Shown here one piece after another: positions 1-64,000 of a stretch of 64,000 nt of DNA. The position numbers were made by a program, and so were the translations under genes. Position 1 is the stretch's first letter, and the number at the start of each line of letters is the position of its first letter. This DNA comes from a virus (lineage: Duplodnaviria; Heunggongvirae; Uroviricota; Caudoviricetes). The stretch lies in the IMG/VR virus record IMGVR_UViG_3300023297_000003, one strand, 5' to 3'. The notes under the pieces were generated by a model. The model saw nothing but the letters and a program-made list of their open reading frames with translations, made no database searches and was not told where the DNA came from.

Positions 1-183
1 ACCCCATTTGGGTTGACGTCCCTTAAACTGTTCTAAGAAGGATGAACTCAATGAAAAAACCCGAACCTTCCTATCGTCAGCCTCCTGCTGAAATATCATC
101 CATCTTCCTCCCATGTGTACGAAGCACCGGAACACCAACCCAGTAAGAGGATGAGATTATCAAATCCCTACCGTGCCGCTCTC

Positions 184-1416
184 CTAAACTAACCCAATCA
201 AGGACAAGCCTTGACTGGCGTTAGGTTCCTGCTTCACTGAGGATAGTTTCACCGGGTCCAAATGGACCAAGCCAGAGCTTTCCTCTCCACAGGCTGACAC
301 CGCCGAACTGACGGCCATATTTCTTAAATTACAAGCTGCGTTCTCATCACGATCCTGAATGTGCCCACAGGATACACAATGGAAAACCCGATCCCTCAAG
401 GTTAAGTTGTGCCTAACCTCTCCGCAAACTGAACACATTTTGGACGAAGGGAACCACCGATCTGCCTCTACGACTTCCCCACCGTGCCAGGCTACCTTGT
501 ACTTCAGACATCGAAGGAACTCTGACATACCAGCATCAGACAAAGCCCCAGCAAGGCAATGATTCTTCATCATTCCTGACACATTTAAGGACTCGATCCC
601 AACAACCGCACACCGTTTGGCTATCGCAGTGGTGGCCTTATGAGTCGCATCCCTACGAACACAGGAAACTCGATAATGCTGACGAGCAAGACGATGCTTT
701 GCTTTCCTCCGGTTCCTCGATCCCTTCCTCTTTCTGCTTACACCTTTTTGTAATCGCCGTAGACGTTGTGTTGCAGCCTTAAGTGCTCTGGGGTTCTCAA
801 AGACCGTACCGTCCGATAAGACAGCAAGAGACTTGATCCCAACATCAACGCCGAGGATTTCGGTTCCAACGGTCCTCTCGTTCTCTTCCTCAAGGGCTAA
901 CGAAACGAACCAACGCCCAGCTCTTTCGGAAACAGTAGCCCTCGTAATCTTAGCGCCTATTGGAACATATCCGTGCTCTTTCAGCCGAAGGTGGCCTAAA
1001 CGAGGAAGTTGAACGTGGGTCTCTGAAACGTGGATAGCGCCCGTCAGGGTAAAGGATCCGATGCCTTTACGTCGGCTCTTAAACCTTGGAAATCCCTTAC
1101 GTTTTGCTTTCGTTTTGCAACGACGGAAGAAACCATCGAAGGCTTTATCGAGGTTTCGTAAGGCTTCCTGCGGAGCGCACTTGGAAACCTCGTACATCCA
1201 AGGCATACCACCGTCATCTTTGGGAACTTTCTTAAGGGCATTCAATTCACGATGGAGGCTGATTGCCGAGGGAGATTTCTCTCCAGCTTTATGAGCCTCG
1301 ATCTTTCGTCCCAATCCCCAATTATAGGCCCGTCTGGCTGCTCCAGCGTGCTGAAACAACGACGTTCGTTGGACGTTGTTTGGGTCCAGTTCGGTCTTGT
1401 AAGCCCGTTGGATCAT
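184..1416 (-). CDS. tnpB: RNA-guided endonuclease TnpB (IS607-like)
   Basis: N-term RAYKTEL/HAGAARRAYNWGL, RuvC-I GVDVGIK, RuvC-II IESLNV, CSVC..CVSC Zn ribbon, DRDENAA. Confidence 0.95.
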   Translation of the reverse strand: MIQRAYKTELDPNNVQRTSLFQHAGAARRAYNWGLGRKIEAHKAGEKSPSAISLHRELNALKKVPKDDGGMPWMYEVSKCAPQEALRNLDKAFDGFFRRCKTKAKRKGFPRFKSRRKGIGSFTLTGAIHVSETHVQLPRLGHLRLKEHGYVPIGAKITRATVSERAGRWFVSLALEEENERTVGTEILGVDVGIKSLAVLSDGTVFENPRALKAATQRLRRLQKGVSRKRKGSRNRRKAKHRLARQHYRVSCVRRDATHKATTAIAKRCAVVGIESLNVSGMMKNHCLAGALSDAGMSEFLRCLKYKVAWHGGEVVEADRWFPSSKMCSVCGEVRHNLTLRDRVFHCVSCGHIQDRDENAACNLRNMAVSSAVSACGEESSGLVHLDPVKLSSVKQEPNASQGLSLIGLV

Positions 1417-1556
1417 TGGGTGGTTTTTTCCATAGCGGCAAGGATCAGGTCACGAATTATTTGTGCCATACTGCATCGTCGTCTTTTTGCCTCATCACGT
1501 AACCACTGGTCCATCTCAGCATCTAACTGTATCAAGATTCTTCGGTCTTTCTTCAT
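1413..1556 (-). CDS. Ribbon-helix-helix (CopG-like) protein, 47 aa, coupled to tnpB
   Basis: Own translation MKKDRRILIQLDAEMDQWLRDEAKRRRCSMAQIIRDLILAAMEKTTQ; AGGAG RBS; ATGA overlap with tnpB. Confidence 0.8.
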   Translation of the reverse strand: MKKDRRILIQLDAEMDQWLRDEAKRRRCSMAQIIRDLILAAMEKTTQ

Positions 1557-1580
1557 CACTATCTCCTGACCTGAAGGGTA

Positions 1581-1602
1581 TGACAGTCTGTAGTGACTGT
1601 CA
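1581..1602. promoter_or_regulatory. Inverted-repeat operator overlapping the TTGACA -35 of the RHH-tnpB cassette
   Basis: TGACAGTC-N6-GACTGTCA. Confidence 0.65.
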
Positions 1603-1664
1603 AGTAATTCTTTCTGAGCCGAGAGTCTTCATTTGGGACCGGTCGACCCTGATTTTGACCATAA

Positions 1665-2651
1665 CTACTGTGCCCCTGAGCAGACGGAGAGTACCCCAGC
1701 ACAGAGGCTTGTCCAGGGACTTAAGGCCCCACTCAACTGAAGCCGCTGTGCCTCTGCGAGACTTCCGATCAGGGCCACCAAATCCTTGGCTGACCACCTC
1801 CGAAGTGGGGGCAACAATTTGTTTTTTAGAACCCACTGATTCATCCCAGTCATGCCACTAATCTCATCAGGGGATTTTCCAGCATCCCGAAGGAGAACGT
1901 AGTTCAACCACCGAACTACGATCTTCCCAAGCTGTACCGCCACGGAGATCGTAGGGTCACCCGAACCGGACTGACGGAGCCGCCTGAGAACGTTGGCGAC
2001 CTGTAGTGGGTCACGAGCCAGGACCGTATCCGCTAACACCGTGACGTCAGTCAGGGTGAGAGGGGCCATACTCTGCTTCACCAAACTGGCCGTGATGTCC
2101 GTAACCCCCTCAGCCTCGGCCAAAGTCGAGACCTTCAGGATCTCGAATGAGAGGAAGCCTAGATCCTGACCCAGTCGGGCAACGATGGCCTCGGCCAGAT
2201 CCTCCGGGAGAGTCATCCCCCGATCCTTGGCCTCCTGCCGCACGAACCTCTGAGCAGCCTCTGCCTTCTGGTATGCCTTGGCGGGGATGGGGTAGGATTG
2301 GACGGCCCGTTTCCCTAGCCCCTGGAGGAACTTAGCGAACTTCGTAGTGGCCTTAGGATCCTTCGGGTAGTCCAACAACAGGACCACGTTAGGGTCCCCC
2401 CGTTTGGCATGACCTTCCAGGACAGACAACTTCACCTTCTCAGGGTTGGACACGATCACTAGGGTCCGTGACACCTCCAGGAAGCACCCAGCAGACCCTA
2501 CGGCGATCTCCACTACTTTTGATTCAGATCCGTCAATATAATCCAGAGACCATCCAGCTTTCCGCTGAACGTCTATTGCCTTCAGAAGGGCTCTCCGTTG
2601 GATGAAAACTTCCGCCCCTGTAATGGCCACTACGGTGGGATTCTTCGCCAT
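1665..2651 (-). CDS. holA: DNA polymerase III delta-like clamp-loader subunit
   Basis: N-term ITGAEVF, GxDLxxLxxExxK motif (LGQDLGFLSFEILKV), size and C-terminal helical domain. Confidence 0.75.
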   Translation of the reverse strand: MAKNPTVVAITGAEVFIQRRALLKAIDVQRKAGWSLDYIDGSESKVVEIAVGSAGCFLEVSRTLVIVSNPEKVKLSVLEGHAKRGDPNVVLLLDYPKDPKATTKFAKFLQGLGKRAVQSYPIPAKAYQKAEAAQRFVRQEAKDRGMTLPEDLAEAIVARLGQDLGFLSFEILKVSTLAEAEGVTDITASLVKQSMAPLTLTDVTVLADTVLARDPLQVANVLRRLRQSGSGDPTISVAVQLGKIVVRWLNYVLLRDAGKSPDEISGMTGMNQWVLKNKLLPPLRRWSAKDLVALIGSLAEAQRLQLSGALSPWTSLCAGVLSVCSGAQ

Positions 2652-3286
2652 CAGAAACCTGCAAACGCAGTCACAACCTCTAGGAAGGTTGGATCTCGTT
2701 TCATCGTCACCATTCTAACCCGGTCCCAAAGTGCCCTGCTGCGCTCGTTATCCAGTTGATCACTCAGGCACTCTGCAACCACTTGGAGGAACACCCCAAC
2801 AGGTGCCTTTTTGCCCCCTATAATCCGAAGACCATCGATTGCAGTCGCCTGGTCCCCCTTAACTGCCGCATGCACCACGGACCAAGCTGCGGAGGAGATG
2901 TTATCATCTATCACGTCCGGCTCTTTGTTGGGTGCCCAGCGATCCAGACAACGGGAGCGGATGGTTCCGGGCACCTCCCCCAGGTCATTGGCCCATAGAA
3001 GGGGTGTGACGTAACCACTACCACCCTCTTCTACGGTCTTGAGGAGGGCGTCCGAAGACTTGAGTGTCGCCGTTCCATCCATAGGCCCGACAACCACAAC
3101 CGCCCTGCGGGTACCCAACGGGGTGGACTGGAGAAGAGACACGACCTCCCGAGCTTCCGCCACCTTCAGACCCCGTCCCTCATCACCTACAGGCGGGACC
3201 AGCAAATAACCGATCCGGGCTGCCTCACCACAGGCTGCCATCTTTGCCCCAGGACCATGAAAGAGAAGACATGAAGACACGGACAC
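2651..3286 (-). CDS. holB: DNA polymerase III delta-prime-like clamp-loader subunit
   Basis: LLFHGPG, ALLKTVEE, TIRSRC (SRC arginine finger). Confidence 0.75.
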   Translation of the reverse strand: MSVSSCLLFHGPGAKMAACGEAARIGYLLVPPVGDEGRGLKVAEAREVVSLLQSTPLGTRRAVVVVGPMDGTATLKSSDALLKTVEEGGSGYVTPLLWANDLGEVPGTIRSRCLDRWAPNKEPDVIDDNISSAAWSVVHAAVKGDQATAIDGLRIIGGKKAPVGVFLQVVAECLSDQLDNERSRALWDRVRMVTMKRDPTFLEVVTAFAGF

Positions 3287-3330
3287 CTCCCATCATCCTG
3301 TACTACTCGCAGAGGGGTGAGGAAGTCCCG

Positions 3331-3543
3331 TCAGGTGGTGATTTGAAAGACACCTTTACAAGTGAGACAGCGGTACCGGGTGAATGTCCCACCCTGCTCC
3401 GCATTGAAGGACCCAATGGAAATAGCTCCTACAGGACGGTTGGTCCTGCTGGAAATGATCTCAGCCTGGTTGCCTGGACACTTCTCATTCGCCCTACAGG
3501 AGATCCACACCGTCTTCTTGGGTTCTGTCTGTTTATCAATCAT
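3331..3543 (-). CDS. Small Zn-ribbon protein
   Basis: CRANEKC and CLTC pairs; RBS. Confidence 0.6.
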   Translation of the reverse strand: MIDKQTEPKKTVWISCRANEKCPGNQAEIISSRTNRPVGAISIGSFNAEQGGTFTRYRCLTCKGVFQITT

Positions 3544-4046
3544 TAGTCTACCTCCGGGTACTGCAACCGTTGATGTCCATCGATCCATGCGAGTTGGGGA
3601 TCCACAACCGGGTAGGCTGAGTCCCCACTCAGGGCCAGAGGGCCTCTTAGGATCGGTTCCCCAATCAGGGAAGCCAGGAACTCAGCGTCTAAAACGGACA
3701 CCTCAGTAGGATTGACCTGTTCCCTCAAGAGAGCAGCCCAAGCCCGTACCAAGGTCTCCCAGTCAGCCACGTCCCCCTTCTTGAACTGTACCCAAAGTTC
3801 GTCACCATCTCCCTGCATTAGTGGAACAACGGCATACTGCCACATGTCCCAACTCACCTTGAAGGGGAAGAACCGATCAGCACCTTCCCCAACAGGAGGA
3901 TTGACGTTCCTGCTAATCACCACCCACTCAGAGGGATGTGCCCTCGTAGACGTAGGGAAATCCACTACCGCTTTGTTGGCTTGGATGTAGGCACACCCCA
4001 AACCGATGAGCAGTAGATCCTGTTCTCCAAGATAGGTGGTCGTCAT
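3543..4046 (-). CDS. Hypothetical protein
   Basis: ORF with GGAGG RBS, coupled to the next gene. Confidence 0.6.
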   Translation of the reverse strand: MTTTYLGEQDLLLIGLGCAYIQANKAVVDFPTSTRAHPSEWVVISRNVNPPVGEGADRFFPFKVSWDMWQYAVVPLMQGDGDELWVQFKKGDVADWETLVRAWAALLREQVNPTEVSVLDAEFLASLIGEPILRGPLALSGDSAYPVVDPQLAWIDGHQRLQYPEVD

Positions 4047-4777
4047 CGTAGATCCCTCCCACCCAGGTTCCTTCATAGGAGGAAAACCAGCAAGGAGATC
4101 CAGCACTGGTATAGATAAGGGCAGGGATTACACAGGGTTAGGGAAGGGGAAGGAGAAGACGGTTAAACCTGTCTTTGGATACAGATCGGCCCCATAAAAG
4201 GGCCATAGGGCTTTCGCCCGTTGGTTTCAGGATCACTCACCTCACGGTAACGATCTCTAAGGTTCTAGTTTTCAACTTTCTCATTTTCACTATCACTGAT
4301 TCCACGAGCATCCTATCGGATGCCCTAAGACTATGTAGGGTCCATAACCTTAGGGGTTTAACCGGAGATGCTGGGGCAACCCTTACGAGAGGATCATCCT
4401 CAATCCTCATGGGCTCCTTTCGGTCCCTCCCTCAAAGGGTAGGGCACACGTGGTCTTGCCACCTCCTCTTCCGAGGGGATGAAGGACATCCTGCAGGAAG
4501 AGGGAACTCTGTCTGTTCTTCAAAGAACGGGCTCAATCCAGGAGACATTCGGCCTAGCTCAACGGCTTTCCCATCGGTTACCCGATTGCCCCTCATCGCT
4601 GGTGTCCCTGACCCCAGGAACATCCAGATAGACCCCCGACTTATACTTCCCCGAAGGGAACATCGAAGCGGGGCGGAAGAGGCACTCCCAGAACTGATTC
4701 TCAAGATCCGGTTGGATCGAGCCTACAGACTCAATGGAACAGTTAGACTATGATGGTGGGCTGTGTCAAGCGGTCTG

Positions 4778-5872
4778 TCAGGAAAGTCCCAAGGTGCTGA
4801 TGTACCTGGAGGCCACTCTTTTGATCTGTTCCTGGTTGTTTGCAGCGGCACGTGGGCGTGGACGGTCGGGTCGAGGTGACAGGAGGGAATCCATGTCTAC
4901 ACCTCTGAGGGAAGAAGCATCCCAGTAGATTCCGTAATCGCTGGCCTTCTCCTCCATCATAGTAAGCAGGCGGGGCTTGGACTTGAGCGCTTGGAGGAAC
5001 TTCTTCCACCGGGGCTTCCAGTGCCGCTGATGGAAAGGTGAGGGCCTTATGCCTGCCTTCTCCGCTACCTCCTTCTGGGTCGGGTAACGGTGTTGACCTT
5101 CCACAATGCTGAGCCACTGAAGCATAGGGGGACTGTCGTGCCAAGCAGCCCGCATCAGATCCCTGACCTTAGAACCCACCGGATCGTGGGTGTGGCGGAA
5201 CACCACCTCTGCCAGGAACTCCCCAAACTCGTCCGGGTCATAACTAAGAAGGTTGGGGTCTTCTGCGGGGTCAGCCTCACCGAACTCGATGGGGTTCCCT
5301 TCCTCGTCCACAGGGTACGGGACATCCCGCTGCTTCCGTTCCTCTACGTCTACCTTGTTCCCAAAGTACTTACAGAGCATCCCTATTCCAATGCTGACGG
5401 GGGTTTCCTGACCGTCCAGGATCCGTTTCTTGAGCTTTTGGCCCACCATGTAGGCGGGACGTTTGATCGATCCAAGGTTGGCTCCGAGGCCCATGAGGTT
5501 GCTCGTGATGACGTCTAGGGGATCGATCCACCGGAGCTTGTAGCTGTTGATAAGTTTTGCCACACAACGGAAGACCGTGGTGTACATCCCAGTGTTGCCA
5601 GGGGAAAACCATCCTGCAGGGATCTGATGACCCTTGTCCTCGAAGTAGCTCTGGGCGTGCTGAAGCTGACCCCTCGGCCTCGGCTTCTCCATCCAGGTAC
5701 CCACGGGGACGCCTGCGACACCCTCCAGTACCTGGAGGCGCAACATTATGTCGAAGTCTCGTTCGACGCCGCCCTTGACCCAGCGGGTTGCCAAACGTCG
5801 TGCCGGAGGCTCCGTGTCCGCTATCTTCCCACTCAGGCTTTTCAGCAGTTCCGCTCTGATTTCGATGCTCAT
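4778..5872 (-). CDS. Hypothetical protein with HTH-like segment and RVASRY module
   Basis: TQKEVAEKAGI; C-term KRVASRYI; GGAGG RBS. Confidence 0.7.
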   Translation of the reverse strand: MSIEIRAELLKSLSGKIADTEPPARRLATRWVKGGVERDFDIMLRLQVLEGVAGVPVGTWMEKPRPRGQLQHAQSYFEDKGHQIPAGWFSPGNTGMYTTVFRCVAKLINSYKLRWIDPLDVITSNLMGLGANLGSIKRPAYMVGQKLKKRILDGQETPVSIGIGMLCKYFGNKVDVEERKQRDVPYPVDEEGNPIEFGEADPAEDPNLLSYDPDEFGEFLAEVVFRHTHDPVGSKVRDLMRAAWHDSPPMLQWLSIVEGQHRYPTQKEVAEKAGIRPSPFHQRHWKPRWKKFLQALKSKPRLLTMMEEKASDYGIYWDASSLRGVDMDSLLSPRPDRPRPRAAANNQEQIKRVASRYISTLGLS

Positions 5873-6115
5873 CCGTAACCCTCCATCACAACCGTCATCA
5901 CAGTCTAAGTATAAGCATATCACCGTCCAGCACTTTCGTCCCAAAACATCAGAGAAAAACCTGGATGTTTTCCCTTGACAGGTTCTGTGGGCGGGGTAAG
6001 GTCCCTGGTGATCGAGGTGGACCTTGCTCCCGTTTCGAGCCCTGTCTACGCCCCGATCAAAGCTAAACCGAGGTGACTACACCCTACCAGGGCTGTCACC
6101 CAAGGAGGCCCTTCC

Positions 6116-7204
6116 ATGACAATTGCTCTCCCCAGTTTCAGTGACTTCAGAAACCCTGTATTGACCGTGTTGGGAACCCTCACCGACAATCAGCCTGGTG
6201 TGTTCGTCCCCCTCACAGATAAGCTCTTCCTGATGGTTTATCGGGCGGCAGGGTTCAACCCGAAGAGGCTCTCCCTGTGTGGGAAGCCTGAGGATGGCTG
6301 GCGCATTGAGGGCATCAGCGGTCCTCCGGGGTTTCGGCGCAAGGTTTCCATCGCCTACCAGGATCTACACACCCGAGTTAAGGTCCCCCTGACCGTGAAG
6401 GGTATCCGAGGCCAATGGGCACTCACCCCCGAGGGGGTAACACAGAATCAGGTCCTGGAGGAAGCGTCCAGGGGCAAGCCCAACGAAACTGCCCTGTTCA
6501 TCGACCGGAGACTGAAGGAAACTAAAGGGGACTTCCTCCGCCTGCTCCATAGGTCCGTCGCCTCCAAGATGCTTGTGTCTGCTACTTCAGGGATGGTTGA
6601 GGATCATGTCCAGAATTGTATGGTCCGACTGATCCACAGGAACGCTCTGAAGAGCCGCATCATGATGGGCCTCCCGATCCCCGATTACCATATCGTCCAG
6701 TGGGCCGTCAGAGCCGCATACACGGACGCCCGGAACGATGGAACAGAACCTGTGGCACGGGAGATGTACGGTGCCCGCACGGATACGGAAAGGGCACGGG
6801 CCAAATTGAACCCCTCTCTTATCGTTACGACATCACACAGGGATCCCCGGATTCTGTGGGGAGGGGAAGACAGCGACGGAGCCTGGACGGATATTCGTGA
6901 CGACAGCACCACCGCTACCAGCGACGCTGTGGACGACAACCTGTTGTTCCAGGGCATCTGGGACAGGGTTGAATCCGTAATGCAGTCGAAGACCCCGGAG
7001 GGATCCCGTTACCTGGAACTGTTGGGGAGGAAGGCAACGGGGTTCTCCATCCAGGAATTGGCGGACGTCGAGGGGATACCCACCAAACGGATGAAGGCAC
7101 TTCTGAACAAGGCCAAGCGGACGGCGAGAGCGTCCTGGGAGACTGTTCAGGCACAGATTCTGGAGACTGCTGAAATGTCCGAGGGGCGTCCTGTCGGGGT
7201 GTGA
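6116..7204 (+). CDS. Mrr_N-like winged helix fused to a sigma-70 region 2/4-like domain (putative sigma factor or regulator)
   Basis: FSDFRNPVL...RGQWALTPEG; VEDHVQ; GFSIQELADVEGIPTKRMKALLNKAK; upstream TTGACA promoter. Confidence 0.55.
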   Translation: MTIALPSFSDFRNPVLTVLGTLTDNQPGVFVPLTDKLFLMVYRAAGFNPKRLSLCGKPEDGWRIEGISGPPGFRRKVSIAYQDLHTRVKVPLTVKGIRGQWALTPEGVTQNQVLEEASRGKPNETALFIDRRLKETKGDFLRLLHRSVASKMLVSATSGMVEDHVQNCMVRLIHRNALKSRIMMGLPIPDYHIVQWAVRAAYTDARNDGTEPVAREMYGARTDTERARAKLNPSLIVTTSHRDPRILWGGEDSDGAWTDIRDDSTTATSDAVDDNLLFQGIWDRVESVMQSKTPEGSRYLELLGRKATGFSIQELADVEGIPTKRMKALLNKAKRTARASWETVQAQILETAEMSEGRPVGV

Positions 7205-7272
7205 GGGCCGAAGGGGTCCCCGGGTGTAGGCCCCTCCCCGTCGCAGCGGTTCTCAGGGCCACGTAGCCCCTC

Positions 7273-7563
7273 CTAGCGGTGATCCTTCTCTACCCACTTG
7301 TCAACGGTTTCCCCGTCCAGGGTCAGGGACTTGATGCAATCCTCACCATCCCCGTCGATTCCCCCGATCATTAAACTCTCGTCCTTCAGGGTGCAGGAGT
7401 GGCCTACGCCGCCGCACCACTGGAGGTAACTCAGGATGTTGGTGATGCCTTTAGCCCCATTGCGGTTGCAGATGATCTGGATGACGGCTGCGTTCTCCAT
7501 GGTGTTGGGACACCCGTCTCCCGCTGCGAGCCATCGGGAGGCTATCCTCTGTGTGGCTGTCAC
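7273..7563 (-). CDS. Hypothetical protein (RIASRWL module)
   Basis: Coupled ORF; shared N-terminal motif. Confidence 0.6.
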   Translation of the reverse strand: MTATQRIASRWLAAGDGCPNTMENAAVIQIICNRNGAKGITNILSYLQWCGGVGHSCTLKDESLMIGGIDGDGEDCIKSLTLDGETVDKWVEKDHR

Positions 7564-7880
7564 AGCATCCTCAGCATCGCCCTGAAGGGGCGGACGACCT
7601 CGTAGAGACGGTCGAGGGTGGAGCCAATGAACTGCTTCTCTTGTTCCAACTGCTGGGTGGCACCCTCGATCTCATCCAGGAGAACCTCGAAATCAGCGGG
7701 GTCGTCATTCATCGTGGTAGAAGCCAACCGCCTTACATTGTCAGCAAGGTCCGACCAGAGACGTGCGTTCTTTTCACGTTCCTTGGCTCCCCGTTGCATG
7801 GCGATTCCGAGCCTTTCCACGGATTGGTAATCACCCTGGGACAGATACCGCAGAGCCAGCTTCCTCGTTGTGTCGCTCAT
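7560..7880 (-). CDS. Hypothetical coiled-coil protein (KLALRYL module)
   Basis: Start MSDTTRK directly after stop of the upstream gene. Confidence 0.6.
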   Translation of the reverse strand: MSDTTRKLALRYLSQGDYQSVERLGIAMQRGAKEREKNARLWSDLADNVRRLASTTMNDDPADFEVLLDEIEGATQQLEQEKQFIGSTLDRLYEVVRPFRAMLRML

Positions 7881-7881
7881 G

Positions 7882-10800
7882 TCATTCACTCCAAGCCAGC
7901 CATCCGTCCACAGTGTCAGGTGCCCCCGATGCAGACTTCCGGTCGGGGTCAGGGTAACTGGAGTGTAGCAGCCGGGAATACACGCAGTCGCCTTCCTGGG
8001 CGTGCCTGTCCAGGAAGGCCGTGACATTGGTGTGCCTGTCCGACCGGCGGCTGTGAAGGTCCGAGACGAGGTGTCCGGCGACGTCCCGCACATCGGTGCA
8101 GGCGCTGAGTCCGAGGCGGGCGGTTTTGGCCAGGTGACCGTACAGGCCGTACTTCCGCTTGGCCGTCTTCCCATCCTCGGGGGGGTCCTCGGGTTCATCG
8201 CTGGCGATCTTCGGCCCGATGTTTCCGAGAGCTGCCACCAGGATCTTGGCCGAGAGGCTGTCCGCCTTCTTGGCGTGGGTTACGAGAAACGGGGCGACCC
8301 GCTCATCTTTGGCGTAAACCCTCCTCGCTACCTTCTCCGCTTGCTTGGTCAGCTTACGGACACAACCCTCGCAGTCGGACTGGACGCCCTTGGTGAAGCC
8401 ATAGAGGCCCCCAGCGGCTGCACCTTTGATTTTGCCGTGCTCCCGTCCAATCCAGGCACACAGGGCGTTAGGATCCCTGATGTCTTTCCCGCACTCCTTC
8501 TGGTATGCCACGCAGTTGTCGAAGGCTTCACCCTTCCCACCCTTGAAGTCGCCCTTGTCGTCCTTGTACTTCTCACCGCAGGTACCCAGGCGGGTCCAGG
8601 TGATGTCCGCACCCTTAACACGGACTGAACCGTCAGGTTGCACGGATGATGACTTCCAGTCATTGATCTGGATCTGACCATCAGGGTATCCTTCCAAGGG
8701 ATTGTCCGAGGCTGCCTTCCCGTCCAGTTCGTCCACTTTGCCGTGGTATTTGTCCCAGAGGGCCTTATCCTCCTTGGACATGTTCTCGGTGGGGTCAGCG
8801 GGCTTCCCTTCCTCGAACCGGGCGACCTGCTCGTCCGATGCGTCCTTCCCCTCCAGTTCGTCCACCTTGCCGTGGTACTTTTCCCATTTCTTCTTATCCT
8901 CAGGGGACATGTTCTCAGTAGGGTCGGCGGACTCGCCCTCTTCGAACCGGGCGAGTTGTTCGTCTGCCCGGATGCCCCGTTGTGCGTACTCCCGAATGAT
9001 CCTTTTGTCCTGCCAGAAGGCTACTATGTCGTTGTCGTTGAACTGGTCCAGGATCGCCCCCCCATAGATGGCTCCATGCGGTCCCACCTGCTCATTGGGC
9101 TCACCCGGTTCAAGGGACTCGTTATGCTTCTTCACGAAACGAGCGATGTTGTTGCGAGTGGGCTTTCCGTAGGACCGTGAGTCCCAGATGCTGTTGCTTT
9201 GGCTGTACCTTCGGGTGACGGGGTACACCTTCAGCACGTACCGTGGGGTGGAGTCCCGACCGGCTTGGTGGCCTGTGGGAGCGGGGTCAGTAGACCAGAA
9301 AGAAACCGGCTGTGCCCCGGATCCAACCACCCAGCGCCCGTTGAAAATGTAAAGGTCGCAACCCTTCTGACCCGGTCCCCAGTCACCACACATGTAGAAA
9401 CCGTGGCCATATTCAGGTTTATGTTCGAGGGCTTCCAGCGCCCGGAGATTGCGGACACCCTTGGCCCGCATCAGGTCACGTAGGGACTTGTACTTGACGC
9501 CACCGTCACCGTACTTGACGTCGTTGTCCGTGAAACCACTGAACTTGAAGAAGTCTAGGTGCCCCCCTCGTCCCTCTTCAACCCCATAGATGTGCCCCAC
9601 TTTCATCTGGGAAACTCTGACGAGGGAGTCCAGTACGTACTCCTTGCCGTAGAACTTGGGAAGGGCCTCCGGCTCGTTCCATCTACCAGCCCGGCGACTG
9701 TTCTTGATCATCTTGTTCAGTTCAGCCTTGATCTCCTTGGCTTTGGGGCCTCGCCAGGAGGAGGCATTGGTGAGGAAGTAGGCCACGATCTGACGGGCTG
9801 AATCCGCCCCGAAGCTGTCGGTGATGTCGTCCAGGCGGAACATGGCGTCCAGGTGGGGCTTGGCAGCGTAGTTCACGGGCTTCCAGTCCCTGCGGATGTC
9901 CACGGCGATCTCGTGGATGGGACGGACGCCAGCGGTGATGGTTTTGCCCCACTTGGACTCCAGGATTGTTTCTCCTGTGGCGGTTAGACCTCTGGCCACA
10001 TTGTCAGGAAGGCTTGCGATGAAGTTATCATCCCAAGTGTCAGGGACAAGACGCAGCCTTGTCAGATCGATGATATGGTTGGGACTGATCTTCCGACCCA
10101 CATTGTCATGGATCCAGTCCTTCAGGTCATTCCTGTCCGTGGTCCTGAGTTTGATGTCAGAAGTCGTCTTGCGAGGGTCACCCAACGTAACCAGGAACCC
10201 ACCGCCAGAGTCCCTGGAGATCACGTACATCCATTGTGTTACCTGTTTCTTTACCCCTTGACCTGAGGCGGCGATGTCCATGACGACCGTGGGTTCATCC
10301 CCGGCTCCAGGCAACTCAGAGCTTGGCTCCTCGTTGGGGATGACCGTGACGGGGCCACCGAGCCTCGTCATAGAGGACGTTTTGCCCTTGGGTTCAGGCT
10401 TCCTCTTGATCTCGGGCTCGGGGGTCTTCTCCACTACGGTGTGCTCCACCGAATGCATCTGAGGATCAGCATCAGGGTGCTTCCTGAGGTATTCCCGCCT
10501 GGACGTCTCGTCGGGGAACACCGTGGCCTGCTTGAACTGGTCCTTGTGCTTGATGCGTTCCTCGTCCCACTTCTTCTTGTCCGCCTCGGACATGTTTTTG
10601 GTGGGGTCGGCAGGCTCACCTTTTTCGAACATGCCCTCACGTTCATCGTGGGCGTCACCGGGGAGCAGGGAGGTAGACTCCCCAACCGGGTTCGTGTCCC
10701 CGGTGATCTCCGTGTCGTCTTTGAGGTTGACGTTGATCAGGGATTGCATCGAGGCCAGTCTAGTGACATCCTTCTGGGACGCCGCTCTCAGGTGCTCCAA

Positions 10801-11412
10801 GTTGAGTGCCTTCAACTCTTCTTCGTCCCCATTGTCCAGGGCATCGATGATGTCCTGCATGTCACCAGTTGGGGTGAAGCGGTTGAGCTTCCGACGCCGC
10901 TTTTTGGCCTGTGCGACTTGGGACTTCCACTCTGCGTGCCCCATCATCTCCAGTACCTTGTAAAGACGGGAGTAGATTTTGTCCGCTCCAGGCCACGACG
11001 GAGTCGATGCAAGGACACGACGGAAGGCCGCACGTAACTCAAGTGTTCCCGCCATTTCGAAGTTGCTCTCATCCACGGCTAGAGGGCATTCGGGAGAACC
11101 CCTTCCCGGTCCTGTACCATCGGGTACACCTTGGATTCCTTCGACCAGTTGTTCATCCTCGAACAGGGGATAGTCAGAGGAGTTACACCCCGGCCCCGTA
11201 CCATCAGGCACACCTCTGGTTCCTCCAGCCAACCGTTCGTGAGGACATTCAGGGGAGCCTTTTCCTGGGCCTGTGCCATCAGGTATACCTCGGGTTCCTT
11301 CTACCAGTTGCTCCTCTTCGGATAGAGGACAATCCGGGGAGAATCTACCCAGTCCTGTACCATCAGACACACCCGGAACAATTCCTGCCAAACGTTGCAT
11401 CTTTTTACTCAT
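7882..11412 (-). CDS. Large modular repeat protein, probable virion internal protein
   Basis: 1176 aa; 4x GxPDGTGPG-type and 3x FExGxxADPTxNMS repeats; modules separated by K/R/Q-x-A. Confidence 0.75.
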   Translation of the reverse strand: MSKKMQRLAGIVPGVSDGTGLGRFSPDCPLSEEEQLVEGTRGIPDGTGPGKGSPECPHERLAGGTRGVPDGTGPGCNSSDYPLFEDEQLVEGIQGVPDGTGPGRGSPECPLAVDESNFEMAGTLELRAAFRRVLASTPSWPGADKIYSRLYKVLEMMGHAEWKSQVAQAKKRRRKLNRFTPTGDMQDIIDALDNGDEEELKALNLEHLRAASQKDVTRLASMQSLINVNLKDDTEITGDTNPVGESTSLLPGDAHDEREGMFEKGEPADPTKNMSEADKKKWDEERIKHKDQFKQATVFPDETSRREYLRKHPDADPQMHSVEHTVVEKTPEPEIKRKPEPKGKTSSMTRLGGPVTVIPNEEPSSELPGAGDEPTVVMDIAASGQGVKKQVTQWMYVISRDSGGGFLVTLGDPRKTTSDIKLRTTDRNDLKDWIHDNVGRKISPNHIIDLTRLRLVPDTWDDNFIASLPDNVARGLTATGETILESKWGKTITAGVRPIHEIAVDIRRDWKPVNYAAKPHLDAMFRLDDITDSFGADSARQIVAYFLTNASSWRGPKAKEIKAELNKMIKNSRRAGRWNEPEALPKFYGKEYVLDSLVRVSQMKVGHIYGVEEGRGGHLDFFKFSGFTDNDVKYGDGGVKYKSLRDLMRAKGVRNLRALEALEHKPEYGHGFYMCGDWGPGQKGCDLYIFNGRWVVGSGAQPVSFWSTDPAPTGHQAGRDSTPRYVLKVYPVTRRYSQSNSIWDSRSYGKPTRNNIARFVKKHNESLEPGEPNEQVGPHGAIYGGAILDQFNDNDIVAFWQDKRIIREYAQRGIRADEQLARFEEGESADPTENMSPEDKKKWEKYHGKVDELEGKDASDEQVARFEEGKPADPTENMSKEDKALWDKYHGKVDELDGKAASDNPLEGYPDGQIQINDWKSSSVQPDGSVRVKGADITWTRLGTCGEKYKDDKGDFKGGKGEAFDNCVAYQKECGKDIRDPNALCAWIGREHGKIKGAAAGGLYGFTKGVQSDCEGCVRKLTKQAEKVARRVYAKDERVAPFLVTHAKKADSLSAKILVAALGNIGPKIASDEPEDPPEDGKTAKRKYGLYGHLAKTARLGLSACTDVRDVAGHLVSDLHSRRSDRHTNVTAFLDRHAQEGDCVYSRLLHSSYPDPDRKSASGAPDTVDGWLAWSE
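8716..8945. repeat. Tandem ~120 bp coding duplication (ARFEEGxxADPTENMS..YHGKVDEL)
   Basis: Two near-identical units in DNA and protein. Confidence 0.8.
11080..11385. repeat. Four GxPDGTGPG..SPxCP coding repeats
   Basis: Visible in translation. Confidence 0.8.
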
Positions 11413-11424
11413 GATTTGTACCCT

Positions 11425-12015
11425 CTAGTTCATTGCTTCAATTAAGGCAGCTAGTGACGTTTCATCTAGCCCCAGTCTCATTGCCTTGTTCAGTTTCAGT
11501 GCTAGTTGAACATCAGGCCCCAGGCTCTGAGTGGACTCGGCTTTCCTAATGTATCCCTTGAGGAACTGAACGACATCTGCCACTGTTTCAGCAATTGCTT
11601 TGCGGACACGAGGCTCATCATTATGTCCGGGATCCTTCACTCGGTGGTCTACAAACCACCAGGAGTTAGTGTGTACCAGAAAGAACACCCCGTCCGGGAA
11701 GGTGAAGGTTTGCAGATGCTTCGTCCCGGACATAGTAATGGCACTGATGGAGAGAGCAGCATACTCGCCCCCATGGAAGGTGGTTTGGGCAAAACCCACC
11801 GCTACGTCTGAGATCGTGGGGGAATCCAACTCAAAGGACATTGCCAGCTCGTTTTTTCGGGTGCCCTTTTTCCCGATGCCCTTCCCCACAGCCTGGATCA
11901 CCTGAAGAGGTGTGCTTCGGTGGTCCCATCGAGCCTGTTTGAGGATCGGTACAAGGTGCCTCTGGGTCTCGGGGTGTTTCCTCGCCAGCTTCACAAGTTC
12001 TTTCCTCAGGCTCAT
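11425..12015 (-). CDS. Hypothetical protein with LRxxxVxLAxxHPE N-terminal module
   Basis: MSLRKELVKLARKHPETQRHLVPILKQA. Confidence 0.7.
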   Translation of the reverse strand: MSLRKELVKLARKHPETQRHLVPILKQARWDHRSTPLQVIQAVGKGIGKKGTRKNELAMSFELDSPTISDVAVGFAQTTFHGGEYAALSISAITMSGTKHLQTFTFPDGVFFLVHTNSWWFVDHRVKDPGHNDEPRVRKAIAETVADVVQFLKGYIRKAESTQSLGPDVQLALKLNKAMRLGLDETSLAALIEAMN

Positions 12016-13127
12016 TCCATCCTCCCAGACAAGTAGCGACGGGCCAACCGCCTTTTCATCTCGTCGTTACCTTGCTCGTGGAGCAGGTCGTTCTGTAGCT
12101 GTTGCATCACGTTGAAACCCCCGGTGAGCGGGGCGTCAACACCGTGGTCAATATCGTTCGGGTAGATGGGAACCCCATCAGGGTTGCCATCATATGTGGC
12201 AGTCCTTTCAGCCTCTTCCTCCAGGCGTCGTCCCAGGGTGTCCCCGGTGCCGTAGTCTGAACGGAGGCTTAGAGGCTGTGACAGAGCAGCGTCCCGCTCC
12301 CAGGGCTTGGGGTGTTTCTGCCGCCGCTGACGGCCCTTGGCCTCATCATAGGGCCTGTTCTGGTGCCGCCCACCGCTCGGACCCTTCTCAATCAGCCCCC
12401 GTGTGACCGGGTTCCTGATCTTGTTCCCAGGGCCTCTGACCTTGTTGTCCTTCCGTTTCCGGGGATTGACAGGCTGTGGGCGTTTGGCCTCTACCCCGAA
12501 GTCTGCAACTTCATCCAGCATTGTCATGTGTTCGGTCTGGCCCCGGATGGGCTGACTCAGTCCTGCACCTGTCAGAATCCTGCGGGAGGCGACCATCTGG
12601 CGTCCGTCCTGGGAAATCTCCCGCTCGACGGCCATCGCAGGGCGACGAATAAGATAACCTTGTGACGCTTTTTCCCACCATTTCTCATAAAAATCGTCGT
12701 GGCTTAACACTCGTATTAGCCTATCAGGGTTTTTGATGTTGGGATCTGCAATGGAAACATCTGTGTCAGTCACACTAAAGATCAGACTGGCATGGGACCA
12801 CTCGGCCCCTGTATTCCATCCGATCAGTACTGGTATTCCTTGGTCCGTCCACTGACGTACCATATTTAATGTGGCAGGAATCACTAGTGTGACCCTACAA
12901 CCAAAATGGGATGCTGCACCTGCTACCTGATCCCATGACCCGCCTTGCAAGGGTACTGCCCCCAAAACTTTGTTGACATGTTTTACGGAACATTCAAAAG
13001 CGGGGATTCCCAAAGATTGCATTGCCATTGACAAAGACGTTGCTGTACACGAGTACTGATTGGGTTGTCGTTGGGGTGTAATCTTAACATGGGTTGTTTT
13101 CGCAATCATTAGGGGGTCTCCTGACAC
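12012..13127 (-). CDS. C39-family cysteine peptidase domain protein
   Basis: QPNQYSC (Cys), WSHAS (His), IADPN (Asp). Confidence 0.75.
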   Translation of the reverse strand: MSGDPLMIAKTTHVKITPQRQPNQYSCTATSLSMAMQSLGIPAFECSVKHVNKVLGAVPLQGGSWDQVAGAASHFGCRVTLVIPATLNMVRQWTDQGIPVLIGWNTGAEWSHASLIFSVTDTDVSIADPNIKNPDRLIRVLSHDDFYEKWWEKASQGYLIRRPAMAVEREISQDGRQMVASRRILTGAGLSQPIRGQTEHMTMLDEVADFGVEAKRPQPVNPRKRKDNKVRGPGNKIRNPVTRGLIEKGPSGGRHQNRPYDEAKGRQRRQKHPKPWERDAALSQPLSLRSDYGTGDTLGRRLEEEAERTATYDGNPDGVPIYPNDIDHGVDAPLTGGFNVMQQLQNDLLHEQGNDEMKRRLARRYLSGRME

Positions 13128-14377
13128 ACCACAAAGGGAATCTGGTTTTGAGATTCAGGACCAACGGTTAACAACCCATACTCTGACAACACCCCTAGTG
13201 TTCGTTTCTTAGCCCTTGTGGGTAGGAGGTGCACAGCCCCCTTGATCACAGTCGGGCGATGAGAGAAATCCACGCATCCGGCACCACCACTTTCTACAAG
13301 TGCCCTGTAAATGCGTAAAAGGGGGGGCCGTAATTTATGTAACCGTTCGGACAGTGGGAGCTTTTTGTGCTGTGTAGTGAGCCACTCTTTGTAGTGTTTA
13401 TTACACAAGGCCCGAATCGCAAACCTGTCCTGTTTCCCACAAACAAGACAAACATGAGCGTCTGTAAACTGTGGTTCTGTTTCCGTTTGGTACTTAGTCA
13501 GTTCTTCAGGCCAGATCACACGGAAGGTGTATCCCCGACTTCTCAAAAATGCTGCTTTCTTCTCCAACTTTTTTTTGTAGACTGTCCCTAGTGTTTTATG
13601 GGCCGCAAACCCAGCGTACTCAACTACCACGTTATTGGGGAATAGCCAATCCACACGGTATGGACCAATAGTCACCTGTGCTTGATGTTCCTGTCCTATA
13701 TGATGCCAGTAGAGGTCAATAACAGCCTCTGGGTAATTTACGTTTTCCCCCTCAGTGGTCAAGCAAATCAGGTCTCTTCGAGGAATCCCTAATTTTAACC
13801 TAGCAGCACGGACTATACAGGTAGTTGTACCAAGGGTGCGGGCAAGAGAAACATCACTTACTTTCCCAAGCGGTTGCTTTTCCCAACAAACATTAAGAGA
13901 GGGTTTGGGTGTTGGGTTTGGGAGTTTGCGTTGATTACGTGCCGCTTGGACAACCCGAAGGGTCACCCCCAAAGATTCAGCTATATCCTTGTCGGGGAGT
14001 ATTCCTATTTGTTCGGCATACCAATCTCGTTCAAAGGTAGTTCTATAGGCTGCTATTCCTCGTTTTTTACGTTCCGAACTCACAATGTTGTAGGAAACAC
14101 CCAGGGTGGCCCCTAGTTCTTTATCCGAAAGCATCCCTAATGGTTGCTTGTCCCAATTAATCTGATCTCGTTGATGGGTTCGACTGAAATGGGGTGTCCC
14201 CACCTGCCAACGCCTTTTTTGAATCTTCCAAGTAGAACACCCCAATTTCTTTGCCAACTGCACATCGGACATTTCCCCTAACGGTACATTGTCCCAATTG
14301 ACTCCGAGTTGCCCAGAAGCAGTGGAACAAGTGTGCGTCTTTCTCGGATGCACATCAGCGGCTGCCGTTCGGTTCAT
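13109..14377 (-). CDS. Free-standing PD-(D/E)xK homing-type endonuclease with WxxxPLGxxSD HTH repeats
   Basis: 4 repeats; IGPYRVDWL..VVVEYAG..YKKK; AT-richer than flanks. Confidence 0.7.
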   Translation of the reverse strand: MNRTAAADVHPRKTHTCSTASGQLGVNWDNVPLGEMSDVQLAKKLGCSTWKIQKRRWQVGTPHFSRTHQRDQINWDKQPLGMLSDKELGATLGVSYNIVSSERKKRGIAAYRTTFERDWYAEQIGILPDKDIAESLGVTLRVVQAARNQRKLPNPTPKPSLNVCWEKQPLGKVSDVSLARTLGTTTCIVRAARLKLGIPRRDLICLTTEGENVNYPEAVIDLYWHHIGQEHQAQVTIGPYRVDWLFPNNVVVEYAGFAAHKTLGTVYKKKLEKKAAFLRSRGYTFRVIWPEELTKYQTETEPQFTDAHVCLVCGKQDRFAIRALCNKHYKEWLTTQHKKLPLSERLHKLRPPLLRIYRALVESGGAGCVDFSHRPTVIKGAVHLLPTRAKKRTLGVLSEYGLLTVGPESQNQIPFVVCQETP

Positions 14378-14378
14378 C

Positions 14379-15242
14379 CTACTTCTCCCTCCAGGCGTCG
14401 TTGACCAGGCGGGAAACACCCATCTTTTTCAGTTTGGAAGCGGTCTCGTCTAGCCCAGCCTTCTCCAGGGCCTTGAACAGTGCCCCCAGAACCTCTGGAG
14501 CGTTGAACTTGTTGAAGGACTGGAGGTAGCGTGAGGCCACCCTGTGAGTTGCCTGATCCGATCCGACTCGGTTCCGATACTTGAAGAGAGAGTGTTTGAT
14601 GAACTCCTCGGCCATCCTGATTACGGATCCGTCTGCTCTAGGCTCAACGGACCGGAACGTGTCTCGGACCAACTCTCGCCCATGGGGTTTGAGGTTCAGA
14701 GGGTCAGGGCTTGTCGACACGATGATCTGCCATTCCTTTGCAATACCCCGCCCCCCGAAATCGTTTTTTGCGTCCATTTTGTCGAACCAGACGTGGACAT
14801 AAACGCCGCCGCTGCTGAAAGTAGCGTGACCCCTGTCCTTGATCTGGCGTATCGAAATCCCAGCACCCGTGTGACTTGTCATGGCTTTCTTCCCTCTCCA
14901 CGAAGTGGTGCCCTCTATTGTATCTGCAAGTGAGGCACAGAAGGCTCCGGGGTCGTCAAACTTCCCCTTCATTTCCTTCATGCACTTGGTGACCTTGTGC
15001 TTGGCTTGACCTGTCAGTGAGGCCCAGAACTTCTTGACTGACTCCTGGGTCCAACCCTTGGGGAGCTTGTCCCACCCAATAGCTTCCTTGGCGATCCCAG
15101 CTATGACAGCGTTGACATCGGGATCGACAGCAGCAAGGTACTGAAGGGCACTCCCCCCACACCCACTGAAGATTGCTTGTTCGGCCAATTTGACGCCATA
15201 GTCCATCGGGATCCCTCCTGAGGTGAATCCTGACAAAGGCAT
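14379..15242 (-). CDS. Hypothetical modular protein
   Basis: DDPGAFCA and HRVASRYL modules shared with neighbours. Confidence 0.7.
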   Translation of the reverse strand: MPLSGFTSGGIPMDYGVKLAEQAIFSGCGGSALQYLAAVDPDVNAVIAGIAKEAIGWDKLPKGWTQESVKKFWASLTGQAKHKVTKCMKEMKGKFDDPGAFCASLADTIEGTTSWRGKKAMTSHTGAGISIRQIKDRGHATFSSGGVYVHVWFDKMDAKNDFGGRGIAKEWQIIVSTSPDPLNLKPHGRELVRDTFRSVEPRADGSVIRMAEEFIKHSLFKYRNRVGSDQATHRVASRYLQSFNKFNAPEVLGALFKALEKAGLDETASKLKKMGVSRLVNDAWREK

Positions 15243-15277
15243 CTAATAGGGACTTCACCGAGAGGACAGAGGCGGGT

Positions 15278-15520
15278 CTAGTTCTCGATCCACTCGCAAG
15301 CATCGGTCTGAGCAACGACCGGGGAGGCCATGCCCACATCGATCCCCAGGTCTACACCCTCCACCAGACCCTCACCGAAGCCCGTCTGGAGGCCCATGTG
15401 CCATGCCTCCGTGACGGATTCGGTCTCAGGTGCCGGTTGCTCACGGAGTCCTCGGAACCGTTGCCAGATCTTTGGACGTCGTAGAGCTAGGATCTTGTCG
15501 AACAGACTCATGAAATGCAA
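15278..15520 (-). CDS. Hypothetical protein
   Basis: ORF in co-oriented run. Confidence 0.5.
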   Translation of the reverse strand: MHFMSLFDKILALRRPKIWQRFRGLREQPAPETESVTEAWHMGLQTGFGEGLVEGVDLGIDVGMASPVVAQTDACEWIEN

Positions 15521-15554
15521 TCCCCCTCTCTCATCTACTCAGTCTATGGTTAGA

Positions 15555-16070
15555 TTAGTGTGTATGGAGCATCATTTTTAGGATTTCCCTGACAGAGTCT
15601 TGGGAAATCTTCGGGATCACATCAGCCAAGTTCTTCTCGACTTTCATTGCTAGATTCACGATAGCGGCATCAACTGCCTCAGGGTGTCTACAGGCCCGAA
15701 GGAACTCTTTGTCCTGGGTCATTGCAAGCAAGGCACAAACGTAAGCCTCTCGTCGTACCGCCTCGGTCAATAAGGCGTGGGCAATGTGTCTGACCCCACC
15801 GCCATCCCACTTCTGGGAAATTGCAGCATCCTCGGGTGTTTGGAAATCGTGCAGGGACTTGACGTGGCCGTGCTCGTCTACGGTGATCTGGACAATCAGG
15901 TGTGCTGTATTGGCATCCCGCAGGGGCAAACCTTCGGACGAGCTGCTTCCCGCATCATCCATTTGCCCAGCCTCCAGATCAGGTACCCTGGAATTGCTCC
16001 CAGGAACATTGCACCCACAACAGCCAGGACAAGGATCAGGATAGTCGCAGTCATTGTCATTTTTCATCAC
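15555..16070 (-). CDS. Hypothetical protein
   Basis: ORF downstream of phage promoter. Confidence 0.6.
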   Translation of the reverse strand: MMKNDNDCDYPDPCPGCCGCNVPGSNSRVPDLEAGQMDDAGSSSSEGLPLRDANTAHLIVQITVDEHGHVKSLHDFQTPEDAAISQKWDGGGVRHIAHALLTEAVRREAYVCALLAMTQDKEFLRACRHPEAVDAAIVNLAMKVEKNLADVIPKISQDSVREILKMMLHTH

Positions 16071-16080
16071 CTCACCCTCT

Positions 16081-16107
16081 CTACTCTGGACCCCCTTGAG
16101 ATGATCC
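16081..16107 (-). promoter_or_regulatory. Phage promoter GATCAT-N14-GAGTAG
   Basis: Exact motif upstream of ORF. Confidence 0.7.
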
Positions 16108-16126
16108 CAGGAGGCGTCCGTTTATC

Positions 16127-17701
16127 CTACCGTGTGATGGCTACCTCAACCGTCAGGATGGTGGTGGCTACGGAAACAGCCACCCGCAAAGCGGCCCTCA
16201 CAACCTTGGTGGGGTCCATCACAAGCGGCTCCTCAGCCAGGTTACGTATCTGCCCCTGGGAGGCGTCCCATCCGATCCAGGGGTTCCCTGAGTCAGCCCA
16301 CTCTCTCGTCATTGCCTCGATGACAGCCCCCGACTTCTCCCCGGCGTTTTCAGCCAGGATCTGAAGGGGTCGTGCCGCAGCCTGGCCCAGGATCTCCCAA
16401 CCCATCCGATGGGGGTAGCCCTTCTGGGGCCACTGCACCCGGTGTGCGGCGTGGAGCAGAGCAGCACCCCCACCGGGCACAACCCCTCCCTGCAAGGCGG
16501 CTCGCACCGAAGCCAGGGCGTCCTCCACTCGGGCACGGCGCTCCTTCATTGCTATCTCCGTGACACCCCCGATCTTCAGGACAGCCAGGCCACCGGACAG
16601 TGCTGCCATCCGCTCCCGGATCTTGTCCTGGTCAAATGCTGAGGGAGATCGTTCCACCTGAAGCCGCAGGGTGTCAAGGTACTCCTGGAGGCCCTCTTGC
16701 TTGTCTTCGTAGGCTGTGATAACGATGGATTTGTTCCTGATACGGACATGATGGAAAGCTCCGAACCAGTCAGCATTCCATTCCTGTGGGCTCATCCCTA
16801 GTTCTCTGGTGACGAGGGTAGCTCCAGCCAGGGCTGCAATGTCCTGGAGGTGTTCTCTCTTCCAGTGTCCGAAACCAGGACATTGGAGGGGGACGTTCTT
16901 CACGGTGCCCTTTGAGTCATTCACGGACAGGATCGCCAAAGCGTCATGACTGACCCCCAGCGAGAAAATCAGGAGTTCCCGAGGTTGCCACTGGGAGGCA
17001 CATTCCAACAGATCCTGGATGTCTCTCACCGACCTGAGTTCCTGGTTGATAACCGCAACGAGAGGACCAGTCATCGTCCGTTCCCTCTCGTTCCGTAGGA
17101 AGACATTGCTGACGGCCCCCCTGTTCAACTCCATCCCTTCCTGGTACTCAAAACGGACGTCGGTACTTTGACCGTCCTCAATGACAATGGTGCCGTCCCG
17201 TCCCACGGCCATCGTCGCTTCGGACAGAGCCTCAGCGACCTCGGTGTCCCCGTTGGACGCCAGCATCGCTACCCGTGTGATTTGCTCAGGGGTGCTGATG
17301 GGTGTGGACATGTCCTGGAGTGCCTTGTCCAAGGCATCCGCAGCGTCTTTGATCCCCAGGCAAAGCTGACCAGGATCGATCCCAGCAGCAACCATCTGTT
17401 GACCACGTTTCAAAATCTCGGCGGCCAGGAGGGCAGTCGTGGTTGTCCCGTCCCCGACTTCCTCGTTCACCTTCACACAAGCAGACCTCAGGAGGGCTGC
17501 GCCCTGGTTCTCTACTGCATTGTCCAGCACGACCTCGTGGGCCACGGTGACGCCGTCCCGTGTGGACAGGACACCAGCCCAGCGGGACAGGAGACAGTTT
17601 CTACCATGGGGGCCGTAAGTCACCCCCACAGCCTCTGCCAACCTGAACGCACCCCAGAGCAATTGCTTCCGCACCTTTTGGCCATGTAAAATGTAGGACA
17701 T
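16127..17701 (-). CDS. groEL: GroEL-like chaperonin
   Basis: TYGPHGRN, TRDGVTVA, VGDGTTT, ERMAALSGG, GVVPGGG, DPTKV. Confidence 0.95.
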   Translation of the reverse strand: MSYILHGQKVRKQLLWGAFRLAEAVGVTYGPHGRNCLLSRWAGVLSTRDGVTVAHEVVLDNAVENQGAALLRSACVKVNEEVGDGTTTTALLAAEILKRGQQMVAAGIDPGQLCLGIKDAADALDKALQDMSTPISTPEQITRVAMLASNGDTEVAEALSEATMAVGRDGTIVIEDGQSTDVRFEYQEGMELNRGAVSNVFLRNERERTMTGPLVAVINQELRSVRDIQDLLECASQWQPRELLIFSLGVSHDALAILSVNDSKGTVKNVPLQCPGFGHWKREHLQDIAALAGATLVTRELGMSPQEWNADWFGAFHHVRIRNKSIVITAYEDKQEGLQEYLDTLRLQVERSPSAFDQDKIRERMAALSGGLAVLKIGGVTEIAMKERRARVEDALASVRAALQGGVVPGGGAALLHAAHRVQWPQKGYPHRMGWEILGQAAARPLQILAENAGEKSGAVIEAMTREWADSGNPWIGWDASQGQIRNLAEEPLVMDPTKVVRAALRVAVSVATTILTVEVAITR

Positions 17702-17740
17702 TCCCCCCTCCTCACTACTACACTACCCCCAAAGGGGTCG

Positions 17741-17929
17741 TCAGTGTAGTAGAGGCTCCAGAACCTCTTTGTACCGAGGAAGGGACACCAGGAAGCGTTC
17801 TATTCTCCCACGGAGGACCCGGTCGTTGGGTGCCCGGCAACAATGCCCAAGTAGACCACGACGGTACCTCCCCAGATCCGGGTTGTCCCGAATCACCTGA
17901 GCCAGTCGAGGATAAAGGGTCAGCGCCAT
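17741..17929 (-). CDS. Hypothetical protein
   Basis: GGAGG RBS. Confidence 0.5.
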   Translation of the reverse strand: MALTLYPRLAQVIRDNPDLGRYRRGLLGHCCRAPNDRVLRGRIERFLVSLPRYKEVLEPLLH

Positions 17930-17974
17930 CTGGGGCCTCCTATTAAAGGAAGGGGATAGCGAGGAAAACGAATG

Positions 17975-18001
17975 GGATCATCGTCGGGGCATCCAGAGTA
18001 G
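17975..18001 (+). promoter_or_regulatory. Phage promoter GATCAT-N14-GAGTAG
   Basis: Exact motif. Confidence 0.7.
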
Positions 18002-18033
18002 TTACTGTTGAAGGGACGGGATGAAAAAAACCC

Positions 18034-18062
18034 TTGACATAGGGTTCCCACCCCGGTATCTT
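18034..18062 (+). promoter_or_regulatory. Sigma70-type promoter
   Basis: TTGACA-N17-TATCTT with upstream A-tract. Confidence 0.7.
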
Positions 18063-18070
18063 CTTTCAGA

Positions 18071-18395
18071 GAAGGAAGGTTTCCTTTTCGAGAGGTTGCG
18101 AATGAGTTTGGGTTTCAGCGGTGTGTTGAGTGTGATTGGGTCCGTAAGAGTAACAGGAAAGGTAAGACGTTCAAGTGTGGCAAATGTGGCTTCACCATAG
18201 ATGCTGTTTTGAATGTGGCTTCTAACTTGAAACTCGGTCTCTTTGAGATCCCATGGTGGGTGCGGCTAAGTTAAACAAACCGTAAAGGGTTCTTTTGGAC
18301 TTCTGATGGTTTGTTTAACGAAGGGCGGGAGCCTATAGTCCCCGCTACCATAAAAGACAATGAAAGCAAGAAATTGCTACAACATTGTTGACTAT
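18071..18395 (+). pseudogene. tnpB: TnpB 3' remnant (Zn ribbon, RuvC-III and omegaRNA region)
   Basis: FREVANEFGFQRCVECDWVRKSNRKGKTFKCGKCGFTIDAVLNVASNL; internal TAA; ends TGACTATC like the 21.6 kb element end TGACTAAC. Confidence 0.8.
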
Positions 18396-18456
18396 CTATG
18401 GCGTAACAGGGCAACCCCACCTGTGAGGATGCCCTGAGGATTGGAAGGAGACGATA

Positions 18457-18552
18457 ATGACCTGCTTGTTTACCACCTTAGAAGCCCGGACAGAGACGAC
18501 CAGTTGGTCGCTCTATCTGTCCGAGCGGACGCTGGGGGTGGCGGGCGAGTAG
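18457..18552 (+). CDS. Leader peptide of tRNA operon attenuator (31 aa)
   Basis: GAAGGAG RBS; MTCLFTTLEARTETTSWSLYLSERTLGVAGE*; directly before the terminator. Confidence 0.75.
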   Translation: MTCLFTTLEARTETTSWSLYLSERTLGVAGE

Positions 18553-18575
18553 CTCACCATAACGGGATCGAACCC

Positions 18576-18615
18576 GAAACCCCCCGGCGCTCAGGCTCCG
18601 GGGGGTTTCTTCGTT
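18576..18615 (+). terminator. Attenuator terminator with alternative antiterminator pairing
   Basis: GAAACCCCCCGG..CCGGGGGGTTTC then TTCGTT; GGGGGTGGCGGG (18535-18545) can pair with CCCGAAACCCCC. Confidence 0.8.
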
Positions 18616-18673
18616 CTGGAATGTTTGACAACGGGTTTAAGTGACCTGTAATGAGGACTATGAAGGTTAAATT

Positions 18674-18844
18674 TTCAGTTTTGGCGGTTAGTTCGACCGT
18701 GACAGCCTGTTGCCTTGGAAGCTCTGGCTCTGGTCATAAGATCGGAGTGAAACTACCGATTGGGCAGGAACTTAACTCTAATCAAGGGATGACCCTGATT
18801 AGGTCAGTTTAAGAGAACGGCTTCTCAGTGCCCGTAAAACTGAG
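18674..18844 (+). ncRNA. Candidate structured RNA
   Basis: Closing stem TCAGTTTTGGCGG/CCCGTAAAACTGA, internal hairpins, no ORF. Confidence 0.4.
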
Positions 18845-18902
18845 GCGGTCTTTGACAACTGGATGCCACGAGGGTGCTGGACGGCCACTCCAGCACCCTT
18901 AT

Positions 18903-18986
18903 GTCGGAATGGTGGAACTGGTAGACACGCTAGACTCAGGTTCTAGTGCCTTAAATGGTGTGAGGGTTCGACTCCCTCTTCCGGCA
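18903..18986 (+). tRNA. tRNA-Leu(CAG)
   Basis: Cloverleaf, long variable arm. Confidence 0.95.
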
Positions 18987-18990
18987 CCGA

Positions 18991-19190
18991 GGACGGCTTG
19001 AGAGGTGGAAAACCTGTTTGAGCTTCACCCATTTGTACGATGGGCGTCGGGGTATAAACTTGAGGAGACGCTGCTGAATTCAAAACAGGTCAGCGGCAAG
19101 GGGCCTTGATAAAACTCGACCTGCGTGGGTAACCAGTCCCACCCGTCCTGGCGGAGAGGAGACCGGGTGGGACTCCCGGCCTTCTCTCTA
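18991..19190 (+). ncRNA. Candidate structured RNA between tRNAs
   Basis: GGACGG/CCGTCC closure, T-arm-like CCGGG-TGGGACT-CCCGG. Confidence 0.35.
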
Positions 19191-19194
19191 GTAT

Positions 19195-19281
19195 GGTGGG
19201 GTGTGCCGAGCGGCGAAGGCAGCGGTCTGTAAAACCGTGACGTAAGAAACATCGTAGGTTCGACTCCTACCCCCACCACCA
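19195..19281 (+). tRNA. tRNA-Tyr(GTA)
   Basis: Cloverleaf with CCA. Confidence 0.95.
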
Positions 19282-19291
19282 TAAAGAGTAC

Positions 19292-19378
19292 GGAGGGGTG
19301 GGCGAGTGGTTGATGCCGACGCCCTGCTAAGGCGTTGTAGGGGAAACTCTACCGGGGGTTCGAATCCCCCCTCCTCCG
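19292..19378 (+). tRNA. tRNA-Ser(GCT)
   Basis: Cloverleaf, long variable arm. Confidence 0.95.
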
Positions 19379-19389
19379 CTTTGTCCTGG

Positions 19390-19497
19390 TCTGAGCCTGC
19401 CGGGTGTAGGGTACAAACCCTTGTCCCCTTCTGTGTCAATCCTGAACTATTACCCACGGATAGGACGATGCGGAACAGCGAGGTAAGGTAGGGCTCA
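19390..19497 (+). ncRNA. Candidate ~110 nt structured RNA
   Basis: TGAGCCTGCC/GGTAGGGCTCA closing stem. Confidence 0.35.
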
Positions 19498-19501
19498 TTT
19501 T

Positions 19502-19585
19502 GCGAACGTGGTGAAGGGGTAGACACGCTGCGTTGAGGGCGCAGTCCTGCTTGACGGGGTGTGGGTTCGAATCCCATCGTTCGCA
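19502..19585 (+). tRNA. tRNA-Leu(GAG)
   Basis: Cloverleaf. Confidence 0.95.
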
Positions 19586-19589
19586 CTAT

Positions 19590-19678
19590 GGAGGGGTCGC
19601 CTAGTCAGGCTATGGGCATCTGCTTGGAAAGCAGACGTGGGTGCAAGTCCACCGGGAGTTCAAATCTCCCCCTCTCCG
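19590..19678 (+). tRNA. tRNA-Ser(GGA)
   Basis: Cloverleaf. Confidence 0.95.
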
Positions 19679-20130
19679 CTGTCCGTTGGTAACCAACCGC
19701 TGCTCAAGGTGGTCGCCATCTGCTGACGACCTTCAGGTGTGCTGGCGAGTTCCCGTAGGAAGGAGGGGCTAGCAAGAACTCTCGTCAAATCAATCTCCCA
19801 AGTCTTGTCAAGACACTGGAAACCAATTCGACGTGTTAGGACATTGTCCAGGGGTTCAATGGTTTTGTCCGAGTCATCAGACAAAACAAAGGCTTGGATC
19901 TGTACCAGCATGTCGGTCAGATCCTGATAGAGTCCCTCGTCCCCTCGGTAGATCTGATCGGACTCCAGGTAGATTTCTTGACCACGACAAACGGTCACCC
20001 TTCGGATCTGTCCCTTTGATGTTAGAGTCAGTCTTGCGATGGCTTCACCTTTTCGAAAGGGTTTAACCGCTGTGATGGTCCAACCAATAAGTTTTGCTAG
20101 GGCCTCAGCAGAGGGGTTTTTGATGCTCAT
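19660..20130 (-). CDS. Hypothetical protein
   Basis: AGGAG RBS before MSIKNP; TRRIGF..PEGR motif shared with 47714-48286. Confidence 0.6.
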   Translation of the reverse strand: MSIKNPSAEALAKLIGWTITAVKPFRKGEAIARLTLTSKGQIRRVTVCRGQEIYLESDQIYRGDEGLYQDLTDMLVQIQAFVLSDDSDKTIEPLDNVLTRRIGFQCLDKTWEIDLTRVLASPSFLRELASTPEGRQQMATTLSSGWLPTDSGEGEI

Positions 20131-20180
20131 GGTTTTTGTCCTCCTGTCCAACAATACCCCGGACAGGTGAATTCCTTTAC

Positions 20181-20254
20181 GGGTGCGTAGCTCTAACTGG
20201 TAGAGCATCGGATTCCAAATCCGAGGGCTGGGGGTTCGAATCCCTCCGCACCTG
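20181..20254 (+). tRNA. tRNA-Trp(CCA)
   Basis: Cloverleaf. Confidence 0.95.
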
Positions 20255-20270
20255 CTGGTGTTCTTTCTAT

Positions 20271-20406
20271 GGCGGCGTGGGCAAACTGGTAAAGCCACAA
20301 GACTTAATCTTGTTTCGTAAAACATCGTTCCACACCTCGGACCCTGTCATGGGGACCAAACTGGGGAACAAACACGCACCTGGAGGTTCGAGTCCTCCCG
20401 CCGCCA
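20271..20406 (+). ncRNA. tRNA-Leu-like chimera with Y-RNA-like stem in the variable arm
   Basis: Acceptor, D and T arms intact; shortened anticodon loop CTTAA; insert GTTCCAC-ACCTC-GGACCC..GGGGAAC-AAACAC matches the 62 kb motif. Confidence 0.75.
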
Positions 20407-20416
20407 CCCACCTTTT

Positions 20417-20489
20417 GCCGGGGTAGCTCAACTGGTAGAGCGCCAGACCGAAAATCTGGGCGTAGGCGGTTCGACTCCGCCCCCCGGCA
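20417..20489 (+). tRNA. tRNA-Phe(GAA)
   Basis: Cloverleaf (C33). Confidence 0.93.
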
Positions 20490-20496
20490 CTCTTTT

Positions 20497-20571
20497 GCCC
20501 GGATGAAGGGAATTGGCATACCTCTAGCACTTAAAATGCTGGGTTTGGGGGTTCGACTCCCCCTCCGGGTA
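20497..20571 (+). tRNA. tRNA-Leu(TAA), short variable arm
   Basis: Loop CTTAAAA; no long V arm. Confidence 0.85.
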
Positions 20572-20575
20572 CTAT

Positions 20576-20659
20576 GCCAGGATGGTGAAGTTGGTAGACA
20601 CTCCGGTTTTAGGGGCCGGTGGGCTTCGGTCCGTGCGGGTTCGACTCCCGCTCCTGGCA
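20576..20659 (+). tRNA. tRNA-Leu(TAG)
   Basis: Cloverleaf. Confidence 0.95.
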
Positions 20660-20665
20660 CTTTGT

Positions 20666-20692
20666 GGATCATCTCAGGTTCCCCCAGAGTAG
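20666..20692 (+). promoter_or_regulatory. Phage promoter GATCAT-N14-GAGTAG
   Basis: Exact motif. Confidence 0.7.
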
Positions 20693-20714
20693 ACCTTGTG
20701 AAAGGAGGACTGGG

Positions 20715-21425
20715 ATGACGGACAAAGACATGTACCCATCGGATGAACTTGGACTGCTCCTAGCGGAGATCGGACCTGGCCACCCGTTGGCTTTGCGCCT
20801 CCAACGGATTCTCACAAACATCCAAGACAGGAAGGAGATCACCCAAGAGTTCGATTTCCTCACCAGTGAGGGTGCAACTGTTCGTGTGCTCGAACACCCC
20901 TGTGGGGAACACAGATGGTTCTTCGATTACCGTTTCATAGGGGCACGGGATCAAAAGCGCAAACCCGAGTCCGTGGTGGAGTGGAAGTGCCTGGTGGATT
21001 ATCGGAACGGCGTGCTGCAACCGTCACTCCAGATCAGCATGAACATTACGATTCCCAAGCTACTGGGGAAAAGGTTCCTTTTCGGGCTGGACCTCTCGCC
21101 GGGGGCCAAAACGTATTTCAATTTCACCTACGAGATGTGTGACGAAGACACCTTCCGGCTCGTTGAGATCCAAAAGGGGGCCAGAACCGTCATGGACCTC
21201 CGACCAATGTGGGCCGAAGAGGGTGAGGGCTTGATCCAGCAGGTAACACCCCCCTTCCCCCTGGTTGTACAGGAACGGATCCAGCGAGAGTACGAGAGTA
21301 AGGACCGGAAAACAGGAGAGACCCAATGGCTGGGGCGTTTCCGTGTACCCTTCCCCTACCGGGATCAGGAAGCCGGAATTGAGAGTGTGCATCACATCTA
21401 TTTTTCAGACAGTATTGTCCGATAA
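20715..21425 (+). CDS. Hypothetical protein
   Basis: AAGGAGG RBS. Confidence 0.7.
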   Translation: MTDKDMYPSDELGLLLAEIGPGHPLALRLQRILTNIQDRKEITQEFDFLTSEGATVRVLEHPCGEHRWFFDYRFIGARDQKRKPESVVEWKCLVDYRNGVLQPSLQISMNITIPKLLGKRFLFGLDLSPGAKTYFNFTYEMCDEDTFRLVEIQKGARTVMDLRPMWAEEGEGLIQQVTPPFPLVVQERIQREYESKDRKTGETQWLGRFRVPFPYRDQEAGIESVHHIYFSDSIVR

Positions 21426-21429
21426 TTCC

Positions 21430-21514
21430 GCCAACGTGGTGAAATTGGTAGACATGCAGCACCCAAAATGCTGTGGGCTTTACGCTCGTGAGGGTTCGAT
21501 CCCCTCCGTTGGCA
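21430..21514 (+). tRNA. tRNA-Leu(CAA)
   Basis: Cloverleaf (C33). Confidence 0.93.
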
Positions 21515-21521
21515 CCTTTGT

Positions 21522-21548
21522 GGATCATTTCTGGTCCCATCCGAGTAG
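21522..21548 (+). promoter_or_regulatory. Phage promoter GATCAT-N14-GAGTAG
   Basis: Exact motif. Confidence 0.7.
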
Positions 21549-21681
21549 ACAGTGTGTGAACCGTTGTCCCGGAAGGGATGGCCTGACGTGCCCGTATCCC
21601 GAACTGGTCAAGACACGCAGGTCAAAAGAGGGTGGACAATATGGTTAGTCAGAATGAACACATTCTGGCCTTAGCGACCTT

Positions 21682-22761
21682 TCAGGTCGTGCAGGACCGG
21701 GGGACCATAGACTCCCCGACGGCCCGAGCAAGGATGTTCACGCTGCCAACAAAGTCGGCATCGGCGGCGTACCCACACCGCACGCACACGAACTTCTCAT
21801 TCACTCGGTTGGATCTAGCCCGATGAGTACAGGAAGGACATATCTGCGAGGTGTACGCTGGATTTACTTCCACCCGTCGAACACGGTTCAGACGGGCTTT
21901 CCATTCAATCCGGCGCAGCACGTAGGCGTATGTCCAGGGGGCCAGAGCCCTGCGAAAACTCTTACCTCGATTGGGTTTCTTTCCCTTCTTGAGGTTTGTC
22001 AATTTTTCGACGGCCACCAACTGCAACTTATCCCAAGGCAGTTGATTCAACGTCTCATCAATGTATTGATCCCGAGCCCGTCGAGCACGGAACTTGCCCT
22101 TAGAACCGTTCTTACATCGGCAAACACGTCGCACATACTTAGACATATCAGCGCCGTAGATCTTCCCATCGGAAGTGGCGATAAGCTTGTTCAATCCGAC
22201 ATCAATGCCCAAGACAGTTCCTTGCTCCTTGAGGGCAAGGTCCGGAAGCTCCACCCAGAGGGTTACGAAGTAGACCCCTGCTCGACATCCGATAGCACAT
22301 CCACCCTTCAGTTTCGCCCCCGGCATAATCAACAGCTTTCTGAGGTGTCTGGTGGCCTTGAGAGGTACATTGATACAGTGCCTTCTGGAGAGAGTCGAGA
22401 AACGCATCCACAAATCGAACTCACTCGTCTCGGTGGCTTCTGTTATGGCAGCAAGCTGCTTAGACAAAACCATTGCCCCAGAAAACGCAGGACAGGTGGC
22501 CAGATTCCCCGTTTGGGCAGCGCTTCTTCGTGTGGCCGCTACAATGCCGAGCGCCTGTTGGAGCGCATGCCCCCTCATCCGAAACGTCAGGTGACCAAGA
22601 GGAACGACGTCAGCGGTTGCTTTGTTAAGGCTACCGCCATAACTCCAGATGTGCTGAATATAGGCGTTGACGGTAGCACGGTAGCGGTCAAGAACGGCCA
22701 CGATCTTCGCCACTTTCGAGACGCTGGCAAACTTCAACGAGAGCTTGGTTGACGCAATCAT
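21682..22761 (-). CDS. tnpB: RNA-guided endonuclease TnpB
   Basis: GIDVGL, VEKL, PAYTSQICPSC, CVRC, DADFVGSVNI; start MIASTK after TTGACA-N17-TATACT. Confidence 0.93.
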   Translation of the reverse strand: MIASTKLSLKFASVSKVAKIVAVLDRYRATVNAYIQHIWSYGGSLNKATADVVPLGHLTFRMRGHALQQALGIVAATRRSAAQTGNLATCPAFSGAMVLSKQLAAITEATETSEFDLWMRFSTLSRRHCINVPLKATRHLRKLLIMPGAKLKGGCAIGCRAGVYFVTLWVELPDLALKEQGTVLGIDVGLNKLIATSDGKIYGADMSKYVRRVCRCKNGSKGKFRARRARDQYIDETLNQLPWDKLQLVAVEKLTNLKKGKKPNRGKSFRRALAPWTYAYVLRRIEWKARLNRVRRVEVNPAYTSQICPSCTHRARSNRVNEKFVCVRCGYAADADFVGSVNILARAVGESMVPRSCTT

Positions 22762-22986
22762 GGATAGAGTATATGCCGAAGAAATTGGTCTGTCAATTTT
22801 TGACGGGGAATTAAAAAAGAGGGTCAGGTTATGTCCATAAGGACCGGAAATGAAGGAACCTTTGCAACGCCGCAAGGCATGTTGGTGTCTCATACTCAAA
22901 GGCACAACACTAGTGGGTACTACTCGACGCCCAAACCCCTCGGATACGGTTGGAAGCCCGAACGGTTCACACTGATGGAGGTTCCA

Positions 22987-23201
22987 TGGCGAAACCAACG
23001 AAGAGGCAACGGGAACTGCGGGAAGCCGCTGACCGTTTCGATGCGTGGTTTGGCACGGGGACCGAAGGCTCCCGGTCATGTCGCCGGGGTGCCCGCCGGA
23101 TCGATGCAAGGAAGCGTGCCCAGTTCCACCACACGAGAGGAACATGGCGGGACGCAGTGAGAGCTTCACAGGAGGGATCATCTCCGTCCCCGTCCGAGTA
23201 G
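22987..23201 (+). CDS. Small basic hypothetical protein
   Basis: GGAGG RBS, MAKPTKRQREL. Confidence 0.5.
23175..23201 (+). promoter_or_regulatory. Phage promoter GATCAT-N14-GAGTAG
   Basis: Exact motif upstream of ncRNA/tmRNA block. Confidence 0.7.
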
Positions 23202-23254
23202 ACAGTGTGAGCCGTAACCCCGGAAAGGATGACATGACGAGGTGACTGTGTTAT

Positions 23255-23383
23255 GGGAAGGGTGGTCTAGTAGCCGAGTGGCTCCCGAGTAGCGCACTCA
23301 GGGGTTGCGGAGCAGGCAAGGACACTCGTTGGGGACCGGACAACCCTGCAGAGAGGTCGGTGGTTCAAATCCATCCCCTTCCC
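23255..23383 (+). ncRNA. tRNA-like RNA with expanded D loop and anticodon arm
   Basis: GGAAGGG/CCCTTCC acceptor, GGTGG-TTCAAAT-CCATC T arm, G-1:C73. Confidence 0.7.
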
Positions 23384-23395
23384 CTAGTGTTTGTT

Positions 23396-23847
23396 CTTTG
23401 AAGCATCGAACGGGAGTATTGACCGGAGTCCGACATAGCGCCGAAAGGAGCCGTGTGGGGTACTTGACAGCACCCGATTTACTTACTAAAGTTTAACTAT
23501 TCCTGCTTGAAACAGGAAGCTGTTGTGGCAGGGAGGCTCACGCTGATTGGGTGGGAGGTTCTGGTGTGCCCAGATGTTCTGGGGGTGAACACATTGGTAC
23601 TAACGATCACCCACGAGGCGTAAAACGAGTGCTGAGAGAGCGATTCCGTCTTCGACGGACCAGTTCCTTGGGATTCGGACGGCAAGAGCAACCGTCATCC
23701 GAGCCTTTACCGTTGGGCCGGAGGCTTACTACCGAGGCACTTGGGTTACCAAGGATCGGCACAGCTTCAAACTTGATGCCTGTTACATTAGCAGGTTTTA
23801 AGGAACGGTGAGGAAGTCAGTCGATATTCCCGTTCGGTGCTTCAGAG
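23396..23847 (+). ncRNA. Large (~450 nt) structured RNA, unassigned
   Basis: 28-bp terminal helix with 4 G-U wobbles; many internal hairpins. Confidence 0.7.
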
Positions 23848-23862
23848 TGTTCTTTGACTTTT

Positions 23863-24237
23863 GGGGGCGCACTGGTTTCGACTGGGAAGTTGGAAGCCGT
23901 TACTGCGTGCCAGCGGATGTCTCAAACCGCTGTGATCAAATGGGGCGACTTTTAATTGCCAACACTCCTGTTGCAATGGCTGCGTAAAAACCCCAGCCCG
24001 GAAGACCTGGAAAGATTGTGACCCGGACCCTTCCGCCGATTATTCGATCTGCTGCCTGAAGACCTGACCCACAGGGCTGAGGGAGACAAGACAAACGTGG
24101 GATGCCTAATGGACACTTCTGGCAAGGGTGATGTCCTGACTGGCGAGAGGGGGTGACCCCAAACACTCCGGCCAACGCATGTGTAGATGTAGCGAGTGAC
24201 CCTTCTCAGGACTTCGGTTCAATTCCGAACGCCTCCA
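23863..24237 (+). ncRNA. ssrA: tmRNA
   Basis: GGGGGCG..GGTTTCGAC 5' end, tag ANTPVAMAA* (23958-23987), T arm and CGCCTCCA 3' end. Confidence 0.95.
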
Positions 24238-24282
24238 CTAAGTACCTGATTTCATTGGCTTTTTTGCGCTGTAGGGGTCAAC

Positions 24283-24699
24283 ATGTCAAATCCGAGAGTG
24301 TTCCTGGGTGGCACCTGTGCCAAGGGCACATCGTGGCGGGAGAAACTGATCCCGCAGTTAATGATCCCCTACTTCAACCCGGTGAATCCCCATTGGGACG
24401 AGGCGGCTCGGCTCCGGGAGTTGGAGGAACGTGAGACCTGCGCCTTTTGCCTCTACGTCATCACGCCGAAGATGCAGGGGTTCTACTCCATCGCTGAGGT
24501 GGCAGACGATTCCAACAAGCGCCCGGAAAAGACGATCTTCTGCTTCCTCCCTGAGGACGGTGACGAGACCTTCACGAGGAAGCAGTTGTACTCGCTGAAG
24601 GAAGTCGGCAAGCTGGTCGCCAGGAACGGGGGCATCTGGGTCGAGTCCCTGGAGGCTGTTGCCGCAGTCCTGAACGGCACGAAGACGGATAGTAGCTGA
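24283..24699 (+). CDS. Nucleoside 2-deoxyribosyltransferase-like protein
   Basis: VFLGGT..WR..FNP..YSIAE motifs. Confidence 0.75.
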   Translation: MSNPRVFLGGTCAKGTSWREKLIPQLMIPYFNPVNPHWDEAARLRELEERETCAFCLYVITPKMQGFYSIAEVADDSNKRPEKTIFCFLPEDGDETFTRKQLYSLKEVGKLVARNGGIWVESLEAVAAVLNGTKTDSS

Positions 24700-24929
24700 T
24701 GTTCATCGATGTAGAGATCGCCTTTGACCCCAAAGCCCATGTGGGAGCTAGGGTTGCTCTGGACGACAAGGAGGGGACCATCACGGAGGGATCCGGTGCT
24801 GGTTTCACGGTAGAGTTCGATGACGGAACGACGTTGGTTACCCGATGGGCCGAATTGGCTGAAAGGGCACTACGCCCCGTTAGCTCAGTTGGCAGAGTAA
24901 CCCCTTCGATCTTTGCCGGGATCACCTAA
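24699..24929 (+). CDS. Hypothetical protein
   Basis: Coupled ORF. Confidence 0.5.
   Translation: MFIDVEIAFDPKAHVGARVALDDKEGTITEGSGAGFTVEFDDGTTLVTRWAELAERALRPVSSVGRVTPSIFAGIT
24874..24908 (+). pseudogene. 5' half of a tRNA (Thr-like), truncated in the anticodon loop
   Basis: GCCCCGTTAGCTCAGTTGGCAGAGTAACCCCTTCG then unrelated sequence. Confidence 0.75.
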
Positions 24930-24993
24930 TGAACCCCACACCCATTTGCATTTGCAGGGTGCTCGCCGTACACTAGGCACGGAGGGCAAAATT

Positions 24994-25617
24994 ATGGGTA
25001 TGACTCGTTCTGAAGCTGGTCGACTAGGGTACCAAAAAACGAAATCCACTATGCAAGCTCACCGGAACGAGGACACACGCAGGGCAAAACAAAAATGGGA
25101 AACCGAAAACAAGTACTGTCCCCAATGTGGTAAACGGATACCATATGAAAAACGGGCAAACTTGTTTTGCAACCATTCTTGTAGGGCTTCCTTTCACAAC
25201 AAGGGGGTACGTCGTCATGGGAAGGCCCATTTTTGCCTCTCGTGCGGCAAACCTGTACGGCGGAAATTCTGCAATAGACAGTGCCAGACCGATTTCAGGT
25301 ATCAGCGTGATGTGTCCTCCTGGTTGGCTGAAGAGATCACAGGCATCAAAGCATACGGTCACAGTGTGTGTCGGTTTGTGCGTAGATGGGTTCAGGAACG
25401 AGATGGAGTTAAGTGTTCTGTTTGTGGTCTCCAAAAGTGGCTGGGAGAACCTATCCCCCTCGTGTTGGATCACGTTGATGGTGACTTTTTAAACACCCGT
25501 CCAAAAAACTTACGTCTGGTTTGTGGTAACTGTAACATGCAGCTACCTACGTTTGCAGGTAGAAATCGTGGGAACGGAACCAGACCGAAAAGAATCTTTC
25601 TAACACGGCCCGAGTAG
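24994..25617 (+). CDS. HNH homing endonuclease
   Basis: Zn fingers; LVLDHVDG..NLRLVCGNC; stop lies inside the tRNA. Confidence 0.9.
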   Translation: MGMTRSEAGRLGYQKTKSTMQAHRNEDTRRAKQKWETENKYCPQCGKRIPYEKRANLFCNHSCRASFHNKGVRRHGKAHFCLSCGKPVRRKFCNRQCQTDFRYQRDVSSWLAEEITGIKAYGHSVCRFVRRWVQERDGVKCSVCGLQKWLGEPIPLVLDHVDGDFLNTRPKNLRLVCGNCNMQLPTFAGRNRGNGTRPKRIFLTRPE

Positions 25618-25678
25618 TGTAAAGGTAGCATTGTGGTCTCGTACTCCGCAGGTAGAGGTTCGAATCCCCTCTCGGGCT
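25608..25678 (+). tRNA. tRNA-Thr(CGT)
   Basis: Cloverleaf, loop CTCGTAC. Confidence 0.88.
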
Positions 25679-25713
25679 CTAATGGTTCTTAATCTTAAAC
25701 TGAGAGGTGGCCT

Positions 25714-25923
25714 ATGACATTGGAACTGGTACGGAACAAGGATCGGAAGTTTGGGGCCGATCCTGAGTTCCTGCGGCTCAAACTGGCAGACGGGGGCTTC
25801 CTCCTGTTCACCGAGGAACAGGTGGCCGACGCCAAGGCGAGGGCGGAAGCCAACCCCGAAGATTGCCTGGATGTCCGGGATGTCGTCAGCAACGATTTCT
25901 GGCGCTCTATCCTCGGTCTCTAG
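25714..25923 (+). CDS. Hypothetical protein
   Basis: GAGG RBS. Confidence 0.6.
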   Translation: MTLELVRNKDRKFGADPEFLRLKLADGGFLLFTEEQVADAKARAEANPEDCLDVRDVVSNDFWRSILGL

Positions 25924-25927
25924 TTAC

Positions 25928-25999
25928 GTCCCTGTAGTGCAGCGGTTAGCACGCTGGCCTTTCAAGCCGGTATCACGGGTTCAAATCCCGTCAGGGACA
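25928..25999 (+). tRNA. tRNA-Glu(TTC)
   Basis: Cloverleaf. Confidence 0.93.
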
Positions 26000-26009
26000 C
26001 TTTTGATCC

Positions 26010-26080
26010 GCCCCGCAAGCATTGTGGCGATGTACCGGCCTTGTACACCGGGGAGTAGGGTTCAAATCCCTGGCGGGGCT
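26010..26080 (+). tRNA. tRNA-Thr(TGT)
   Basis: Cloverleaf. Confidence 0.9.
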
Positions 26081-26250
26081 CTGGGGCGTTTACACTGATC
26101 CCTTAACCAGGGAGGGTGCCCTGACGGAAGAAGCCCACAGGGAGGCTGTCAGGACACCTTCGGGGCGCACGGGTACACCGTAGAGTTCTGCCCCCCGGAG
26201 TGTACCGCAGAGTCCTGCCCCAGTTGCCAGGATGCCAAGCCCTGCAACTA
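26081..26250 (+). ncRNA. Candidate structured RNA
   Basis: CTGGGGC/GCCCCAG closure with several long hairpins. Confidence 0.4.
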
Positions 26251-26287
26251 AGCTCTCTTCTCCCTTAGTTTTGATTCGATTAAATCA

Positions 26288-26359
26288 GCCGGAGTAACTC
26301 AGTGGTAGAGTAGTTGCATGGTAAGCAACAAGTCGAGGGTTCGACTCCCTCCTCCGGCT
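26288..26359 (+). tRNA. tRNA-Thr(GGT)
   Basis: Cloverleaf. Confidence 0.95.
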
Positions 26360-26363
26360 CTAT

Positions 26364-26438
26364 GTCCCTGTCGTCCAGCCAGGTCTAGGACACTGGTTTC
26401 TCATGCCAGTAACTCGGGTTCAAATCCCGACAGGGACA
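26364..26438 (+). tRNA. tRNA-Glu(CTC)
   Basis: Cloverleaf. Confidence 0.95.
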
Positions 26439-26493
26439 CTACGTTGCCCTCCTTCGGAGTAGATCTCAGTGAGACTATTTGCGGAGGTGTGGC

Positions 26494-26913
26494 ATGAGCG
26501 GTATTCGTGTGGAAAACGAGGACTGGTGGGGCACACACATGATGACGGTCCCGACTGTTCCCGAGACTGAAGCTTGGGCCTATCAGTATGGGAACCGGAG
26601 GTTCCGTGCCAACTTCGACTCCTTCGATGAGGCCGCATCGTACCTGATGCAAACCCCCGGTTTGATCGACGGCCTCATCGCCCCGTTCCAGGCGATCCTT
26701 CACAGCCGCAATGCCAAGGGCTGTGCGGAGTCCATGACGAAGGAAGCCGGGTTCTCTGTGTGGGCTGCAGATGGCCGCATCGTCCACAGGTTCCTCGTGA
26801 GGGACTTCAAGGACCGTTGTGTTGCCTACATGGATTACGAGGATGGGAGGAACGTTCTGGTTCGAGGGGACGTGGGCTGGAAGAAGGTCAGTCCCTCTAG
26901 AAACGGCCCTTGA
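26494..26913 (+). CDS. Hypothetical protein
   Basis: GGAGG RBS. Confidence 0.65.
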   Translation: MSGIRVENEDWWGTHMMTVPTVPETEAWAYQYGNRRFRANFDSFDEAASYLMQTPGLIDGLIAPFQAILHSRNAKGCAESMTKEAGFSVWAADGRIVHRFLVRDFKDRCVAYMDYEDGRNVLVRGDVGWKKVSPSRNGP

Positions 26914-27319
26914 CGGCGAGGCGGCAGCCCCACTCGGCTTTGACGATGTCTTTGATGATGTCAACATCCATCTCAGTGACACCCGCCGGAAAGACGATGG
27001 CTACAGTCACCCCGAGGCCGTCCTCCACCATTACGGGGTAGCGCTTGGTGTTACGCTCGCCTACCTCAGCGGACAGCAGTTCTTGTTCTACCCCCGGAGC
27101 GTCACGGGTTATTTGGAGGATTGCTTTTTTCACGGTATCGGCTGACTCTCGGTGAGACAACAACTCCCCGAGAGTCAGGATGGTATCACCCTGGTTACGG
27201 AGAACAGCATAACGAGTGCCAATCCCTTTGGCGGTCCTCTTCAGCAGGGGCACAAGGTGCTCCTGAAGCTCGGGGTGTGCCTTTGCCAACCGAACCACCT
27301 TTGCTCTCAGTGTACTCAT
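26897..27319 (-). CDS. Hypothetical protein with LRxxxVxLAxxHPE module
   Basis: MSTLRAKVVRLAKAHPELQEHLVPLLKRTA. Confidence 0.7.
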   Translation of the reverse strand: MSTLRAKVVRLAKAHPELQEHLVPLLKRTAKGIGTRYAVLRNQGDTILTLGELLSHRESADTVKKAILQITRDAPGVEQELLSAEVGERNTKRYPVMVEDGLGVTVAIVFPAGVTEMDVDIIKDIVKAEWGCRLAVKGRF

Positions 27320-27375
27320 CTGGAAACCTCCAACTGATAGGCACAAAGGAGTGGTTATAGGCAGCGTATTGATAC

Positions 27376-27465
27376 GGAGAGGTGTCCGAGTGGTTGAAGG
27401 TGCTGCTCTCGAAAGGCAGTGTGGGTGCAAATCCACCGGGGGTTCGAATCCCCCTCTCTCCGCCA
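27376..27465 (+). tRNA. tRNA-Ser(CGA)
   Basis: Cloverleaf with CCA. Confidence 0.95.
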
Positions 27466-27504
27466 TAGTCTCATTATAGGTCTTCCCCGAGTAGGGGGTG
27501 TCCT

Positions 27505-27816
27505 ATGGTACGACTTGTTCTCTTAGTGCTGTGTTTCTCCTTTGTGTGTTCTCCAGCAGCGGCGCAAAAGGAACCCCTTCCCGTGTCCGTGGTCATCGTC
27601 ATCCCTTGTGCGCCGCCCCCGGAACCAGGGGATCCGCCGGACCCCGACATCCAGAACATCCAGGAGCAATTCCAACAGGTCCAGATGGCCCTTGATGATC
27701 TGGACGCTCTTGATGATCTGGATGATTTCGACCCTCAGTTGGATGAGTGGGGCGAACAACCCGACGACCTGGATCTGTACATGGACGAGCAGGTTGATGC
27801 TCTGGGGGGTGACTGA
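27505..27816 (+). CDS. Secreted acidic protein
   Basis: Signal peptide ending AAA; D/E-rich. Confidence 0.55.
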   Translation: MVRLVLLVLCFSFVCSPAAAQKEPLPVSVVIVIPCAPPPEPGDPPDPDIQNIQEQFQQVQMALDDLDALDDLDDFDPQLDEWGEQPDDLDLYMDEQVDALGGD

Positions 27817-28343
27817 TGGCGCTGAACAAGAACGAACCTGAGTCCTGTGACTCCATCAACATCCCGACCAAGTCTGTGAAGAACATCGCCGCACTCGTAG
27901 CGGCTGTCCTTGCCTTGCTGGGTGTGGGTGGTCAGTACGCCGGGTTTGGTCCTAACAAGACCGTGGACCAGAGCCAGGTCGACCTGTCCGTCCGCTCTTA
28001 CATGGAGGAGTGCATTGAAGAGGCCATGGATGAGGTTGACACCAAGGTCGCCAAAGAATTGGAGATCGTGGCGGCCCAGAACTCCACGATGGTCCTCACG
28101 AACATAGGCATATCCCGGAGGGCCGTCGACACCAAGTTGGAACGGGAGATCGACAAAATGTCGGAACGGATCGCCCGGATCGTGGCTGTGGTCAAAACCG
28201 CAGTGGCAGGGGTAGAGAAGTCCGTGATCCTACAAATAGGCCAAACGAACAAGGACGTTGCTCGCCTCCTGGAGGAGAACAAAGACCTCAAGCTCCGGGT
28301 GAGAAAGCTGGAGGAGCAACTTCCGTTCTCACATAACCCATAA
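27816..28343 (+). CDS. Membrane-anchored coiled-coil protein
   Basis: One TM helix plus coiled coil. Confidence 0.65.
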   Translation: MALNKNEPESCDSINIPTKSVKNIAALVAAVLALLGVGGQYAGFGPNKTVDQSQVDLSVRSYMEECIEEAMDEVDTKVAKELEIVAAQNSTMVLTNIGISRRAVDTKLEREIDKMSERIARIVAVVKTAVAGVEKSVILQIGQTNKDVARLLEENKDLKLRVRKLEEQLPFSHNP

Positions 28344-28446
28344 CTTGTGGTATGATCAGGGTGTCCGGGTCGGCTACACTCCCTTTGCTGGGGGAAGGGA
28401 AACCGGATCTGAGGAGGTCGGTGCGCCGACTATGGCCTCCACCCTT

Positions 28447-28536
28447 GGAAGCGTCGCCTAGTGGCTGAGGGCACTGGCCTTGAAAGCCAGCGACGGGGCA
28501 ACTCGTCCGAGGGTTCGAATCCCCCCGCTTCCTCCA
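28447..28536 (+). tRNA. tRNA-Ser(TGA)
   Basis: Cloverleaf with CCA. Confidence 0.93.
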
Positions 28537-28564
28537 AAGGGGCATCCAGTAAAGGACAACCAGG

Positions 28565-28966
28565 ATGAGCATCAAACAGGTGATCGTGCTCCGTACCGAT
28601 CTCAATATGCGGAAAGGGAAGATGGCAGCTCAAGCTGCTCATTCGAGCATGAAGGTGTTCTTCGACCGCATGCACGAGGTTGGGGACAGCCGCTTTGAAC
28701 TTGGCCCCGATGAGTCATGGGACTGGCCTGGGGCGGTCCTCCCGTGGGTCACCGGACAGTTCACCAAGATCGTGCTCCAGTGCTCGTCAGAGGAGGAACT
28801 CCTTCGGCTGAGGGATGAGGCACAGAATTTGGGACTACCTCACGCTCTCATCCAGGACAGCGGGCTGACTGAGTTCCATGGTATCCCGACTTACACTGCG
28901 TTAGCTGTTGGGCCTGCGGAGGCTGTTCAAGTAGATGCTGTCACCGGGAACCTGAAGCTGCTCTAG
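28565..28966 (+). CDS. pth2: Peptidyl-tRNA hydrolase, Pth2 type
   Basis: KQVIVLRTDLNMRKGKMAAQAAH, KIVL, IQDSGLTE, AVGP, TGNLKLL. Confidence 0.93.
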   Translation: MSIKQVIVLRTDLNMRKGKMAAQAAHSSMKVFFDRMHEVGDSRFELGPDESWDWPGAVLPWVTGQFTKIVLQCSSEEELLRLRDEAQNLGLPHALIQDSGLTEFHGIPTYTALAVGPAEAVQVDAVTGNLKLL

Positions 28967-29388
28967 AACAGAAGAACCTGGAGCTTTTTCCCCCAAATCT
29001 TTTTGACCAGTTTCGACAGGGCCTCCCGATCCTCTATCTCTTCCTTCTGTAGGGAGGGCAGCTTCATCTGGGCCACCACCTCGACACTGGTGGAGGATCC
29101 TCGTATCTGCATCGGCTTCGGGTCGACCTCGATTCCGGCCTGCCGTATCCCTTGCAGGATCCTCTGAGAATCTCTGGTGTCCTTCAAGAGCGCAGCCTCC
29201 AGTTCGGAAGCGACTACGATGGGGTCGTGGAAAGTCGTCGTCAGGAGCAACCACGGCACTCTGTCATATTGTTTGATCTCAGCCCAGCGCCCTCCCGCTC
29301 CTGCCGTCTTCCGTAACAGGGGCAAGAGGTAAGGTTGCAGATGCTTGTGTTCTTTGGCCAACCTGACGATATCGTTGCGTAGACTCAT
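28963..29388 (-). CDS. Hypothetical protein with LRxxxVxLAxxH module
   Basis: MSLRNDIVRLAKEHKHLQPYLLPLLRKTA. Confidence 0.7.
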   Translation of the reverse strand: MSLRNDIVRLAKEHKHLQPYLLPLLRKTAGAGGRWAEIKQYDRVPWLLLTTTFHDPIVVASELEAALLKDTRDSQRILQGIRQAGIEVDPKPMQIRGSSTSVEVVAQMKLPSLQKEEIEDREALSKLVKKIWGKKLQVLLF

Positions 29389-29487
29389 GTGTGCCCCCTC
29401 ATAGTTACCATGCTCAGAATATAAGGAGTCTACGCAACTAGACCAACGTGGAGTCTCCCTCACGGGCCATCTCCACATCCCGGTACC

Positions 29488-30501
29488 TCAAACATGGTTC
29501 GACCAATCTGTGACCCTCTGACACCATAGCACAAAGTCTTTTACTCTGAAGGTGTATTTCATTCGGTTCAATTTTTTGTGGACCCACTGGATGTTACCCG
29601 GCTCATATCCCTTTGTGTTGTCAATGCGGTCTAGCGATGCTGTTCGTTCTTTGTGCCTACCCTTGATGGTTCTCGGATTTAGTACCCATCCGGTCAAAGC
29701 ACACCGTCCGTTTTGACCGGAAAACTGTTCCCACACATCCTGATGGGAAACACTTACGGAAATGTTTCGGGTTGCTGCTTTTCCTTTGATCTGGCCCCAA
29801 AGATAACCACTGATGTCTCCACACCCCCGCCAATTTTGGTTAGGTTTGTAGTTCCCGGACACATAATTGGGGGTGGGGTTGCTAACTCCATTGGCGTGAT
29901 CTGTCACAGCACGACAGATCTCCAAGAATCTGTCCATTGTGAAGGTGCCCTTCATCTGGTTTATGTCCTGATGTACCCATTGGATGTTCTCGACGGTGTA
30001 TCCGAGACTGCTGTTTGTTCTATCCAAGGATGCCGTTGTTTTTGACACTGATCCAACACCACTTGTTTTTGGGGCAATGATCAGAGGTGTTCCGGTCAAG
30101 GCACATTTTCGTTCCTGCTCCTCAAATTGTGTCCATGCCTGTTCAATGGATAGGTCAAAGGAAAAGCCTCTGATTTTTGCATTGTGCCATTTGGCTCTCC
30201 ACATAGTTCCGCTAATGTCTCCGCACCCTTTCCAGTAAGGATTCTTCTGTTTAGACAAATTCTGGACCTGGAGGCAACCGCAAGATCTAACGGAGGGGTC
30301 CTTCAAAAGACGAACACGTTTAATCTCAACCGTTTTCCCACAGTCACAAAGACATCGATAGATGTAATCGTACCTGTAGAATTTGCCTGTGCTGCTTATG
30401 TATGGTTCTGTTCGTAGAAAGGACTGAACAAGGAGCTTCCCCTGTCTTTTTCCGATGATATCATCAGGATTCGTTCTCTGTAGGTGTTCAGGAATCGTCA
30501 T
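29488..30501 (-). CDS. Homing endonuclease with duplicated HNH-like domain
   Basis: 2x CALTG..ASLDR...GY...NIQWVH..N.MK; CLCDCG; AT-rich. Confidence 0.85.
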   Translation of the reverse strand: MTIPEHLQRTNPDDIIGKRQGKLLVQSFLRTEPYISSTGKFYRYDYIYRCLCDCGKTVEIKRVRLLKDPSVRSCGCLQVQNLSKQKNPYWKGCGDISGTMWRAKWHNAKIRGFSFDLSIEQAWTQFEEQERKCALTGTPLIIAPKTSGVGSVSKTTASLDRTNSSLGYTVENIQWVHQDINQMKGTFTMDRFLEICRAVTDHANGVSNPTPNYVSGNYKPNQNWRGCGDISGYLWGQIKGKAATRNISVSVSHQDVWEQFSGQNGRCALTGWVLNPRTIKGRHKERTASLDRIDNTKGYEPGNIQWVHKKLNRMKYTFRVKDFVLWCQRVTDWSNHV

Positions 30502-30690
30502 CTAACATCCCCCTATCAGAACGCAGCATACAACAGGATGCCTTTTTGTGCAAACATAATGTCGTTTCTTTCTCCTTTCAGGTAATTACTTTATGCTCCA
30601 CCTTGATTGGCCCGAAGAGAGCTTGACTTAAATCCGACATCGGGCTAGAAACAGGGTCGAACTTTCCGTGAGAAAACCAGGAGGAAAACG

Positions 30691-30909
30691 ATGAGGAGTC
30701 CATTAGCCTTGCTTGAGGTTCGGGGTTTTGATGGTGAGATGCATTGGGTTCCAATTAAGACATCAGCTTCTGCTAGGGGCTGTGCCGCCCGCCGGGTGAT
30801 CTTCATCCGAAACCCGACCTCCGAGGAACGCCAAACGGTTGAGCGCTGCCTCTTCCATCCTGACGCTGTCGGCTTGTACCAGTTGGATCAGTTGCTTCAG
30901 ACCGCCTAG
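30691..30909 (+). CDS. Hypothetical protein
   Basis: AGGAGG RBS. Confidence 0.55.
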   Translation: MRSPLALLEVRGFDGEMHWVPIKTSASARGCAARRVIFIRNPTSEERQTVERCLFHPDAVGLYQLDQLLQTA

Positions 30910-30929
30910 TCGGGCGTGTCCCCTTTCGA

Positions 30930-31193
30930 TCAGTCCTCAGCGAGATGCTCTGCTGCTGCCTGATAGGCGAGGCGGAACTCCTCCTTGGACAACTCCTCGG
31001 GTTGTCGGGTATCGGTGCGGGTCGAGGAGAGGTGTGTGAGCACCACCGAGGTCGCTCCCAATCCACTCGGGAAGTGGACATCGAACACAACCTCAACGGT
31101 TGGGGTCCGTGCGGGTTCCGGGGTGGCTCTTTCGAACTGGACAACAACCAGATCTGAGTCCACGCTCTTGGATGAAATCACTCGCATAACCAT
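30930..31193 (-). CDS. Hypothetical protein
   Basis: AAGGAG RBS. Confidence 0.55.
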   Translation of the reverse strand: MVMRVISSKSVDSDLVVVQFERATPEPARTPTVEVVFDVHFPSGLGATSVVLTHLSSTRTDTRQPEELSKEEFRLAYQAAAEHLAED

Positions 31194-31202
31194 AGCTCCT
31201 TG

Positions 31203-31228
31203 ACTTTCGGCCTAATTAGGCCGAAAGT
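31203..31228. promoter_or_regulatory. Perfect 26-bp palindrome over the tnpB promoter or IS left end
   Basis: ACTTTCGGCCTAATTAGGCCGAAAGT overlapping TTGACT. Confidence 0.6.
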
Positions 31229-31297
31229 GTCTGTATGAGAGATGAAACTCCACTTCAAGTTCGTATGTCGGTGGCAATCCAGGTACTGGAAAAGTAG

Positions 31298-32410
31298 ATG
31301 CGTAAAGCGCACAAGACCTTCTCTGTCCCTACTATGAGGCGATCCAGCCGCATCTTCATCAACGATCTGAACACAGGAAAGCGGGACGAACTTGTAGGTT
31401 TTTTGCGATTGTGTCACGACACCACACAGTACTTCGTTGATCTTTTTTGGCAACGAAAGGACTTCTCGGCTACGCTCGCAGACCTCCCTACAGTGCATCG
31501 AGGACGAGACAGGTTTGGGATCACGACCCGACTTGCCCAAGCCCTTGCCAAGCAAGCGAAGGAAACGGTCCGATCTGCCCATGCCAACAAGCACAGGAAG
31601 CCTAGCCTTCGTAGACACACAGCTACACTGTGCTCGCATTTTGTAACTATTTCGGAGTTCGATGGGGCGTTCGATTATGCTATAAAACTGATCGGCTCTG
31701 GAGCCCCTAGAATGGTCATTCCTACGAAGAGTACAGCCCATCTCAACAAGATGCTTGGTGATGGCTGGAAGATCGGTAAGTCTATTCGGCTCGGTCGTAG
31801 AAGCGACGATCTCTACGTAGACCTCTTGCTGGAGAAGCCCAGACCTCCAAAAAACAAGACCGGGAAGATCCTTGGGATGGATTCCAACTACAAGGCCGGT
31901 CTTGTCTTTTCCGATGGTCAGCAGGTCGCAGATGAACCATATGCCCTTATCCAGCAGTTTGGGCGTCGCAGGAAGCACACAAGAACCTACATCAAATCGG
32001 TGGTTGGGCATGCCCTCAAGTCTCTTGACCTTGCTGGTGTCCAAGAGTTGTGCATCGAGGATTTGAAACATGTGAAGCGTGGTACACGGGGAAAGTTTCC
32101 TCGTCGGTTTAATAGGCGGTTGTCTCATTGGCTTTATGCCTATACGGCGGATCTCATTGAGCGGAAATGTGAGGAAGAGGGGGTCCGGTTGAGACGGAAA
32201 GGCCCCTGGAAAACCTCGCAGTTTTGTCGAGTATGCCGTAAATGGGACAGGCGAAACCGGAGAGGTGACAAGTTCAAGTGTGTGCATTGTGGGCATTCCG
32301 AACATGCCGACCTCAATGCCGCCAAGAACTTGGAGCTTCTTGGGTTGGCGGGAGTTTATGGTCTCCGTTCACTACCGAGCCCTCTGCCGGTTTATGCCGG
32401 TTCTGGGTAA
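31298..32410 (+). CDS. tnpB: RNA-guided endonuclease TnpB
   Basis: LGMDSNYK, IEDL, TSQFCRVC, CVHC, HADLNAAKNL. Confidence 0.93.
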   Translation: MRKAHKTFSVPTMRRSSRIFINDLNTGKRDELVGFLRLCHDTTQYFVDLFWQRKDFSATLADLPTVHRGRDRFGITTRLAQALAKQAKETVRSAHANKHRKPSLRRHTATLCSHFVTISEFDGAFDYAIKLIGSGAPRMVIPTKSTAHLNKMLGDGWKIGKSIRLGRRSDDLYVDLLLEKPRPPKNKTGKILGMDSNYKAGLVFSDGQQVADEPYALIQQFGRRRKHTRTYIKSVVGHALKSLDLAGVQELCIEDLKHVKRGTRGKFPRRFNRRLSHWLYAYTADLIERKCEEEGVRLRRKGPWKTSQFCRVCRKWDRRNRRGDKFKCVHCGHSEHADLNAAKNLELLGLAGVYGLRSLPSPLPVYAGSG

Positions 32411-32425
32411 CCATTGTCGTCTCCA

Positions 32426-32911
32426 CTACTGCGCCTGGGAAACCCCGGTGATTGTCAGCTTGGCCTCCTTCGCCGTCACAGTCTTGGCCACCTTGGTGCG
32501 GGGCAGCTTGGCGATGACAGTGGCTTTGACCTGGGCAACGGCATCATCGACACCCGCTTCGGCCAGGAGGCCCTTCGTTGCCTTTTTGTCGAGCGAGATC
32601 GCTTCGATGAGGACTTCCTTCAGCGTATCGAGCGCTGCCTCACGGGTGGCTCCCATCCGTTTCACCAGCAGCCCCAGGGCGGCGAGTACGGGGATGGACG
32701 CCGTGGGCATCCTGTCGCTGTCGTGGCCGATGGTGACCGTGCCGATGTCCAAGGTCATGTCGATGGAGACCCCCTTGAGGGTTTGGCCCCCGTCGACCTT
32801 GTCACGGGGGTTCTCCTTTCCGAGGGCGGTCTTCAGGGCGTCCTTTATGCCCGCTTCAAGAGCGAGGGCGATTTCCGGGGTAATGGGAACTGCAATCTTC
32901 GTCTGTGTCAT
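32426..32911 (-). CDS. Hypothetical protein
   Basis: GGAGG RBS, phage promoter upstream. Confidence 0.75.
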   Translation of the reverse strand: MTQTKIAVPITPEIALALEAGIKDALKTALGKENPRDKVDGGQTLKGVSIDMTLDIGTVTIGHDSDRMPTASIPVLAALGLLVKRMGATREAALDTLKEVLIEAISLDKKATKGLLAEAGVDDAVAQVKATVIAKLPRTKVAKTVTAKEAKLTITGVSQAQ

Positions 32912-32938
32912 GTTGGACCTCCGTTGTTTACACTCTAA

Positions 32939-32965
32939 CTACTCCAAACCGGACCCCGATGATCC
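32939..32965 (-). promoter_or_regulatory. Phage promoter GATCAT-N14-GAGTAG
   Basis: Exact motif. Confidence 0.7.
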
Positions 32966-32992
32966 AAGTTCGAGCTGTCTCAGACTGATTTG

Positions 32993-35617
32993 TCATTTCT
33001 TCACTCTCTTTCCCCGTCCCATTCGGATGTCCACAAGCTCATTTAGTTTGGCTATCAGGAGCTTGGGGAACTGCCCCACCGTGTTCGAGTGGACGTGGTC
33101 GGGGAACAACGTCTTGACATAGACCGCCCCCTTGCCAATACCCACCCCGATGATGTGAATGCCCGCCTCCTTGGCGAGACGAAGTTGCCGCCGGATAACA
33201 TCACGGTGGCCCCAGTTGGGCTGACCATCTGTGACCACAAACAGGAAACGGTGGGCTTCGTTCCGTGCGCTGAGTCCCATCAGGGCGAACTGGATGCCAT
33301 CCGACATTGGGGTGCCTCCGGCAGCTCGGGTGTTGGCAAAGCGCCATCGGATGCTCTGGAACCGCTCATTCCAGCCCTTAAAGACGTCGTAGATGACCCC
33401 CTCCGTCCTGTGGTAGTCACCTGTATCCTTGGCGTCTTGTCGGACATTGGTTCGTCCGTCCCTGAATCCGAGGGCCAGGACCGGACAACCCAGCCCATCG
33501 AGGGGTTCGGTGATCGCCATAAAGATCCGGGTGGCCGTGACCTTTTGATTGGACATTGACCCGGATTCGTCTGCCACAATGGCTGCGGCCATGCTCATGT
33601 CGAGTTGTGTCGTCTTTCGGCAGTACGCCTTGGTGGGACGCTGATGTCCCATCAAAGCCACACGGGAGTCCACCAGGAACCGTCCTGAGAGTTTTCGTCC
33701 CTGGGGGAGGCCATGAGCCGTGCGGGTCTGTTCTTGCGCCTGGATCAAGGTACGTAGCCTGGACCGCAGATAGGCCGATTGAGCTTTGACCGTTTCCAGT
33801 ATCTTGTTCGCTGCTGTCAGGTCAGCGGCTTTCCCCCGTGCCGAGGGCTTCACGATGTTGACCCGATCCGATTCGGGAGCATAGGGCTTCCAGACCTTCT
33901 CACCGGCTTCGGCCTTGTCCTCCTTGGCCTGAACAGCCCCGATGCTCGCCTCCAGGGCACTTCCTGCCTCCAGGAGGCCCTGGTCCTCGTTGGCTTCGGC
34001 GGCGATTTGTTGGGTTAGGTCTGACCAGTCATTTCCTTCTAGTTCCTCTGGCCCCTCTAGGTGCCCACCAGCGCCCGGAGCAGTTACGTCGGCGTCGGTG
34101 CCCCCATCTTTGGGGTCAGCGTTGTGGGTGCCGTCTGTGGGGTCAGCATCACCCTCTCCGCCACCGGCATCTCCGTCCTCCGGGGTTGTACCCTCTTCGG
34201 GCGGCATGTCATCAGAGGGGTCATCCTCCCCCCCACCTTCGGTTGTACCTTTGCCAGGGGTGTCATCGCCCGAGGGGTCACCCTTATCGGTTTCCTTACC
34301 ACCCCCAGCGTTGTCCCCGTCCTTGTCCTTTGTACCAGGGTCGTCTTTCCCCGCTTTGCCCTTGCCAGTGCCCTTATTGGGTTCATCTCCCTCGTCATCT
34401 CCCTCGTCGGCCCCTCCACCGCCAGCCGCTTTATCCTCCTCCTCATCGAATCCCTCGAACCGGGGGGACTCTTTGGGATCGGCTGGATCCAGTGCCTTGG
34501 CTGGGGGCTTGTCCACGGGCTTTTTCTTTTCCACATCCACCAGTTGCTGGTGGCCACAGACGGTGCAAGTCACGATACCCTTTCCGGGTACCTTTCCGCC
34601 ATGCCCGTCCGACTGTGGTCGCACGACCAGCTTACCAGCGGAGGCTCCGCACTGAGGGCACTTGGTTTCGCCGTCCCCGCACTGGCCCTTCTTCGATTGT
34701 TTGTCCTGTTCGTCGTCACCACTCAACTCAGCGAGCTTGGCCAGCACGTCCATCGCAAGGCGCAGGCTTCCCAGCCCGTCTTCCTTTGTGAGACCCCGTG
34801 CTTCCCGAAGGAAGGGAGCGAGCGGTCCCTCCAGGACCAGTTTCACGGCATCGGCACTCGTCAGGCGGTACCCCTCTATGGCATTCCGTTGGATATCCGT
34901 GTTATAACCCAGGCCCACATCCCGGAACGTCCGCTCTACAACGGACAGGGGAGAGGGCTTCCCCCCGTGGCCCCGAAGAGTGTCTTCCCCCTGAGCCTCC
35001 TGCATTATGATGAAGTCCTGGAGGTCACACATTTTGATGTAGATGCCGTCGAACTCCTGGCACCCGCAACGTTCGATGCGGACATCCTCTATCAGGTTTG
35101 ACCACTGAAGGAGGGCCATAACGTAGCGGGACCAGTCCTTGACCTTGGCCCAGCGAGGAAGCACGACCTCTTCGATTTCCTTCGTGGTCAGGTTGCGGGT
35201 GAGGCTGTACAAGGAGTGCAGGGCTTCGTGGTAGGCTCCACCTGTCAGGGCCATCGCTGTCCTTACCGGGAGCACGTCCGGGGTGTTGGCGATAACGATT
35301 TCCCGCTTGTTGTGCTCCACGATTGTGGCGTTGACGGTTGCCACCCAGGTGGCAACATCCCCAGATGTGGGAACGCAACCAGGATTGTCCGCCGCCCAGC
35401 GGCACATCTCTTTGATGATCTTGCGGGATGTCCAACGGTCCAGGTTGAAAAACCGGGATCCACGGGAGGACACACGGGGTGCGTTCCTACCCAGGATGCC
35501 GATGACGGACGCCCGGTACCCGGCTCGGTGTTTTGCCCCGGACAGCGCCGGGATGAGTTCTCTGGTGTCTCCAATCAGCATCTGCATAGGTGCGCCTGGT
35601 TTCGAGATGTTGGACAA
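32993..35617 (-). CDS. vWA-domain protein (CobT-like) with N-terminal metallopeptidase-like motif and acidic linker
   Basis: YHEALH..NLIEDVRIE; Zn finger; D/G-rich linker; DESGSM, GGTPM, TDG. Confidence 0.85.
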   Translation of the reverse strand: MSNISKPGAPMQMLIGDTRELIPALSGAKHRAGYRASVIGILGRNAPRVSSRGSRFFNLDRWTSRKIIKEMCRWAADNPGCVPTSGDVATWVATVNATIVEHNKREIVIANTPDVLPVRTAMALTGGAYHEALHSLYSLTRNLTTKEIEEVVLPRWAKVKDWSRYVMALLQWSNLIEDVRIERCGCQEFDGIYIKMCDLQDFIIMQEAQGEDTLRGHGGKPSPLSVVERTFRDVGLGYNTDIQRNAIEGYRLTSADAVKLVLEGPLAPFLREARGLTKEDGLGSLRLAMDVLAKLAELSGDDEQDKQSKKGQCGDGETKCPQCGASAGKLVVRPQSDGHGGKVPGKGIVTCTVCGHQQLVDVEKKKPVDKPPAKALDPADPKESPRFEGFDEEEDKAAGGGGADEGDDEGDEPNKGTGKGKAGKDDPGTKDKDGDNAGGGKETDKGDPSGDDTPGKGTTEGGGEDDPSDDMPPEEGTTPEDGDAGGGEGDADPTDGTHNADPKDGGTDADVTAPGAGGHLEGPEELEGNDWSDLTQQIAAEANEDQGLLEAGSALEASIGAVQAKEDKAEAGEKVWKPYAPESDRVNIVKPSARGKAADLTAANKILETVKAQSAYLRSRLRTLIQAQEQTRTAHGLPQGRKLSGRFLVDSRVALMGHQRPTKAYCRKTTQLDMSMAAAIVADESGSMSNQKVTATRIFMAITEPLDGLGCPVLALGFRDGRTNVRQDAKDTGDYHRTEGVIYDVFKGWNERFQSIRWRFANTRAAGGTPMSDGIQFALMGLSARNEAHRFLFVVTDGQPNWGHRDVIRRQLRLAKEAGIHIIGVGIGKGAVYVKTLFPDHVHSNTVGQFPKLLIAKLNELVDIRMGRGKRVKK

Positions 35618-35643
35618 ACTTGTCTAACTTCTCTGGCGTCCTT

Positions 35644-36927
35644 TCACCGCCTTAAGCACTCCGAAGAGTGACGGGATCGACCAGTTATAGATCCCGATTC
35701 GTCCTTGGGGATCTCACCCAAGTTACCACCTTTGCCTGCATCATTACAGGAACCAGAGGTAGGGCTGTGAGCCCGACTATTCTTTGGTTTCAGGAACTCG
35801 TCCCTCAACCACGACCAAGCCTTCGGCCTAAGAGTATGCTCACGGGATCTTGCTTCCAGCTTTACCCGAGAACCCCCCAAACCAAATAACTTGTCCGTAA
35901 ACCGCTGACTCTCTAAAAACCCTTGACCCCGCCGAGCTATCACTAGCGCAGCAGCGGTATGGACATTCAGAGAGTACATATCCTGATATTTGAGTTTACC
36001 TAAAATGGATGTGAACGCAGGATTAACCTCAACTACCTCGACGCCCATCCTAGTCGCTCTTGACCTGATGGCATCGAGCATCTGACGATGAAGGAAATTA
36101 TGGGACATCCGATTGAACTTCTTGTTCTTCTGCTTCCCTGCCCTGAACTTCAGAGCTTCGAGAACAAGAGGTTTCTTTATTAAGAAAGCAAACAGAACTA
36201 CCTGAACTGCTAACAATCTGATGTCGTAAGTTCGCTTCTTTGATCTAGCAAACCTAATCCGTTGCTCGTTCTCATAGTGATGATGAACAAGCTGCCCTTG
36301 GTCGTTTGTCTCAACAACTGCAAGACCGTCTGGATTACAGTCGATCCCTATGGCTCCCTGACTGACAGGTTTCGTTACGATCCGAGGAGTCGGGAACTCT
36401 GAGGAGATCTTGACCTCAACTTGGCCTTTTCGGTAGATAAGCCTCACGTCATAACAGTCGGGATTGAACGCAAACTTCTTAGGCATCCAAAAACGACCCT
36501 CGATCCATTTCCCCTTTTCAGAAGGATCGTTGACAAGGATCTTGTCCCCTACGACACGGATGTTGGGATTTCCACTATGAGACTTGTCTCCTCGGGAGTA
36601 GAGGAGCGAGTTCCTTTTTTGTACCCAATCCTCTTTAGAAATTTTGCCTCTTTGAAGGTCTCTCCAGGTTTTCTTGCCTCCGAAGATCACCGAAGGTGTA
36701 TTGCGCTTTTGGGCAGCGAGGCCACAAGCGTCCCCAAGATACCGTTGGTTCAAGTCAGCCATGTAGTTCGGCTTGATGGCTTTTTTGACTTCATTAGCGA
36801 CATGCCCAGTTCGTCTCATGAACTGGTAAGCAGCTCGTGTCGCTGAGGACTGAACCTTCATAAGAGAAAGGATCCGATCCATTTCTGGATCCGGGAACCA
36901 AGCTCTGCCGTGGGATACCTTCCTCAT
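35644..36927 (-). CDS. tnpB: TnpB-related nuclease (no Zn finger)
   Basis: YSRGDK..GNPNIR, IGIDCNPD, VLE, VNPAFTS, HTAAALVIARRG. Confidence 0.9.
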   Translation of the reverse strand: MRKVSHGRAWFPDPEMDRILSLMKVQSSATRAAYQFMRRTGHVANEVKKAIKPNYMADLNQRYLGDACGLAAQKRNTPSVIFGGKKTWRDLQRGKISKEDWVQKRNSLLYSRGDKSHSGNPNIRVVGDKILVNDPSEKGKWIEGRFWMPKKFAFNPDCYDVRLIYRKGQVEVKISSEFPTPRIVTKPVSQGAIGIDCNPDGLAVVETNDQGQLVHHHYENEQRIRFARSKKRTYDIRLLAVQVVLFAFLIKKPLVLEALKFRAGKQKNKKFNRMSHNFLHRQMLDAIRSRATRMGVEVVEVNPAFTSILGKLKYQDMYSLNVHTAAALVIARRGQGFLESQRFTDKLFGLGGSRVKLEARSREHTLRPKAWSWLRDEFLKPKNSRAHSPTSGSCNDAGKGGNLGEIPKDESGSITGRSRHSSECLRR

Positions 36928-37051
36928 GTTTCGAAGAGTACACGATTCTACTCCTCCAAGTCAAGCCTTTTTCTTTGATGTCCTGCACTTGATTCCTTTG
37001 CCCAGGCTTACCCAACTTTTTTGGGGGGTGGGTTGAACCCCTCCACCTTAT

Positions 37052-37118
37052 CTACTCTAGGGAACAACAAGATGATCCTGGAAAGTCCGTGGGATCATCT
37101 GTGGACCCCCCGGAGTAG
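37052..37118. promoter_or_regulatory. Back-to-back divergent phage promoters
   Basis: Motif on - (37052-37078) and on + (37092-37118). Confidence 0.75.
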
Positions 37119-37159
37119 ATGAGGTACGGGGCAAATGACCCCTGACGTCTGGAGGACGA

Positions 37160-38380
37160 ATGGCGAGCAAAAAGATCACTTGTCGGGAATGTGGCCACGA
37201 GGAGTTGGATTACCTCGGGGACCATCTGGTGGAAAAGCACCGGCTCTCGGTGTCTGACTACCTTGCCAAGTACCCCGGTGCCGAAACGATGTCGGAACGG
37301 CTCTGGAAGAAATATCAGGCATCCATAAGGAACATGAAGCGGACAGCGCCCCCTGCGCCGGACAGTCTGACGATACCATTGGCGGGGGCAAATTTCACTG
37401 TTAACCATGACGTTCCCGACTCCGTGTGCCTTCCGATGCCCGCCAACTACATCCTTCCTGAACACGGGGAATTGGGTGCGGATGTGTCACACGCCTTGAT
37501 CAGTCTGTTGAAGGGTCGCAGCATGTACATCTGGGGGCTGCCCGGATCTGGTAAAGACGCCCTGTTCCACGCTTGGTCTGCCTTGACCCGCACGCCCGCC
37601 CTCATTCGACAGGTGAAACCAGGGACTGACATCGAAGCTTGGTTTTTCAGTCGGGGGTTTAACGAAAAGGGCACCTACTGGGAGGAGGGCAACGTTCTCA
37701 AAGCGCTCCGTGACGGATACACGACCAGCACAGGGCGAGTTATCCCCTATCTGATCCTCGTTACGGACTTCGACCGTGCCGACCGAGAACAGGCCGAACA
37801 CCTTCGGCTCATCACCGACTCCATCCAGGGACGAGTGGACGGCCCGGCGGGAATAACCTACCGGGTGATGCCCGGAACCCGCATCGTCGCCACAGCTAAC
37901 ACATCAGGCGGGGGAGACGAACGGGGACGTATGGTGAGTGCCAACCCCCTGGATGCCTCCCTGCTAGATCGTTTTGAACACAAGTACCAGTTCCACTGGC
38001 TGGACTGGACGGATGAGGAAAAAATCATCAGGGCCAAATTCCCCCGCCTGCTCCAACGTGCCCCCAGCGTCATCATTAAGATGAAGGATGTGACAAGGAA
38101 GCTGCGAGAAGCAATCCTGAACGGTGATCTGCACGCCGAGTTTTCTCATCGTGGCCTGTGCAGTATCCTTAGCCATGCTGAAGACATCATGGATGTCTCA
38201 CAACGGGTAGACAAACGCCTGCTCAAATGGGCCGCACGGTGCTGGGTGGATGGACTGCCGGATGATGAAAACCGGAAGGCGGCGAAAAACATAATGGATC
38301 CTAAGCTCGGGATGTTGGACGAAGGGGACACATCGCACGTCAAGAGCGGGGATCTTGCTGGAACGCTGGGGTTTGACTGA
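37160..38380 (+). CDS. MoxR/CobS-type AAA+ ATPase with N-terminal Zn finger
   Basis: GLPGSGKD, variant Walker B LVTDFD, ATANT, LDASLLDRF. Confidence 0.88.
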   Translation: MASKKITCRECGHEELDYLGDHLVEKHRLSVSDYLAKYPGAETMSERLWKKYQASIRNMKRTAPPAPDSLTIPLAGANFTVNHDVPDSVCLPMPANYILPEHGELGADVSHALISLLKGRSMYIWGLPGSGKDALFHAWSALTRTPALIRQVKPGTDIEAWFFSRGFNEKGTYWEEGNVLKALRDGYTTSTGRVIPYLILVTDFDRADREQAEHLRLITDSIQGRVDGPAGITYRVMPGTRIVATANTSGGGDERGRMVSANPLDASLLDRFEHKYQFHWLDWTDEEKIIRAKFPRLLQRAPSVIIKMKDVTRKLREAILNGDLHAEFSHRGLCSILSHAEDIMDVSQRVDKRLLKWAARCWVDGLPDDENRKAAKNIMDPKLGMLDEGDTSHVKSGDLAGTLGFD

Positions 38381-39357
38381 TGCCGACTAAAACGAAAGCA
38401 CTGAGTGCCAAAGACTTCCGTGAGCCACTGCTCCTGACTATGGGTGACATGCTCGGGTACAAGGCGGGCGAGGCGTTAGCCTTTAAGGACACCTACGCCC
38501 CCGTGTTCACCCGGATGCACATCGACAACCCTGACGCCTATGGGGATGCGGACAATGGGAAACCTTGGGTCGAACGATGGGTTCAATTCGCTTTTCAAGC
38601 CCTGTGCAAAGAGCAACTGGGTGCCCGTGCGGGTAGAGGAAAGTGGATGCTTACCCCAGAGGGTGTGCAGGCATCCATCAAATTGAAAGGGGATGACACG
38701 GTCGCCCCTGAGGCGGACACGGAGGACGATGTGGTAGCAGCGGACACCAGCGTAGTGGTTGCCCAGGGCGTGAGTGCCTCTGTCGGGACGAATGCCTCTG
38801 ATGCTGACGTCTACGCCCGTGACCCCTACCTCCGAGGGCTGGCCGTAAAACAGACCCCTTGCATCGGGGCCTACTCTGATCAGGCTCCGACCTGTAAGGA
38901 TTGCGTCCTGAGGAGTGCCTGCACCAAGGTGGCAGCGGCGCAACTCTCCAGCTTCGCCATGTCCCTGCGGATGGCTGACATCAACAAGATCAAAGCGGGT
39001 GTGGCCAAGGCAGCGAAAACCTCCAGGGAGAAGGCCGCAGCCCAGGCCGCAGCCAACCCTGGGGTGTCCGGGGGCATGTCCTCGCCTGCTACAGGCGGTC
39101 AGGTGGTGCTGCCAGATGGGTCGGTTGCGGCCCCGACAACACCCTCGGGCAGCGGCTCCACTTATGCCTGGATTGCCAAAGCGAAGATCAATACGGTGAA
39201 CGCTCGGGTGAAAACCCGATGCCGTCACTGCGGTAACTTCATAGAGCAGGGTACCCCCACCGTATGGGCGCACATGCCTGGGGCAGCGGCGGGTAAGGGA
39301 TCAGCAATGTTCCACAAGGGATGCTTCAAGGCAGCTACTGGAAGGGACGCTCCATGA
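38380..39357 (+). CDS. Mrr_N-like winged-helix and Zn-finger protein
   Basis: DFREPLL..RGKWMLTPEG; CKDC, CRHC..HKGC. Confidence 0.65.
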   Translation: MPTKTKALSAKDFREPLLLTMGDMLGYKAGEALAFKDTYAPVFTRMHIDNPDAYGDADNGKPWVERWVQFAFQALCKEQLGARAGRGKWMLTPEGVQASIKLKGDDTVAPEADTEDDVVAADTSVVVAQGVSASVGTNASDADVYARDPYLRGLAVKQTPCIGAYSDQAPTCKDCVLRSACTKVAAAQLSSFAMSLRMADINKIKAGVAKAAKTSREKAAAQAAANPGVSGGMSSPATGGQVVLPDGSVAAPTTPSGSGSTYAWIAKAKINTVNARVKTRCRHCGNFIEQGTPTVWAHMPGAAAGKGSAMFHKGCFKAATGRDAP

Positions 39358-39833
39358 CGATGACGAGGTGGATAACAGCAGCCAAACAGGCCCTGACGCT
39401 TCTCAACGAGACCGAAGAGGTTGTCCCTGAGGTGGACAACCTCCTCGTGGAAGACCTTGTGGCGCTGGGGCAGCGGCTCTGGTGGATGACCAAAAGGGCC
39501 AACAAGATCCTGGACGCCATCAAGGTACGCCTTCGTAAAGAAGCCCACGGGCACACAGGAGAGGATGCATGGAGGTGTGATTCTCCCGAGGGTGGCCACT
39601 GCTTGGTGATACGGAACGAGTCCATCCTGAACGTTCGCAAGGACGCTGACATCGTCGGACTGAGAGCCCTGCTGGGAGACCGCTTCCCCGAGTTCTTCCA
39701 GGAGGTTGTGACGTATAAGCCCCATAGGCACTTCCAGATTCGGACGGCAGGATGTATGACGGATGAACAGGCGGTCCTTCTGGAAAGTGTTGATCTAGTT
39801 GACCGGACCCCTCGGGTCGTGTTCAAGGATTAG
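39354..39833 (+). CDS. Hypothetical protein
   Basis: Coupled ORF. Confidence 0.65.
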   Translation: MTMTRWITAAKQALTLLNETEEVVPEVDNLLVEDLVALGQRLWWMTKRANKILDAIKVRLRKEAHGHTGEDAWRCDSPEGGHCLVIRNESILNVRKDADIVGLRALLGDRFPEFFQEVVTYKPHRHFQIRTAGCMTDEQAVLLESVDLVDRTPRVVFKD

Positions 39834-39835
39834 GT

Positions 39836-41029
39836 GTGATGATGACTAAATGGAGTTGGCCCCTTCCCGATTGCGTTCCGTGGGAGATCCCTCGTGGTGA
39901 TGCGCCTGGAGCCTTCGGGGCCGTAAGGGACAAGGGAAGACACACTGGGATAGACATCCGGGCACATGCTGGCCAACCCGTCCATGCGGTGGAGTCCGGG
40001 GTGGTCCGTGGGATCGGCCCCTTCACAGAAGACGGCACGGCGACTCCCCTGTGGCAAGACACACAGGCGGTGCTGGTAGAGGGGGATTCGGGGCTGCTCA
40101 CTTACGGTGAGATCCTGGTCCGGTCCAGTCTCATGGTCGGTGATGGTGTGGTGGCGGGGGAACTTTTGGGATCCGTGCTCCCCCTCGATTTGCCCAAGAC
40201 ACAAGCCGTCTCGATGCTTCACTTGGAGTTGTACCAGAGTCTGGAGACTACCCCAGAGATCCCTCTGACGTGGAAGTCGGACGAGGACATACCCGAAGAC
40301 CTCATTGACCCGACCCCGTACATCTTCCAGGCATGGTCTCGGGTTACTTCTCGGTTCCACCGGGATGGGGGTCCGCCCCCGACCGACCCCGAGGAACAGC
40401 GTGAACTCGTGGCGTGGCTCCAGGACCACAACATCTGGACGCACCCCATCACGATCAAGGTCCCCCCCGAAGGTATGACATTCGAAAGACCAGAGGAGAG
40501 CACCTTCTGGGAGAGGCCCCAGCCCGACGACGATTGGGTTGAGCAGGAAGTCCAGACGGGAAGCATCCATGACTGCCTGCATTTCGATTTCGTGTACGTC
40601 GATCCGACTACGGACGGGATCGAAGGCGAGAAGTTCAGTACCTGGGATGAGGACCAAAGGAACACGGACTTCAGGATCTGGGTGGAAGCAGGAGGGTGGG
40701 TAGACATTTCCCTGGAGGAAAATGTTCCCGAACCAGACGAGGGCTGGAACGACCACAACAGGTGGGGTTCCTGCCACGACTGTGACCTCGACTGTGGCGC
40801 AGCAGACATGCAAGATGCCTTCCTCCAGTTGGCCCTCCGGGTCCAGTTCTTCTACACCGAGGAAGGACACAGGCGTCCCGACATCCCTCACCAGTGTGAG
40901 GGTACGTTCGAGGATGATGACGAGGATAAGTACCGTAGCGGGTGCTGTGACGGTGGTGATGGCTTCTGCTCCACCTGTGGTTTCCTGATCCGGTACGAGG
41001 ATGACAAGGACGACAAGGAGACCGAATGA
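39836..41029 (+). CDS. M23 peptidase domain protein
   Basis: FGAVR..HTGID..PVHAVESG; MLHLE. Confidence 0.75.
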   Translation: MMMTKWSWPLPDCVPWEIPRGDAPGAFGAVRDKGRHTGIDIRAHAGQPVHAVESGVVRGIGPFTEDGTATPLWQDTQAVLVEGDSGLLTYGEILVRSSLMVGDGVVAGELLGSVLPLDLPKTQAVSMLHLELYQSLETTPEIPLTWKSDEDIPEDLIDPTPYIFQAWSRVTSRFHRDGGPPPTDPEEQRELVAWLQDHNIWTHPITIKVPPEGMTFERPEESTFWERPQPDDDWVEQEVQTGSIHDCLHFDFVYVDPTTDGIEGEKFSTWDEDQRNTDFRIWVEAGGWVDISLEENVPEPDEGWNDHNRWGSCHDCDLDCGAADMQDAFLQLALRVQFFYTEEGHRRPDIPHQCEGTFEDDDEDKYRSGCCDGGDGFCSTCGFLIRYEDDKDDKETE

Positions 41030-41211
41030 AAGTGCTCGTTCAGTATTGGTGGCCCATCACAAACATCGCCTATGCCCCCAACGGGTCCGAGATCGAACTG
41101 ACACAGGAAGTCTTGGTCAAGCTCCTGGAGCACCATGACGTGATGCTCCGACAATGCCAGGAAATGATCCTGTCTCTCGACCGCCGAGGCGGCGGGTTCA
41201 AGCAGAGGTGA
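41026..41211 (+). CDS. Hypothetical protein
   Basis: AAGGAG RBS. Confidence 0.55.
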   Translation: MKVLVQYWWPITNIAYAPNGSEIELTQEVLVKLLEHHDVMLRQCQEMILSLDRRGGGFKQR

Positions 41212-41214
41212 ACC

Positions 41215-41925
41215 ATGCCTGACCCACACAACACAGATCGTTACGGAGAGTTGTGGCCCCAGCACAAGATCGATTGGACCCTCCTGGCCATCGAACCCCT
41301 CAAGCCCTACGTGGTGCTGTCCGGGGGCTTTGCGTGGCACTTCCTGTCCCCCGAGGGCCACTCCGAGTACAAGCACGCCCACGACCACAAAGACGTGGAC
41401 ATCTACATCCCCAAAAGGAATATCGCCACCGTGATGGGGATGCTTCCGGGCCTGGGCTTCAGGAAAGTCAACACCCAACACGACGGGCCGGACTTCCGCA
41501 GGTATGAGGATGAGGTCGAGGACGGAGATCATCCGCCCTTCCGCATCACCCTGGACCTGTTCGACGGGGACGTGGAATCCATCGAGACCCCGAGCGGTTG
41601 GAAGGTCGTTCGCCCGGACGTGCTGCTCTCCTTCTACAAGACACATCACACCAGCGTCTATTGCTGGGCAGTGCAGTCGGCCACGAGGCTCTTCGCAAAT
41701 GGAGAGGTCCCGGAAAATCTCGTAGGTAATGGTGCTTTGATGGCCTGTCCCGACCTGGACGTCTTCATATGTACCAAGTGTGGCTGGGGGGGTCAGTTCC
41801 CTTTTTCGGTTTCAATATGGGACCTTTTAGACGGAGCCAGCAAAGCCCCCATCTGCAACGGATGTCGAAAATATGTAGTCCTGAATCTTGGGAAACCCTC
41901 TTATACAGTCAGGAGGAGGCAATGA
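41215..41925 (+). CDS. Nucleotidyltransferase-fold protein
   Basis: LSGGFAW..HKDVDI..LDLF. Confidence 0.7.
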   Translation: MPDPHNTDRYGELWPQHKIDWTLLAIEPLKPYVVLSGGFAWHFLSPEGHSEYKHAHDHKDVDIYIPKRNIATVMGMLPGLGFRKVNTQHDGPDFRRYEDEVEDGDHPPFRITLDLFDGDVESIETPSGWKVVRPDVLLSFYKTHHTSVYCWAVQSATRLFANGEVPENLVGNGALMACPDLDVFICTKCGWGGQFPFSVSIWDLLDGASKAPICNGCRKYVVLNLGKPSYTVRRRQ

Positions 41926-42233
41926 AACGTCGGTTTATCATCCTGGGGGCAACAGTCCTCCTCATTTTCGCTGCGTTTCTTTTCGCCACCTATTCCCTGC
42001 CAACGCCCGTTCCTCCGCCCACAGAGGCCCCACAACCGCAGATGACCCCGCAGGAGTGTATGCGCCTGTGTATCCTGAGAACTGCCGCTACGGCGGACCT
42101 GGACGCCACATGCCCCGCCTGCGCCGATGCCGATCAGACCATGGCGTCCTATCAGGCGTGCTTTCGCCAGTCAGGATGTTATGCTGCGTTGTTGTCCTTC
42201 TGTGCCCTGGAATGTGAGGCGCCCGATGCCTGA
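41922..42233 (+). CDS. Cys-rich exported protein
   Basis: N-terminal TM/signal, many Cys. Confidence 0.6.
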   Translation: MKRRFIILGATVLLIFAAFLFATYSLPTPVPPPTEAPQPQMTPQECMRLCILRTAATADLDATCPACADADQTMASYQACFRQSGCYAALLSFCALECEAPDA

Positions 42234-42489
42234 TGCCAACAAGTTCCAACGACTGCGTGAGGTGGGTTACACCATCCCCGTGACCTGTGGTCTCTGTATA
42301 CATCGAGACTTCGCCAATCCCCGAGCGGATTGGGGGCAGTGCAAACACGTCAAGTATCAGCACCTGAAACACACTGGTCCGCTCCGAGGTGTGAGCATCC
42401 ACAGGACAGGGCTATGCACGCACGCAACCCTAGACCCGGCCCTTCTAGGAGCCCTCGCATCCTTCGAGGAGATGGTGGAGCAAAAATGA
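42226..42489 (+). CDS. Small Cys-rich protein
   Basis: TCGLCIH..GQC..C. Confidence 0.6.
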   Translation: MPDANKFQRLREVGYTIPVTCGLCIHRDFANPRADWGQCKHVKYQHLKHTGPLRGVSIHRTGLCTHATLDPALLGALASFEEMVEQK

Positions 42490-42719
42490 CGGCTGACATC
42501 ACACAACGAGATCTCGTGGAAACCATCCTTGGATTACGGAGCTTGGCTTCGGACCTGAAGGAAGCATCAAACGGTGAACCCGTCGCTGGGATTGCACCCT
42601 CTGCTGTTCCTGTTGGTGTTACTGCTTTGCTGGATGCTTCGAAATACCTGACCACGGTGGCAGAGGAACTCGTGGGACTCGTCCCTGACTGCCCCCCGCC
42701 CATCCCCCCTAAGGACTGA
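42486..42719 (+). CDS. Hypothetical protein
   Basis: Coupled ORF. Confidence 0.5.
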   Translation: MTADITQRDLVETILGLRSLASDLKEASNGEPVAGIAPSAVPVGVTALLDASKYLTTVAEELVGLVPDCPPPIPPKD

Positions 42720-43335
42720 TGCCCCGCAGAGCGTAGTACCGGCCCAGGAAGGCATCCTTCGCCGTCTCGGGTGACAGGAACTCCACCTTCAATTCAGACA
42801 GTTCTGACGGGATCGGCGGGAGACCCCAACTCTCGTATTGCAGGAGCGAAGGGATCTGGGACTTCTCCAACGTCAGCGTCAGAATGTCTGCAGCCTTCAC
42901 CTCGGGAGCCTGATAGAAGTCCTGGCCGATGCCCAAGGCCTTGGCGATGACCTGATTGATATTGCGTTCCATATCACCCCAGGTGATCATGGAACCGTCC
43001 GGGATCTGCACCCGGATGAACCGCCGGACAGGAGCCTGGATGTCGTGGGTGTAGGCTTCACAGGCGTCGTGAAGTAGGCCCGCCATCATCTGCTTGGACT
43101 CAGGCCACAGAATCTCGATGACTCTGGACACGAGGATGGAGTGCTCCGCTACGGTGATAGGCTCCGTGTGGCCCCCGTACCGGAACTTGTAGGCGATGCC
43201 GTGGGCGATGTCGTCAAGGCGGACCTCGGACACCTGAGGGGTGATAGGATGGAAGCCGATACCGCTCATGGTCGGCATCCACCCCTCCCAACGAGAGGGG
43301 CGTTTCAAAACGACATCCTGGGGGCGTATGCTCAT
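42709..43335 (-). CDS. HD-domain 5'-deoxynucleotidase (YfbR/YfdR-like)
   Basis: DIAH..RYGGH..VAEHS..LLHDACEAY. Confidence 0.88.
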   Translation of the reverse strand: MSIRPQDVVLKRPSRWEGWMPTMSGIGFHPITPQVSEVRLDDIAHGIAYKFRYGGHTEPITVAEHSILVSRVIEILWPESKQMMAGLLHDACEAYTHDIQAPVRRFIRVQIPDGSMITWGDMERNINQVIAKALGIGQDFYQAPEVKAADILTLTLEKSQIPSLLQYESWGLPPIPSELSELKVEFLSPETAKDAFLGRYYALRGISP

Positions 43336-43395
43336 GGGGTGCTCCTGTAGTAAGTCCCGATGAACTCTACCACAGGAGCAGTCATGATGTGGTCA

Positions 43396-43935
43396 TTAAC
43401 GTAACGATCCGTGCCAGTAGTTAACCGTGCCAAGGTAATCCCGCCACGTTTCAGGCATGTCCCCACCCCACATGGTCGAGAGGTCTGTGGTGGGGAGGGA
43501 CTTGGGACGAACAGGTGTGTTGAGCAGTCTCATCCCAGCCTGTTGCGGTGTCCGGTTCCTTTTCCGCTGGTTGCAGGGCATGCAGGCCACCACGATGTTC
43601 TTCCAGTTCGTTTTGCCCCCCTGCGATTGAGGAGTAACATGATCGAAGGTAAACTCCCGGAGCGAAACCTGCTGACCGCAATACAGGCATTTCCCACGGT
43701 CACGCAACCAGATGTTTTTCCGGTTGAACCGCACGCCACGCTTGAAGTACCCCACCGCCGCCCGTACGAACCGGATTACTGAAGGCATGGGCCAATCAGA
43801 TGTGAATGAGGAGATGATCCGATCCTCATATTCCTCTAAGACTTCGGCACGGCCTGTCATGACCATGTTGAAGGCCCGGTGCCAAGACACTCGGGTAAGC
43901 GGCATGTAGCTGTGACTTAAGACTAAGACTTCCAT
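43396..43935 (-). CDS. HNH endonuclease
   Basis: RDRGKCLYCG..TFDHV.P..GG..WKNIVVACMPCN. Confidence 0.9.
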   Translation of the reverse strand: MEVLVLSHSYMPLTRVSWHRAFNMVMTGRAEVLEEYEDRIISSFTSDWPMPSVIRFVRAAVGYFKRGVRFNRKNIWLRDRGKCLYCGQQVSLREFTFDHVTPQSQGGKTNWKNIVVACMPCNQRKRNRTPQQAGMRLLNTPVRPKSLPTTDLSTMWGGDMPETWRDYLGTVNYWHGSLR

Positions 43936-44006
43936 GATGGCCTCTCAAAACTCGATCTACACCTTTTCATCTCGTTGTCTACACTGGATAGCCAAGCGTT
44001 TCTAGT

Positions 44007-44840
44007 TTACCACTCCCGGACGGGTCCGTCACCGTCAAGCAGCAAGGACATCCGATCACGGACGCTCGCTGGCAACTTGGCAACGGCCTTTTCTATGTCC
44101 CTCCGGCTGTGACGCAAGGAGAAATGAACCAACAGCACATGCTCGAAGGTCATCTTCTCCAGCATCGGGGCCAGTTCATCCAGGTGCGTGTGCCCGTGCT
44201 TCCGGGCGTGAGGCACAGGGGCTTCTCCGTTCACGAAGGTACACTCCGCAATCAGGAACTTGGCCCGCTGCACGTCGGGGTGTGCCAGGGCCTCAGGCAG
44301 GGTATCCCCCGTGTATGCCAGGACTGGCGTGACGACCTTGTCAGACACCTCGACCCCGCTCTTTCGCAGGGCACCTATCTCGACCCCCAGCATGCCGACG
44401 TATTCGGCCCTCAGTTTGGACCGGGTCTCGTACAGGACGTAACCCTGGGACGGGACACGGTGGGCCGTGTGGAAAGCACTGACGGTCAAACCTTTGCTTA
44501 CGTACACCGGAGCATCCCCCGGAGCCAGCCGAACAATCTCGTACTTGAAGCCACCCTGTATCTCGTTCCACAGGGTCAGCAGCGCCTCCAGGTGATCTCC
44601 AACCTCGGGGTTGCAAATGAACCTAGACGGCGAGTGTCCCTGCAAAGACCGAGAGGCAGCGTGCTGCACGGCCCCGCCCATGTGATCGATGTGTGCGTGG
44701 GTGACCAGGACCGTCTGGTAGGACATGGCTTCCTTTGAGCAGTGGCCTATGTCCAGGACGACCTTGTAGGGATGCACGACCAGACAGGTGCTGACACCGC
44801 TGGCCGAGGCCCCTGTAACTGTGACACCATTTACTCGCAT
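44007..44840 (-). CDS. rnz: RNase Z (metallo-beta-lactamase fold tRNA 3' endonuclease)
   Basis: THAHIDH, HRVPSQGY, short exosite, YTGDT, ECTF, GHTH, HFSLR. Confidence 0.8.
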   Translation of the reverse strand: MRVNGVTVTGASASGVSTCLVVHPYKVVLDIGHCSKEAMSYQTVLVTHAHIDHMGGAVQHAASRSLQGHSPSRFICNPEVGDHLEALLTLWNEIQGGFKYEIVRLAPGDAPVYVSKGLTVSAFHTAHRVPSQGYVLYETRSKLRAEYVGMLGVEIGALRKSGVEVSDKVVTPVLAYTGDTLPEALAHPDVQRAKFLIAECTFVNGEAPVPHARKHGHTHLDELAPMLEKMTFEHVLLVHFSLRHSRRDIEKAVAKLPASVRDRMSLLLDGDGPVREW

Positions 44841-44859
44841 GACAACCTCCGCACAGTCT

Positions 44860-44886
44860 CTACTCTGAACTCGGCGCAGATGATCC
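44860..44886 (-). promoter_or_regulatory. Phage promoter GATCAT-N14-GAGTAG
   Basis: Exact motif. Confidence 0.7.
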
Positions 44887-44912
44887 CGTGCGTAGGTTGT
44901 CCTGAAGGGAAC

Positions 44913-45290
44913 CTAGTCGAGATTGAGAAGGTCGGCGGCGGGGTCCACCACCGGCTCGGTGGTTTCGGTCACCGGCTCGGGAGCCGGTTCCGGGGCGGCT
45001 TCCGCCACAGGCTCAGGGGTCTCCACGACAGTCTCAGCCACCGGCTCGGCGGCGGGGGCCTTGGCCTTCCTGGGCTTCTTCACGGTGGATTCTCCGAGCT
45101 TGAAGAAGGCGAATCCGTTCACGGCCTTCTGGCCGCACACGTGGGCGGCGAGCTTGGAGAGGGACTTGAACACAGTCCCCTCGTACTCGAAGCCCTCGTC
45201 CAGGACCGTAGCCTTGATCTCGTTGCCCTTGTACTGGCGAACCAGCACCGCACCTACATTCGGAAGTCGAGGATCGTTCTTCATGTCCAT
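44913..45290 (-). CDS. DUF2924-like protein
   Basis: GAVLVRQYKG..GFEYEG..FKSLS..NGFAFF. Confidence 0.75.
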   Translation of the reverse strand: MDMKNDPRLPNVGAVLVRQYKGNEIKATVLDEGFEYEGTVFKSLSKLAAHVCGQKAVNGFAFFKLGESTVKKPRKAKAPAAEPVAETVVETPEPVAEAAPEPAPEPVTETTEPVVDPAADLLNLD

Positions 45291-45334
45291 TCTCCTTGTC
45301 TGTCCACCTCAGATGTTGAGGGGCTCACCCAGGT

Positions 45335-45361
45335 CTACTCCGGGAACAAAGGAGATGATCG
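45335..45361 (-). promoter_or_regulatory. Phage promoter GATCAT-N14-GAGTAG
   Basis: Exact motif. Confidence 0.7.
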
Positions 45362-45415
45362 TCTTTTTAAGCTCTTTATGCAAGTCCTCGGGCGAAGAAA
45401 GTCTGCGGTTATCAG

Positions 45416-45489
45416 CGACCCTGGTCCGATTCGAACGGACGACCTACTACTTAGGAGGCAGTTGCTCTATCCAACTGAGCTACAGGGCC
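45416..45489 (-). tRNA. tRNA-Arg(CCT)
   Basis: Cloverleaf. Confidence 0.95.
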
Positions 45490-45513
45490 GTGGTAGGCGA
45501 GGCCGGGAATTAG

Positions 45514-45586
45514 TAGAGGATGGGGGATTTGAACCCCCGACCATCGCCTTGTAGGAGCGACGCTCTCCCAACTGAGCTAATCCTCT
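45514..45586 (-). tRNA. tRNA-Val(TAC)
   Basis: Cloverleaf (C33). Confidence 0.92.
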
Positions 45587-46289
45587 ATATATCATCCCGT
45601 TCTGGAACCCCTAGAATATAGTCCTGCTGTCCGAGAAAGAAAACAAACAGGTACACCCCATTCTTGATTGACCTTAGAGTACAGGTTCCGTAAGGAGTCC
45701 GATGCTCTGTAACATGTTTTGAGGAAACAGGCGATATTCTTGATGTCCAAATGTTTGAGGAAGAAACCCCAACAGAACCCCAGAAACCAATGGCCTCTGT
45801 GTCTGATCTCAAACTCGCTGCTGGAATCATCACAAAAAGCTTGAAAGCGTCACTTGGCTGTCCTGCCCGCACCCCCCACTCTAGTAAAAGTCGTATATAA
45901 GCTCGATTTGAATTCGCAAAACTCCAGGAGGGTCTTCTTGATGCTGACCTTTTGGTCCCATCCCCCATATACAGACCAACACAAAGAGCGTCTGTTTTTG
46001 TGGGGTTGGAGTGGTACCCCCTTTTGTACCACTCCAATCGCTTCCTTCGTAGATGCTGAAGGCGACGATTATTGAGAAGTTTCAGATCGGCATCTGAAAC
46101 TGTCTGTAAAAGTTTTAAACGATCACTTCCCTGCGCCCCGATAGGAACGTCACGACACCACAACGAAGCTGTGCTTTTCGAAATGTCTAGCTGTTCTGCG
46201 ATTTCTCTAAGAGAAAATCCATCATACCTAAGCTTGAACGCTGCTTTACGAATGTCCGAACAATATTGAACACCCCTTCGACCCACCAT
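45585..46289 (-). CDS. HTH plus LAGLIDADG-like homing endonuclease
   Basis: FSLREIAEQLDISKSTASLW; GLYMGDG; FANS; AT-rich. Confidence 0.75.
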   Translation of the reverse strand: MVGRRGVQYCSDIRKAAFKLRYDGFSLREIAEQLDISKSTASLWCRDVPIGAQGSDRLKLLQTVSDADLKLLNNRRLQHLRRKRLEWYKRGYHSNPTKTDALCVGLYMGDGTKRSASRRPSWSFANSNRAYIRLLLEWGVRAGQPSDAFKLFVMIPAASLRSDTEAIGFWGSVGVSSSNIWTSRISPVSSKHVTEHRTPYGTCTLRSIKNGVYLFVFFLGQQDYILGVPERDDI

Positions 46290-46367
46290 GTCGAACCCCC
46301 CTGAAACGTTTACAGGGGAACTCTACTCCCAAATGATTGCGACGTCAATTTTTTATGACAAAAATTG

Positions 46368-46398
46368 CTGAGGACTTCTGCCACTGAACTACTCGCCT
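46368..46398 (-). pseudogene. 5' half of a tRNA, truncated
   Basis: AGGCGAG-TA-GTTCAGTGGCAGAAG-TCCTCA then AT-rich insert. Confidence 0.6.
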
Positions 46399-46399
46399 A

Positions 46400-47155
46400 T
46401 TAGGTCTGGCACTCCACGTGGGTGAAATGCTCATCCGTGTGCGATGATCTGGCCAAGTCCCCGAGATTCATGGCCTCGTGGCACACGGGGCACACGATGA
46501 GCGGGCAGGAAGCCATGTGCTGGAGGGACATCCCATCATCGTTGCACGTATCTGCCTCTGCCTTGGACACGGGCTGATGACAACGGATACAGACATCCAC
46601 CCCAGCCGTCTGCCCTGGCTTCAAGGCAGGCTTCGGACCCGGCTCTGGCTCAGGTGTCCGCCCCTGTATACAGTCCGTCAAAGCCGAGGTGGAGTCCAGT
46701 TCATTGATGTCGGGGATGATGACCACCCTGACTTTGTCCTTAGCAGACCCAACGGCCACCTGATCCTCATGACCCTCGAAGGCTTCGTTGCGGAACACCA
46801 TACCGCCTCGGATACCCAGGAGAGCCTCGGCTACCGTTTGGAAGTCCCCGACACCATCCTGGATGAAGGTGAAGGTGGGATTCTTGTTGGCTTCCAACAG
46901 CATCCGACGCTGGTACTCGCTCTGGATGGGACGTCCTTTGCCCTTGACCCGACGCACTTCGGCGTCGCTGTCCACGCCCACGATGAGGATCCCGTCGTAA
47001 CCCAGCGCCCGGAGACACCGCTCCAGATACCGCTCATGGAAGTCGTGGAACAGGTCGAACGTCCCGCTGGTCAGGCCGACCTTCAGTTCCGGGTGGGCCT
47101 TGATGTACAGGCCCGCAGCCTCCAGGCTGGTACAAGGATGGGGGTTGATGACCAT
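46400..47155 (-). CDS. Cytidylyl/adenylyltransferase (RfaE domain II-like)
   Basis: TSGTFDLFHDFH, LIVGVDSD..KGKGRP. Confidence 0.85.
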   Translation of the reverse strand: MVINPHPCTSLEAAGLYIKAHPELKVGLTSGTFDLFHDFHERYLERCLRALGYDGILIVGVDSDAEVRRVKGKGRPIQSEYQRRMLLEANKNPTFTFIQDGVGDFQTVAEALLGIRGGMVFRNEAFEGHEDQVAVGSAKDKVRVVIIPDINELDSTSALTDCIQGRTPEPEPGPKPALKPGQTAGVDVCIRCHQPVSKAEADTCNDDGMSLQHMASCPLIVCPVCHEAMNLGDLARSSHTDEHFTHVECQT

Positions 47156-47358
47156 CAGGCACCTCCAGTAACTGTGGTTGCAGGAGGGACTGGAATACAG
47201 CGTACAGCTTTGTATGCCACGAAAGACCCCTTCTGGTGGGTATAGCCATAGCAAACTAAAGGCTCGTTGCTGTGAGCGCAGTCGTGCTCCTCGACGTGTT
47301 CACAATGGCTGCACAGCTTAAAGCCAGCATGGTCACATACACATATTAACCCCATCAT
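47155..47358 (-). CDS. Small Cys/His-rich protein
   Basis: AGGAGG RBS. Confidence 0.55.
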   Translation of the reverse strand: MMGLICVCDHAGFKLCSHCEHVEEHDCAHSNEPLVCYGYTHQKGSFVAYKAVRCIPVPPATTVTGGA

Positions 47359-47375
47359 GGCACCTCCTACTAGGC

Positions 47376-47402
47376 CTACTCAGGGGGTGGTTCAGATGAT
47401 CC
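47376..47402 (-). promoter_or_regulatory. Phage promoter GATCAT-N14-GAGTAG
   Basis: Exact motif. Confidence 0.7.
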
Positions 47403-47404
47403 CA

Positions 47405-47626
47405 TCAGACATCTGTGGCTTTTCGGTGACTCAGGTGATCCCTTGATCGAGGGGTGATGGCTTCTGTGGGTTGGGTACCCCCGGTCTTCAGCACCACCCA
47501 TCCGTCCGTCCACCCATCCGACCCTTTGAGTTTGACGTAGGCTCCGACGTTGGCGTAGCGGGTGGGTATCCAGGAAGTCGTTTCGGTCTGGCATCGGCGG
47601 AGTCTGCACTGTGTGTGAGTTTCCAT
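47405..47626 (-). CDS. Hypothetical protein
   Basis: GGAGG RBS before METHTQC. Confidence 0.55.
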   Translation of the reverse strand: METHTQCRLRRCQTETTSWIPTRYANVGAYVKLKGSDGWTDGWVVLKTGGTQPTEAITPRSRDHLSHRKATDV

Positions 47627-47641
47627 TGCGTTCCTCCATAG

Positions 47642-47712
47642 TATGCCCACCGGGAATTGAACCCGGATCACCCGATTATAGGTCAGGCGCTCGACCGTTG
47701 AGCTATGGGCAC
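47642..47712 (-). tRNA. tRNA-Ile(TAT)
   Basis: Cloverleaf, loop CCTATAA. Confidence 0.88.
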
Positions 47713-47713
47713 A

Positions 47714-48286
47714 TCAGGACCCACTGATGTCATCATCCTTCTTGTGGAAAAATAATGTCCTTCGCCCCTCCGGGCTACACAACAGTTGACTGTGCTCCTG
47801 GTGGTCCTTCACCCACTCGGGGCGGAGAGAGGCAATGGGGAGCATGTAGTGGTGGACTACCGCCCCGTCGAAGCCCAGAGTACGGAACCCGATCCTTCGG
47901 GTGTTGGGATCATCACTAGGGATGGTCTTCCAGACGCTAGGATTTCCCTTGGCCTCCAGGAAGCTCTCCCAAAGACCAGACCAGCCTCTGTACTGTGTCT
48001 CGTCCGGGTACTCGAAGGTCACATCAGGCCCTTCCCACGATCCGTTAAAGTCAGGGTTCCACTGGTACTGGATGTCCGGCTCGTCCCGCCTCTTCAAGGC
48101 TCCGAAGGTCACCATCATGCCGAGCATGTCGCTCAGGGCGTCCCCGACCCTGTTGGCACTCCAGAAGACGTGCTTCAGGGTGGTCGGGAAGTTGTCCTCT
48201 TCCCGGAACAAACCGAGACTTAACCCCAGTGCATGTTCGGCAAGGTCCCAGTCCTTCCAGTCCTGCATCCGTTCTCTAAACGTCAT
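47714..48286 (-). CDS. Hypothetical protein
   Basis: AAGGAGG RBS. Confidence 0.7.
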   Translation of the reverse strand: MTFRERMQDWKDWDLAEHALGLSLGLFREEDNFPTTLKHVFWSANRVGDALSDMLGMMVTFGALKRRDEPDIQYQWNPDFNGSWEGPDVTFEYPDETQYRGWSGLWESFLEAKGNPSVWKTIPSDDPNTRRIGFRTLGFDGAVVHHYMLPIASLRPEWVKDHQEHSQLLCSPEGRRTLFFHKKDDDISGS

Positions 48287-48301
48287 CGGGCACCTCCTTC
48301 T

Positions 48302-48376
48302 TGGAGCGGGAGACCGGATTCGAACCGGCGACCATCAGCTTGGAAGGCTGATATTCTACCACTGAATTACTCCCGC
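48302..48376 (-). tRNA. tRNA-Gly(TCC)
   Basis: Cloverleaf with CCA. Confidence 0.95.
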
Positions 48377-48598
48377 TTAGTGTTGCTCCTCCTGGGGGAC
48401 GCCCCCGTAGATGAGATTCCACAAAGGTTTACCTGGCCAGTTTGTTTCGGCATGTTCTCGTTTCGTGTAAACAGGAATGAAGGCCACAGGTTGTTCCTCA
48501 TCGGGAACACCATCGGAACTGATCATCGGTGGACTGTCCAAAGGCCAAGGGACAAGCACCACAGGCATGTAAAACTTTGGCGGAGTAGTGGTGGCCAT
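48377..48598 (-). CDS. Hypothetical protein
   Basis: ORF after NADAR. Confidence 0.5.
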   Translation of the reverse strand: MATTTPPKFYMPVVLVPWPLDSPPMISSDGVPDEEQPVAFIPVYTKREHAETNWPGKPLWNLIYGGVPQEEQH

Positions 48599-48600
48599 CA

Positions 48601-49083
48601 CTACTCCGGCACAAGGAGGTTTTCCCTGAGCTTCGTAAGCACTTCGCCCAACCAATTCGTGCCCAACCACTGGCCACGATCCTTGGCCCGCTTGTCGTCC
48701 TTCCGCAAACCTATTCCCCAGACCTTGTCGTGAGGGCTGGCCTCAACCAAGGTGGATCCCGCCGTGGCCACAAGGTGCGCCAGAAGATCCGGGTTCTGTG
48801 TGAACTTGGCGTAGCTTCCCTGGTACACAACGTCCTTGGCAACGGCCCCCCACTTAGTGACGTCAAAGCCTACGACCTGTCTGCCGAACCGCTTCTGGTC
48901 ACTGGGATCCGAGCTGGTCATGATCATGGCTTCCCTCGTGGTGTCCCTGAACAATCGGGCCTTCTCCGCCATCATATACTGCTCCGCACAATTGTACGTC
49001 ACCCCATCGATCACGAAGGGTGATGGATGCCACTGCGAAAAGACGCCCGACCAGAAAAACGTGAATCTCTCTTTCAGTTTCAT
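48601..49083 (-). CDS. NADAR (YbiA/DUF1768) family protein
   Basis: FSQW..EQYMMAEKA.LF.D..KF.QN..LVEASP.D.VWGIG..G.N.LG. Confidence 0.93.
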   Translation of the reverse strand: MKLKERFTFFWSGVFSQWHPSPFVIDGVTYNCAEQYMMAEKARLFRDTTREAMIMTSSDPSDQKRFGRQVVGFDVTKWGAVAKDVVYQGSYAKFTQNPDLLAHLVATAGSTLVEASPHDKVWGIGLRKDDKRAKDRGQWLGTNWLGEVLTKLRENLLVPE

Positions 49084-49302
49084 TCAGCCCCCGATTTCTA
49101 ATCTCTTCAAGACCTTTTCCAACAAGACCCGAGAAACGGACATGTTTGGTCTTCGAATTTCCCCGAAAACCAAAACCTGATCATCGGATTGCTGCTCAAT
49201 CCCTAAAACAGCACCCTCACGAAAACCATCGAGCAACAGGTCTTTTCCGATGTCCTGTTCCGTTACTGTACCAGCAGGTCGGTAAAACTGTACTTTCATC
49301 AT
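49084..49302 (-). CDS. Hypothetical protein
   Basis: ORF with RBS. Confidence 0.5.
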   Translation of the reverse strand: MMKVQFYRPAGTVTEQDIGKDLLLDGFREGAVLGIEQQSDDQVLVFGEIRRPNMSVSRVLLEKVLKRLEIGG

Positions 49303-49316
49303 CTCCCTGTCTCCCC

Positions 49317-49629
49317 TAATGCCGGGTGGCACTGTTTTGGAAGAAGCGGGCTCTCGTTTCCCTTGTCCGTAGCTGTTCCCGCAGTTCCATCAGGTTTAGG
49401 CCCAGTTCTGTCCATTGTCCCTCAGGCACATTACCGCAAAAGGGTAAAGAGGAGAGACCCGATTTGATTTCCATAACGTGGATGGTTACCCATTCCTGTG
49501 TTGTACTGTCTTCGAACCCAATCCAGTGAGGGGCTCCGCATCCTTTGATAGAAGTTCATGGCCTGTTCTTTTGCGCTCCAGGAAATCCTGAAAGAAAAGG
49601 AAACAGCTTTTGAATTGCTTTTCTTTCAT
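49317..49629 (-). pseudogene. Frameshifted PD-(D/E)xK (Holliday resolvase-like) gene
   Basis: MKEKAIQKLFPFLSGFP* and, in another frame, PHWIGFED..IHVMEIKSG. Confidence 0.35.
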
Positions 49630-49644
49630 GTAAAAACCCTCCGG

Positions 49645-49717
49645 TGGGCGGTACTGGACTTGAACCAGTGACCTTCGGCTTGTGATACCGACGTTCTACC
49701 AACTGAGCTAACCGCCC
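49645..49717 (-). tRNA. tRNA-Val(CAC)
   Basis: Cloverleaf. Confidence 0.93.
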
Positions 49718-49903
49718 TCAAATTTCATCCTCTGTCGGTTCCCTGAAGCTGTCTGCGTCAAAGCCCCAGTGAACCTTACCGTCCTTCGTGGCTACCGCAA
49801 CGTGCCCAGGCATGTTCTCGATCCCCCCGAGGAGCAACACTGCCTCGTTCTCTTCCCACGGGTAGTCTAGAACCGCTGAACCTATCGCTATCACTATACG
49901 CAT
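49718..49903 (-). CDS. Hypothetical protein
   Basis: AAGGAG RBS. Confidence 0.55.
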   Translation of the reverse strand: MRIVIAIGSAVLDYPWEENEAVLLLGGIENMPGHVAVATKDGKVHWGFDADSFREPTEDEI

Positions 49904-49913
49904 CGGTAACTCC

Positions 49914-50981
49914 TTAAAAGAACGCATCAAGATCGTCGGGTGCGGTCTTGTGCCCAATGATCAGGAACTCCTGAAGGAGTTCCTGCCTGTAGTCTCGCTC
50001 CTCGGAACTGTCCGACTTGTACCGCTGATAGGGCTCGGCCTGCACCTCCACGGTCTCGCAGCCCCCGTGGAACATCGCTGCCATCATCCGCTGGAGGGGC
50101 ACCGTGCTGTCCGAACTGTAGCTGATGGCAATGAGCCGTGCCCTCGTCCGTCGTACAATCTTCTCCAGGAACTCCGCAACGGCCTCGACAGGGCGGCAGA
50201 AGGTACTCCGGGCATAGTCCTCGGGGAGACCTGTAATGCCCTTCACAACGGGGTCTGTGGCCGACACAGCGGCTTCGTAGAGGTGGTAGTTGGGAGCATA
50301 CTCCCTGGGCACATAGGGTGGATCGATGTAGAGGATGTCCTCCGCATGACTTTGACGGAACTCAGGGTCATCCAGCAGTTCCAGAACGTCCCTGTTGAAC
50401 ACCACCGCAGAAGCCTCCCCGTACACGATGGGGGCGCTCATGGTGAAGCCCCTCTTGGCTTCGGGTCTCCAACCCTTCAGGAAAGCAGCATGGTTCCCTG
50501 TGGTGTTGTCTACTCTACCGATCCCCAGGATCAGGCAGTAGTAGAGGTAGCTCTGCATTACCGGGTCCTTTACCCCTTGGATGAAGGTCCGGGCTGCATC
50601 GATCTGTTGGGCGTTGGCACTGGTGAGGTACCGGCGTTTCCCTGGCCTGTAGGGTTCATCCACGGGGCTGCTGTACTGACGGAAGAAGTGTCCCTCCATC
50701 GGGTTCAGCCTGTTGAGCAGATCGATCATCAACCGGGCCTCAGGCAATCGGGCGGCTGGGAAGCACAACTGCGCCCGAGCCACGTGGGAAGCGAAACACA
50801 GCAGGTCGTTGGCGATGACCTTGTACCCTTCCTTCATTGCCTGGACCGCTACCGAGGCTGTTCCCGTGCAGGCGTCCAGGAAAACGATCCCTGAAGGATC
50901 CATCCCCATTGCTTGGGCGTGCCTGTTGATGTGCCTAAAGAGCCACCGTAGCAACTTGGGCTTGGCACCGATGTACCTCAC
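49914..50981 (-). CDS. DNA adenine methyltransferase (D12 class)
   Basis: MRYIGAK, DACTGTASV, LYIDPPY, NYH. Confidence 0.9.
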   Translation of the reverse strand: MRYIGAKPKLLRWLFRHINRHAQAMGMDPSGIVFLDACTGTASVAVQAMKEGYKVIANDLLCFASHVARAQLCFPAARLPEARLMIDLLNRLNPMEGHFFRQYSSPVDEPYRPGKRRYLTSANAQQIDAARTFIQGVKDPVMQSYLYYCLILGIGRVDNTTGNHAAFLKGWRPEAKRGFTMSAPIVYGEASAVVFNRDVLELLDDPEFRQSHAEDILYIDPPYVPREYAPNYHLYEAAVSATDPVVKGITGLPEDYARSTFCRPVEAVAEFLEKIVRRTRARLIAISYSSDSTVPLQRMMAAMFHGGCETVEVQAEPYQRYKSDSSEERDYRQELLQEFLIIGHKTAPDDLDAFF

Positions 50982-51712
50982 AGCAAGTCCCCCATGTCAG
51001 GAAGATCGAACTGAGAGTCGGTCTCCCGCTTTTTCCTCATCGGTTCAGCCACCACCTCTAGAATCGCACCCATGTCTACTCCATCGGGAGGCGGTGGGCG
51101 CACGGGCTGCAAGTTCCGCAAGGCGGTCCGGCTGAACTTGGTTCGGTGGTGTGGGGTCAACCCCAACTCCTTCAAACCGATCAAATGTTCCTTGGTGCCG
51201 TAACCCTTGTTCCGTTCCCAACCATACCCCGGACAAGCCTCACCCAACCTCTCCATGTAGTTGTCACGGTTGGTCTTGGCGATGACGGAGGCAGCGCTTA
51301 CCTGCCAGAAGTTGAGATCGGCCTTGGCGATGAAGCGGGATGGGACGGAGCCATAGTAGTTGGGGGGCCACAGAACATCGGAACCGTCCACGATGATGTC
51401 GGACACCGGACCTGGGGGATCCACGAGGAGACGCTCCACGCATTCCCTGAAACACTCGGTGACGGTTTTAACGATCCCCCGCTGGTTGATGTCGTTGACA
51501 GACCTCGTGGCGATGACCCAGCGGATCTCAGGGTGGCCCTGAAGTTCCGCTGCAGCAATGGTTCGCTTCCTGTACGTCATCTTCTTGCTGTCGGTGACCC
51601 CTGACACAGGCTCTAGCCCGATAGGGGATAGGACACCCGCCGTGTAGACGTCCCCAGCGAGACAACCTCGCCCGACCTCGTCCACACCGATGCGCCAGAG
51701 TACCTGTGTCAC
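50978..51712 (-). CDS. rnhB: Ribonuclease HII
   Basis: GVDEVGRG, DSKK, VDG, SAASVIAK, KGYGT..H. Confidence 0.95.
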   Translation of the reverse strand: MTQVLWRIGVDEVGRGCLAGDVYTAGVLSPIGLEPVSGVTDSKKMTYRKRTIAAAELQGHPEIRWVIATRSVNDINQRGIVKTVTECFRECVERLLVDPPGPVSDIIVDGSDVLWPPNYYGSVPSRFIAKADLNFWQVSAASVIAKTNRDNYMERLGEACPGYGWERNKGYGTKEHLIGLKELGLTPHHRTKFSRTALRNLQPVRPPPPDGVDMGAILEVVAEPMRKKRETDSQFDLPDMGDLL

Positions 51713-52023
51713 GCTAGGGACTCCTTCAAGGTGAAGTGTCGCTGCAACCACTCCCCGCTGCGGAGATCAAAAACGTGCCGTGTGTCAGGGAACTTCCTGT
51801 ACACCGTCAGGTCCGAGGAGTTCAGGAGGGATGCGTGGGCCAAGAGCTTTCCGGTCTCACAGTCAAACTCCAGGATCTCATCAATCCTCCAGAGCAGAGG
51901 GTTCGCTTCCATTTGCCACCGCTCTAGTGGTTCGAACATGTTGGGGTTGGGACTGAAGATCATCCCCACTTTGATTTTGCTGATAACCATGTTTACCTCG
52001 GGTAACGGATCGTTGTTGTTCAT
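51709..52023 (-). CDS. Hypothetical protein
   Basis: Coupled ORF. Confidence 0.55.
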   Translation of the reverse strand: MNNNDPLPEVNMVISKIKVGMIFSPNPNMFEPLERWQMEANPLLWRIDEILEFDCETGKLLAHASLLNSSDLTVYRKFPDTRHVFDLRSGEWLQRHFTLKESLA

Positions 52024-52787
52024 CCTTGTTGAGAGCTTTGTTTTTTCCGAGAGGACATCCGTTGCAGCCTTCGCAGGTCCGCAATGTCAATCTCATCCAG
52101 TAGCACCAGGGGAGCGTCCAGAAGCCCTTCCCTTACGATTTGTTTCAGCAAGGCCACCTTTTTTTCATCTCCAGGTCTTACCCTCTGTATTCGGTGTATC
52201 TCTAAATAAAACATCCCAAAGGGAGCCCAGACACGAAAATCCGGCAGGTATGTACGCCCCCCGACTAGTGTGAACCGCCTGGGCTCATACTGCCACTTCC
52301 AATACAGTGAGTCTAGCGTCTCGGCTCCTAGTTTTTCCCAAGAGGATCGGAATTTGTGCTTTACACCTTTTGGATCTGTGTAAACAGTCCAGTTGGGCCA
52401 CTTAGGTTTCCGCCGTCTAGCTAAAATTTCCTTGCACCGATCTGAGCGAGCATAATCCTGTACTGCTTTTTTCCAGGAGTCTGTTGAGGTGATTCGTTTC
52501 ATGTTTTTTGATCGGAGTTCTCGGTACTCTGGTGTTTGCATGGCCCTTTCATGGTTTGCTCGTTTTTCTGGATCCAGCCAGGATTTTTGTGTCCTTTTGC
52601 TTTGAGCCTTTCCGTAGGCATCGGACTTCCGATGTTCCTTTCCCCAGAGGGATCGTTTCCGACCCCCACCGAGACGGCCACAAACGGAACTACAATAGAG
52701 CCGGGTCGCAGGGCCTTTTGCTCTAGACGGAAGCACCCAGTAGGGTTCTCCACACTCAGCACACCACATTTGCACCTTTTTCTTCAC
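52020..52787 (-). CDS. PD-(D/E)xK homing-type endonuclease
   Basis: FRSSWE..WQYEP..TYLPDF..YLEI; N-terminal Zn finger. Confidence 0.75.
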   Translation of the reverse strand: MKKKVQMWCAECGEPYWVLPSRAKGPATRLYCSSVCGRLGGGRKRSLWGKEHRKSDAYGKAQSKRTQKSWLDPEKRANHERAMQTPEYRELRSKNMKRITSTDSWKKAVQDYARSDRCKEILARRRKPKWPNWTVYTDPKGVKHKFRSSWEKLGAETLDSLYWKWQYEPRRFTLVGGRTYLPDFRVWAPFGMFYLEIHRIQRVRPGDEKKVALLKQIVREGLLDAPLVLLDEIDIADLRRLQRMSSRKKQSSQQG

Positions 52788-52799
52788 CCTGTTCTTCCC

Positions 52800-53093
52800 C
52801 TATCGTTTTCGATTACGAGACTCCCTTAGACGAACACTTGTCCCTGGAGCAACCTTACGGATAAATGACAGAGCTTTCTGGACTCTGTCATTTGCCAAAA
52901 GTCCCTCCAGAGTATCTAGCTGTTGCTTTGTGTCTCGGATGTCCGTGTTCGAAAACAGAAGATGTATATTCCGGTGACATTCCCGGCAGATCCGATCCGT
53001 GTTGATCTTGTCTACCCTACGGGTTTTCAGGTGGTGCTTCTCCATCAGTTCTGGAGGCATCTCCCGGTTGCATAGCGGACAAGCCATAATCAC
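52800..53093 (-). CDS. Small HNH-like protein
   Basis: CPLC..HHL..CRECH..IH. Confidence 0.75.
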   Translation of the reverse strand: MIMACPLCNREMPPELMEKHHLKTRRVDKINTDRICRECHRNIHLLFSNTDIRDTKQQLDTLEGLLANDRVQKALSFIRKVAPGTSVRLRESRNRKR

Positions 53094-53095
53094 AT

Positions 53096-53371
53096 CTAAT
53101 CCACGTCAACAAAACCACCACAAACGGGACATGCCTGAGGAGTTTCCTCCTTGGTCAGGTATTGCTGTGTACGGATGATCCGAGCAGCCCGTTCACAAGC
53201 TTCCACGACTACGTCCCGGTACGTCCGCTGTGGTTCGTTCCCCTCTCGGGGAAACGGAGCGTCCAGTTTGGACAGGGCATCTTCCCAGTGGAGAAGGCTT
53301 CTGAGTGGATTGTAGTCCTTCGTCCAGAAGTCGTCCTGCTCCCAACCGCATCTGCGACAAAATATAAACAT
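53096..53371 (-). CDS. Small Zn-finger protein
   Basis: CRRC, CPVC. Confidence 0.65.
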   Translation of the reverse strand: MFIFCRRCGWEQDDFWTKDYNPLRSLLHWEDALSKLDAPFPREGNEPQRTYRDVVVEACERAARIIRTQQYLTKEETPQACPVCGGFVDVD

Positions 53372-53394
53372 GGCAAGGTCCTCCCTACAGTCGT

Positions 53395-53421
53395 CTACTC
53401 AAAGGAGGGCACTGATGATCA
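53395..53421 (-). promoter_or_regulatory. Phage promoter GATCAT-N14-GAGTAG
   Basis: Exact motif. Confidence 0.7.
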
Positions 53422-53535
53422 GGAAAAGTTTAGGCCCAAGAGGTTTCCATCTGGTGTTTTTTCAGCATCAGATTTGGGCGCTTTTACTAAAGAGACTCTG
53501 AGCCTGGCCGTAATCCCGATCCTAAGGAGGACACA

Positions 53536-53802
53536 ATGGACCAGCTTGTTGATTATCTGAGAGAGACCTTCACGGATGACTTGGTGATGTGGGACGTGGA
53601 GTATACACAGCGTGCAGGAGTTGAGAAGGACCTACGGGGTCGCTGTAAGGTCTTCATCCACTACCGGCCCGGAGACCCTGGCCCCCAGCCGAAGGACATC
53701 ACGATCACGGAAGCGACCCCTGAGTTTGTTCTGGCGAGGCTGCGATTGAACCTGGAGTTCCAGGCCCGATGTGCTGAGGTGGGTATCCCTGCTGCTCTGT
53801 AG
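53536..53802 (+). CDS. Hypothetical protein
   Basis: TAAGGAGG RBS. Confidence 0.65.
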   Translation: MDQLVDYLRETFTDDLVMWDVEYTQRAGVEKDLRGRCKVFIHYRPGDPGPQPKDITITEATPEFVLARLRLNLEFQARCAEVGIPAAL

Positions 53803-53875
53803 AGGCGACACCCGGATTCGAACCGAGGCATGCCAGATTTGCAATCTGGTGCATTACCAATTTTGCTATGTCGCC
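53803..53875 (-). tRNA. tRNA-Cys(GCA)
   Basis: Cloverleaf. Confidence 0.95.
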
Positions 53876-53876
53876 T

Positions 53877-53952
53877 TGGTGGTGAGAGGCGGGATCGAAC
53901 CGCCGACAACACCCTTATGAGGGGTGGGCTCTACCAACTGAGCTATCTCACC
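53877..53952 (-). tRNA. tRNA-Met(CAT), elongator or Ile2
   Basis: Cloverleaf with CCA. Confidence 0.9.
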
Positions 53953-53956
53953 AAAG

Positions 53957-54028
53957 CAGGGGTGGAAGGATTTGAACCTCCGGCATCCAGATTCAGAGTC
54001 TGGCGTTCTACCACTGAACTACACCCCT
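53957..54028 (-). tRNA. tRNA-Gln(CTG)
   Basis: Cloverleaf. Confidence 0.93.
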
Positions 54029-54115
54029 GTGTTGCACCCACCGATACCCTAGCTGAAAACAAGGACACCGGCAACATCTAACAGGATCTTTGTTGAACTT
54101 CTTATTTTAATGAGG

Positions 54116-54187
54116 CAGGGGCGGCAGGATTCGAACCTGCGATACAGGGACCAAAGCCCTGTGTCTTAACCACTTGACGACACCCCC
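54116..54187 (-). tRNA. tRNA-Gln(TTG)
   Basis: Cloverleaf. Confidence 0.93.
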
Positions 54188-54259
54188 GGACAGAGAATAG
54201 GACCAGACCGTTCTTTCCCCACTCAGGAGCCCCGTTTCAAAGTATCCTTAGGATGCTCC

Positions 54260-54517
54260 TTAAACAGTGAGCAAAGGTTCGGGGTAAACCCCCGGTCCCA
54301 GCACAATCACAGCCCCCTGTTTCATCATACGGACCTGAGCGTTCAGTCTTTTCCGAATTGCGTACAAGGCCGTGACCTTGTACAGCGCCTTGGTGCTGGA
54401 GGAAAAGCTGAGTCGCAACGGCTGCGTTTCAGCTTCGTGCAGCAACGCTATGTTACTGTCCTTCTGGGTATCTCGTACCCCGTCCCATTCAGCAATCGTA
54501 ATCTGTTCCTTTTTCAT
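54260..54517 (-). CDS. Hypothetical protein
   Basis: GGAGG RBS. Confidence 0.6.
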   Translation of the reverse strand: MKKEQITIAEWDGVRDTQKDSNIALLHEAETQPLRLSFSSSTKALYKVTALYAIRKRLNAQVRMMKQGAVIVLGPGVYPEPLLTV

Positions 54518-54580
54518 CTCGTCCTCCCAACCGTCGTAAACCCGCAACAGAGTATACTACTCCGTTCGCCTGACAATGGG

Positions 54581-54653
54581 TGGAGCTGAGGGGAATCGAA
54601 CCCCTGACTTTTGCCTTGCGAAGGCAACGCTCTCCCAACTGAGCTACAGCCCC
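54581..54653 (-). tRNA. tRNA-Ala(CGC)
   Basis: Cloverleaf, G3:U70. Confidence 0.95.
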
Positions 54654-54725
54654 TGAACATCGGCCAATAAGGTTTGATGAGGTGCCTGACGATTTCCTCA
54701 GGAGTCCTGACCAAACCCAATCTAG

Positions 54726-54797
54726 TAGCGGGGGACGGGATCGAACCGCCGACCTCCGGGTTATGAGTCTTCTGAGCTACCACTGCGCCACCTCGCA
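54726..54797 (-). tRNA. tRNA-fMet(CAT)-like with unpaired anticodon stem (possible pseudogene or chimera)
   Basis: 1:72 mismatch; GAAGA-CTCATAA-CCCGG does not pair. Confidence 0.7.
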
Positions 54798-54946
54798 AAA
54801 AAGCCGGTTTCGAGTGCTTTATCTCTCACCGGCAAGAGAGATTCGGAGTGGGAGAGAGGGGAAGAAAACACCTGCATGCGGGAACCTCTCTTGATCCCAG
54901 GCTATGGAACACTCGTGCCTCGCCTTGCTATGTACCCCCGCACACA

Positions 54947-55022
54947 TGGAGCGGGCAACGGGACTCGGACCCGTGGCCTTCTGGATGGGAACCAGATGCT
55001 CTACCAACTGAGCTATGCCCGC
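54947..55022 (-). tRNA. tRNA-Gly(CCC)
   Basis: Cloverleaf with CCA; T loop TCCGAGT. Confidence 0.9.
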
Positions 55023-55023
55023 A

Positions 55024-55200
55024 TTATTCAAACGAAGCCTTCATCTTGGAAAAGACTGCCAAAAAGACCCGGTGTGCTTCTCCTGCGTCCTTGATGGTTT
55101 CACCTTTGTACAGGAAGCCCCCGGTGGTCAGACGCAGGACTTCCTCCTCGCCAACACTGAAGGTGATCGTGTTTTCCGATGTGAAATTGTTTTCGCTCAT
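55024..55200 (-). CDS. Hypothetical protein
   Basis: GGAGG RBS. Confidence 0.55.
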   Translation of the reverse strand: MSENNFTSENTITFSVGEEEVLRLTTGGFLYKGETIKDAGEAHRVFLAVFSKMKASFE

Positions 55201-55214
55201 TTTGACCTCCATAG

Positions 55215-55287
55215 TGGAGCCTACGAGAATCGAACTCGTGACCTCCGCCTTGCAAAAGCGGCGCTCTCCCAACTGAGCTAAGGCCCC
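55215..55287 (-). tRNA. tRNA-Ala(TGC)
   Basis: Cloverleaf, G3:U70. Confidence 0.95.
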
Positions 55288-55291
55288 ATAC

Positions 55292-55572
55292 GGTCTCCGG
55301 GAGAGTGTGCCCTCGGAGACCTTGAACCATTCGGGTGCTCCTTGTATTTAGGGGCAGGATCCCGATTACAGCCTGATCTTTTCAAATCCCGTCACCCGGA
55401 GGGTTGCTCAGGCGCATCCCAGGGGTCTAGTGGTTCGTATACCTTCGGCACCCTTCTAGGACACCCTCAAGGTGCCTTGCCTCAGGCTCGTGACCACCGG
55501 GTACTGGTGGGTTCCTTTTTAAGAGTCAAACCTCCGCCCCACACTCAGCATCTAAGGTTTGTCAGTCCCCCA
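55292..55572 (-). ncRNA. Candidate ~280 nt structured RNA or leader
   Basis: Between promoter and tRNA-Ala; multiple hairpins; no credible ORF. Confidence 0.4.
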
Positions 55573-55584
55573 TCCATGTCTACC

Positions 55585-55611
55585 CTACTCTAAAAGCCAA
55601 AGAAATGATCA
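55585..55611 (-). promoter_or_regulatory. Phage promoter GATCAT-N14-GAGTAG
   Basis: Exact motif. Confidence 0.7.
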
Positions 55612-55617
55612 TCCTTT

Positions 55618-56193
55618 CTAGGTCAACCTGACAACCCCCGTTGCCGTCAACTGGAGGCTGCGCTTCTCACCCGTCTCCAGGAACAACTGGATGACCATCG
55701 CCATCTGTGCCCCGACCATCCCGATGAAGGGCAGGGCGTCGCCGTTCTCACAGGTGGCCTGTCCCGGCTCCCCCTCAGCATCGGGAACGAAGTACTCGTC
55801 CCACATGATTCGTCCGAACAGCCCCTCGGCGGAGAGGCCACCGTGGAGGCACGGGATGCCGTGCTCTCGGACGTACCCCTGGATGACCAGACGGGCCTCG
55901 ATGTTGTCCGTACAGTCTATGACGAGTTCGGCGTCCCGCATCACTTCCCGGACGTTGTCCGTGGTGAGCTTGTGCGGAATGATCTCCAGGCTCCGCCCCC
56001 ACATCCCTTGCATCGCCTGTTGAAGGGCCTGCACCTTGTTCCGGCCAGACCCCATCCGGGTGTGGAACTGTGCCTGGGTATTTTTCATCTCCACCCGGTC
56101 GAAGTCCACCACTCGGATCGTGTGTTCCCAGTTACGCCCGAACAGGATGATGTGGCTTCCCAGCGCTCCTGCTCCTACAATGACGATGGTCAT
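55618..56193 (-). CDS. ThiF/E1-like adenylyltransferase
   Basis: IVGAGALG, DFDRVE..N..Q, K, DCTDN..R, candidate Cys in ATCE. Confidence 0.9.
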   Translation of the reverse strand: MTIVIVGAGALGSHIILFGRNWEHTIRVVDFDRVEMKNTQAQFHTRMGSGRNKVQALQQAMQGMWGRSLEIIPHKLTTDNVREVMRDAELVIDCTDNIEARLVIQGYVREHGIPCLHGGLSAEGLFGRIMWDEYFVPDAEGEPGQATCENGDALPFIGMVGAQMAMVIQLFLETGEKRSLQLTATGVVRLT

Positions 56194-56399
56194 GGTACCC
56201 TCAACCAGCATCCGGCCTCGGATCCCCCGTATCCCGGCAGCCATTTCTGCACCTTGCCACACACCGAACACCTTCGAGTGATTTCCGGCGAGCCAGGGGG
56301 CGGGAAGATGTCCGTGATATGCGGGGGTTGGGACCGCACCCACTTGTGGCAATGTAACCCACTCAGCTCTGCCACTATTTTTTTCCACAACATGGGCAT
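56190..56399 (-). CDS. Small Zn-binding protein
   Basis: LHCHKW..CSVCG. Confidence 0.55.
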   Translation of the reverse strand: MPMLWKKIVAELSGLHCHKWVRSQPPHITDIFPPPGSPEITRRCSVCGKVQKWLPGYGGSEAGCWLRVP

Positions 56400-56605
56400 T
56401 TACCTCCGTTCTTTTCGATCCACACGTCCAACAGGAACATCATCGTTTCACCAATGTCCCCGTCGCCACCCATCTTGATGTCAACAGGAAGGCCAGCCTC
56501 GCCGTCGATTTTGGACATGGCCCTCACCACCGCTTCCGAGAAGGGGTGATGAGGGACGCCGTCTTCCCACCGCTGATCTAGCCTCGCCCCCGTGTCCCCG
56601 GCCAT
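56375..56605 (-). CDS. Hypothetical protein
   Basis: Coupled ORF. Confidence 0.55.
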   Translation of the reverse strand: MAGDTGARLDQRWEDGVPHHPFSEAVVRAMSKIDGEAGLPVDIKMGGDGDIGETMMFLLDVWIEKNGGKCPCCGKK

Positions 56606-56854
56606 CTAGGCTCCGAGCGGGGCCTTGGGACGCACGATGATCTTGTTGTCCGGGATCTCGTCGTTGGCCGGAAAGCGGTTCACCACGAAATCCTTGAGGT
56701 CGATGTCAGGGTCGGCATTGATGCCGGGCACCGATCCGTCCCTCACGGCCTCCTCGACCCAGCCCCGGATTTCCTGATCCGTGGCATCGTAAAGAACCGG
56801 GTCCGGGAGGTCACCGTTCTGACCGTCCCACGTAATGTTCACTCGTGCATTCAT
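56606..56854 (-). CDS. Ubiquitin-like protein (putative)
   Basis: 82 aa beta-grasp-like pattern ending VRPKAPLG-A; between JAB and E1; AGGAGG RBS. Confidence 0.7.
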   Translation of the reverse strand: MNARVNITWDGQNGDLPDPVLYDATDQEIRGWVEEAVRDGSVPGINADPDIDLKDFVVNRFPANDEIPDNKIIVRPKAPLGA

Positions 56855-56904
56855 CTGATCCTCCTGTTTGTCCACGAGGTTGATCCTCGGGCTGTACCAC
56901 TATA

Positions 56905-56931
56905 CTACTCGGGGGCACTCTAGGATGATCC
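56905..56931 (-). promoter_or_regulatory. Phage promoter GATCAT-N14-GAGTAG
   Basis: Exact motif. Confidence 0.7.
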
Positions 56932-57309
56932 TGAGAGTCTCAGCAACTCCTCGATCTCAAGCTCATGTTCGATTCGGGGCGGGATCTTTTGGGGGCGCAC
57001 CACTACGTATTCGTCCGTCACCACGTGCCGCATGAAGTACTTGACCTCGGTGAGGGTGATAATCGGCCAAAGGAGTCTTTGACCAAGGCCCTTCTCCAAG
57101 GCGGTGAAGGTGGTTGTGTCCGTATGGGACGGCCACGCTTCTCCCCTCCACGGGTGCGTATGCGCCAGCCCCCCGAGATTCTTCCGGTTGTCCCAGAGGA
57201 ATTGCCAGAGGTCGAAGGAGTCCGGGATGCTTCCCCCTGTGCGTCCAGGCGGGAGATGCCAAAGGAGCGTCTTTCCGTCCTTGTCAAAAACTAATGCAAC
57301 TTCGATCAT
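56920..57309 (-). CDS. JAB/JAMM metallopeptidase
   Basis: N-terminal Glu, HTHP-x6-PSHTD (HxH..SxxD). Confidence 0.88.
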   Translation of the reverse strand: MIEVALVFDKDGKTLLWHLPPGRTGGSIPDSFDLWQFLWDNRKNLGGLAHTHPWRGEAWPSHTDTTTFTALEKGLGQRLLWPIITLTEVKYFMRHVVTDEYVVVRPQKIPPRIEHELEIEELLRLSGSS

Positions 57310-57318
57310 TGTAGTCTC

Positions 57319-58362
57319 CTACCAGTCATCGTCCTCGTCGTCATAACGGTCAGGATCTTGGCCCCCAGGCAGATGCGCCTGGGGAATGGCACCCCGCTGA
57401 TTGTTTACATCTCCCGGAGCGTGTCTGTAAACTACCAGCCGCCCCTGGAGCATCGCGTCATTAATAATCGCTGGGAGCGATTCTAGCGTGAAATAGTTGT
57501 CCCCCTTCTCACCGTGGTGGTCGTTCAAGCAAACACCCGAGTCAACGATTCGCAGGGTTCGCTTCTCCACAACACATTCCAGCCGCCTGTGCAGGTAACG
57601 ATACTGGACAACCATCCAGGCCCCGTTGTTGTGAGGGCGGGCATCCAGTAGGGTTGCGCCCGAAACACCCAGTGCGGCCCTGCAGGCGGCGCTGAAGTCC
57701 ACTGCTGCCAGTGCCCTGCGTCCGGCACCCGTACTGGCATCCTTCATGGCCTGTCGGAGCTTCTCCTCCGCAATGGTCTTCTTCTCCTCCTCAGCCCTCC
57801 GTGCAGCCGCTTCAGCCTCCCGGCGTTCGGCTTCGACACGCTGGAAGGAGAGCCACCGGAAAGCGAGATCCAAGGCGGGTGTCACTCCGGCCACATGCGC
57901 CACGGAGTCTAATCGATCCTGGTAGGCCACTTCGACCTCCATCTCAGGACCGACAGGGAACTCCTGTCGTATGTAAACGTGGGCGTTCCCCGTCTCAGTG
58001 GAGAGGGGGATCACGACCGCCCTGGCAAACCTGTCCAGCCCCTGTTCCACGAGGAGTACGGAGATGGTCTGATCGATCATTTTATCGGGATCCGGGTCCA
58101 CCCGAACACCGTCAGGAATCAGTCGTTCCCCAGCGAGGTAGCCTCGGATGACCTTGTGTCCTTGCTCGAACTCGAAGTCAGGGTCAGCTGCCTTGATGAG
58201 CCGGGCAGTTCGACCCCCGGAGATCTCGAAGGTGTACCATCCAAACTCCTCGGGGAGCCGACCGGCGATACGCCAGATCTGGTCCTTGTACGCCAATCGG
58301 CGTTCCCCGAGCCAGGGGAGTACCCGCTTCTCGTTCTCTGAAAGTAAGTCCTGCCACCCCAT
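57319..58362 (-). CDS. Conserved protein of the Ubl cluster, putative E2-like
   Basis: C-terminal beta-rich domain with IVDSGVCL Cys; assigned from context only. Confidence 0.55.
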   Translation of the reverse strand: MGWQDLLSENEKRVLPWLGERRLAYKDQIWRIAGRLPEEFGWYTFEISGGRTARLIKAADPDFEFEQGHKVIRGYLAGERLIPDGVRVDPDPDKMIDQTISVLLVEQGLDRFARAVVIPLSTETGNAHVYIRQEFPVGPEMEVEVAYQDRLDSVAHVAGVTPALDLAFRWLSFQRVEAERREAEAAARRAEEEKKTIAEEKLRQAMKDASTGAGRRALAAVDFSAACRAALGVSGATLLDARPHNNGAWMVVQYRYLHRRLECVVEKRTLRIVDSGVCLNDHHGEKGDNYFTLESLPAIINDAMLQGRLVVYRHAPGDVNNQRGAIPQAHLPGGQDPDRYDDEDDDW

Positions 58363-58383
58363 GGGGAACCTCCCATGGGTCAT

Positions 58384-58410
58384 CTACTCTAAACTGTCAG
58401 TGGATGATCC
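58384..58410 (-). promoter_or_regulatory. Phage promoter GATCAT-N14-GAGTAG
   Basis: Exact motif. Confidence 0.7.
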
Positions 58411-58486
58411 CCTAGTATGTCACAGGGGATCCTCTGAGGGCTTTCCTGACAAGAGTCCTTGTGGGAGTTAACGACCTTGGCCTTAG

Positions 58487-59038
58487 CTAGGGCTTCCGAG
58501 GTGCACTCTCTGCAACTGCCCATCCCAGGAGCTTCCTAACTTCTGTCGCTTTGCTCTCCTCCTTCCTCACAGTGGTGTACGCTTTGTTCCATTCCTTGCG
58601 CGAAAGTTCCCTTGCTTCTGGGTGCTTTTGTCGGTCGAGTTTACCGAGGATCTTCCCGGCCTTAGTTTCAGCGTCCTTGGCTTCCTCAAAGATCTTCACC
58701 AACTGACCATGGTCATGTTTGTTTATGAGACTATGCACGATCCTCCTAGACACAGGGAGATGCGCCCTAAAACTCGCCATGGAAGGCACTTTTTCGAAAA
58801 GCTTTTTAAGGGTAGGGTTTTTGTTGTACAGTCCTGCGACGTCTCCTTTACCCGGAAACCTTTTGGGCTTCTCTTCAGGAACCTTACCACCCCCGCCACC
58901 AGAAGGACTCTTAACTGTATGCCTGTGCCTGTCTGCCTTGGGGTGTTCCTGGAGATACTTCTTCAGAGCCTCCTCAGAAGGAAACTCCGTAGCCAACATC
59001 TCCCTATACTCAGCAGCAGTCATCAGTTTCATCCCCAA
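58487..59038 (-). CDS. Basic protein with FPxExxxxxYLxxHPxAD module
   Basis: Module shared with 7882-11412. Confidence 0.7.
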   Translation of the reverse strand: MGMKLMTAAEYREMLATEFPSEEALKKYLQEHPKADRHRHTVKSPSGGGGGKVPEEKPKRFPGKGDVAGLYNKNPTLKKLFEKVPSMASFRAHLPVSRRIVHSLINKHDHGQLVKIFEEAKDAETKAGKILGKLDRQKHPEARELSRKEWNKAYTTVRKEESKATEVRKLLGWAVAESAPRKP

Positions 59039-59089
59039 GTCCCTCCCAGGTGTTTGTCATCAGGGAGGGATTATAACAAGAAAACCGAA

Positions 59090-61024
59090 CTAGGCCCAGA
59101 AGGGCTTCTGGAGCAATGAGGTCTCAAGAATTTCCTGGAGCAGGGACTTCCGATGCTTCACCGGGGCATCCTGCTTCGTCGTCCCCACCGGCGTGGTGGA
59201 GATCAAGTTCCGCAGGGTCCGGGTCACGGCGTAGGGGTCATCCGTGTTGAACAGCGCTTCCTCGATCTGGAAGCAGGGGATCCCCATCCTGGTGGCCGTG
59301 TCCTGAACGTAGGTACCGTTATGGCCCATCATGCCCTTCACCTTCAGAAGGCCTATGGCCACCGGACGGACACCATGCCGGTCGCAAACGTTGATGACCC
59401 GGTCGCTGGGGTACTCACCCTCGTCACCCACGAAGAGGAACAGTGCGTCCTCCTCCGGGCCGGGCTTGTGGCTCTTCAGCAGCACATCCACCCCAGTGGC
59501 GTGGCACGTCCCACCCGCTGCCTGATGCCCCCGGAACGCCTGTTCCACTGCCCCGGCAGAAGCCGCCTTGATGGTGATCTCCATACCGATGGTGTTGAAC
59601 ACCGAAACGTGCAGGCGATCCAGCGGGAAGCCCCCGAGGAACTTCTTAAGGTAGCCCTTCGCCGCCTGGATGGCACCCTGCATGGAACCGGACTTGTCCA
59701 CAATGACGTAGACCCGCAGGCCCCTGGTGACTTCCTCCATCGCCTTCTTCGTGGCCGTGTCCGCTGCACCCTGGAGTTTCTCCACGGTCTCGGTCTTCCG
59801 CACACGGCGAGCGATGTTGGTGGCACGCTGGTTGTCCGCAGCCGCCAGGGCCTTATCGTGCTTGGCCTGGATGTCGGGCAGCTTCAGGAGTTCCATGTCC
59901 TCCAGCGTCGGCGTCAGGATGATCAGGTCGGCATTGGACATGCAACCGTTCAGGACAGCCGCCGCAACAATGGCACGGGTGAGACCCCCGAGGTATCCTT
60001 TGGGATACGGTTTGTCAGTATCCTTCGGAAGCGGGGGCGGAAGCTTTCCAACGATCAGCTTCCAGTTGGGCTTGTCCTTGGCGATGCGGTTGCAGATCTG
60101 CCGTTCGGACAAACCCTCCCAGGTGTCAGCCTTCTTGACCTTCGCACCAATGGCAATGGTCCGACGACCGTCCTTGGCCTGTTCCTGCTTCCACCGCAGG
60201 ATCTCGAAGAACTGCGGGGACGTCGGCTTGTACCCGACCCGCTGGGCGAGCCGGATCACGGAAGTACGGAAACCCGCACGGACGAGACCATTCAGGAGCT
60301 TGATGTTCTCCTCACGGTACCGAAGCCACTTTGTCACGAGCTTCAGGTAGCGCCCGTAGAACGGCTTCCGAGCGGAGTGGCCGAAGCCGAGATCCCTGTT
60401 GATCTGTGCTACCCCCGGCACAGCCAGCACGTCACCGAGCCGGAGCAGGAGCTTGGGGTTGAAATCGTGCTTGCCCCGGATCAGGCACATGGCCTCCCCG
60501 ACCGCACGGTAGTCATCATCCAAGAGATCCGGCTCACCCGCTACGGGTTCCCCGAAACGGTTCTGGCAGAGCATGAACGCCGCCAGGATGACCTTCATGT
60601 CCCGGTGGTCACGGGGGAAGGCCCAGGACGCCCAGTGAGCGGCAAACTCGTTGTCCGCCTTCCACACCTCTGCGACCTGCTGGTACATCCAGGTGACTAC
60701 CTCCGGGAACAGACCCGGCTTGCGGTACTCACCAAGGATCTTCCGTCCGCTGACGATCTTGCCGTCGTCCCGAAGGATGCCGATTTTGGTCTTGACGGAT
60801 TTACGAGCCACCTTCGTCAGGCGGTAGACGACCTTCTCCTGTTTGCCCTTGTCACCCTCTAGCTTCCAGGAGATCGGCTCCCACTTGACGCCGACCTTGG
60901 AGGTCGTGTCCGGGGAAACCATCCCCGGCCTCCCATGATAAAGGTGATCGAGATGAGTGGTCAGGGACTGAATCGCTCGTTCAGCCGGGCCAAGACCCTC
61001 AATCCGTGCTTCTTGCTCATTCAT
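59090..61024 (-). CDS. Ro60/TROVE-like helical domain plus vWA protein
   Basis: ~430 aa basic helical N-terminus; C-terminal vWA VIVDKSGSM, GGT, VGDE; adjacent Y-like RNAs. vWA is certain, TROVE is inferred. Confidence 0.7.
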   Translation of the reverse strand: MNEQEARIEGLGPAERAIQSLTTHLDHLYHGRPGMVSPDTTSKVGVKWEPISWKLEGDKGKQEKVVYRLTKVARKSVKTKIGILRDDGKIVSGRKILGEYRKPGLFPEVVTWMYQQVAEVWKADNEFAAHWASWAFPRDHRDMKVILAAFMLCQNRFGEPVAGEPDLLDDDYRAVGEAMCLIRGKHDFNPKLLLRLGDVLAVPGVAQINRDLGFGHSARKPFYGRYLKLVTKWLRYREENIKLLNGLVRAGFRTSVIRLAQRVGYKPTSPQFFEILRWKQEQAKDGRRTIAIGAKVKKADTWEGLSERQICNRIAKDKPNWKLIVGKLPPPLPKDTDKPYPKGYLGGLTRAIVAAAVLNGCMSNADLIILTPTLEDMELLKLPDIQAKHDKALAAADNQRATNIARRVRKTETVEKLQGAADTATKKAMEEVTRGLRVYVIVDKSGSMQGAIQAAKGYLKKFLGGFPLDRLHVSVFNTIGMEITIKAASAGAVEQAFRGHQAAGGTCHATGVDVLLKSHKPGPEEDALFLFVGDEGEYPSDRVINVCDRHGVRPVAIGLLKVKGMMGHNGTYVQDTATRMGIPCFQIEEALFNTDDPYAVTRTLRNLISTTPVGTTKQDAPVKHRKSLLQEILETSLLQKPFWA

Positions 61025-61661
61025 GGTGTCTCCTGCTTTGTCTGTTTGTCCGAAGGCGATGACAGATGGCACACACCACATCGCACTTGGCTATCTCATC
61101 TAATAGTAATTGCTTGGACCCACAAAAGACCATGCTGGAAATTTTGGCCACCTTGGTTTTCGGGTCTCTGTGATCAAAGTCCATGGCACAGGCAGGAAAG
61201 GAACAACCACAGTCCTGACAGGGTTGATTTTTAGCCTGGGCTGCGATCTTTTGGAGTTTGGTTCTCTGACGACGGTTGTTCTTCAGGTAAGGAACCCGAT
61301 CCTTTCGGTATTGTCGTAAACGGTGTTCCCTTTGGCAGTCCCGACAACGAGAAAGGCGACGCAACAGCGACTCGTTTTTGAAAGCAAAGGTGCTAATCGG
61401 AAGCTCTCTCTGACAATCAGGACAAACCCTGGTGCTCGGTTCCACAATTAATCCAGCGGTCACGGCTTGCCTGCGAGCGTCCAGCAGACGTTGTTGCTCC
61501 CGTCTGTACTGGGCTTTATCCTGACGAGCATACCGCTGCGCCCGGTACATCCTGTCACACTCCTGACACTTGGAGATCCTGTATCCCTTTGCTTTTACCT
61601 TGACTCGGAATTCATCAAGGGGGAAGGCACCCCCACAACCTGTACAAATTTTTATGCCCAT
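61017..61661 (-). CDS. HNH homing endonuclease
   Basis: Two CxxC..CxxC fingers; CQDCG..MDFDHRD..KCDVVCAICHRLR. Confidence 0.88.
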   Translation of the reverse strand: MGIKICTGCGGAFPLDEFRVKVKAKGYRISKCQECDRMYRAQRYARQDKAQYRREQQRLLDARRQAVTAGLIVEPSTRVCPDCQRELPISTFAFKNESLLRRLSRCRDCQREHRLRQYRKDRVPYLKNNRRQRTKLQKIAAQAKNQPCQDCGCSFPACAMDFDHRDPKTKVAKISSMVFCGSKQLLLDEIAKCDVVCAICHRLRTNRQSRRHHE

Positions 61662-61779
61662 CAACTGCCTCCGACTACCCGGCACACAATAGACATTACA
61701 GGTTGTGTTCCATGTGATCAAACGAACACCTCTAATTCGAGAGCTGATGCAAAACATCTGCTCCCCCGTTCACATTGGT

Positions 61780-61806
61780 CTACTCGGCAGTCTCTCCTGA
61801 TGATCA
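61780..61806 (-). promoter_or_regulatory. Phage promoter GATCAT-N14-GAGTAG
   Basis: Exact motif. Confidence 0.7.
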
Positions 61807-61817
61807 CAGTGAGACGA

Positions 61818-61843
61818 CAAAAGGGGAGGTTGCCCTCCCCTTT
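61818..61843 (-). terminator. Intrinsic terminator ending the ncRNA array
   Basis: GGGGAGG-GCAA-CCTCCCC-TTTT. Confidence 0.8.
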
Positions 61844-61852
61844 CGGGTGTAA

Positions 61853-61940
61853 CTGAACGTGCGAGGAGCCGAGCGGAACTTGCGATGGTAACAGGGCGGA
61901 CCCCGTTGGTGCTTGTATGCTCGACAGGCTGCACGTCCAA
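61853..61940 (-). ncRNA. Y-RNA-like element E5 (no tRNA core)
   Basis: GGACGTGC-AGCCT-GTCGAGC-ATACAAG...GCTCGGC-TCCTC-GCACGTTC. Confidence 0.75.
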
Positions 61941-61955
61941 ACTGAATATCAAATA

Positions 61956-62106
61956 GAGGACATCCGAGTGAGTGAGCGTGTTACCAGTTCCCCTTCCCGC
62001 CGGGTCGGGGGACTGCGGACTGGAATTGAACCAGTAACTTTCAGATTATGAGTCTGATGCTCGACCAATTGAGCTACCTTGTGTGCTCACTCTGATGGAT
62101 GCCCTC
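61956..62106 (-). ncRNA. Y-RNA-like element E4, tRNA core with CAT anticodon
   Basis: D, anticodon and T arms enclosed by a bulged terminal stem; no acceptor stem. Confidence 0.8.
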
Positions 62107-62165
62107 AAGTGCGAAGCCAGGATTTGAACCTGGCTCAAAGCCGGAGTTACCTCCTCCCATCCGCA
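62107..62165 (-). ncRNA. Mini-tRNA-like spacer S3
   Basis: TGCGGA/TTCGCA stem plus CCAGG-TTCAAAT-CCTGG T arm. Confidence 0.65.
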
Positions 62166-62174
62166 GTTCGTACC

Positions 62175-62316
62175 AAAAGCACCCGAGTAGGCGAACGTTG
62201 TTTACAATCCCTTGCGAGATCGTGGAATCGGATTCGAACCGATCACCTTCAGCTTTGCAGGCTGATGCTCTATCCAGATGAGCTATCCTTGTATGTTCGC
62301 CTGGATGGGTGCCCTT
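62175..62316 (-). ncRNA. Y-RNA-like element E3, tRNA core with GCA anticodon
   Basis: Same architecture and ATACAAGG / ACTC motifs. Confidence 0.8.
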
Positions 62317-62388
62317 GGTGCAGACGTCAGGAGTCGAACCTGAAGACGTGGGCAAACACGTCATCCCGCCTGTGCCGGGATTACTGCA
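62316..62388 (-). ncRNA. Aberrant tRNA-like spacer S2 ending ACCA
   Basis: 6-bp D-like arm, 6-nt anticodon loop, T arm, CCA. Confidence 0.65.
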
Positions 62389-62392
62389 TGAA

Positions 62393-62454
62393 GCGGCAAG
62401 TCAGGAATTGAACCCGAAAAGGTTGCATGCACCTTTTGACCACAACTGTACCGC
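62393..62454 (-). ncRNA. Mini-tRNA-like spacer S1
   Basis: GCGGTA/TGCCGC stem plus T arm TTCAATT. Confidence 0.6.
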
Positions 62455-62459
62455 AAATA

Positions 62460-62591
62460 AAGGACGCACGAGGTGACGTGCTGTGTTTGGTGGAAAGAAA
62501 CGGAATTGAACCGTTAACCTTCGGAATGTAAATCCGATGCTCTACCAATTGAGCTATCATACCTTGTAAGCACGTCTGATTGTGCGCCCTT
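62460..62591 (-). ncRNA. Y-RNA-like element E2, tRNA core with TAC anticodon
   Basis: Same architecture, TTACAAGG / ACCTC motifs. Confidence 0.8.
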
Positions 62592-62593
62592 AG

Positions 62594-62727
62594 TCGGGGA
62601 GCCAGGATTCGAACCTGGGCAGCGTGTATGCTTCCCTTGATGGACCCGTAAAGGTCCGAGGTGAGAAGCGGGGTTGCTTTTGGCTTTCTCTAAATGAAAG
62701 TGCTCTACCAGACTGAGCTACCCCCCG
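62594..62727 (-). ncRNA. tRNA chimera E1 with permuted Y-like stem in the variable arm, anticodon TTA
   Basis: CGGGGGG/CTCCCCG acceptor; GCTTCTC-ACCTC-GGACC..GGGTCC-ATCAA-GGGAAGC-ATACAC insert. Confidence 0.8.
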
Positions 62728-62794
62728 ATACTAAGTAAAACTGACTATCAAAGAACCCGTGAATCCGTCCAGGGCTGTCCCTATCATACCTGTA

Positions 62795-62820
62795 CTACTC
62801 CACCGAACGCAAGATGATCC
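62795..62820 (-). promoter_or_regulatory. Phage promoter (N13 variant) for the ncRNA array; boxA-like GTTCTTTGA follows at ~62747-62755
   Basis: GGATCAT-N13-GAGTAG. Confidence 0.65.
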
Positions 62821-62866
62821 TGGTTTCGGAAAGTTTTTCAACTTTCCTGGCGTCCTTTCACCGCCG

Positions 62867-64000
62867 TTAACGCTCTGCCGAAACAGAGTGACGTACCCGA
62901 CCAGTTATTGGGTACGATTCGCCCCCAGGAATCTCGCCTGGGTTACCATGCATGCCTGCAATATTACAGGAACCGATGGCAGGGCTGTGAGCCCAACTAT
63001 TCTTCGGCCTCAGGAACTCGTCCCTCAACCACGACCAAGCTCTCGGACGTAAAGTATGCTTTCGGGATCTTCCTTCCAGGTTTACCCGAGAACCCCCACG
63101 ACCTGTTAACTTGTCCGTAAAACGTTGACTCTCCAAATAACCCATACCCCTGCGAGCTATCACTAGCGCAGCAGCAGTGTGAACATTCAAAGAGTACATG
63201 TCCTGATACTTCAGTTTTCCCAGCACCGAAGTAAACGCTGGGTTAACCTCGACAACTTCGACACCCATCTTCACAGCACGAGACTTGATTGCTTCCAGCA
63301 TCTGACGATGAAGGAAATTGGATCTCATACGATTGAACTTCTTGTTCTTCTGTTTACCTGCCCGAAAACGTAGTTCCTCAAGAACAAGAGGCTTCTTTGT
63401 TAAGAAGGCAAACAAAACGACCCGAACCGCAAGTTGCCGAATGTCATAGGTCTGTTTTTCGGATTTGGCGAAACGAATCCTCTGTTCCTTTTCATAGTGA
63501 TGGTGAACAAGCTGTCCCTGAGAGTTCGTTTCAACAATAGCAAGACCGTCAGGGTTGCAGTCGATACCAATGGTTCCCTGACTAACAGGTTTCGTTACGA
63601 TCTGTGGGGTTTCAAATTCTGAGGAAATCTTGACCTCAATCTGACCCTTACGGTAGATAAGTCTCACGTCGTAGCAGTCTGGATTGAACTCAAACTTGTC
63701 AGGCATCCAGAACTTGCCCTCAATCCAACGACCTCGTTCCGAAGGGTCGTTAACGAGGATTCGGTTACCCACTATACGGATGTTAGGATTCCCTCGCTTG
63801 GTTTTGTCTCCTCGGGAATAGAGTTGTGAGTTACGCCTCTGTTGCCATTCCCCCTTGGAGATCTTGCCTTTTTGGAGGTCTCTCCAAGCTGGTTTGCCTC
63901 CGAAAATTACCGAGGGGGTGTTTCTCTTTTGGGCAGCGAGGCCGCAAGCGTCTCCAACATACCGTTGGTTTAGGCCAGCCATGTAGTTTCCCTTGATGGC
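62867..64000 (-). CDS. tnpB: TnpB-related nuclease, paralog of 35644-36927 (5' end outside window)
   Basis: Near-identical motifs; shared 3' end GGCGGTGAAAGGACGCCAG..GAAACCAGG. Confidence 0.9.
   Translation of the reverse strand, partial: AIKGNYMAGLNQRYVGDACGLAAQKRNTPSVIFGGKPAWRDLQKGKISKGEWQQRRNSQLYSRGDKTKRGNPNIRIVGNRILVNDPSERGRWIEGKFWMPDKFEFNPDCYDVRLIYRKGQIEVKISSEFETPQIVTKPVSQGTIGIDCNPDGLAIVETNSQGQLVHHHYEKEQRIRFAKSEKQTYDIRQLAVRVVLFAFLTKKPLVLEELRFRAGKQKNKKFNRMRSNFLHRQMLEAIKSRAVKMGVEVVEVNPAFTSVLGKLKYQDMYSLNVHTAAALVIARRGMGYLESQRFTDKLTGRGGSRVNLEGRSRKHTLRPRAWSWLRDEFLRPKNSWAHSPAIGSCNIAGMHGNPGEIPGGESYPITGRVRHSVSAER

Follow-up and report, generated by a model that had tools for sequence, protein, structure and literature searches.

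Leader-peptide attenuators of the trp, his, leu, thr and ilv operons share a geometry in which regions of the leader RNA pair as 1:2, 2:3 or 3:4, and a ribosome that terminates at the leader stop codon covers region 2. The leaders of ilvGMEDA (Ile/Leu/Val), thr (Thr/Ile) and ilvBN (Val/Leu) consist of a short translated ORF rich in operon-related codons, mutually exclusive 1:2, 2:3 and 3:4 pairings and a terminator ahead of the structural genes, and sense more than one amino acid. The phage leader described here is proposed to be like them in all of these respects, but it would control tRNAs rather than biosynthetic enzymes and samples seven amino acids (~15 isoacceptors), where they sense two or three. 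In addition, its sensor codons lie in a loop within helix 1:2, whereas theirs form a run inside region 1, and a boxA-like element follows the phage terminator. The pheST operon of E. coli (pheM leader) is also under leader-peptide attenuation and, as proposed here, the attenuated gene belongs to the translation machinery and its product increases the supply of the charged tRNA that is sensed; in that cellular, non-viral system, however, the gene encodes an aminoacyl-tRNA synthetase and a single amino acid, Phe, is sensed. T-box riboswitches, too, attenuate transcription according to the state of a particular tRNA and regulate genes related to translation, but their ligand is uncharged tRNA, which a conserved RNA of 200-300 nt binds directly with neither ribosome nor ORF involved.

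No account of tRNA genes under leader-peptide control turned up in a literature search. The multi-isoacceptor leader sensor that a first-pass annotation of this DNA had put forward, as something for which it knew of no earlier description, was likewise absent from the literature searched. The organization of the locus suggests that it is probably a ribosome-mediated (leader-peptide) transcription attenuator that gates a phage array of Leu/Ser/Tyr/Trp/Phe/Thr/Glu tRNA genes.

Leader ORF and tRNA array in the window

The window, i.e. the whole 64,000-nt stretch of DNA analysed, comes from a giant salt-lake phage. Four features define the candidate transcription unit:

18034..18062, plus strand: sigma70-like promoter (TTGACA, 17 nt, TATCTT; promoter scan, 10/12) from which the leader and the tRNA array would be transcribed
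18443..18450, plus strand: Shine-Dalgarno (SD) sequence GGAAGGAG, with AGGAG 6 nt 5′ of the leader ATG (18457; direct sequence reading)
18457..18552, plus strand: leader ORF of 31 sense codons plus TAG (18550-18552), encoding the peptide MTCLFTTLEARTETTSWSLYLSERTLGVAGE
18903..28536, plus strand: tRNA array under the proposed control, 17 tRNAs and a tmRNA (ARAGORN, Rfam)

The leader is ~170 nt long and self-contained. The ribosome-binding site, the 31-codon ORF and the strong terminator after it are all present where the first-pass annotation had placed them. Its count of 21 codons for Thr, Leu, Ser, Glu, Phe, Trp or Tyr among the 25 codons from 2 to 26 also holds (the exceptions being Cys, Ala and two Arg), as does its statement that the 17 tRNAs downstream carry exactly these seven amino acids (Leu ×5, Ser ×4, Thr ×3, Glu ×2, Tyr, Trp and Phe by ARAGORN, between 18903 and 28536). 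The leader samples 15 of the 17 array anticodons, and only tag (codon CTA) and tga (codon TCA) are unsampled, in agreement with the same annotation. The array itself is broken up in the window by mobile and other genes; the Thr, Glu and two of the Ser tRNAs are found 7-10 kb downstream, on the far side of inserted genes, among them a tnpB on the minus strand.

Residues belonging to the seven-amino-acid set (in-set residues) make up 73% of the leader, a proportion reached by none of 13,102 thirty-residue segments taken from the 45 long ORFs of the window, for which the maximum is 67% and the mean 33%. This enrichment is confined to the frame of the ORF; the other five frames are not enriched and contain stops. 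Both strands of the window were also scanned for ORFs of 18-55 codons that have after them a hairpin at least as strong as -16 kcal/mol with a U-rich tail, and a tRNA on the same strand no more than 600 nt away; the leader ORF was the sole return.

Homologous leaders and mobile insertions

Ten further distinct homologues (11 with the window) were identified in uncultured giant-phage contigs of 2.3 to 536 kb, one of which, G001, is a complete 435.8-kb genome. They provide the leader and terminator pairs ahead of tRNA arrays that the first-pass annotation had proposed looking for in related phages. All 11 leaders are found between a GroEL-like gene region and the same Leu/Ser/Tyr/Trp/Phe/Thr/Glu array. 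The first, loose homologue pattern returned mostly chance matches, which were filtered by ORF length. A blastn search of GenBank phages with 17700-18900 gave no match, and neither a search of viral contigs with a single GroEL-like protein query nor one with an exact 24-mer of the terminator returned anything.

The promoter lies 423 nt upstream of the leader ATG in the window and ~60 nt before the ATG in L124, a 90%-identical homologue, and the first tRNA follows the leader stop codon after 351 nt in the window and after ~150 nt in the uninterrupted L124. The distances in the window are due to two TnpB-derived insertions, of which the first-pass annotation was unaware:

18063..18396, plus strand: first insertion, a multi-copy miniature mobile element (TnpB C-terminal remnant and omega-RNA-like structured tail)
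18620..18818, plus strand: second insertion, a decayed remnant of another TnpB element (3′ end), located after the terminator and ahead of the boxA-like block

Over the first insertion the contig depth rises from ~56 to up to 770, with loose ends at 18062 and 18395/18396. When translated, 18062-18271 matches Pfam Cas12f1-like_TNB (E=1e-5; 26.1 bits, just under the cut-off of 26.3), and the insertion has a strong predicted fold (z=-7.8). The second insertion shares 78% identity with the 3′ end of an intact tnpB (184..1416, minus strand), and its 53-codon ORF (18651-18812), which has no Pfam match, is a homologue of the C-terminal tail of that TnpB. A reading of this ORF as a small lipoprotein was dropped, the ORF being a decayed TnpB C-terminal tail; 18270-18450 was also dropped as a part of the regulator, as it belongs to the inserted mobile element (absent from L124; depth rise). 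L124 carries neither insertion and, judged from sequence comparison, neither is part of the ancestral attenuator.

A strict promoter scan upstream of the leader gave matches in 7 of the 11 homologues, and the remaining four have, by eye, a TTGACA-like hexamer with a hexamer starting TA 17 nt on. Between the stop codon and the first tRNA, the promoter scan found no sigma70-like promoter in any of the 11.

The leader frame is open in 11/11 homologues (31-34 codons) and begins with ATG or GTG at a position that is constant in the alignment. The SD sequences of L124 and L045 are as good as that of the window, while those of about half of the homologues are weak. Regions 1 and 2, which form helix 1:2 (see below), have cores separated by 64, 67, 70 or 76 nt, the phase remaining constant and the length changing by multiples of three. 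The leader of the window differs from that of L124 by an in-frame 6-nt insertion (Thr, Ser) and an Ala to Thr change.

In-set residues account for 67-81% of each leader. Between regions 1 and 2 they reach 127 of 143 residues (89%) vs. 33.7% in the proteome, and the last seven residues of the leader, which encode region 2, are at background (29% in-set). The middle segments between the arms have a median pairwise identity of only 36%, i.e. the middle of the peptide drifts in sequence and holds its amino-acid composition. Each leader contains one or two Trp, one Tyr and at least one Phe, plus Ser, Thr and Leu.

For synonymous codons, the 15 anticodons sampled in the window compare with 12.5 expected by synonymous resampling (P=0.03). 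Isoacceptor sampling is above expectation in 6/6 complete arrays, with P values of 0.007-0.07 in five and of 0.17 in L129, the latter computed before a missed tRNA-Ser(gct) was added. The CTA codon, read by tRNA-Leu(tag), is unsampled in 5/6 complete arrays. In L129, the array has no tRNA-Glu and the leader has no Glu codon; the same leader contains six AGC codons, matched by the tRNA-Ser(gct) that ARAGORN overlooked.

In G001, a second, complementary tRNA array is preceded by a promoter, an SD sequence, a 50-codon ORF and a terminator, and the second leader peptide contains all 13 amino acids of the second array and few from the first set. In this complete genome, the 20 amino acids seem to be shared out over two arrays, each with a candidate sensor of its own. 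Composition tests on the candidate second leaders of G001 and L126 are low-powered; the set covers ~70% of a normal proteome. The first-pass annotation had proposed testing whether leader codons track the tRNA set in relatives; the outcome is positive, given the in-set fractions of 67-81% and the absence of Glu from both leader and array in L129. Tracking of the array by the leader is weakly indicated, by one informative case (Glu, L129) and the low-powered second-leader test.

Alternative RNA structures and a boxA-like block

The RNA of the leader and of the region up to the first tRNA contains six candidate elements:

18460..18479, plus strand: region 1, 5′ arm of the long-range helix 1:2 (codons 2-8, core CCACC; minimum-energy folds, RNAalifold consensus, pair counts)
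18529..18552, plus strand: region 2, G-rich 3′ end of the ORF (ACGCTGGGGGTGGCGGGCGAGTAG), partner of region 1 or region 3 (folds, RNAduplex)
18567..18590, plus strand: region 3, C-rich 5′ arm of the terminator and antiterminator partner of region 2 (RNAfold, RNAduplex)
18576..18618, plus strand: intrinsic terminator, stem 18576-18587 with 18598-18609, loop and tail UUUCUUCGUUCU (RNAfold)
18850..18858, plus strand: boxA-like block CTTTGACAA, candidate Nus-factor antitermination site (sole match in the window)
18872..18898, plus strand: hairpin with stem GGGTGCTGG / CCAGCACCC and loop ACGGCCACT, its end 4 nt short of the first tRNA

The leader region folds far better than shuffled sequence (z=-5.8), and the sensor codons of the ORF sit between the two arms of helix 1:2. 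This helix occurs in the minimum-energy folds of 9/9 homologues folded and in the RNAalifold consensus. For helix 1:2 and the terminator, pair counts over nine aligned homologues give 87% of cells paired vs. 79% when shuffled and 48-64% when slid, and 0/500 shuffles attain 87%. Both helix arms are conserved in nucleotide sequence, third codon positions included. The GGTGG core of region 2 is found 13 nt before the stop codon in 9/11 homologues, a spacing at which the position of the stop codon suits masking of region 2 by a terminating ribosome. A helix 1:2 enclosing the sensor codons was absent from the account given in the first-pass annotation.

The core stem of the terminator is a 12-bp GC stem (RNAfold), and the extended hairpin (18566-18616) has a folding energy of about -30 to -32 kcal/mol. 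A simple consensus terminator scan did not list the hairpin at 18576..18618, because the stem has an inner mismatch and the T run is interrupted. A terminator hairpin is present in 11/11 homologues (-18 to -42 kcal/mol in the ten other than the window) and begins 13-23 nt past the stop codon in the nine measured; the tails are U-rich, yet the U tracts are interrupted in several homologues.

Complementarity between the last codons of the ORF and the 5′ arm of the terminator, already described in the first-pass annotation, is borne out: GGGGGTGGCGGG and CCCGAAACCCCC match at 10/12 positions, with a 2-nt internal mismatch, and the 2:3 duplex of the window reaches -29.5 kcal/mol (RNAduplex). A 2:3 duplex is possible in 9/9 homologues tested (-17 to -30 kcal/mol), where it beats composition-matched shuffles in every case (P 0.003 to 0.30), and cognate 2:3 pairs have a mean of -23.6 vs. 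-22.1 kcal/mol for non-cognate pairs (permutation P=0.04). The pairing is largely that of a G run with a C run, and covariation specific to the antiterminator is weak. In equilibrium folding, the terminator wins at any ribosome position in most homologues, and the equilibrium ribosome-position model yields a switch in just two homologues, L133 and L132, with a slight one in L127 and L045. Of the alternative folds, helix 1:2 and terminator 3:4 are conserved and 2:3 is possible, but 2:3 does not win at equilibrium and has little preference for its cognate partner. With the terminator favoured at equilibrium, the switch would therefore have to be kinetic, as in the trp operon.

Two other identities for this region were rejected. 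Rfam has no match in 18200-18900 at E<=1 for a T-box or another known cis-regulatory RNA, and at GGGATCGAACCC, similar to a T arm in reverse and considered as a tRNA-like element on the minus strand, both ARAGORN and Rfam find nothing.

The boxA-like block is present between the attenuator terminator and the first tRNA in 11/11 homologues, with TTGA[CA]AA invariant; the first-pass annotation had overlooked this element. The consensus across homologues is nCTTTGACAAnT, the boxA reference being rrn UGCUCUUUA plus an ACAA spacer. A hairpin is found at the same place in all of the other homologues; its stem sequences differ, i.e. it covaries, and the loop contains GCCAC or GCCAAC in eight homologues. 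The E. coli rrn boxA-spacer, ugcucuuuaacaauuua (PMC2724277), is similar to the phage block, CTTTGACAA(T), and is matched by eye at 13/17 positions in L002 and at 9/14 in the window. Like the boxA of rrn and lambda nut sites, where NusB/NusE are loaded, the phage block is situated in the leader transcript of a long stable-RNA operon that is not translated, and just as boxB comes after boxA in nut sites, a hairpin comes after the block. Unlike them, the phage block has G for A at position 9 and a variable upstream GC; the stem of its hairpin is longer and the loop (GCCAC) differs. New here is the presence of such a block and covarying hairpin ahead of the first tRNA and after the terminator, and the two would probably make polymerase resistant to termination. 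The TTGACAA block could also act as a promoter of a non-standard type, in which case the array would no longer be coupled to the leader; a standard second promoter with TTGACAA as its -35 was set aside, since a -10 element 16-18 nt after the block is found in 0/11 homologues.

Proposed mechanism and rival explanations

In the proposed mechanism, transcription would start at the sigma70-like promoter, with polymerase crossing a TnpB-derived insertion before the leader in the window, and a ribosome would load on the 31-codon leader, in which region 1 (codons 2-8) is predicted to be able to pair with region 2. Helix 1:2 would enclose ~15 codons, nearly all for Thr, Ser, Leu, Phe, Trp, Tyr or Glu and spread over nearly every synonymous codon. 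With all cognate charged tRNAs plentiful, the ribosome would reach the stop codon and cover region 2, allowing 3:4 to form and transcription to terminate. Termination would also be expected without translation, because region 1 then holds region 2. If any sensor codon is slow, the ribosome would be on region 1 or in the loop and region 2 would be freed from region 1; the freed, G-rich region 2 could then pair with the C-rich 5′ arm of the terminator once this is made, giving read-through. Polymerase past the terminator would meet the boxA-like block and hairpin and then transcribe the tRNA genes. The outcome would be feedback on tRNA supply, the array being on when the pool is short and off once phage tRNAs fill the pool.

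Parts of the evidence could also be read without a translated sensor. If the region were a non-coding structured 5′ leader of the tRNA precursor, acting in processing, stability or antitermination with an incidental ORF, a fold far above that of shuffled sequence (z=-5.8), conserved nucleotide sequence in both helix arms and SD sequences that are weak in several homologues would all be expected. This is nevertheless the least probable of the readings weighed here: the frame is open in 11/11 homologues from a start codon at the same aligned place, length changes between the arms are all multiples of three, the composition bias is frame-specific and restricted to the stretch between the arms, and Rfam families have no match in the region. 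A free-standing gene for a 31-34-residue peptide, with the array transcribed from the TTGACAA block and the composition match a coincidence of a Ser/Thr/Leu-rich low-complexity peptide, is very unlikely as well. The conserved ends of the peptide (xxLFTT at the start, SLY..E..GVA near the end) and the exact -35 consensus TTGACA speak for such a gene, but these ends are the two RNA helix arms, where third codon positions are also conserved, and the middle keeps its composition rather than its sequence, every leader having Trp, Tyr and Phe besides Ser, Thr and Leu. Moreover, 0/11 TTGACAA blocks have a -10 element at 16-18 nt, and the covarying hairpin after the block, which appears to be selected as RNA, would not be fully transcribed from a promoter there.

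The remaining alternative accepts a genuine attenuator, but one that reports amino-acid supply, aminoacylation or general translation speed, with the match to the array existing at the amino-acid level only. Classical attenuators sense charged tRNA, and at the sequence level its abundance and its charging are indistinguishable; the amino-acid-level match is far stronger than the synonymous signal (P 0.007 to 0.17 per genome), and CTA/tRNA-Leu(tag) goes unsampled in 5/6 complete arrays. Against this, the controlled genes are tRNAs rather than biosynthetic enzymes, extra tRNA is the sole output that could relieve a stall, and isoacceptor sampling goes beyond expectation in 6/6 genomes tested; we regard this alternative as unlikely. 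The preferred reading remains an attenuator that senses isoacceptors and gates the tRNA array.

We lean, if only slightly, towards a broader form of the preferred reading, a homeostatic tRNA-supply controller in giant phages, in which each array would lie behind a translated sensor with codons for nearly all isoacceptors of that array, a shortage of any one of these would open the gate and the boxA-like site would add processivity. The shortage may come from a mismatch with host codon usage, from decay of host tRNAs or from anticodon nucleases; that anticodon nucleases in particular trigger the array is speculation. The idea is directly testable with small reporter constructs, and the leader could be put to use as a compact device, taken from nature, that senses tRNA or codon-specific stress in translation.

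If true, the proposal would take ribosome-mediated attenuation beyond amino-acid and synthetase genes to the genes for tRNAs, and would raise the number of amino acids sensed to seven, from one to three. The leader also provides a sequence signature for tRNA-array transcription units in uncultured phages, and the proposal bears on why large phages carry dozens of tRNA genes and on when these are used: such a phage would measure the decoding capacity of its host codon by codon and top it up on demand.

Leader region of the window and its relatives

The window derives from a large phage genome in a salt-lake metagenome, has a G+C content of 55.5% and carries 31 tRNA genes and one tmRNA in 64 kb. 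The mini-ORF and strong terminator described by the first-pass annotation are both present, and the 17 tRNAs downstream carry exactly the seven amino acids in which the leader is rich ('the set'), as it had claimed.

Features of the leader region in the window
16127–17701 (−): GroEL-like gene, adjoining the leader
18063–18396: insertion 1, a 334-nt miniature mobile element directly 3′ of the leader promoter's −10 hexamer
18443–18450 (+): Shine-Dalgarno sequence GGAAGGAG, upstream of the ATG at 18457
18457 (ATG) to 18550–18552 (TAG) (+): leader ORF, 31 codons
18576–18587/18598–18609 (+): core stem of the GC-rich terminator hairpin (about −30 kcal/mol), with tail UUUCUUCGUUCU
~18620–18818: insertion 2, a TnpB-derived remnant 3′ of the terminator and 5′ of the boxA-like block
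18850–18858: boxA-like block CTTTGACAA, with no second such site in the window
18872–18898: hairpin before the first tRNA
18903–28536 (+): array of 17 tRNA genes, only Thr, Leu, Ser, Glu, Phe, Trp and Tyr

Relatives of the GroEL-like gene (~40–55% identical) occur in many metagenomic contigs. Their contexts were fetched and collections then scanned with patterns from the first matches, giving ten further distinct leader homologues, so that leader and terminator pairs do precede tRNA arrays in related phages.

Loci of leader homologues
L124: ~90% identical to the window
L001, L002, L003, L127 and L129: metagenomic contigs
L045: same sequence as L122 and L125
L078: same sequence as L123; within G001, a complete 435.8-kb genome with terminal repeats
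L132 and L133: contigs of 520 and 536 kb

All share the order promoter, mini-ORF, GC hairpin, TTGA[CA]AA block, second hairpin and tRNA-Leu, followed by an array of the same kind (Leu, Ser, Tyr, Trp, Phe, Thr and usually Glu).

Compared with L124, the leader region of the window contains two insertions, and this tRNA-array leader has thus been struck twice by TnpB-derived elements. Insertion 1 contains a TnpB C-terminal remnant (Pfam Cas12f1-like_TNB, E=1e-5) and a strongly folded, omega-RNA-like tail. Its insertion point is immediately 3′ of the −10 hexamer (leader promoter: TTGACA, 18034; TATCTT, 18057), so that 423 nt now separate the promoter from the ATG. The element is flanked on both sides by the pentamer TATCT and is multi-copy, with other flanks, in salt-lake metagenomes (contig depth rising from ~56 to up to 770), other copies diverging exactly at 18062 and 18395/18396. 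Insertion 2 has 78% identity to the 3′ end of a tnpB (184..1416, −; 410 residues) that lies intact at the start of the window; a 53-codon ORF within it is the decayed tail of that TnpB, and its reading as a lipoprotein was rejected. Leader, terminator and boxA-like block were all left unbroken, and the leader sequence is invariant in contigs from other samples. Separately, a ~30–40 nt repeat (GGATCATC..N..CC.GAGTAGAC) was seen at 20660–20700, 21516–21556, 23169–23209, 37090–37118 and 47376–47404, immediately 3′ of two tRNA-Leu genes and flanking a tnpB (21682–22800) on either side, and a similar motif precedes the leader promoter in L124 and in the window (~17990). The repeat may correspond to the ends of elements or to a site of recombination or processing.

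Leader codons and the tRNA set

The codon counts of the first-pass annotation are correct: the seven amino acids of the array account for 21 of 25 leader codons (2–26), which sample 15 of its 17 anticodons. None of the 30-residue windows from the 45 long ORFs of this phage is as rich in the set, the other five reading frames at the leader show no enrichment, and a blind scan of both strands of the window for mini-ORFs that have a strong hairpin, a U tail and a tRNA close by matched the leader ORF only. The pattern is not due to chance.

Comparison of the homologues suggests that the leader is read as codons. The frame is open in all 11 (31–34 codons; start ATG, GTG in L132), the cores of the two conserved helix arms (codons 2–8, region 1; last codons, region 2) are 64, 67, 70 or 76 nt apart in constant phase, and GGTGG lies 13 nt ahead of the stop codon in nine of the 11. 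Between the arms, median identity among ten non-redundant peptides is only 36%, while set residues make up 127/143 (89%) versus a proteome value of 33.7%; over the final seven residues, encoding region 2, the share is at background level (29%), and the bias is limited to the ORF frame. An in-frame insertion, ACG TCA (Thr, Ser), and a replacement of GCC (Ala) by ACT (Thr) set the window leader apart from that of L124, and each adds set residues.

Leader codons also appear to track the tRNA set, a correspondence that the first-pass annotation had put forward as a check, with leader and array matching at the amino-acid level in 11/11 homologues. The only relative without tRNA-Glu in its array, L129, has no Glu codon in its leader. 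Its six AGC codons seemed unmatched until a tRNA-Ser(gct) was located (7317–7404, −), missed by ARAGORN and matched in Rfam only via the tRNA-Sec model (32.5 bits), with anticodon loop CUGCUAA. When codons were resampled from each phage's own usage with the peptide fixed (six complete arrays), 10.4–12.8 sampled anticodons were predicted versus 12–15 observed, an excess in the same direction in all six (P 0.007–0.17).

Leader folding and the block before the first tRNA

In minimum-energy folds of nine homologues, codons 2–8 (core CCACC) pair with the last codons (core GGUGG), and this helix 1:2 encloses the sensor codons, with the terminator (regions 3 and 4) separate. Both helices are retained in the RNAalifold consensus, and pair counts on the alignment give 87% paired cells versus 79% when shuffled (0/500 reach the observed value) and 48–64% with partners slid. 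The antiterminator geometry of the first-pass annotation, G-rich region 2 paired to the C-rich terminator 5′ arm, is possible in 9/9 homologues tested (−17 to −30 kcal/mol) and in each exceeds composition-matched shuffles. However, this pairing is mostly G run against C run and non-cognate partners are almost equal (P=0.04), and therefore no antiterminator-specific covariation is claimed. With a ribosome placed at successive codons in an equilibrium model, the terminator persists in most homologues, a clear switch appearing only in L133 and L132. Any switch would have to be kinetic, with region 2 capturing region 3 before region 4 is synthesized; the same applies to the trp operon, whose terminator is likewise the more stable structure. 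Because the sensor codons occupy the loop of helix 1:2, a ribosome pausing anywhere between the arms would presumably keep region 1 from retaking region 2, an arrangement that would suit a many-codon sensor.

The core of the boxA-like block, TTGA[CA]AA, is invariant and in the same place in 11/11 homologues. As TTGACA is the −35 consensus, a non-standard promoter is a possible reading; no −10 hexamer was found 16–18 nt 3′ of the block in the 11 homologues, and a strict promoter match lies upstream of the leader in seven. The block is also similar to the boxA and spacer of E. coli rrn (ugcucuuuaacaauuua; PMC2724277), the L002 version being CGCUCUUUGACAAUCUG. The hairpin that follows has equivalents at ten other loci, 4–20 nt ahead of the first tRNA; its stem differs among phages and covaries, and the loop is GCCAC or GCCAAC in eight homologues. 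Its role may be that of a processing signal or of a protein-binding site resembling boxB. Since a hairpin selected as RNA would have to be transcribed from upstream, i.e. through the attenuator, we lean towards reading the block as a putative nut-like antitermination site, at which polymerase would be made processive over the long untranslated array.

Second arrays and known leaders

G001 has a second array on the opposite strand (Asn, Asp, Pro, Lys, Val, Arg, Gly, Ile, Met, Ala, Gln, Cys, His and Glu), and L126 presents a comparable case.

Features ahead of the second arrays
L130 (in G001) 16293–16075 (−): candidate second leader with TTGACA-16-TATCAT, Shine-Dalgarno sequence, 50-codon ORF and good terminator
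L130 16074–15667 (−): HNH endonuclease gene, inserted after that terminator and ahead of CTCTGACAAGTGAATAG, which nearly duplicates the boxA-like block
L126 8135–8016 (−): candidate second leader, 39-codon ORF behind TTGACA-17-TAAAAT

The 50-codon ORF encodes each of the 13 amino acids specific to the second array and few of the first set, a combination met in only 0.2% of proteome windows. The L126 ORF likewise has all 13 and lacks Leu, Trp and Tyr; next come a hairpin lacking a U tract and a CTTTGAAAA block with its own hairpin, after which the array opens with His, Asn, Asp and Lys. Both are consistent with tracking of the tRNA set, the tests being post hoc, low-powered and short of proof.

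An Rfam search gave no match to T-box or any other family at the leader. Leader-peptide control of tRNA genes of this sort was not found described in the papers searched, and we know of no such control. The comparative evidence supports the attenuator first proposed, and the best explanation is that the leader probably acts as a sensor of tRNA supply. The proposed mechanism is classical ribosome-mediated attenuation, for which the nearest cases are the multivalent ilv and thr leaders and the pheST leader, the last also governing a translation component, as this one would. In contrast to these, the target here would be phage tRNA genes and the breadth seven amino acids and ~15 isoacceptors, with sensor codons inside the loop enclosed by helix 1:2 and a boxA-like element 3′ of the terminator.

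Follow-up and report, generated by a model that had tools for sequence, protein, structure and literature searches.

The feature at positions 23396-23847, which a preliminary description had taken for one unassigned structured RNA of about 450 nt beside a tmRNA gene, is very likely two features, one nested in the other. Its interior (23457-23809) would be an ORF-less TnpB element of the IS607 type that carries an omega RNA, made of the left end and the omega-RNA-coding right end of such a transposon, and the sequences on either side of it (23396-23456 and 23810-23847) would be the two halves of a phage hairpin. The window, by which we mean the whole 64,000-nt stretch that was analysed, comes from a tRNA-rich huge phage found in salt-lake metagenomes and holds 31 tRNA genes and a tmRNA gene; one of its proteins, P0001, is carried by 23 contigs, the longest of 528,282 bp. 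The feature sits between a long tRNA-like gene and the tmRNA gene, all three on the plus strand, in the following arrangement.

21682-23235, minus strand: second TnpB-like gene (PF07282, E 3e-17), just upstream of the feature
23255-23383, plus strand: long tRNA-like gene
23392-23401, plus strand: 10-nt direct repeat TGTTCTTTGA, copy 1, exact, overlapping the start of the stem
23396-23423, plus strand: 5' arm of the stem (inverted repeat I1), phage flank outside the mobile element
23424-23456, plus strand: upper hairpin with GAAA loop, left flank of the insertion, from the fold of the joined flanks
23456-23459, plus strand: TGGG, TAM-like motif with a GG core at the left boundary (WGGG common to left ends)
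23457-23520, plus strand: left-end module, with 88-98% identity to its counterparts in L033, L032, L034 and L025
23464-23492, plus strand: sigma70-like promoter TTGACA-17-TAAAGT, inside the left-end module
23502-23520, plus strand: left-end hairpin (TTCCTG/CAGGAA)
23524-23809, plus strand: omega RNA scaffold and right end, corresponding to the 3' ~285 nt of tnpB, with 75-90% identity to ten loci and a covarying structure
23810-23829, plus strand: predicted omega RNA guide segment, the flank right after the scaffold, partly in the 3' stem arm
23820-23847, plus strand: 3' arm of the stem (inverted repeat I1), phage flank
23848-23857, plus strand: 10-nt direct repeat TGTTCTTTGA, copy 2, exact, 5 nt ahead of the tmRNA gene
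23863-24240, plus strand: tmRNA gene (Rfam match)

When Logan contigs from four salt-lake DNA runs were aligned onto 23150-24300, the summed depth over the interior (23457-23809) was about 10-99x, made up of many short contigs of 80-99% likeness, against 2-5x over the flanks. Contig ends hung loose at 23457, 23520 and 23783/23809, and the contigs departing at 23520 continue into ATGAAGTGTCGC..., which translates as MKCR..., the start of a TnpB. The excess of depth together with the loose ends indicates that the core is common to many DNAs with differing flanks and that the terminal helix is not shared by them. The preliminary description had proposed a homologue search, and a metagenome scan with a conserved 20-mer picked from the contig alignment returned 12 loci, ten of which are true homologues, 75-90% identical over 23457-23809 or its 3' part. 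The same 20-mer gave one real match in a genome scan, L036, which is identical to L027 and labelled a Proteobacteria MAG. The remaining matches of the two scans (L035 and L026 in metagenomes, L037 and L038 in genomes) were rejected as chance matches inside coding DNA. Exact-pattern scans with 22-25-mers of the core had no match in the viral collection or in genomes, and blastn ('distant') against phage GenBank records had none either. As to the genes around the feature, loci matching the deoxyribosyltransferase-like neighbour are 51-62% identical, not syntenic and in no case accompanied by a tmRNA, the chaperonin neighbour has no viral match, and the Ro60-like neighbour has one relative, G001, which possesses a tmRNA but no similar RNA beside it and shows no DNA match to the window.

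The homologues reveal what the interior derives from. In six of the ten loci (L032, L024, L028, L029, L030, L031) the 3' 285 nt form the terminal part of a TnpB gene. In L032 a tnpB ORF keeps the initial 64 nt of the core (8593-8657) apart from the final ~285 nt (9822-10108), beginning 12 nt past the left module and ending within 11 nt of the end of the 3' module. Complete TnpB copies (n=3) are 472-476 aa long, with 480 and 484 aa for the stop-to-stop frames as scanned, and the ORFs of L032, L024 and L028 match the Pfam families PF07282 (Cas12f1-like TNB, E 1e-12 to 1e-14) and PF01385 (OrfB_IS605). The motifs GVDVGLN, VVEDLDL, NPAYTSQECPSCG and AHADWVG can be read in these proteins, giving a RuvC-like D-E-D set and a zinc ribbon (CPSCG...CRSCG). 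Directly upstream of tnpB in L028 lies an ORF for a serine-recombinase TnpA (PF00239 Resolvase, E 2.1e-22), and this Resolvase-domain gene assigns the family to the IS607 type; a linked TnpA is present in this one full copy only, L032 and L024 being without it.

The window itself keeps a trace of the protein. The preliminary description had seen no credible ORF, which holds for a whole gene but overlooks an 86-aa frame at 23551-23811 that shares 76% identity with the L032 TnpB over its residues 394-476 (E 1e-38) and reads as a recognisable C-terminal remnant of tnpB. One common internal deletion junction (...CAGGAAG joined to CTGTT...) is found in the window, L033, L034 and L025, whose flanks are unrelated, and the presence of one junction in four unrelated contexts implies that the element spread after the deletion. 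L027 (the same as L036) is a second, more diverged ORF-less form. ORF-less PATE-like elements 'often encode omega RNAs' that need TnpB in trans (Meers et al. 2023, PMC10055086). Judged by its sequence, the segment 23457-23809 is such an ORF-less, PATE-like element of the IS607 family carrying an omega RNA. Thus a feature that had been left without a family is placed in a known one by homology to TnpB elements, and not by Rfam.

Among the full copies, L024 (reverse orientation) has an ORF of ~51 aa (MKISIKIHVD...) between the left end and tnpB with, by eye, a ribbon-helix-helix look; it recalls the Arc-like ORFs known in TnpB elements (doi 10.1101/2023.11.20.567912). A family A DNA polymerase gene interrupted by a LAGLIDADG intein (5842-8217, minus strand) neighbours L024, and L032 has an RtcB RNA ligase beside a DNA methylase (2404-3582, plus strand), so that the neighbours of both loci look phage-like.

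Comparison of the copies also defines where the element begins and ends. WGGG, that is TGGG or AGGG, is present at all seven of the seven left ends, and all copies share the right end ...GGAACGGT (RNA ...ACGGU), after which they diverge completely. In the IS607 element of C. botulinum both TnpA and TnpB use a 5'-TGGG-3' target or TAM with a strict GG, the omega RNA scaffold ends in ...UCGG, and there are neither inverted repeats nor a target duplication (doi 10.1101/2023.11.20.567912). The left WGGG and the right ...GGAACGGT appear to agree well with these published boundaries. None of the copies of our element shows a target-site duplication or terminal inverted repeats of its own, all flanks being unrelated, and the 28-bp repeat of the window falls outside the conserved element.

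Within the left-end module, TTGACA-17-TAAAGT is the sole promoter-like site in 23100-23950, and both hexamers, with their 17-nt spacing, are kept in the diverged copies L024 and L027. At the other end, the predicted guide (23810-23829), whose length of ~20 nt is taken over from the ISFba1 TnpB (PMC11061315), matches nothing in the window except its own site, with up to 3 mismatches allowed. Part of it would be paired within the 28-bp stem and might therefore be less easily used.

In order to examine the structure of the 3' module, we ran RNAalifold on an alignment of nine sequences (A2). The consensus fold has 86 pairs, 17 of them with compensatory changes, and pairing is retained in 98.2% of cells, the window copy included, in which every omega RNA helix is intact. 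Double changes fell on 17 pairs and 33 cells, compared to 7.4 and 10.6 in shuffles, and none of 500 shuffles was as good; these figures lean in favour of the structure, since fold and counts come from one alignment of related sequences. Controls with slid partners gave 0-7 pairs with double changes. Helices 5, 9, 13 and 14 show clear double substitutions, and several G-U pairs are invariant on the plus strand. Set against the contig variants, the minimum free energy fold is compatible with 13 changes and incompatible with 9. The preliminary description had suspected selection at the RNA level on the plus strand, and the covariation and the invariant G-U pairs of the 3' module bear this out; the covarying fold is what one would expect of an omega RNA on the sense strand of tnpB, and the phage RNA operon runs on that strand too. 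The individual hairpins that had been named fared unevenly. TCCGTC/GACGGA is helix 8 of the consensus and covaries, TTCCTG/CAGGAA is conserved without covariation, and GGGTGA/TCACCC finds no support: the copies do not share GGGTGA, and the consensus fold gives TCACCC another partner, an upstream GGGT.

A cmscan of 23380-23870 (491 bases) on both strands against all 4227 Rfam families returned nothing up to E 10, in agreement with the earlier failure to match the feature to GOLLD, ROOL or RNase P. With the whole window at gathering thresholds and 3.7 kb at E<=10, Rfam reported the tmRNA and tRNAs only. RNase P had also been considered by eye and was rejected: GAGGAAGUC-like and GGCUUAC-like strings are present in the wrong order, P4 would have only ~4 bp, and the covariance models give no match.

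The helix that had been described as closing the RNA is real. Its arms, read directly, form a 28-nt inverted repeat that is 86% complementary, where none is expected by chance, and the four positions that are not Watson-Crick pairs are all U-G or G-U on the plus strand and would be A-C if read on the minus strand. The helix nevertheless belongs to the flanking phage sequence and not to the RNA with which it had been grouped, as the stem arms or complementary flanks are absent from every other copy of the element. The flanks fold independently of what lies between them: when joined (23396-23456 plus 23810-23847) they form one continuous hairpin of ~100 nt, in which a lower stem of 28 bp is followed by an upper stem with interruptions and a GAAA (GNRA) loop. 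Four different placements of the boundary gave energies between -60 and -62 kcal/mol, and the z-score is -8.8. The whole feature folds at -203.3 kcal/mol on the plus strand (z -7.3) and at -159.3 kcal/mol on the minus strand (z -5.4), and the interior alone has a z-score of -3.4 (against mononucleotide shuffles); the flanks supply much of the feature's strong z-score.

The arms do not recur within the 64 kb. Exact-pattern scans gave no match to the stem arms in the viral and metagenome collections or to the hairpin apex in the viral collection, and the composite of hairpin and insert was not found to be conserved in any collection scanned. An 'empty' hairpin allele was likewise absent among the joints of the four salt-lake DNA runs and from the exact-pattern scans (viral, metagenome). 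On the simplest account the phage hairpin was there first and the mini element probably entered its upper 3' strand at a TGGG. A 28-bp duplex would be a substrate for RNase III, which makes it plausible that the hairpin is a processing site between the tRNA-like RNA and tmRNA. The uninterrupted ~100-nt hairpin may be a small RNA or a processing site of the phage operon.

The surroundings of the feature contain further repeated signals. A bipartite motif occurs in six copies with exact spacing in the window, where none is expected by chance, and its strand is always that of the local tRNA or gene block.

20667-20694, 21523-21550 and 23176-23203, plus strand: GATCAT-N14-GAGTAGAC
45333-45360, 53393-53420 and 61778-61805, minus strand: GATCAT-N14-GAGTAGAC

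This motif is a candidate phage-specific promoter or leader, and the copy at 23176-23203 could launch a plus-strand transcript across the tRNA-like gene, the feature and tmRNA. Two direct repeats of ~85 nt (21516-21600 and 23169-23250), both containing GATCAT-N14-GAGTAGAC, bracket the minus-strand TnpB gene, whose annotated start overlaps the right repeat, so that its true start may lie further in. This gene, 21682-23235, is the sole TnpB gene in the window and its product is only 30% identical to the TnpB family of the mini element; it belongs to another lineage. Two TnpB-type elements stand at most 250 nt apart in the phage RNA operon.

GTTCTTTGA-like strings were also seen a few bases 5' of RNA genes, namely the hairpin (23392-23401, plus strand), tmRNA (23848-23857, plus strand), the Y-RNA-like array (62748-62757, minus strand) and the tRNA mimic (~20258-20268, plus strand). 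The strings ahead of the array and of the tRNA mimic are near-copies of TGTTCTTTGA, GGTTCTTTGA with one mismatch and GTTCTTTC, respectively. As near-copies precede other RNA genes, a spacer motif is likelier than a target-site duplication, and the GTTCTTTGA-like strings may be a spacer or processing motif. The handle motif of the phage's Y-RNA-like RNAs is absent from the feature when checked by eye.

An element without a gene would depend on a TnpB supplied from elsewhere. A search at E<=1e-30 gave the TnpB family 488 relatives. P0124, a TnpB that is 89% identical to that of L032, has a tail 74% identical to the window's remnant. P0124 is found on 22 contigs, and the longest of them has the same length, 528,282 bp, as the longest contig carrying P0001. 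Solely from these equal lengths, a cognate full-length TnpB is probably encoded elsewhere in the same 528-kb phage. Other members of the family occur on contigs of 220-620 kb. In L029 and P0124 the tnpB frame runs past the right boundary (...FQQVLRNG...) into the flank, which means that the last residues of the protein are set by the insertion site.

We propose that one internal deletion brought the final ~285 nt of tnpB directly behind the 64-nt left end, which carries a sigma70-like promoter of its own. Either this promoter or read-through from the phage RNA operon would then yield a predicted omega RNA of ~300 nt, with a scaffold ending in ...ACGGU and, as its 3' guide, the adjoining flank from 23810 on. 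A cognate TnpB acting in trans could load this RNA and cut 'empty' sites, in which WGGG is followed by a match to the guide, and recombination would restore the element at the cut site, which is the known homing function. The serine-recombinase TnpA, also in trans, could move the element. On this proposal the flanks would be the two halves of the phage hairpin into which the element inserted at TGGG.

Other explanations have to be weighed against the nested arrangement. The interior could be a decaying tnpB pseudogene with neither RNA function nor mobility, its structural signal inherited from its ancestor. The ORF is deleted, and the copy is only 10-25% diverged from the others, which would have left little time for decay; yet we consider a dead remnant unlikely, given that the identical deletion junction recurs in four unrelated contexts, that both ends and the promoter hexamers are intact and that 98% of the predicted pairs are kept, the window copy included. 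It is conceivable, too, that stem and omega RNA are kept as one functional, domesticated operon RNA of ~450 nt and are no selfish insertion; RNase III, for example, could release this RNA at the 28-bp stem, and a TnpB of the phage could then employ it against the host or rival phages. A location on the plus strand of the RNA operon between the tRNA-like gene and tmRNA, four stem deviations that are all G-U on that strand, the retention of every omega RNA helix and the presence of the TnpB family on many contigs of 220-620 kb would all suit such a chimera. We nonetheless hold it to be quite improbable, because the stem is missing from every other copy and the flanks differ everywhere, the guide matches within the window its own flank only, G001 has a tmRNA with nothing similar alongside, and no collection scanned shows the composite conserved. 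Just as doubtful is a co-opted orphan omega RNA, made as a processed RNA and held in an RNase III-type stem of the operon with its guide masked until cleavage, which a TnpB encoded elsewhere in the 528-kb genome would turn, as a weapon or drive, on co-infecting relatives without the insertion; if this were true, the feature would be a regulated, operon-borne guide RNA instead of a passive mini transposon.

The 28-bp arms invite yet another explanation, in which they are the terminal inverted repeats (TIRs) of a second, DNA-level miniature transposon with a TGTTCTTTGA duplication and the TnpB mini element is nested inside it. The arms are indeed near-perfect inverted repeats, and an exact 10-nt direct repeat at 23392 and 23848 adjoins them. 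However, the left TGTTCTTTGA overlaps the arm by 6 nt, and the geometry is therefore not that of repeat-TIR...TIR-repeat. As near-copies of the repeat (GGTTCTTTGA, GTTCTTTC) precede the Y-RNA-like array and the tRNA mimic, the arms recur neither in the 64 kb nor in the collections scanned, the upper stem runs on to a GNRA loop and the four mismatches are all G-U on one strand, we regard a second transposon as very unlikely. There is practically no chance that the feature is a group I or II self-splicing intron or one of the other large RNAs already described (RNase P, GOLLD, ROOL). Variable, coding-looking flanks of the core in other contigs, an insert of ~1.2 kb between two conserved modules in one copy and a GUGUG at 23453-23457 could be taken to point to an intron, but the insert proves to be the tnpB gene, whose coding end makes up the 3' module, and the boundaries WGGG and ...CGGT are not splice-site signatures. 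These assignments are refuted by the lack of any Rfam match on either strand at E<=10, by the Pfam TnpB matches and by the 76% identity of the remnant to the TnpB tail.

With an ORF-less TnpB element inside a phage hairpin as the preferred reading, an apparent new large phage RNA is removed: it resolves into a TnpB mini element with a guide RNA, selfish DNA of a known kind, and an unrelated hairpin. Our data document an IS607-type TnpB family (472-476 aa) with an unusually long, almost wholly ORF-embedded omega scaffold of ~285 nt that lacks an Rfam match, and alignment A2 could seed a covariance model for it. The family circulates in salt-lake metagenome contigs with phage-like neighbours, its proteins are also found on contigs of 220-620 kb, and gene-less copies have spread, each bearing its own predicted promoter.

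GOLLD and ROOL resemble the feature in being large, structured RNAs of phage DNA that adjoin tRNA-type genes. The feature differs from them in that it matches no Rfam model and that its structured part is a transposon guide RNA of protein-coding origin. In ISDra2 the guide RNA of TnpB, its reRNA, is drawn from the 3' part of tnpB together with the right end, the flanking DNA serving as guide, and the layout here is the same. ISDra2 is, however, an IS200/IS605 element with a Y1 transposase, hairpin ends and a TTGAT TAM, unlike the window element, similarity between the two having been compared via Rfam alone.

The closest agreement in type is with the IS607 TnpB elements CboIStron (doi 10.1101/2023.11.20.567912) and ISFba1 (PMC11061315). 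A serine TnpA lies next to tnpB (in one full copy here), the left boundary is WGGG with GG at both ends, the scaffold ends in ...CGG(U), no target is duplicated, and tnpB and the omega RNA overlap at the 3' end of the gene. In contrast to them, the TnpB of the window family is longer (472-476 aa in complete copies, compared to an average of 390), and its scaffold of ~285 nt lies almost wholly inside the ORF and is accompanied by no group I intron. The ISFba1 TnpB has a RAGATH-18 reRNA (PMC11061315), whereas the omega RNA of the window matched no Rfam model at E<=10, including any TnpB-associated motif, such as RAGATH-18, that Rfam may contain. With the PATE-like elements (Meers et al. 2023, PMC10055086) the window element shares the lack of a protein gene, the retention of both ends of a TnpB element, an omega RNA that would need TnpB in trans, and copies in several contexts. 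It differs from those elements in being of the IS607 (serine recombinase) type and in residing in a huge phage, inside a hairpin of the RNA operon, with use in trans and mobility as predictions for the element described here.

What the first reader, a model, noticed from the sequence alone, without database searches (positions are those of the whole stretch)
55618..62820. Phage locus joining a Y-RNA-like array, a Ro/TROVE-vWA protein and a ubiquitin-like conjugation module
Seen, all on the minus strand: ncRNA array, HNH, 644-aa helical+vWA protein, one inserted gene, a Cys-containing conserved protein, JAB, an 82-aa protein ending PLG-A, two small ORFs, and a ThiF/E1. Four copies of the same phage promoter drive the block. 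Known: Ro60/Rsr (TROVE+vWA) binds Y RNAs; JAB trims Ubls to expose Gly and E1 adenylates them. Inference: this is an RNP-guided Ubl-tagging system carried by a phage, possibly marking proteins captured on the tRNA mimics such as anticodon nucleases or synthetases. Bacterial Ubl conjugation is best known as anti-phage defence, so a phage-borne RNA-linked version is notable. Similar bacterial gene neighbourhoods may have been noted before; I cannot check this.
Basis: partly seen in the sequence, partly recalled or inferred. Interest (0 to 1): 0.92.

Follow-up and report, generated by a model that had tools for sequence, protein, structure and literature searches.

The report
Phage Ro-like RNA particle with ubiquitin-like module
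A huge salt-lake phage carries a fixed set of five genes and small tRNA-shaped RNAs, also found in dozens of other huge phages and in some bacterial chromosomes, that joins a Ro60-like protein to a small ubiquitin-like protein and its enzymes, a link I found in no paper.

Summary
On the minus strand lie an RNA array (61855-62727), an HNH gene, a 644-aa helical+vWA protein, one non-conserved insert, a 347-aa Cys protein, a JAB peptidase, an 82-aa protein ending PLG-A, two small ORFs and a minimal ThiF/E1. Four copies of a phage promoter-like motif precede them.

The order vWA, Cys protein, JAB, Ubl, ThiF recurs in 56-61 of 66 phage loci. Parts of it recur in 50-72 of 80 bacterial loci, including cultured myxobacteria.

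A new RNA family (a two-helix handle enclosing a tRNA-like core) flanks the module. I found 81 copies in 57 sources, and 29 of 30 pairs covary. In five whole phage genomes it occurs only at the module.

The Ubl reading is well supported: a conserved RPKTPFG end with variable tails, an intact JAMM motif and E1 motifs.

The Ro60/TROVE reading rests on fold and embedding evidence only. Sequence profiles do not reach the N-terminal domain.

Targets and biological role are unknown. The "RNP-guided tagging" idea is untested.

This scan has noted the same module before on other DNA. I found no publication. Novelty: new variant of known kinds. Interest: high.

The parts
62594..62727 (-). Complete tRNA-like RNA (intact acceptor, D and T arms, UUA anticodon) with the handle, circularly permuted, in its variable arm
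   Evidence: Rfam tRNA 47 bits with a 62-nt insertion. The handle motifs ACCUC, closed helix, AUCAA and AUACACG were read directly.
62456..62596 (-). Handle + tRNA-like unit (anticodon UAC, weak acceptor with U-U mismatches, ACCA after it)
   Evidence: R1 134 bits. Helices GGGCGCAC/GUGCGUCC and GACGUGCU/AGCACGUC.
62171..62321 (-). Handle + tRNA-like unit (anticodon GCA)
   Evidence: R1 111 bits; scanner hit.
61952..62111 (-). Handle + tRNA-like unit (anticodon CAU) with an extra hairpin after the T arm
   Evidence: R1 108 bits; scanner hit.
61855..61938 (-). Fifth handle (GGACGUGC..GUCGAGC-AUACAAGC...GCUCGGC-UCCUC-GCACGUUC) with a short non-tRNA cargo
   Evidence: Read directly. Repeat D19 shows the shared junction.
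61818..61840 (-). Terminator-like hairpin GGGGAGG-GCAA-CCUCCCC-UUUUG ending the RNA array
   Evidence: Read directly. Not listed by the simple scan.
62786..62820 (-). Promoter-like motif GGATCATC-N12-GAGTAG before the RNA array
61772..61806 (-). Promoter-like motif before HNH and the vWA gene
61017..61757 (-). HNH endonuclease, a mobile insertion and not a module member
   Evidence: phrog_2255 8e-33. Directly upstream of the vWA gene in only a few loci.
59090..61024 (-). 644-aa protein: small beta subdomain (about 34-101), helical domain (about 105-432, Ro60/TROVE-like by fold), C-terminal vWA domain with an intact MIDAS site (D443, S445, S447, T506, D534)
58487..59038 (-). 183-aa inserted gene, not conserved
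   Evidence: No homologue in related loci; no family.
58376..58410 (-). Promoter-like motif before the 347-aa gene
57319..58362 (-). 347-aa protein: two OB-like barrels (9-60, 68-140), a long helix (162-233), a C-terminal alpha/beta domain with invariant Cys278 (candidate E2-like carrier) and an acidic tail
56920..57309 (-). JAB/JAMM metallopeptidase (E3, H50-T-H52, S61, D64)
56897..56931 (-). Promoter-like motif before the Ubl gene, overlapping the JAB 3' end
56606..56854 (-). 82-aa ubiquitin-like candidate ending ...RPKAPLG-A
56190..56605 (-). Two small overlapping ORFs (76 and 69 aa), not conserved
55618..56193 (-). Minimal ThiF/E1-like adenylating enzyme (191 aa counted from M66)
   Evidence: Pfam ThiF 1.4e-23; NCBIfam; family consensus; PADLOC E1 part of E1-E2 models.

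Best explanation
This is a self-contained ribonucleoprotein-plus-Ubl module.

Shown:
- Five protein families in a fixed order recur with one RNA family at the module's edges. They recur in huge phages and in bacterial chromosomes.
- The order is: helical+vWA protein, OB/Cys protein, JAB, small protein ending in Gly, minimal ThiF.

Inferred steps:
1. The small protein is made with a short variable tail. The JAB peptidase trims the tail to expose the conserved ...PFG glycine.
2. The ThiF enzyme adenylates that glycine.
3. The activated Ubl passes to the single invariant cysteine of the 347-aa protein. Its C-terminal domain has an E2-like layout, and its two OB barrels could hold RNA.
4. The Ro60-shaped vWA protein binds the conserved handle of the tRNA-like RNAs. 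The handle is helix, AAUCA/NNCUC internal loop, helix, then an ACA[AC]GC junction.
5. The particle brings the Ubl machinery to its substrate, or is itself the substrate. The vWA MIDAS site may dock an acidic partner such as the acidic tail of the 347-aa protein.

In the phage, the module most likely manages tRNA- or RNA-linked processes during infection. The targets are unknown.
For: Synteny:
- vWA, p347, JAB, Ubl and ThiF appear in the same order in 56-61 of 66 viral loci.
- In 80 genome loci, p347 appears in 72, ThiF in 59, JAB in 54 and Ubl in 50. These include cultured Corallococcus, Paraliomyxa and Spirillospora.
- In Paraliomyxa the module is flanked by ordinary chromosomal genes.

RNA:
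- 81 hits of 64 bits or more in 57 sources. 48 lie just downstream of ThiF, 31 upstream of the vWA gene, and 2 inside the module.
- In five phage genomes of 440-620 kb, all 8 strong hits lie at the module.
- 95.5% of cells are paired against 66.5% in shuffles. 29 of 30 pairs show compensatory change.
- The same handle is grafted in permuted form into a tRNA variable arm.

Ubl: conserved RPKTPFG plus 0-14 variable residues.

JAB: JAMM residues are present, and 10 of 10 homologues hit Prok-JAB.

E1: ThiF 1.4e-23, invariant DCxDN and an invariant ATCE cysteine.

Ro-likeness:
- Foldseek's top hits are 9KOP (phiLo Ro60), 9NFA and 1YVR.
- The nearest ESM Atlas clusters are TROVE.
- Full-length hhalign against Ro60 gives 82%, E 1e-5.
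- The MIDAS site is invariant.
Against: - The N-terminal domain has no sequence-level link to TROVE: Pfam gives none in 39 members, and N-terminal-only hhalign gives 0.2%.
- Foldseek TM-scores are only 0.26-0.37. VIA-align lists only vWA domains.
- The RNAs lack the Ro-binding GNCGAA/GGUCCGA motif.
- The Ubl has no family or fold evidence.
- The E1 family has Ser where the NLxRQ arginine usually sits.
- No expression or binding data exist.
- An earlier follow-up of the same module was later marked 'part of it fell', with no details given.
Confidence: 0.55

Rival explanations
1. This is a sulfur-carrier pathway for tRNA or RNA modification. The small protein would be a ThiS/MoaD/TtuB/Urm1-type carrier. 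JAB trims it, ThiF adenylates it, and it is converted to a thiocarboxylate. The Cys protein would relay sulfur to the tRNA-like RNAs or to phage tRNAs. The vWA protein would act as a scaffold.
For: - E1 + JAB + a small Gly-ended protein with a trimmed tail is also the layout of CysO/Mec+ and QbsE/QbsD, and of the dual-use TtuB/TtuC and SAMP/UbaA systems (established knowledge; PMC2948915 and PMC5349211 were listed but not read).
- The module sits beside tRNA arrays in most phages.
- Its RNAs carry canonical T arms and 7-nt anticodon loops.
- The best NCBIfam hits of the E1 are ThiF/MoeB.
Against: - The C-terminus is FG, not GG.
- The 190-aa E1 has no rhodanese domain.
- None of the five conserved genes matched a PP-loop or TtuA/Ncs6-type family.
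- The bacterial versions have no tRNA arrays.
Confidence: 0.13
2. The vWA protein is not an RNA binder. It would be the receptor or substrate of the Ubl through its MIDAS site, as Rpn10 or other vWA adaptors are. The handle RNAs would be unusual tRNA precursors whose leader-trailer stems serve processing. They would be linked to the module only because both belong to tRNA-rich genome regions.
For: - The TROVE assignment fails at sequence level.
- VIA-align sees only the vWA domain.
- The RNAs carry 32 different anticodons. Many have an acceptor-like stem, and 31 of 81 have CCA near its end.
- vWA plus complete Ubl cascades are known in the vWA-MoxR FtsH ternary systems (PMC7159879).
Against: - In whole phage genomes the handle RNAs occur only at the module, although tRNA arrays lie elsewhere too (window tRNAs at 18-28 kb have none).
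- The RNA travels with the module into bacterial chromosomes that have no tRNA arrays.
- Ro60 structures outrank all plain vWA domains in Foldseek.
Confidence: 0.15
3. There is no joint function. The genes would be neighbours only through shared descent of one conserved block in a phage lineage.
For: Most evidence is synteny among related huge phages whose vWA proteins are 45-68% identical.
Against: - The order survives many different insertions between the genes.
- The module recurs at 33-40% identity in myxobacterial, verrucomicrobial, planctomycete and actinomycete assemblies, in unrelated surroundings.
- The RNA moves between the two edges of the module, and even inside it, but stays attached.
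Confidence: 0.05

Closest known systems
Ro60 (Rsr) with Y RNAs: Salmonella/Mycobacterium YrlA, Deinococcus Yrn1, Thermus phage phiLo Ro60 with Yrl1/Yrl2 (PMC4201824; PMC12135203; PDB 9KOP, 1YVR)
   Same: - A helical domain followed by a vWA domain with a MIDAS site.
- The top fold matches are Ro60 structures.
- Structured RNAs are encoded next to the protein gene.
- The RNAs have a stem/internal-loop/stem plus a tRNA-like module. As in Yrn1, the stem stands where the acceptor stem would be (PMC4201824).
   Different: - No Pfam TROVE match.
- An extra N-terminal beta subdomain.
- The RNAs lack the GNCGAA/CGAA motif and score 16 bits against 69 for Rfam YrlA.
- An intact anticodon arm with 32 different triplets.
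- No rtcB or PNPase link was seen.
- A Ubl cascade is always attached, which is not reported for any Ro60 locus in the papers I could search.
Bacterial Ubl-conjugation operons (E1, E2, JAB, Ubl: Iyer et al. 2006 PMC1779556; CBASS Cap2/Cap3 PMC10097602; Bub-type PMC11601596)
   Same: A ThiF-type E1, a JAB peptidase, a small protein with a C-terminal Gly behind a removable tail, and a partner protein with one invariant Cys.
   Different: - The E1 is a bare 190-aa adenylation domain.
- The Cys protein matches no Prok-E2 family and carries two OB barrels and a coiled coil.
- The Ubl ends FG and has no family.
- The operon includes an RNA family and a Ro-like protein.
- PADLOC matches only the E1.
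E2-less dual-use Ubl systems: archaeal SAMP/UbaA/HvJAMM1 and Thermus TtuB/TtuC (PMC2948915, PMC4443979)
   Same: A minimal E1 + Ubl + JAMM set with a link to tRNA biology.
   Different: Those Ubls end GG and double as sulfur carriers with dedicated thiolases. Here there is an extra invariant-Cys protein, and the module holds no thiolase.
vWA-MoxR 'FtsH ternary' conflict systems with a full Ubl cascade (Kaur et al. 2020, PMC7159879)
   Same: A vWA protein genetically coupled to JAB, E1 and a Ubl, in multicellular-type bacteria.
   Different: Those have MoxR and FtsH ATPases, a beta-propeller-vWA protein, a RING E3, a Ubl-E2 fusion and caspase-like effectors. None of these is among the five genes here, and no RNA is involved there.

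Membership tests
Ro60/TROVE (PF05731 + vWA_Ro60) | TROVE domain recognisable by sequence profile | tested here: not met
   - No TROVE hit in 39 family members at E<=1 or in 10 distant relatives.
- Family profile against PDB sequences finds no Ro60.
- N-terminal-only hhalign against a Ro60 alignment gives 0.2%.
- Full-length hhalign gives 82%, E 1e-5, but much of the score comes from the vWA part.
Ro60/TROVE (PF05731 + vWA_Ro60) | HEAT-repeat ring followed by a vWA domain (fold) | tested here: inconclusive
   - Foldseek's top hits are 9KOP, 9NFA and 1YVR, at E 1e-6 to 7e-6 over 548-599 columns, but TM is 0.26-0.37.
- ESM Atlas nearest clusters are TROVE/DUF2828 at 0.85.
- VIA-align lists only vWA domains.
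Ro60/TROVE (PF05731 + vWA_Ro60) | vWA domain with MIDAS residues | tested here: met
Ro60/TROVE (PF05731 + vWA_Ro60) | Adjacent genes for structured RNAs with a stem-loop-stem and a tRNA-like module | tested here: met
Ro60/TROVE (PF05731 + vWA_Ro60) | Protein binds those RNAs | not testable with these tools
   Needs RIP/CLIP or EMSA.
YrlA Y RNA (Rfam RF02553) | Reaches the family's gathering score; T arm, closed acceptor-like stem, D arm order; GNCGAA motif | tested here: not met
   The best hit is 16.7 bits against a cut-off of 69, and covers only the T...D stretch between neighbouring units. The order here is D arm, anticodon arm, T arm inside the handle. The conserved motifs are CUC and ACA[AC]GC instead.
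Prokaryotic Ubl conjugation system | E1: ThiF-type adenylation domain with nucleotide and Mg motifs | tested here: met
   Pfam ThiF 1.4e-23. GxGxxGS and DCxDN are invariant, and there is an invariant Cys in ATCE. The usual Arg of NLxRQ is Ser.
Prokaryotic Ubl conjugation system | JAB/JAMM peptidase with E...HxH...S..D | tested here: met
   Motif read. 10 of 10 homologues hit Prok-JAB as their only family, E 1e-6 to 2e-3.
Prokaryotic Ubl conjugation system | Ubl: conserved C-terminal Gly, often behind a removable tail | tested here: met
   RPKTPFG is followed by 0-14 variable residues in about 55 homologues, and several end exactly at the Gly.
Prokaryotic Ubl conjugation system | Ubl: beta-grasp fold | not tested
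Pfam and the PDB profile search find nothing.
Prokaryotic Ubl conjugation system | E2: UBC fold with a catalytic Cys | tested here: inconclusive
   - Layout is helix, four strands, Cys loop, helix.
- A single Cys is invariant over deep homologues, in D[AS]G[VI]CL, which recalls the GxICLD of UBC enzymes (the comparison is from my own knowledge).
- No Prok-E2 Pfam hit.
Sulfur-carrier systems (ThiS/MoaD, CysO, TtuB, SAMP) | C-terminal Gly-Gly, and a sulfurtransferase or thiolase partner | tested here: not met
   The end is F-G. None of the five conserved genes matched a rhodanese or PP-loop family. Partners elsewhere in the genome were not searched.
vWA-MoxR ternary conflict systems | MoxR AAA+ ATPase paired with the vWA protein | tested here: not met
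   No ATPase among the five conserved genes. A separate vWA/AAA_5 pair lies 20 kb away.

The most novel reading that the evidence does not exclude
The handle RNAs are working parts of the Ubl reaction, not bystanders. There are two versions of this reading.

1. The tRNA-like RNA held by the Ro-like ring selects what gets tagged. This would be RNA-scaffolded Ubl conjugation.
2. More radically, the E1-activated glycine is passed to the RNA itself, for example to a CCA-like 3' end freed by processing, as an aminoacyl-tRNA synthetase would do. That would create a Ubl-RNA adduct that serves as donor or decoy.

Either version would be the first RNA-coupled ubiquitin-like system in bacteria and their viruses.
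Probability: 0.3. Interest if true: 0.92.

Novelty: new variant of a known kind. Interest (0 to 1): 0.8.

Why it matters
Ro60-Y RNA particles and bacterial ubiquitin-like cascades are each active research fields, and no one has connected them in the papers I could search. Here they form one tightly conserved unit. It is carried by dozens of huge phages and by myxobacterial, verrucomicrobial and actinomycete chromosomes.

If the link is functional, it offers three things:
- A tractable prokaryotic model for how an RNA particle can direct or regulate protein tagging.
- A new family of tRNA mimics with a portable protein-binding handle.
- Three protein families with no annotation so far: the Ubl, the OB/Cys carrier and the Ro-like vWA protein.

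The module also occurs in cultured Corallococcus and Paraliomyxa strains, so it can be tested genetically.

Tried and rejected
- Near-identical DNA in GenBank phages: none. By protein, only Virus Rctr197k matched.
- Single-sequence and profile searches of PDB sequences gave nothing beyond vWA for the vWA protein, and nothing for p347 or the Ubl.
- Pfam, NCBIfam and PHROG gave nothing for p347, the Ubl, or the N-terminal domain of the vWA protein.
- A profile of the N-terminal domain against 1.8 billion proteins found only 205 relatives, none with Pfam TROVE.
- Five related complete phage genomes hold no canonical TROVE gene.
- VIA-align on the 644-aa model (both modes) returned only vWA domains, so it says nothing about the N-terminal fold.
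- ESM Atlas gave no usable hit for the p347 C-terminal domain.
- The simple sigma-70 and terminator scan did not recover the phage motif or the array's terminator.
- Sequencing runs: no RNA holder is listed.
No whole genome is held for this window.
- I considered CobT/CobS-type cobaltochelatase subunits for the vWA protein and dropped the idea. There is no CobT family hit, and no ATPase lies next to it.
- I considered lambda-type tail assembly (gpK JAB + gpI Ubl) and dropped it. There is only a weak PHROG tail hit (3e-4), and the module sits among tRNA genes with an E1.

Full report
**Setting.** The window comes from a huge phage. It holds 32 tRNA genes and a tmRNA. The query protein's own contig is 528 kb. 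The same DNA is held by many salt-lake metagenome runs. No whole genome is held for it.

**Observation.**
- ThiF matches Pfam at 1.4e-23. Its homologues are about 190 aa and start MKxVTIVGVGALGSH. The real start here is therefore probably M66, giving 55618-56193.
- The JAB gene carries the full JAMM set (E3, HTH, S, D). 10 of 10 homologues hit Prok-JAB as their only family.
- The 183-aa gene and the HNH gene (PHROG 8e-33) are insertions.
- A TnpB-like gene lies just upstream of the array.
- The 'same phage promoter' is a bipartite motif, GGATCATC-N12-GAGTAG. It occurs about 15 times in the window, nearly always in front of genes. Four copies lie in this block. Promoter activity is inferred.

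**Synteny.** The vWA protein belongs to a large and very conserved family. More than 1500 clusters match, most at 55-68% identity, and one member carries an intein. The 347-aa protein has a parallel family on the same contigs.
- In 65 IMG/VR loci plus Rctr197k, the order vWA, p347, JAB, Ubl, ThiF is kept in 56-61 of 66, despite many different insertions.
- In most of these phages the vWA gene follows a co-oriented tRNA array.
- The module also occurs in 80 loci of the GTDB genome set. Many are Myxococcota MAGs at 50-55% identity. Others are cultured Corallococcus, Paraliomyxa and Spirillospora strains, plus Verrucomicrobiota and Planctomycetota MAGs, at 33-48%.
- In Paraliomyxa the flanks are a Ser/Thr kinase, a YcaO enzyme, halogenases and a YhgA-type transposase. 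That is a chromosomal, non-phage setting.

**The RNAs.** The three central units of the array share one design: helix 1, an A-rich loop (AAUCA), helix 2, a junction ACA[AC]G, a tRNA-like D arm, anticodon arm and T arm with a weak acceptor stem, an A/C-rich linker, helix 2', NNCUC, helix 1' and a U-rich tail.
- A fifth handle (61855-61938) holds a short non-tRNA insert.
- The first unit (62594-62727) is a complete tRNA with a UUA anticodon. It carries the same handle, circularly permuted and closed by a loop, in its variable arm. The handle therefore behaves as a portable module.
- A simple two-helix scanner found 28 such elements on the gene strand of related loci and 1 on the other strand.
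- A covariance model built from 15 units finds 81 full-length matches of 64-134 bits in 57 sources. There is a clear gap to ordinary tRNAs, which score 59 bits or less.
- On these 81 sequences, 95.5% of pair cells are standard pairs, against 66.5% in shuffles and 27-45% when partners are slid. 29 of 30 pairs show compensatory changes, and both handle helices covary at every pair.
- 77 of 81 have 7-nt anticodon loops, carrying 32 different triplets. CUC in the 3' loop and ACA[AC]GC at the junction are the conserved single-stranded motifs.
- Position: 48 lie just downstream of ThiF (median about 0.5 kb), 31 upstream of the vWA gene and 2 between vWA and p347.
- In five 92-100% complete phage genomes (2.6 Mb in all), all 8 strong matches lie at the module.
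- The RNA also accompanies the module in bacterial loci without tRNA arrays, for example Paraliomyxa and the Verrucomicrobiota MAGs.
- The design recalls Y RNAs. As in Deinococcus Yrn1, the stem stands at the acceptor position (PMC4201824). But the RNAs are not YrlA: they score 16 bits against a cut-off of 69 and lack the GNCGAA motif.

- Foldseek ranks Ro60 structures first: 9KOP at 1.2e-6, 9NFA at 4e-6 and 1YVR at 7e-6, over 548-599 columns. These rank ahead of every plain vWA domain. 9KOP is the Ro60 of Thermus phage phiLo (PMC12135203).
- The ESM Atlas puts the N-terminal 430 residues nearest to TROVE and DUF2828 clusters, at 0.85.
- A diverse full-length alignment matches a Ro60 alignment collinearly from the mid-TROVE region to the end (82%, E 1e-5).
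- Against this: Pfam finds no TROVE in any of 39 members. The N-terminal domain alone gives 0.2% in hhalign. TM-scores are low. VIA-align shows only the vWA part.
- I put 'divergent Ro60-like ring' at roughly 0.65.

**The 347-aa protein.** The model (pLDDT 85) shows four parts.
- A 70-residue helix.
- A C-terminal helix, four-strand, loop, helix domain.
- Often an acidic tail.

**The Ubl and E1.** About 55 homologues of the small protein share ...RPKTPFG followed by nothing or by up to 14 unrelated residues. That is the pattern of Ubl or sulfur-carrier precursors trimmed by a JAB peptidase.
- The E1 family keeps GxGxxGS, DCxDN and one invariant Cys (ATCE). It has Ser in place of the usual Arg of NLxRQ.
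- PADLOC recognises only the E1.

**Reading.** The best-supported account is a self-contained RNP-plus-Ubl module, as set out under Best explanation. The rivals are a sulfur-carrier route, a vWA receptor with unrelated tRNA precursors, and mere synteny. Each is weighed in its own section.

**Literature.** Searches for Ro60/TROVE together with Ubl, JAB or ThiF terms found no description of this combination.
- Jumbo-phage comparative work mentions TROVE proteins only as RNA-repair partners (PMC7824862).
- Asgard-virus work lists Ro60 and ThiF genes separately.
- vWA plus Ubl cascades are known only in MoxR/FtsH ternary systems (PMC7159879).

**Earlier scan notes.** This scan has noted the same module on other DNA many times: 36 notes in at least 32 genomes. 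Readings were similar. One earlier follow-up was later marked 'part of it fell', without details. My claims therefore rest only on what I tested here.

Noticed in passing
window 62867-63982 (-): TnpB-like RNA-guided nuclease gene (NCBIfam guided_TnpB 1.7e-16) ends about 45 nt upstream of the promoter-like motif of the RNA array. It is absent from all related loci, so it is a recent insertion.
   Followed up: partly
window, about 15 sites, e.g. 16100, 32958, 37071, 44879, 47395, 53414 (-) and 17976, 20667, 23176, 37093 (+): Bipartite motif GGATCATC-N12-GAGTAG(A)-N4-5-GTG in front of genes on both strands. It is probably this phage's own promoter. GATCATC occurs 34 times against 9.5 expected.
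   Followed up: partly
window 32993-35617 (-) and 37160-38380 (+): A second, unrelated vWA protein (874 aa) lies near an AAA_5 (MoxR-like) ATPase. This is a separate vWA-ATPase pair.
   Followed up: no
window 49591-49739, 45489-45619, 54536-54689 (-): Full-length but low-scoring matches to the handle-RNA model (47-56 bits) lie around ordinary tRNA genes. They may be diverged handles or chance flanking pairings.
   Followed up: no
window 62322-62455 and 62112-62170 (-): T-arm-like hairpins (GGTTCAATTCCTGA, GGTTCGACTCCTGA, CCAGGTTCAAATCCTGG) sit between the handle units. Rfam reads T-arm-to-next-D-arm stretches as weak YrlA (15-17 bits).
   Followed up: no
P0109 (homologue of the vWA protein): One family member is 1043 aa and carries intein/homing-endonuclease domains (PF14528, PF14890), so an intein sits inside the Ro-like protein.
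   Followed up: no
L098 (Paraliomyxa miuraensis contig) 2032-21762: The bacterial copy of the module sits between a YcaO cyclodehydratase, FAD/halogenase genes and a ThcOx-like oxidase. A YhgA-type transposase follows the RNA directly.
   Followed up: partly
window 57319-57345 and homologues: Many p347 homologues end in an acidic, aromatic-containing tail (DDEDDDW, DDDDWDD, DEDEDY), while others stop right after VVFRHV. The tail may be a ligand for the MIDAS site.
   Followed up: no
L105 and L106, 11802-11936: In two Verrucomicrobiota assemblies the handle RNA lies inside the module, between the vWA gene and the p347 gene.
   Followed up: partly
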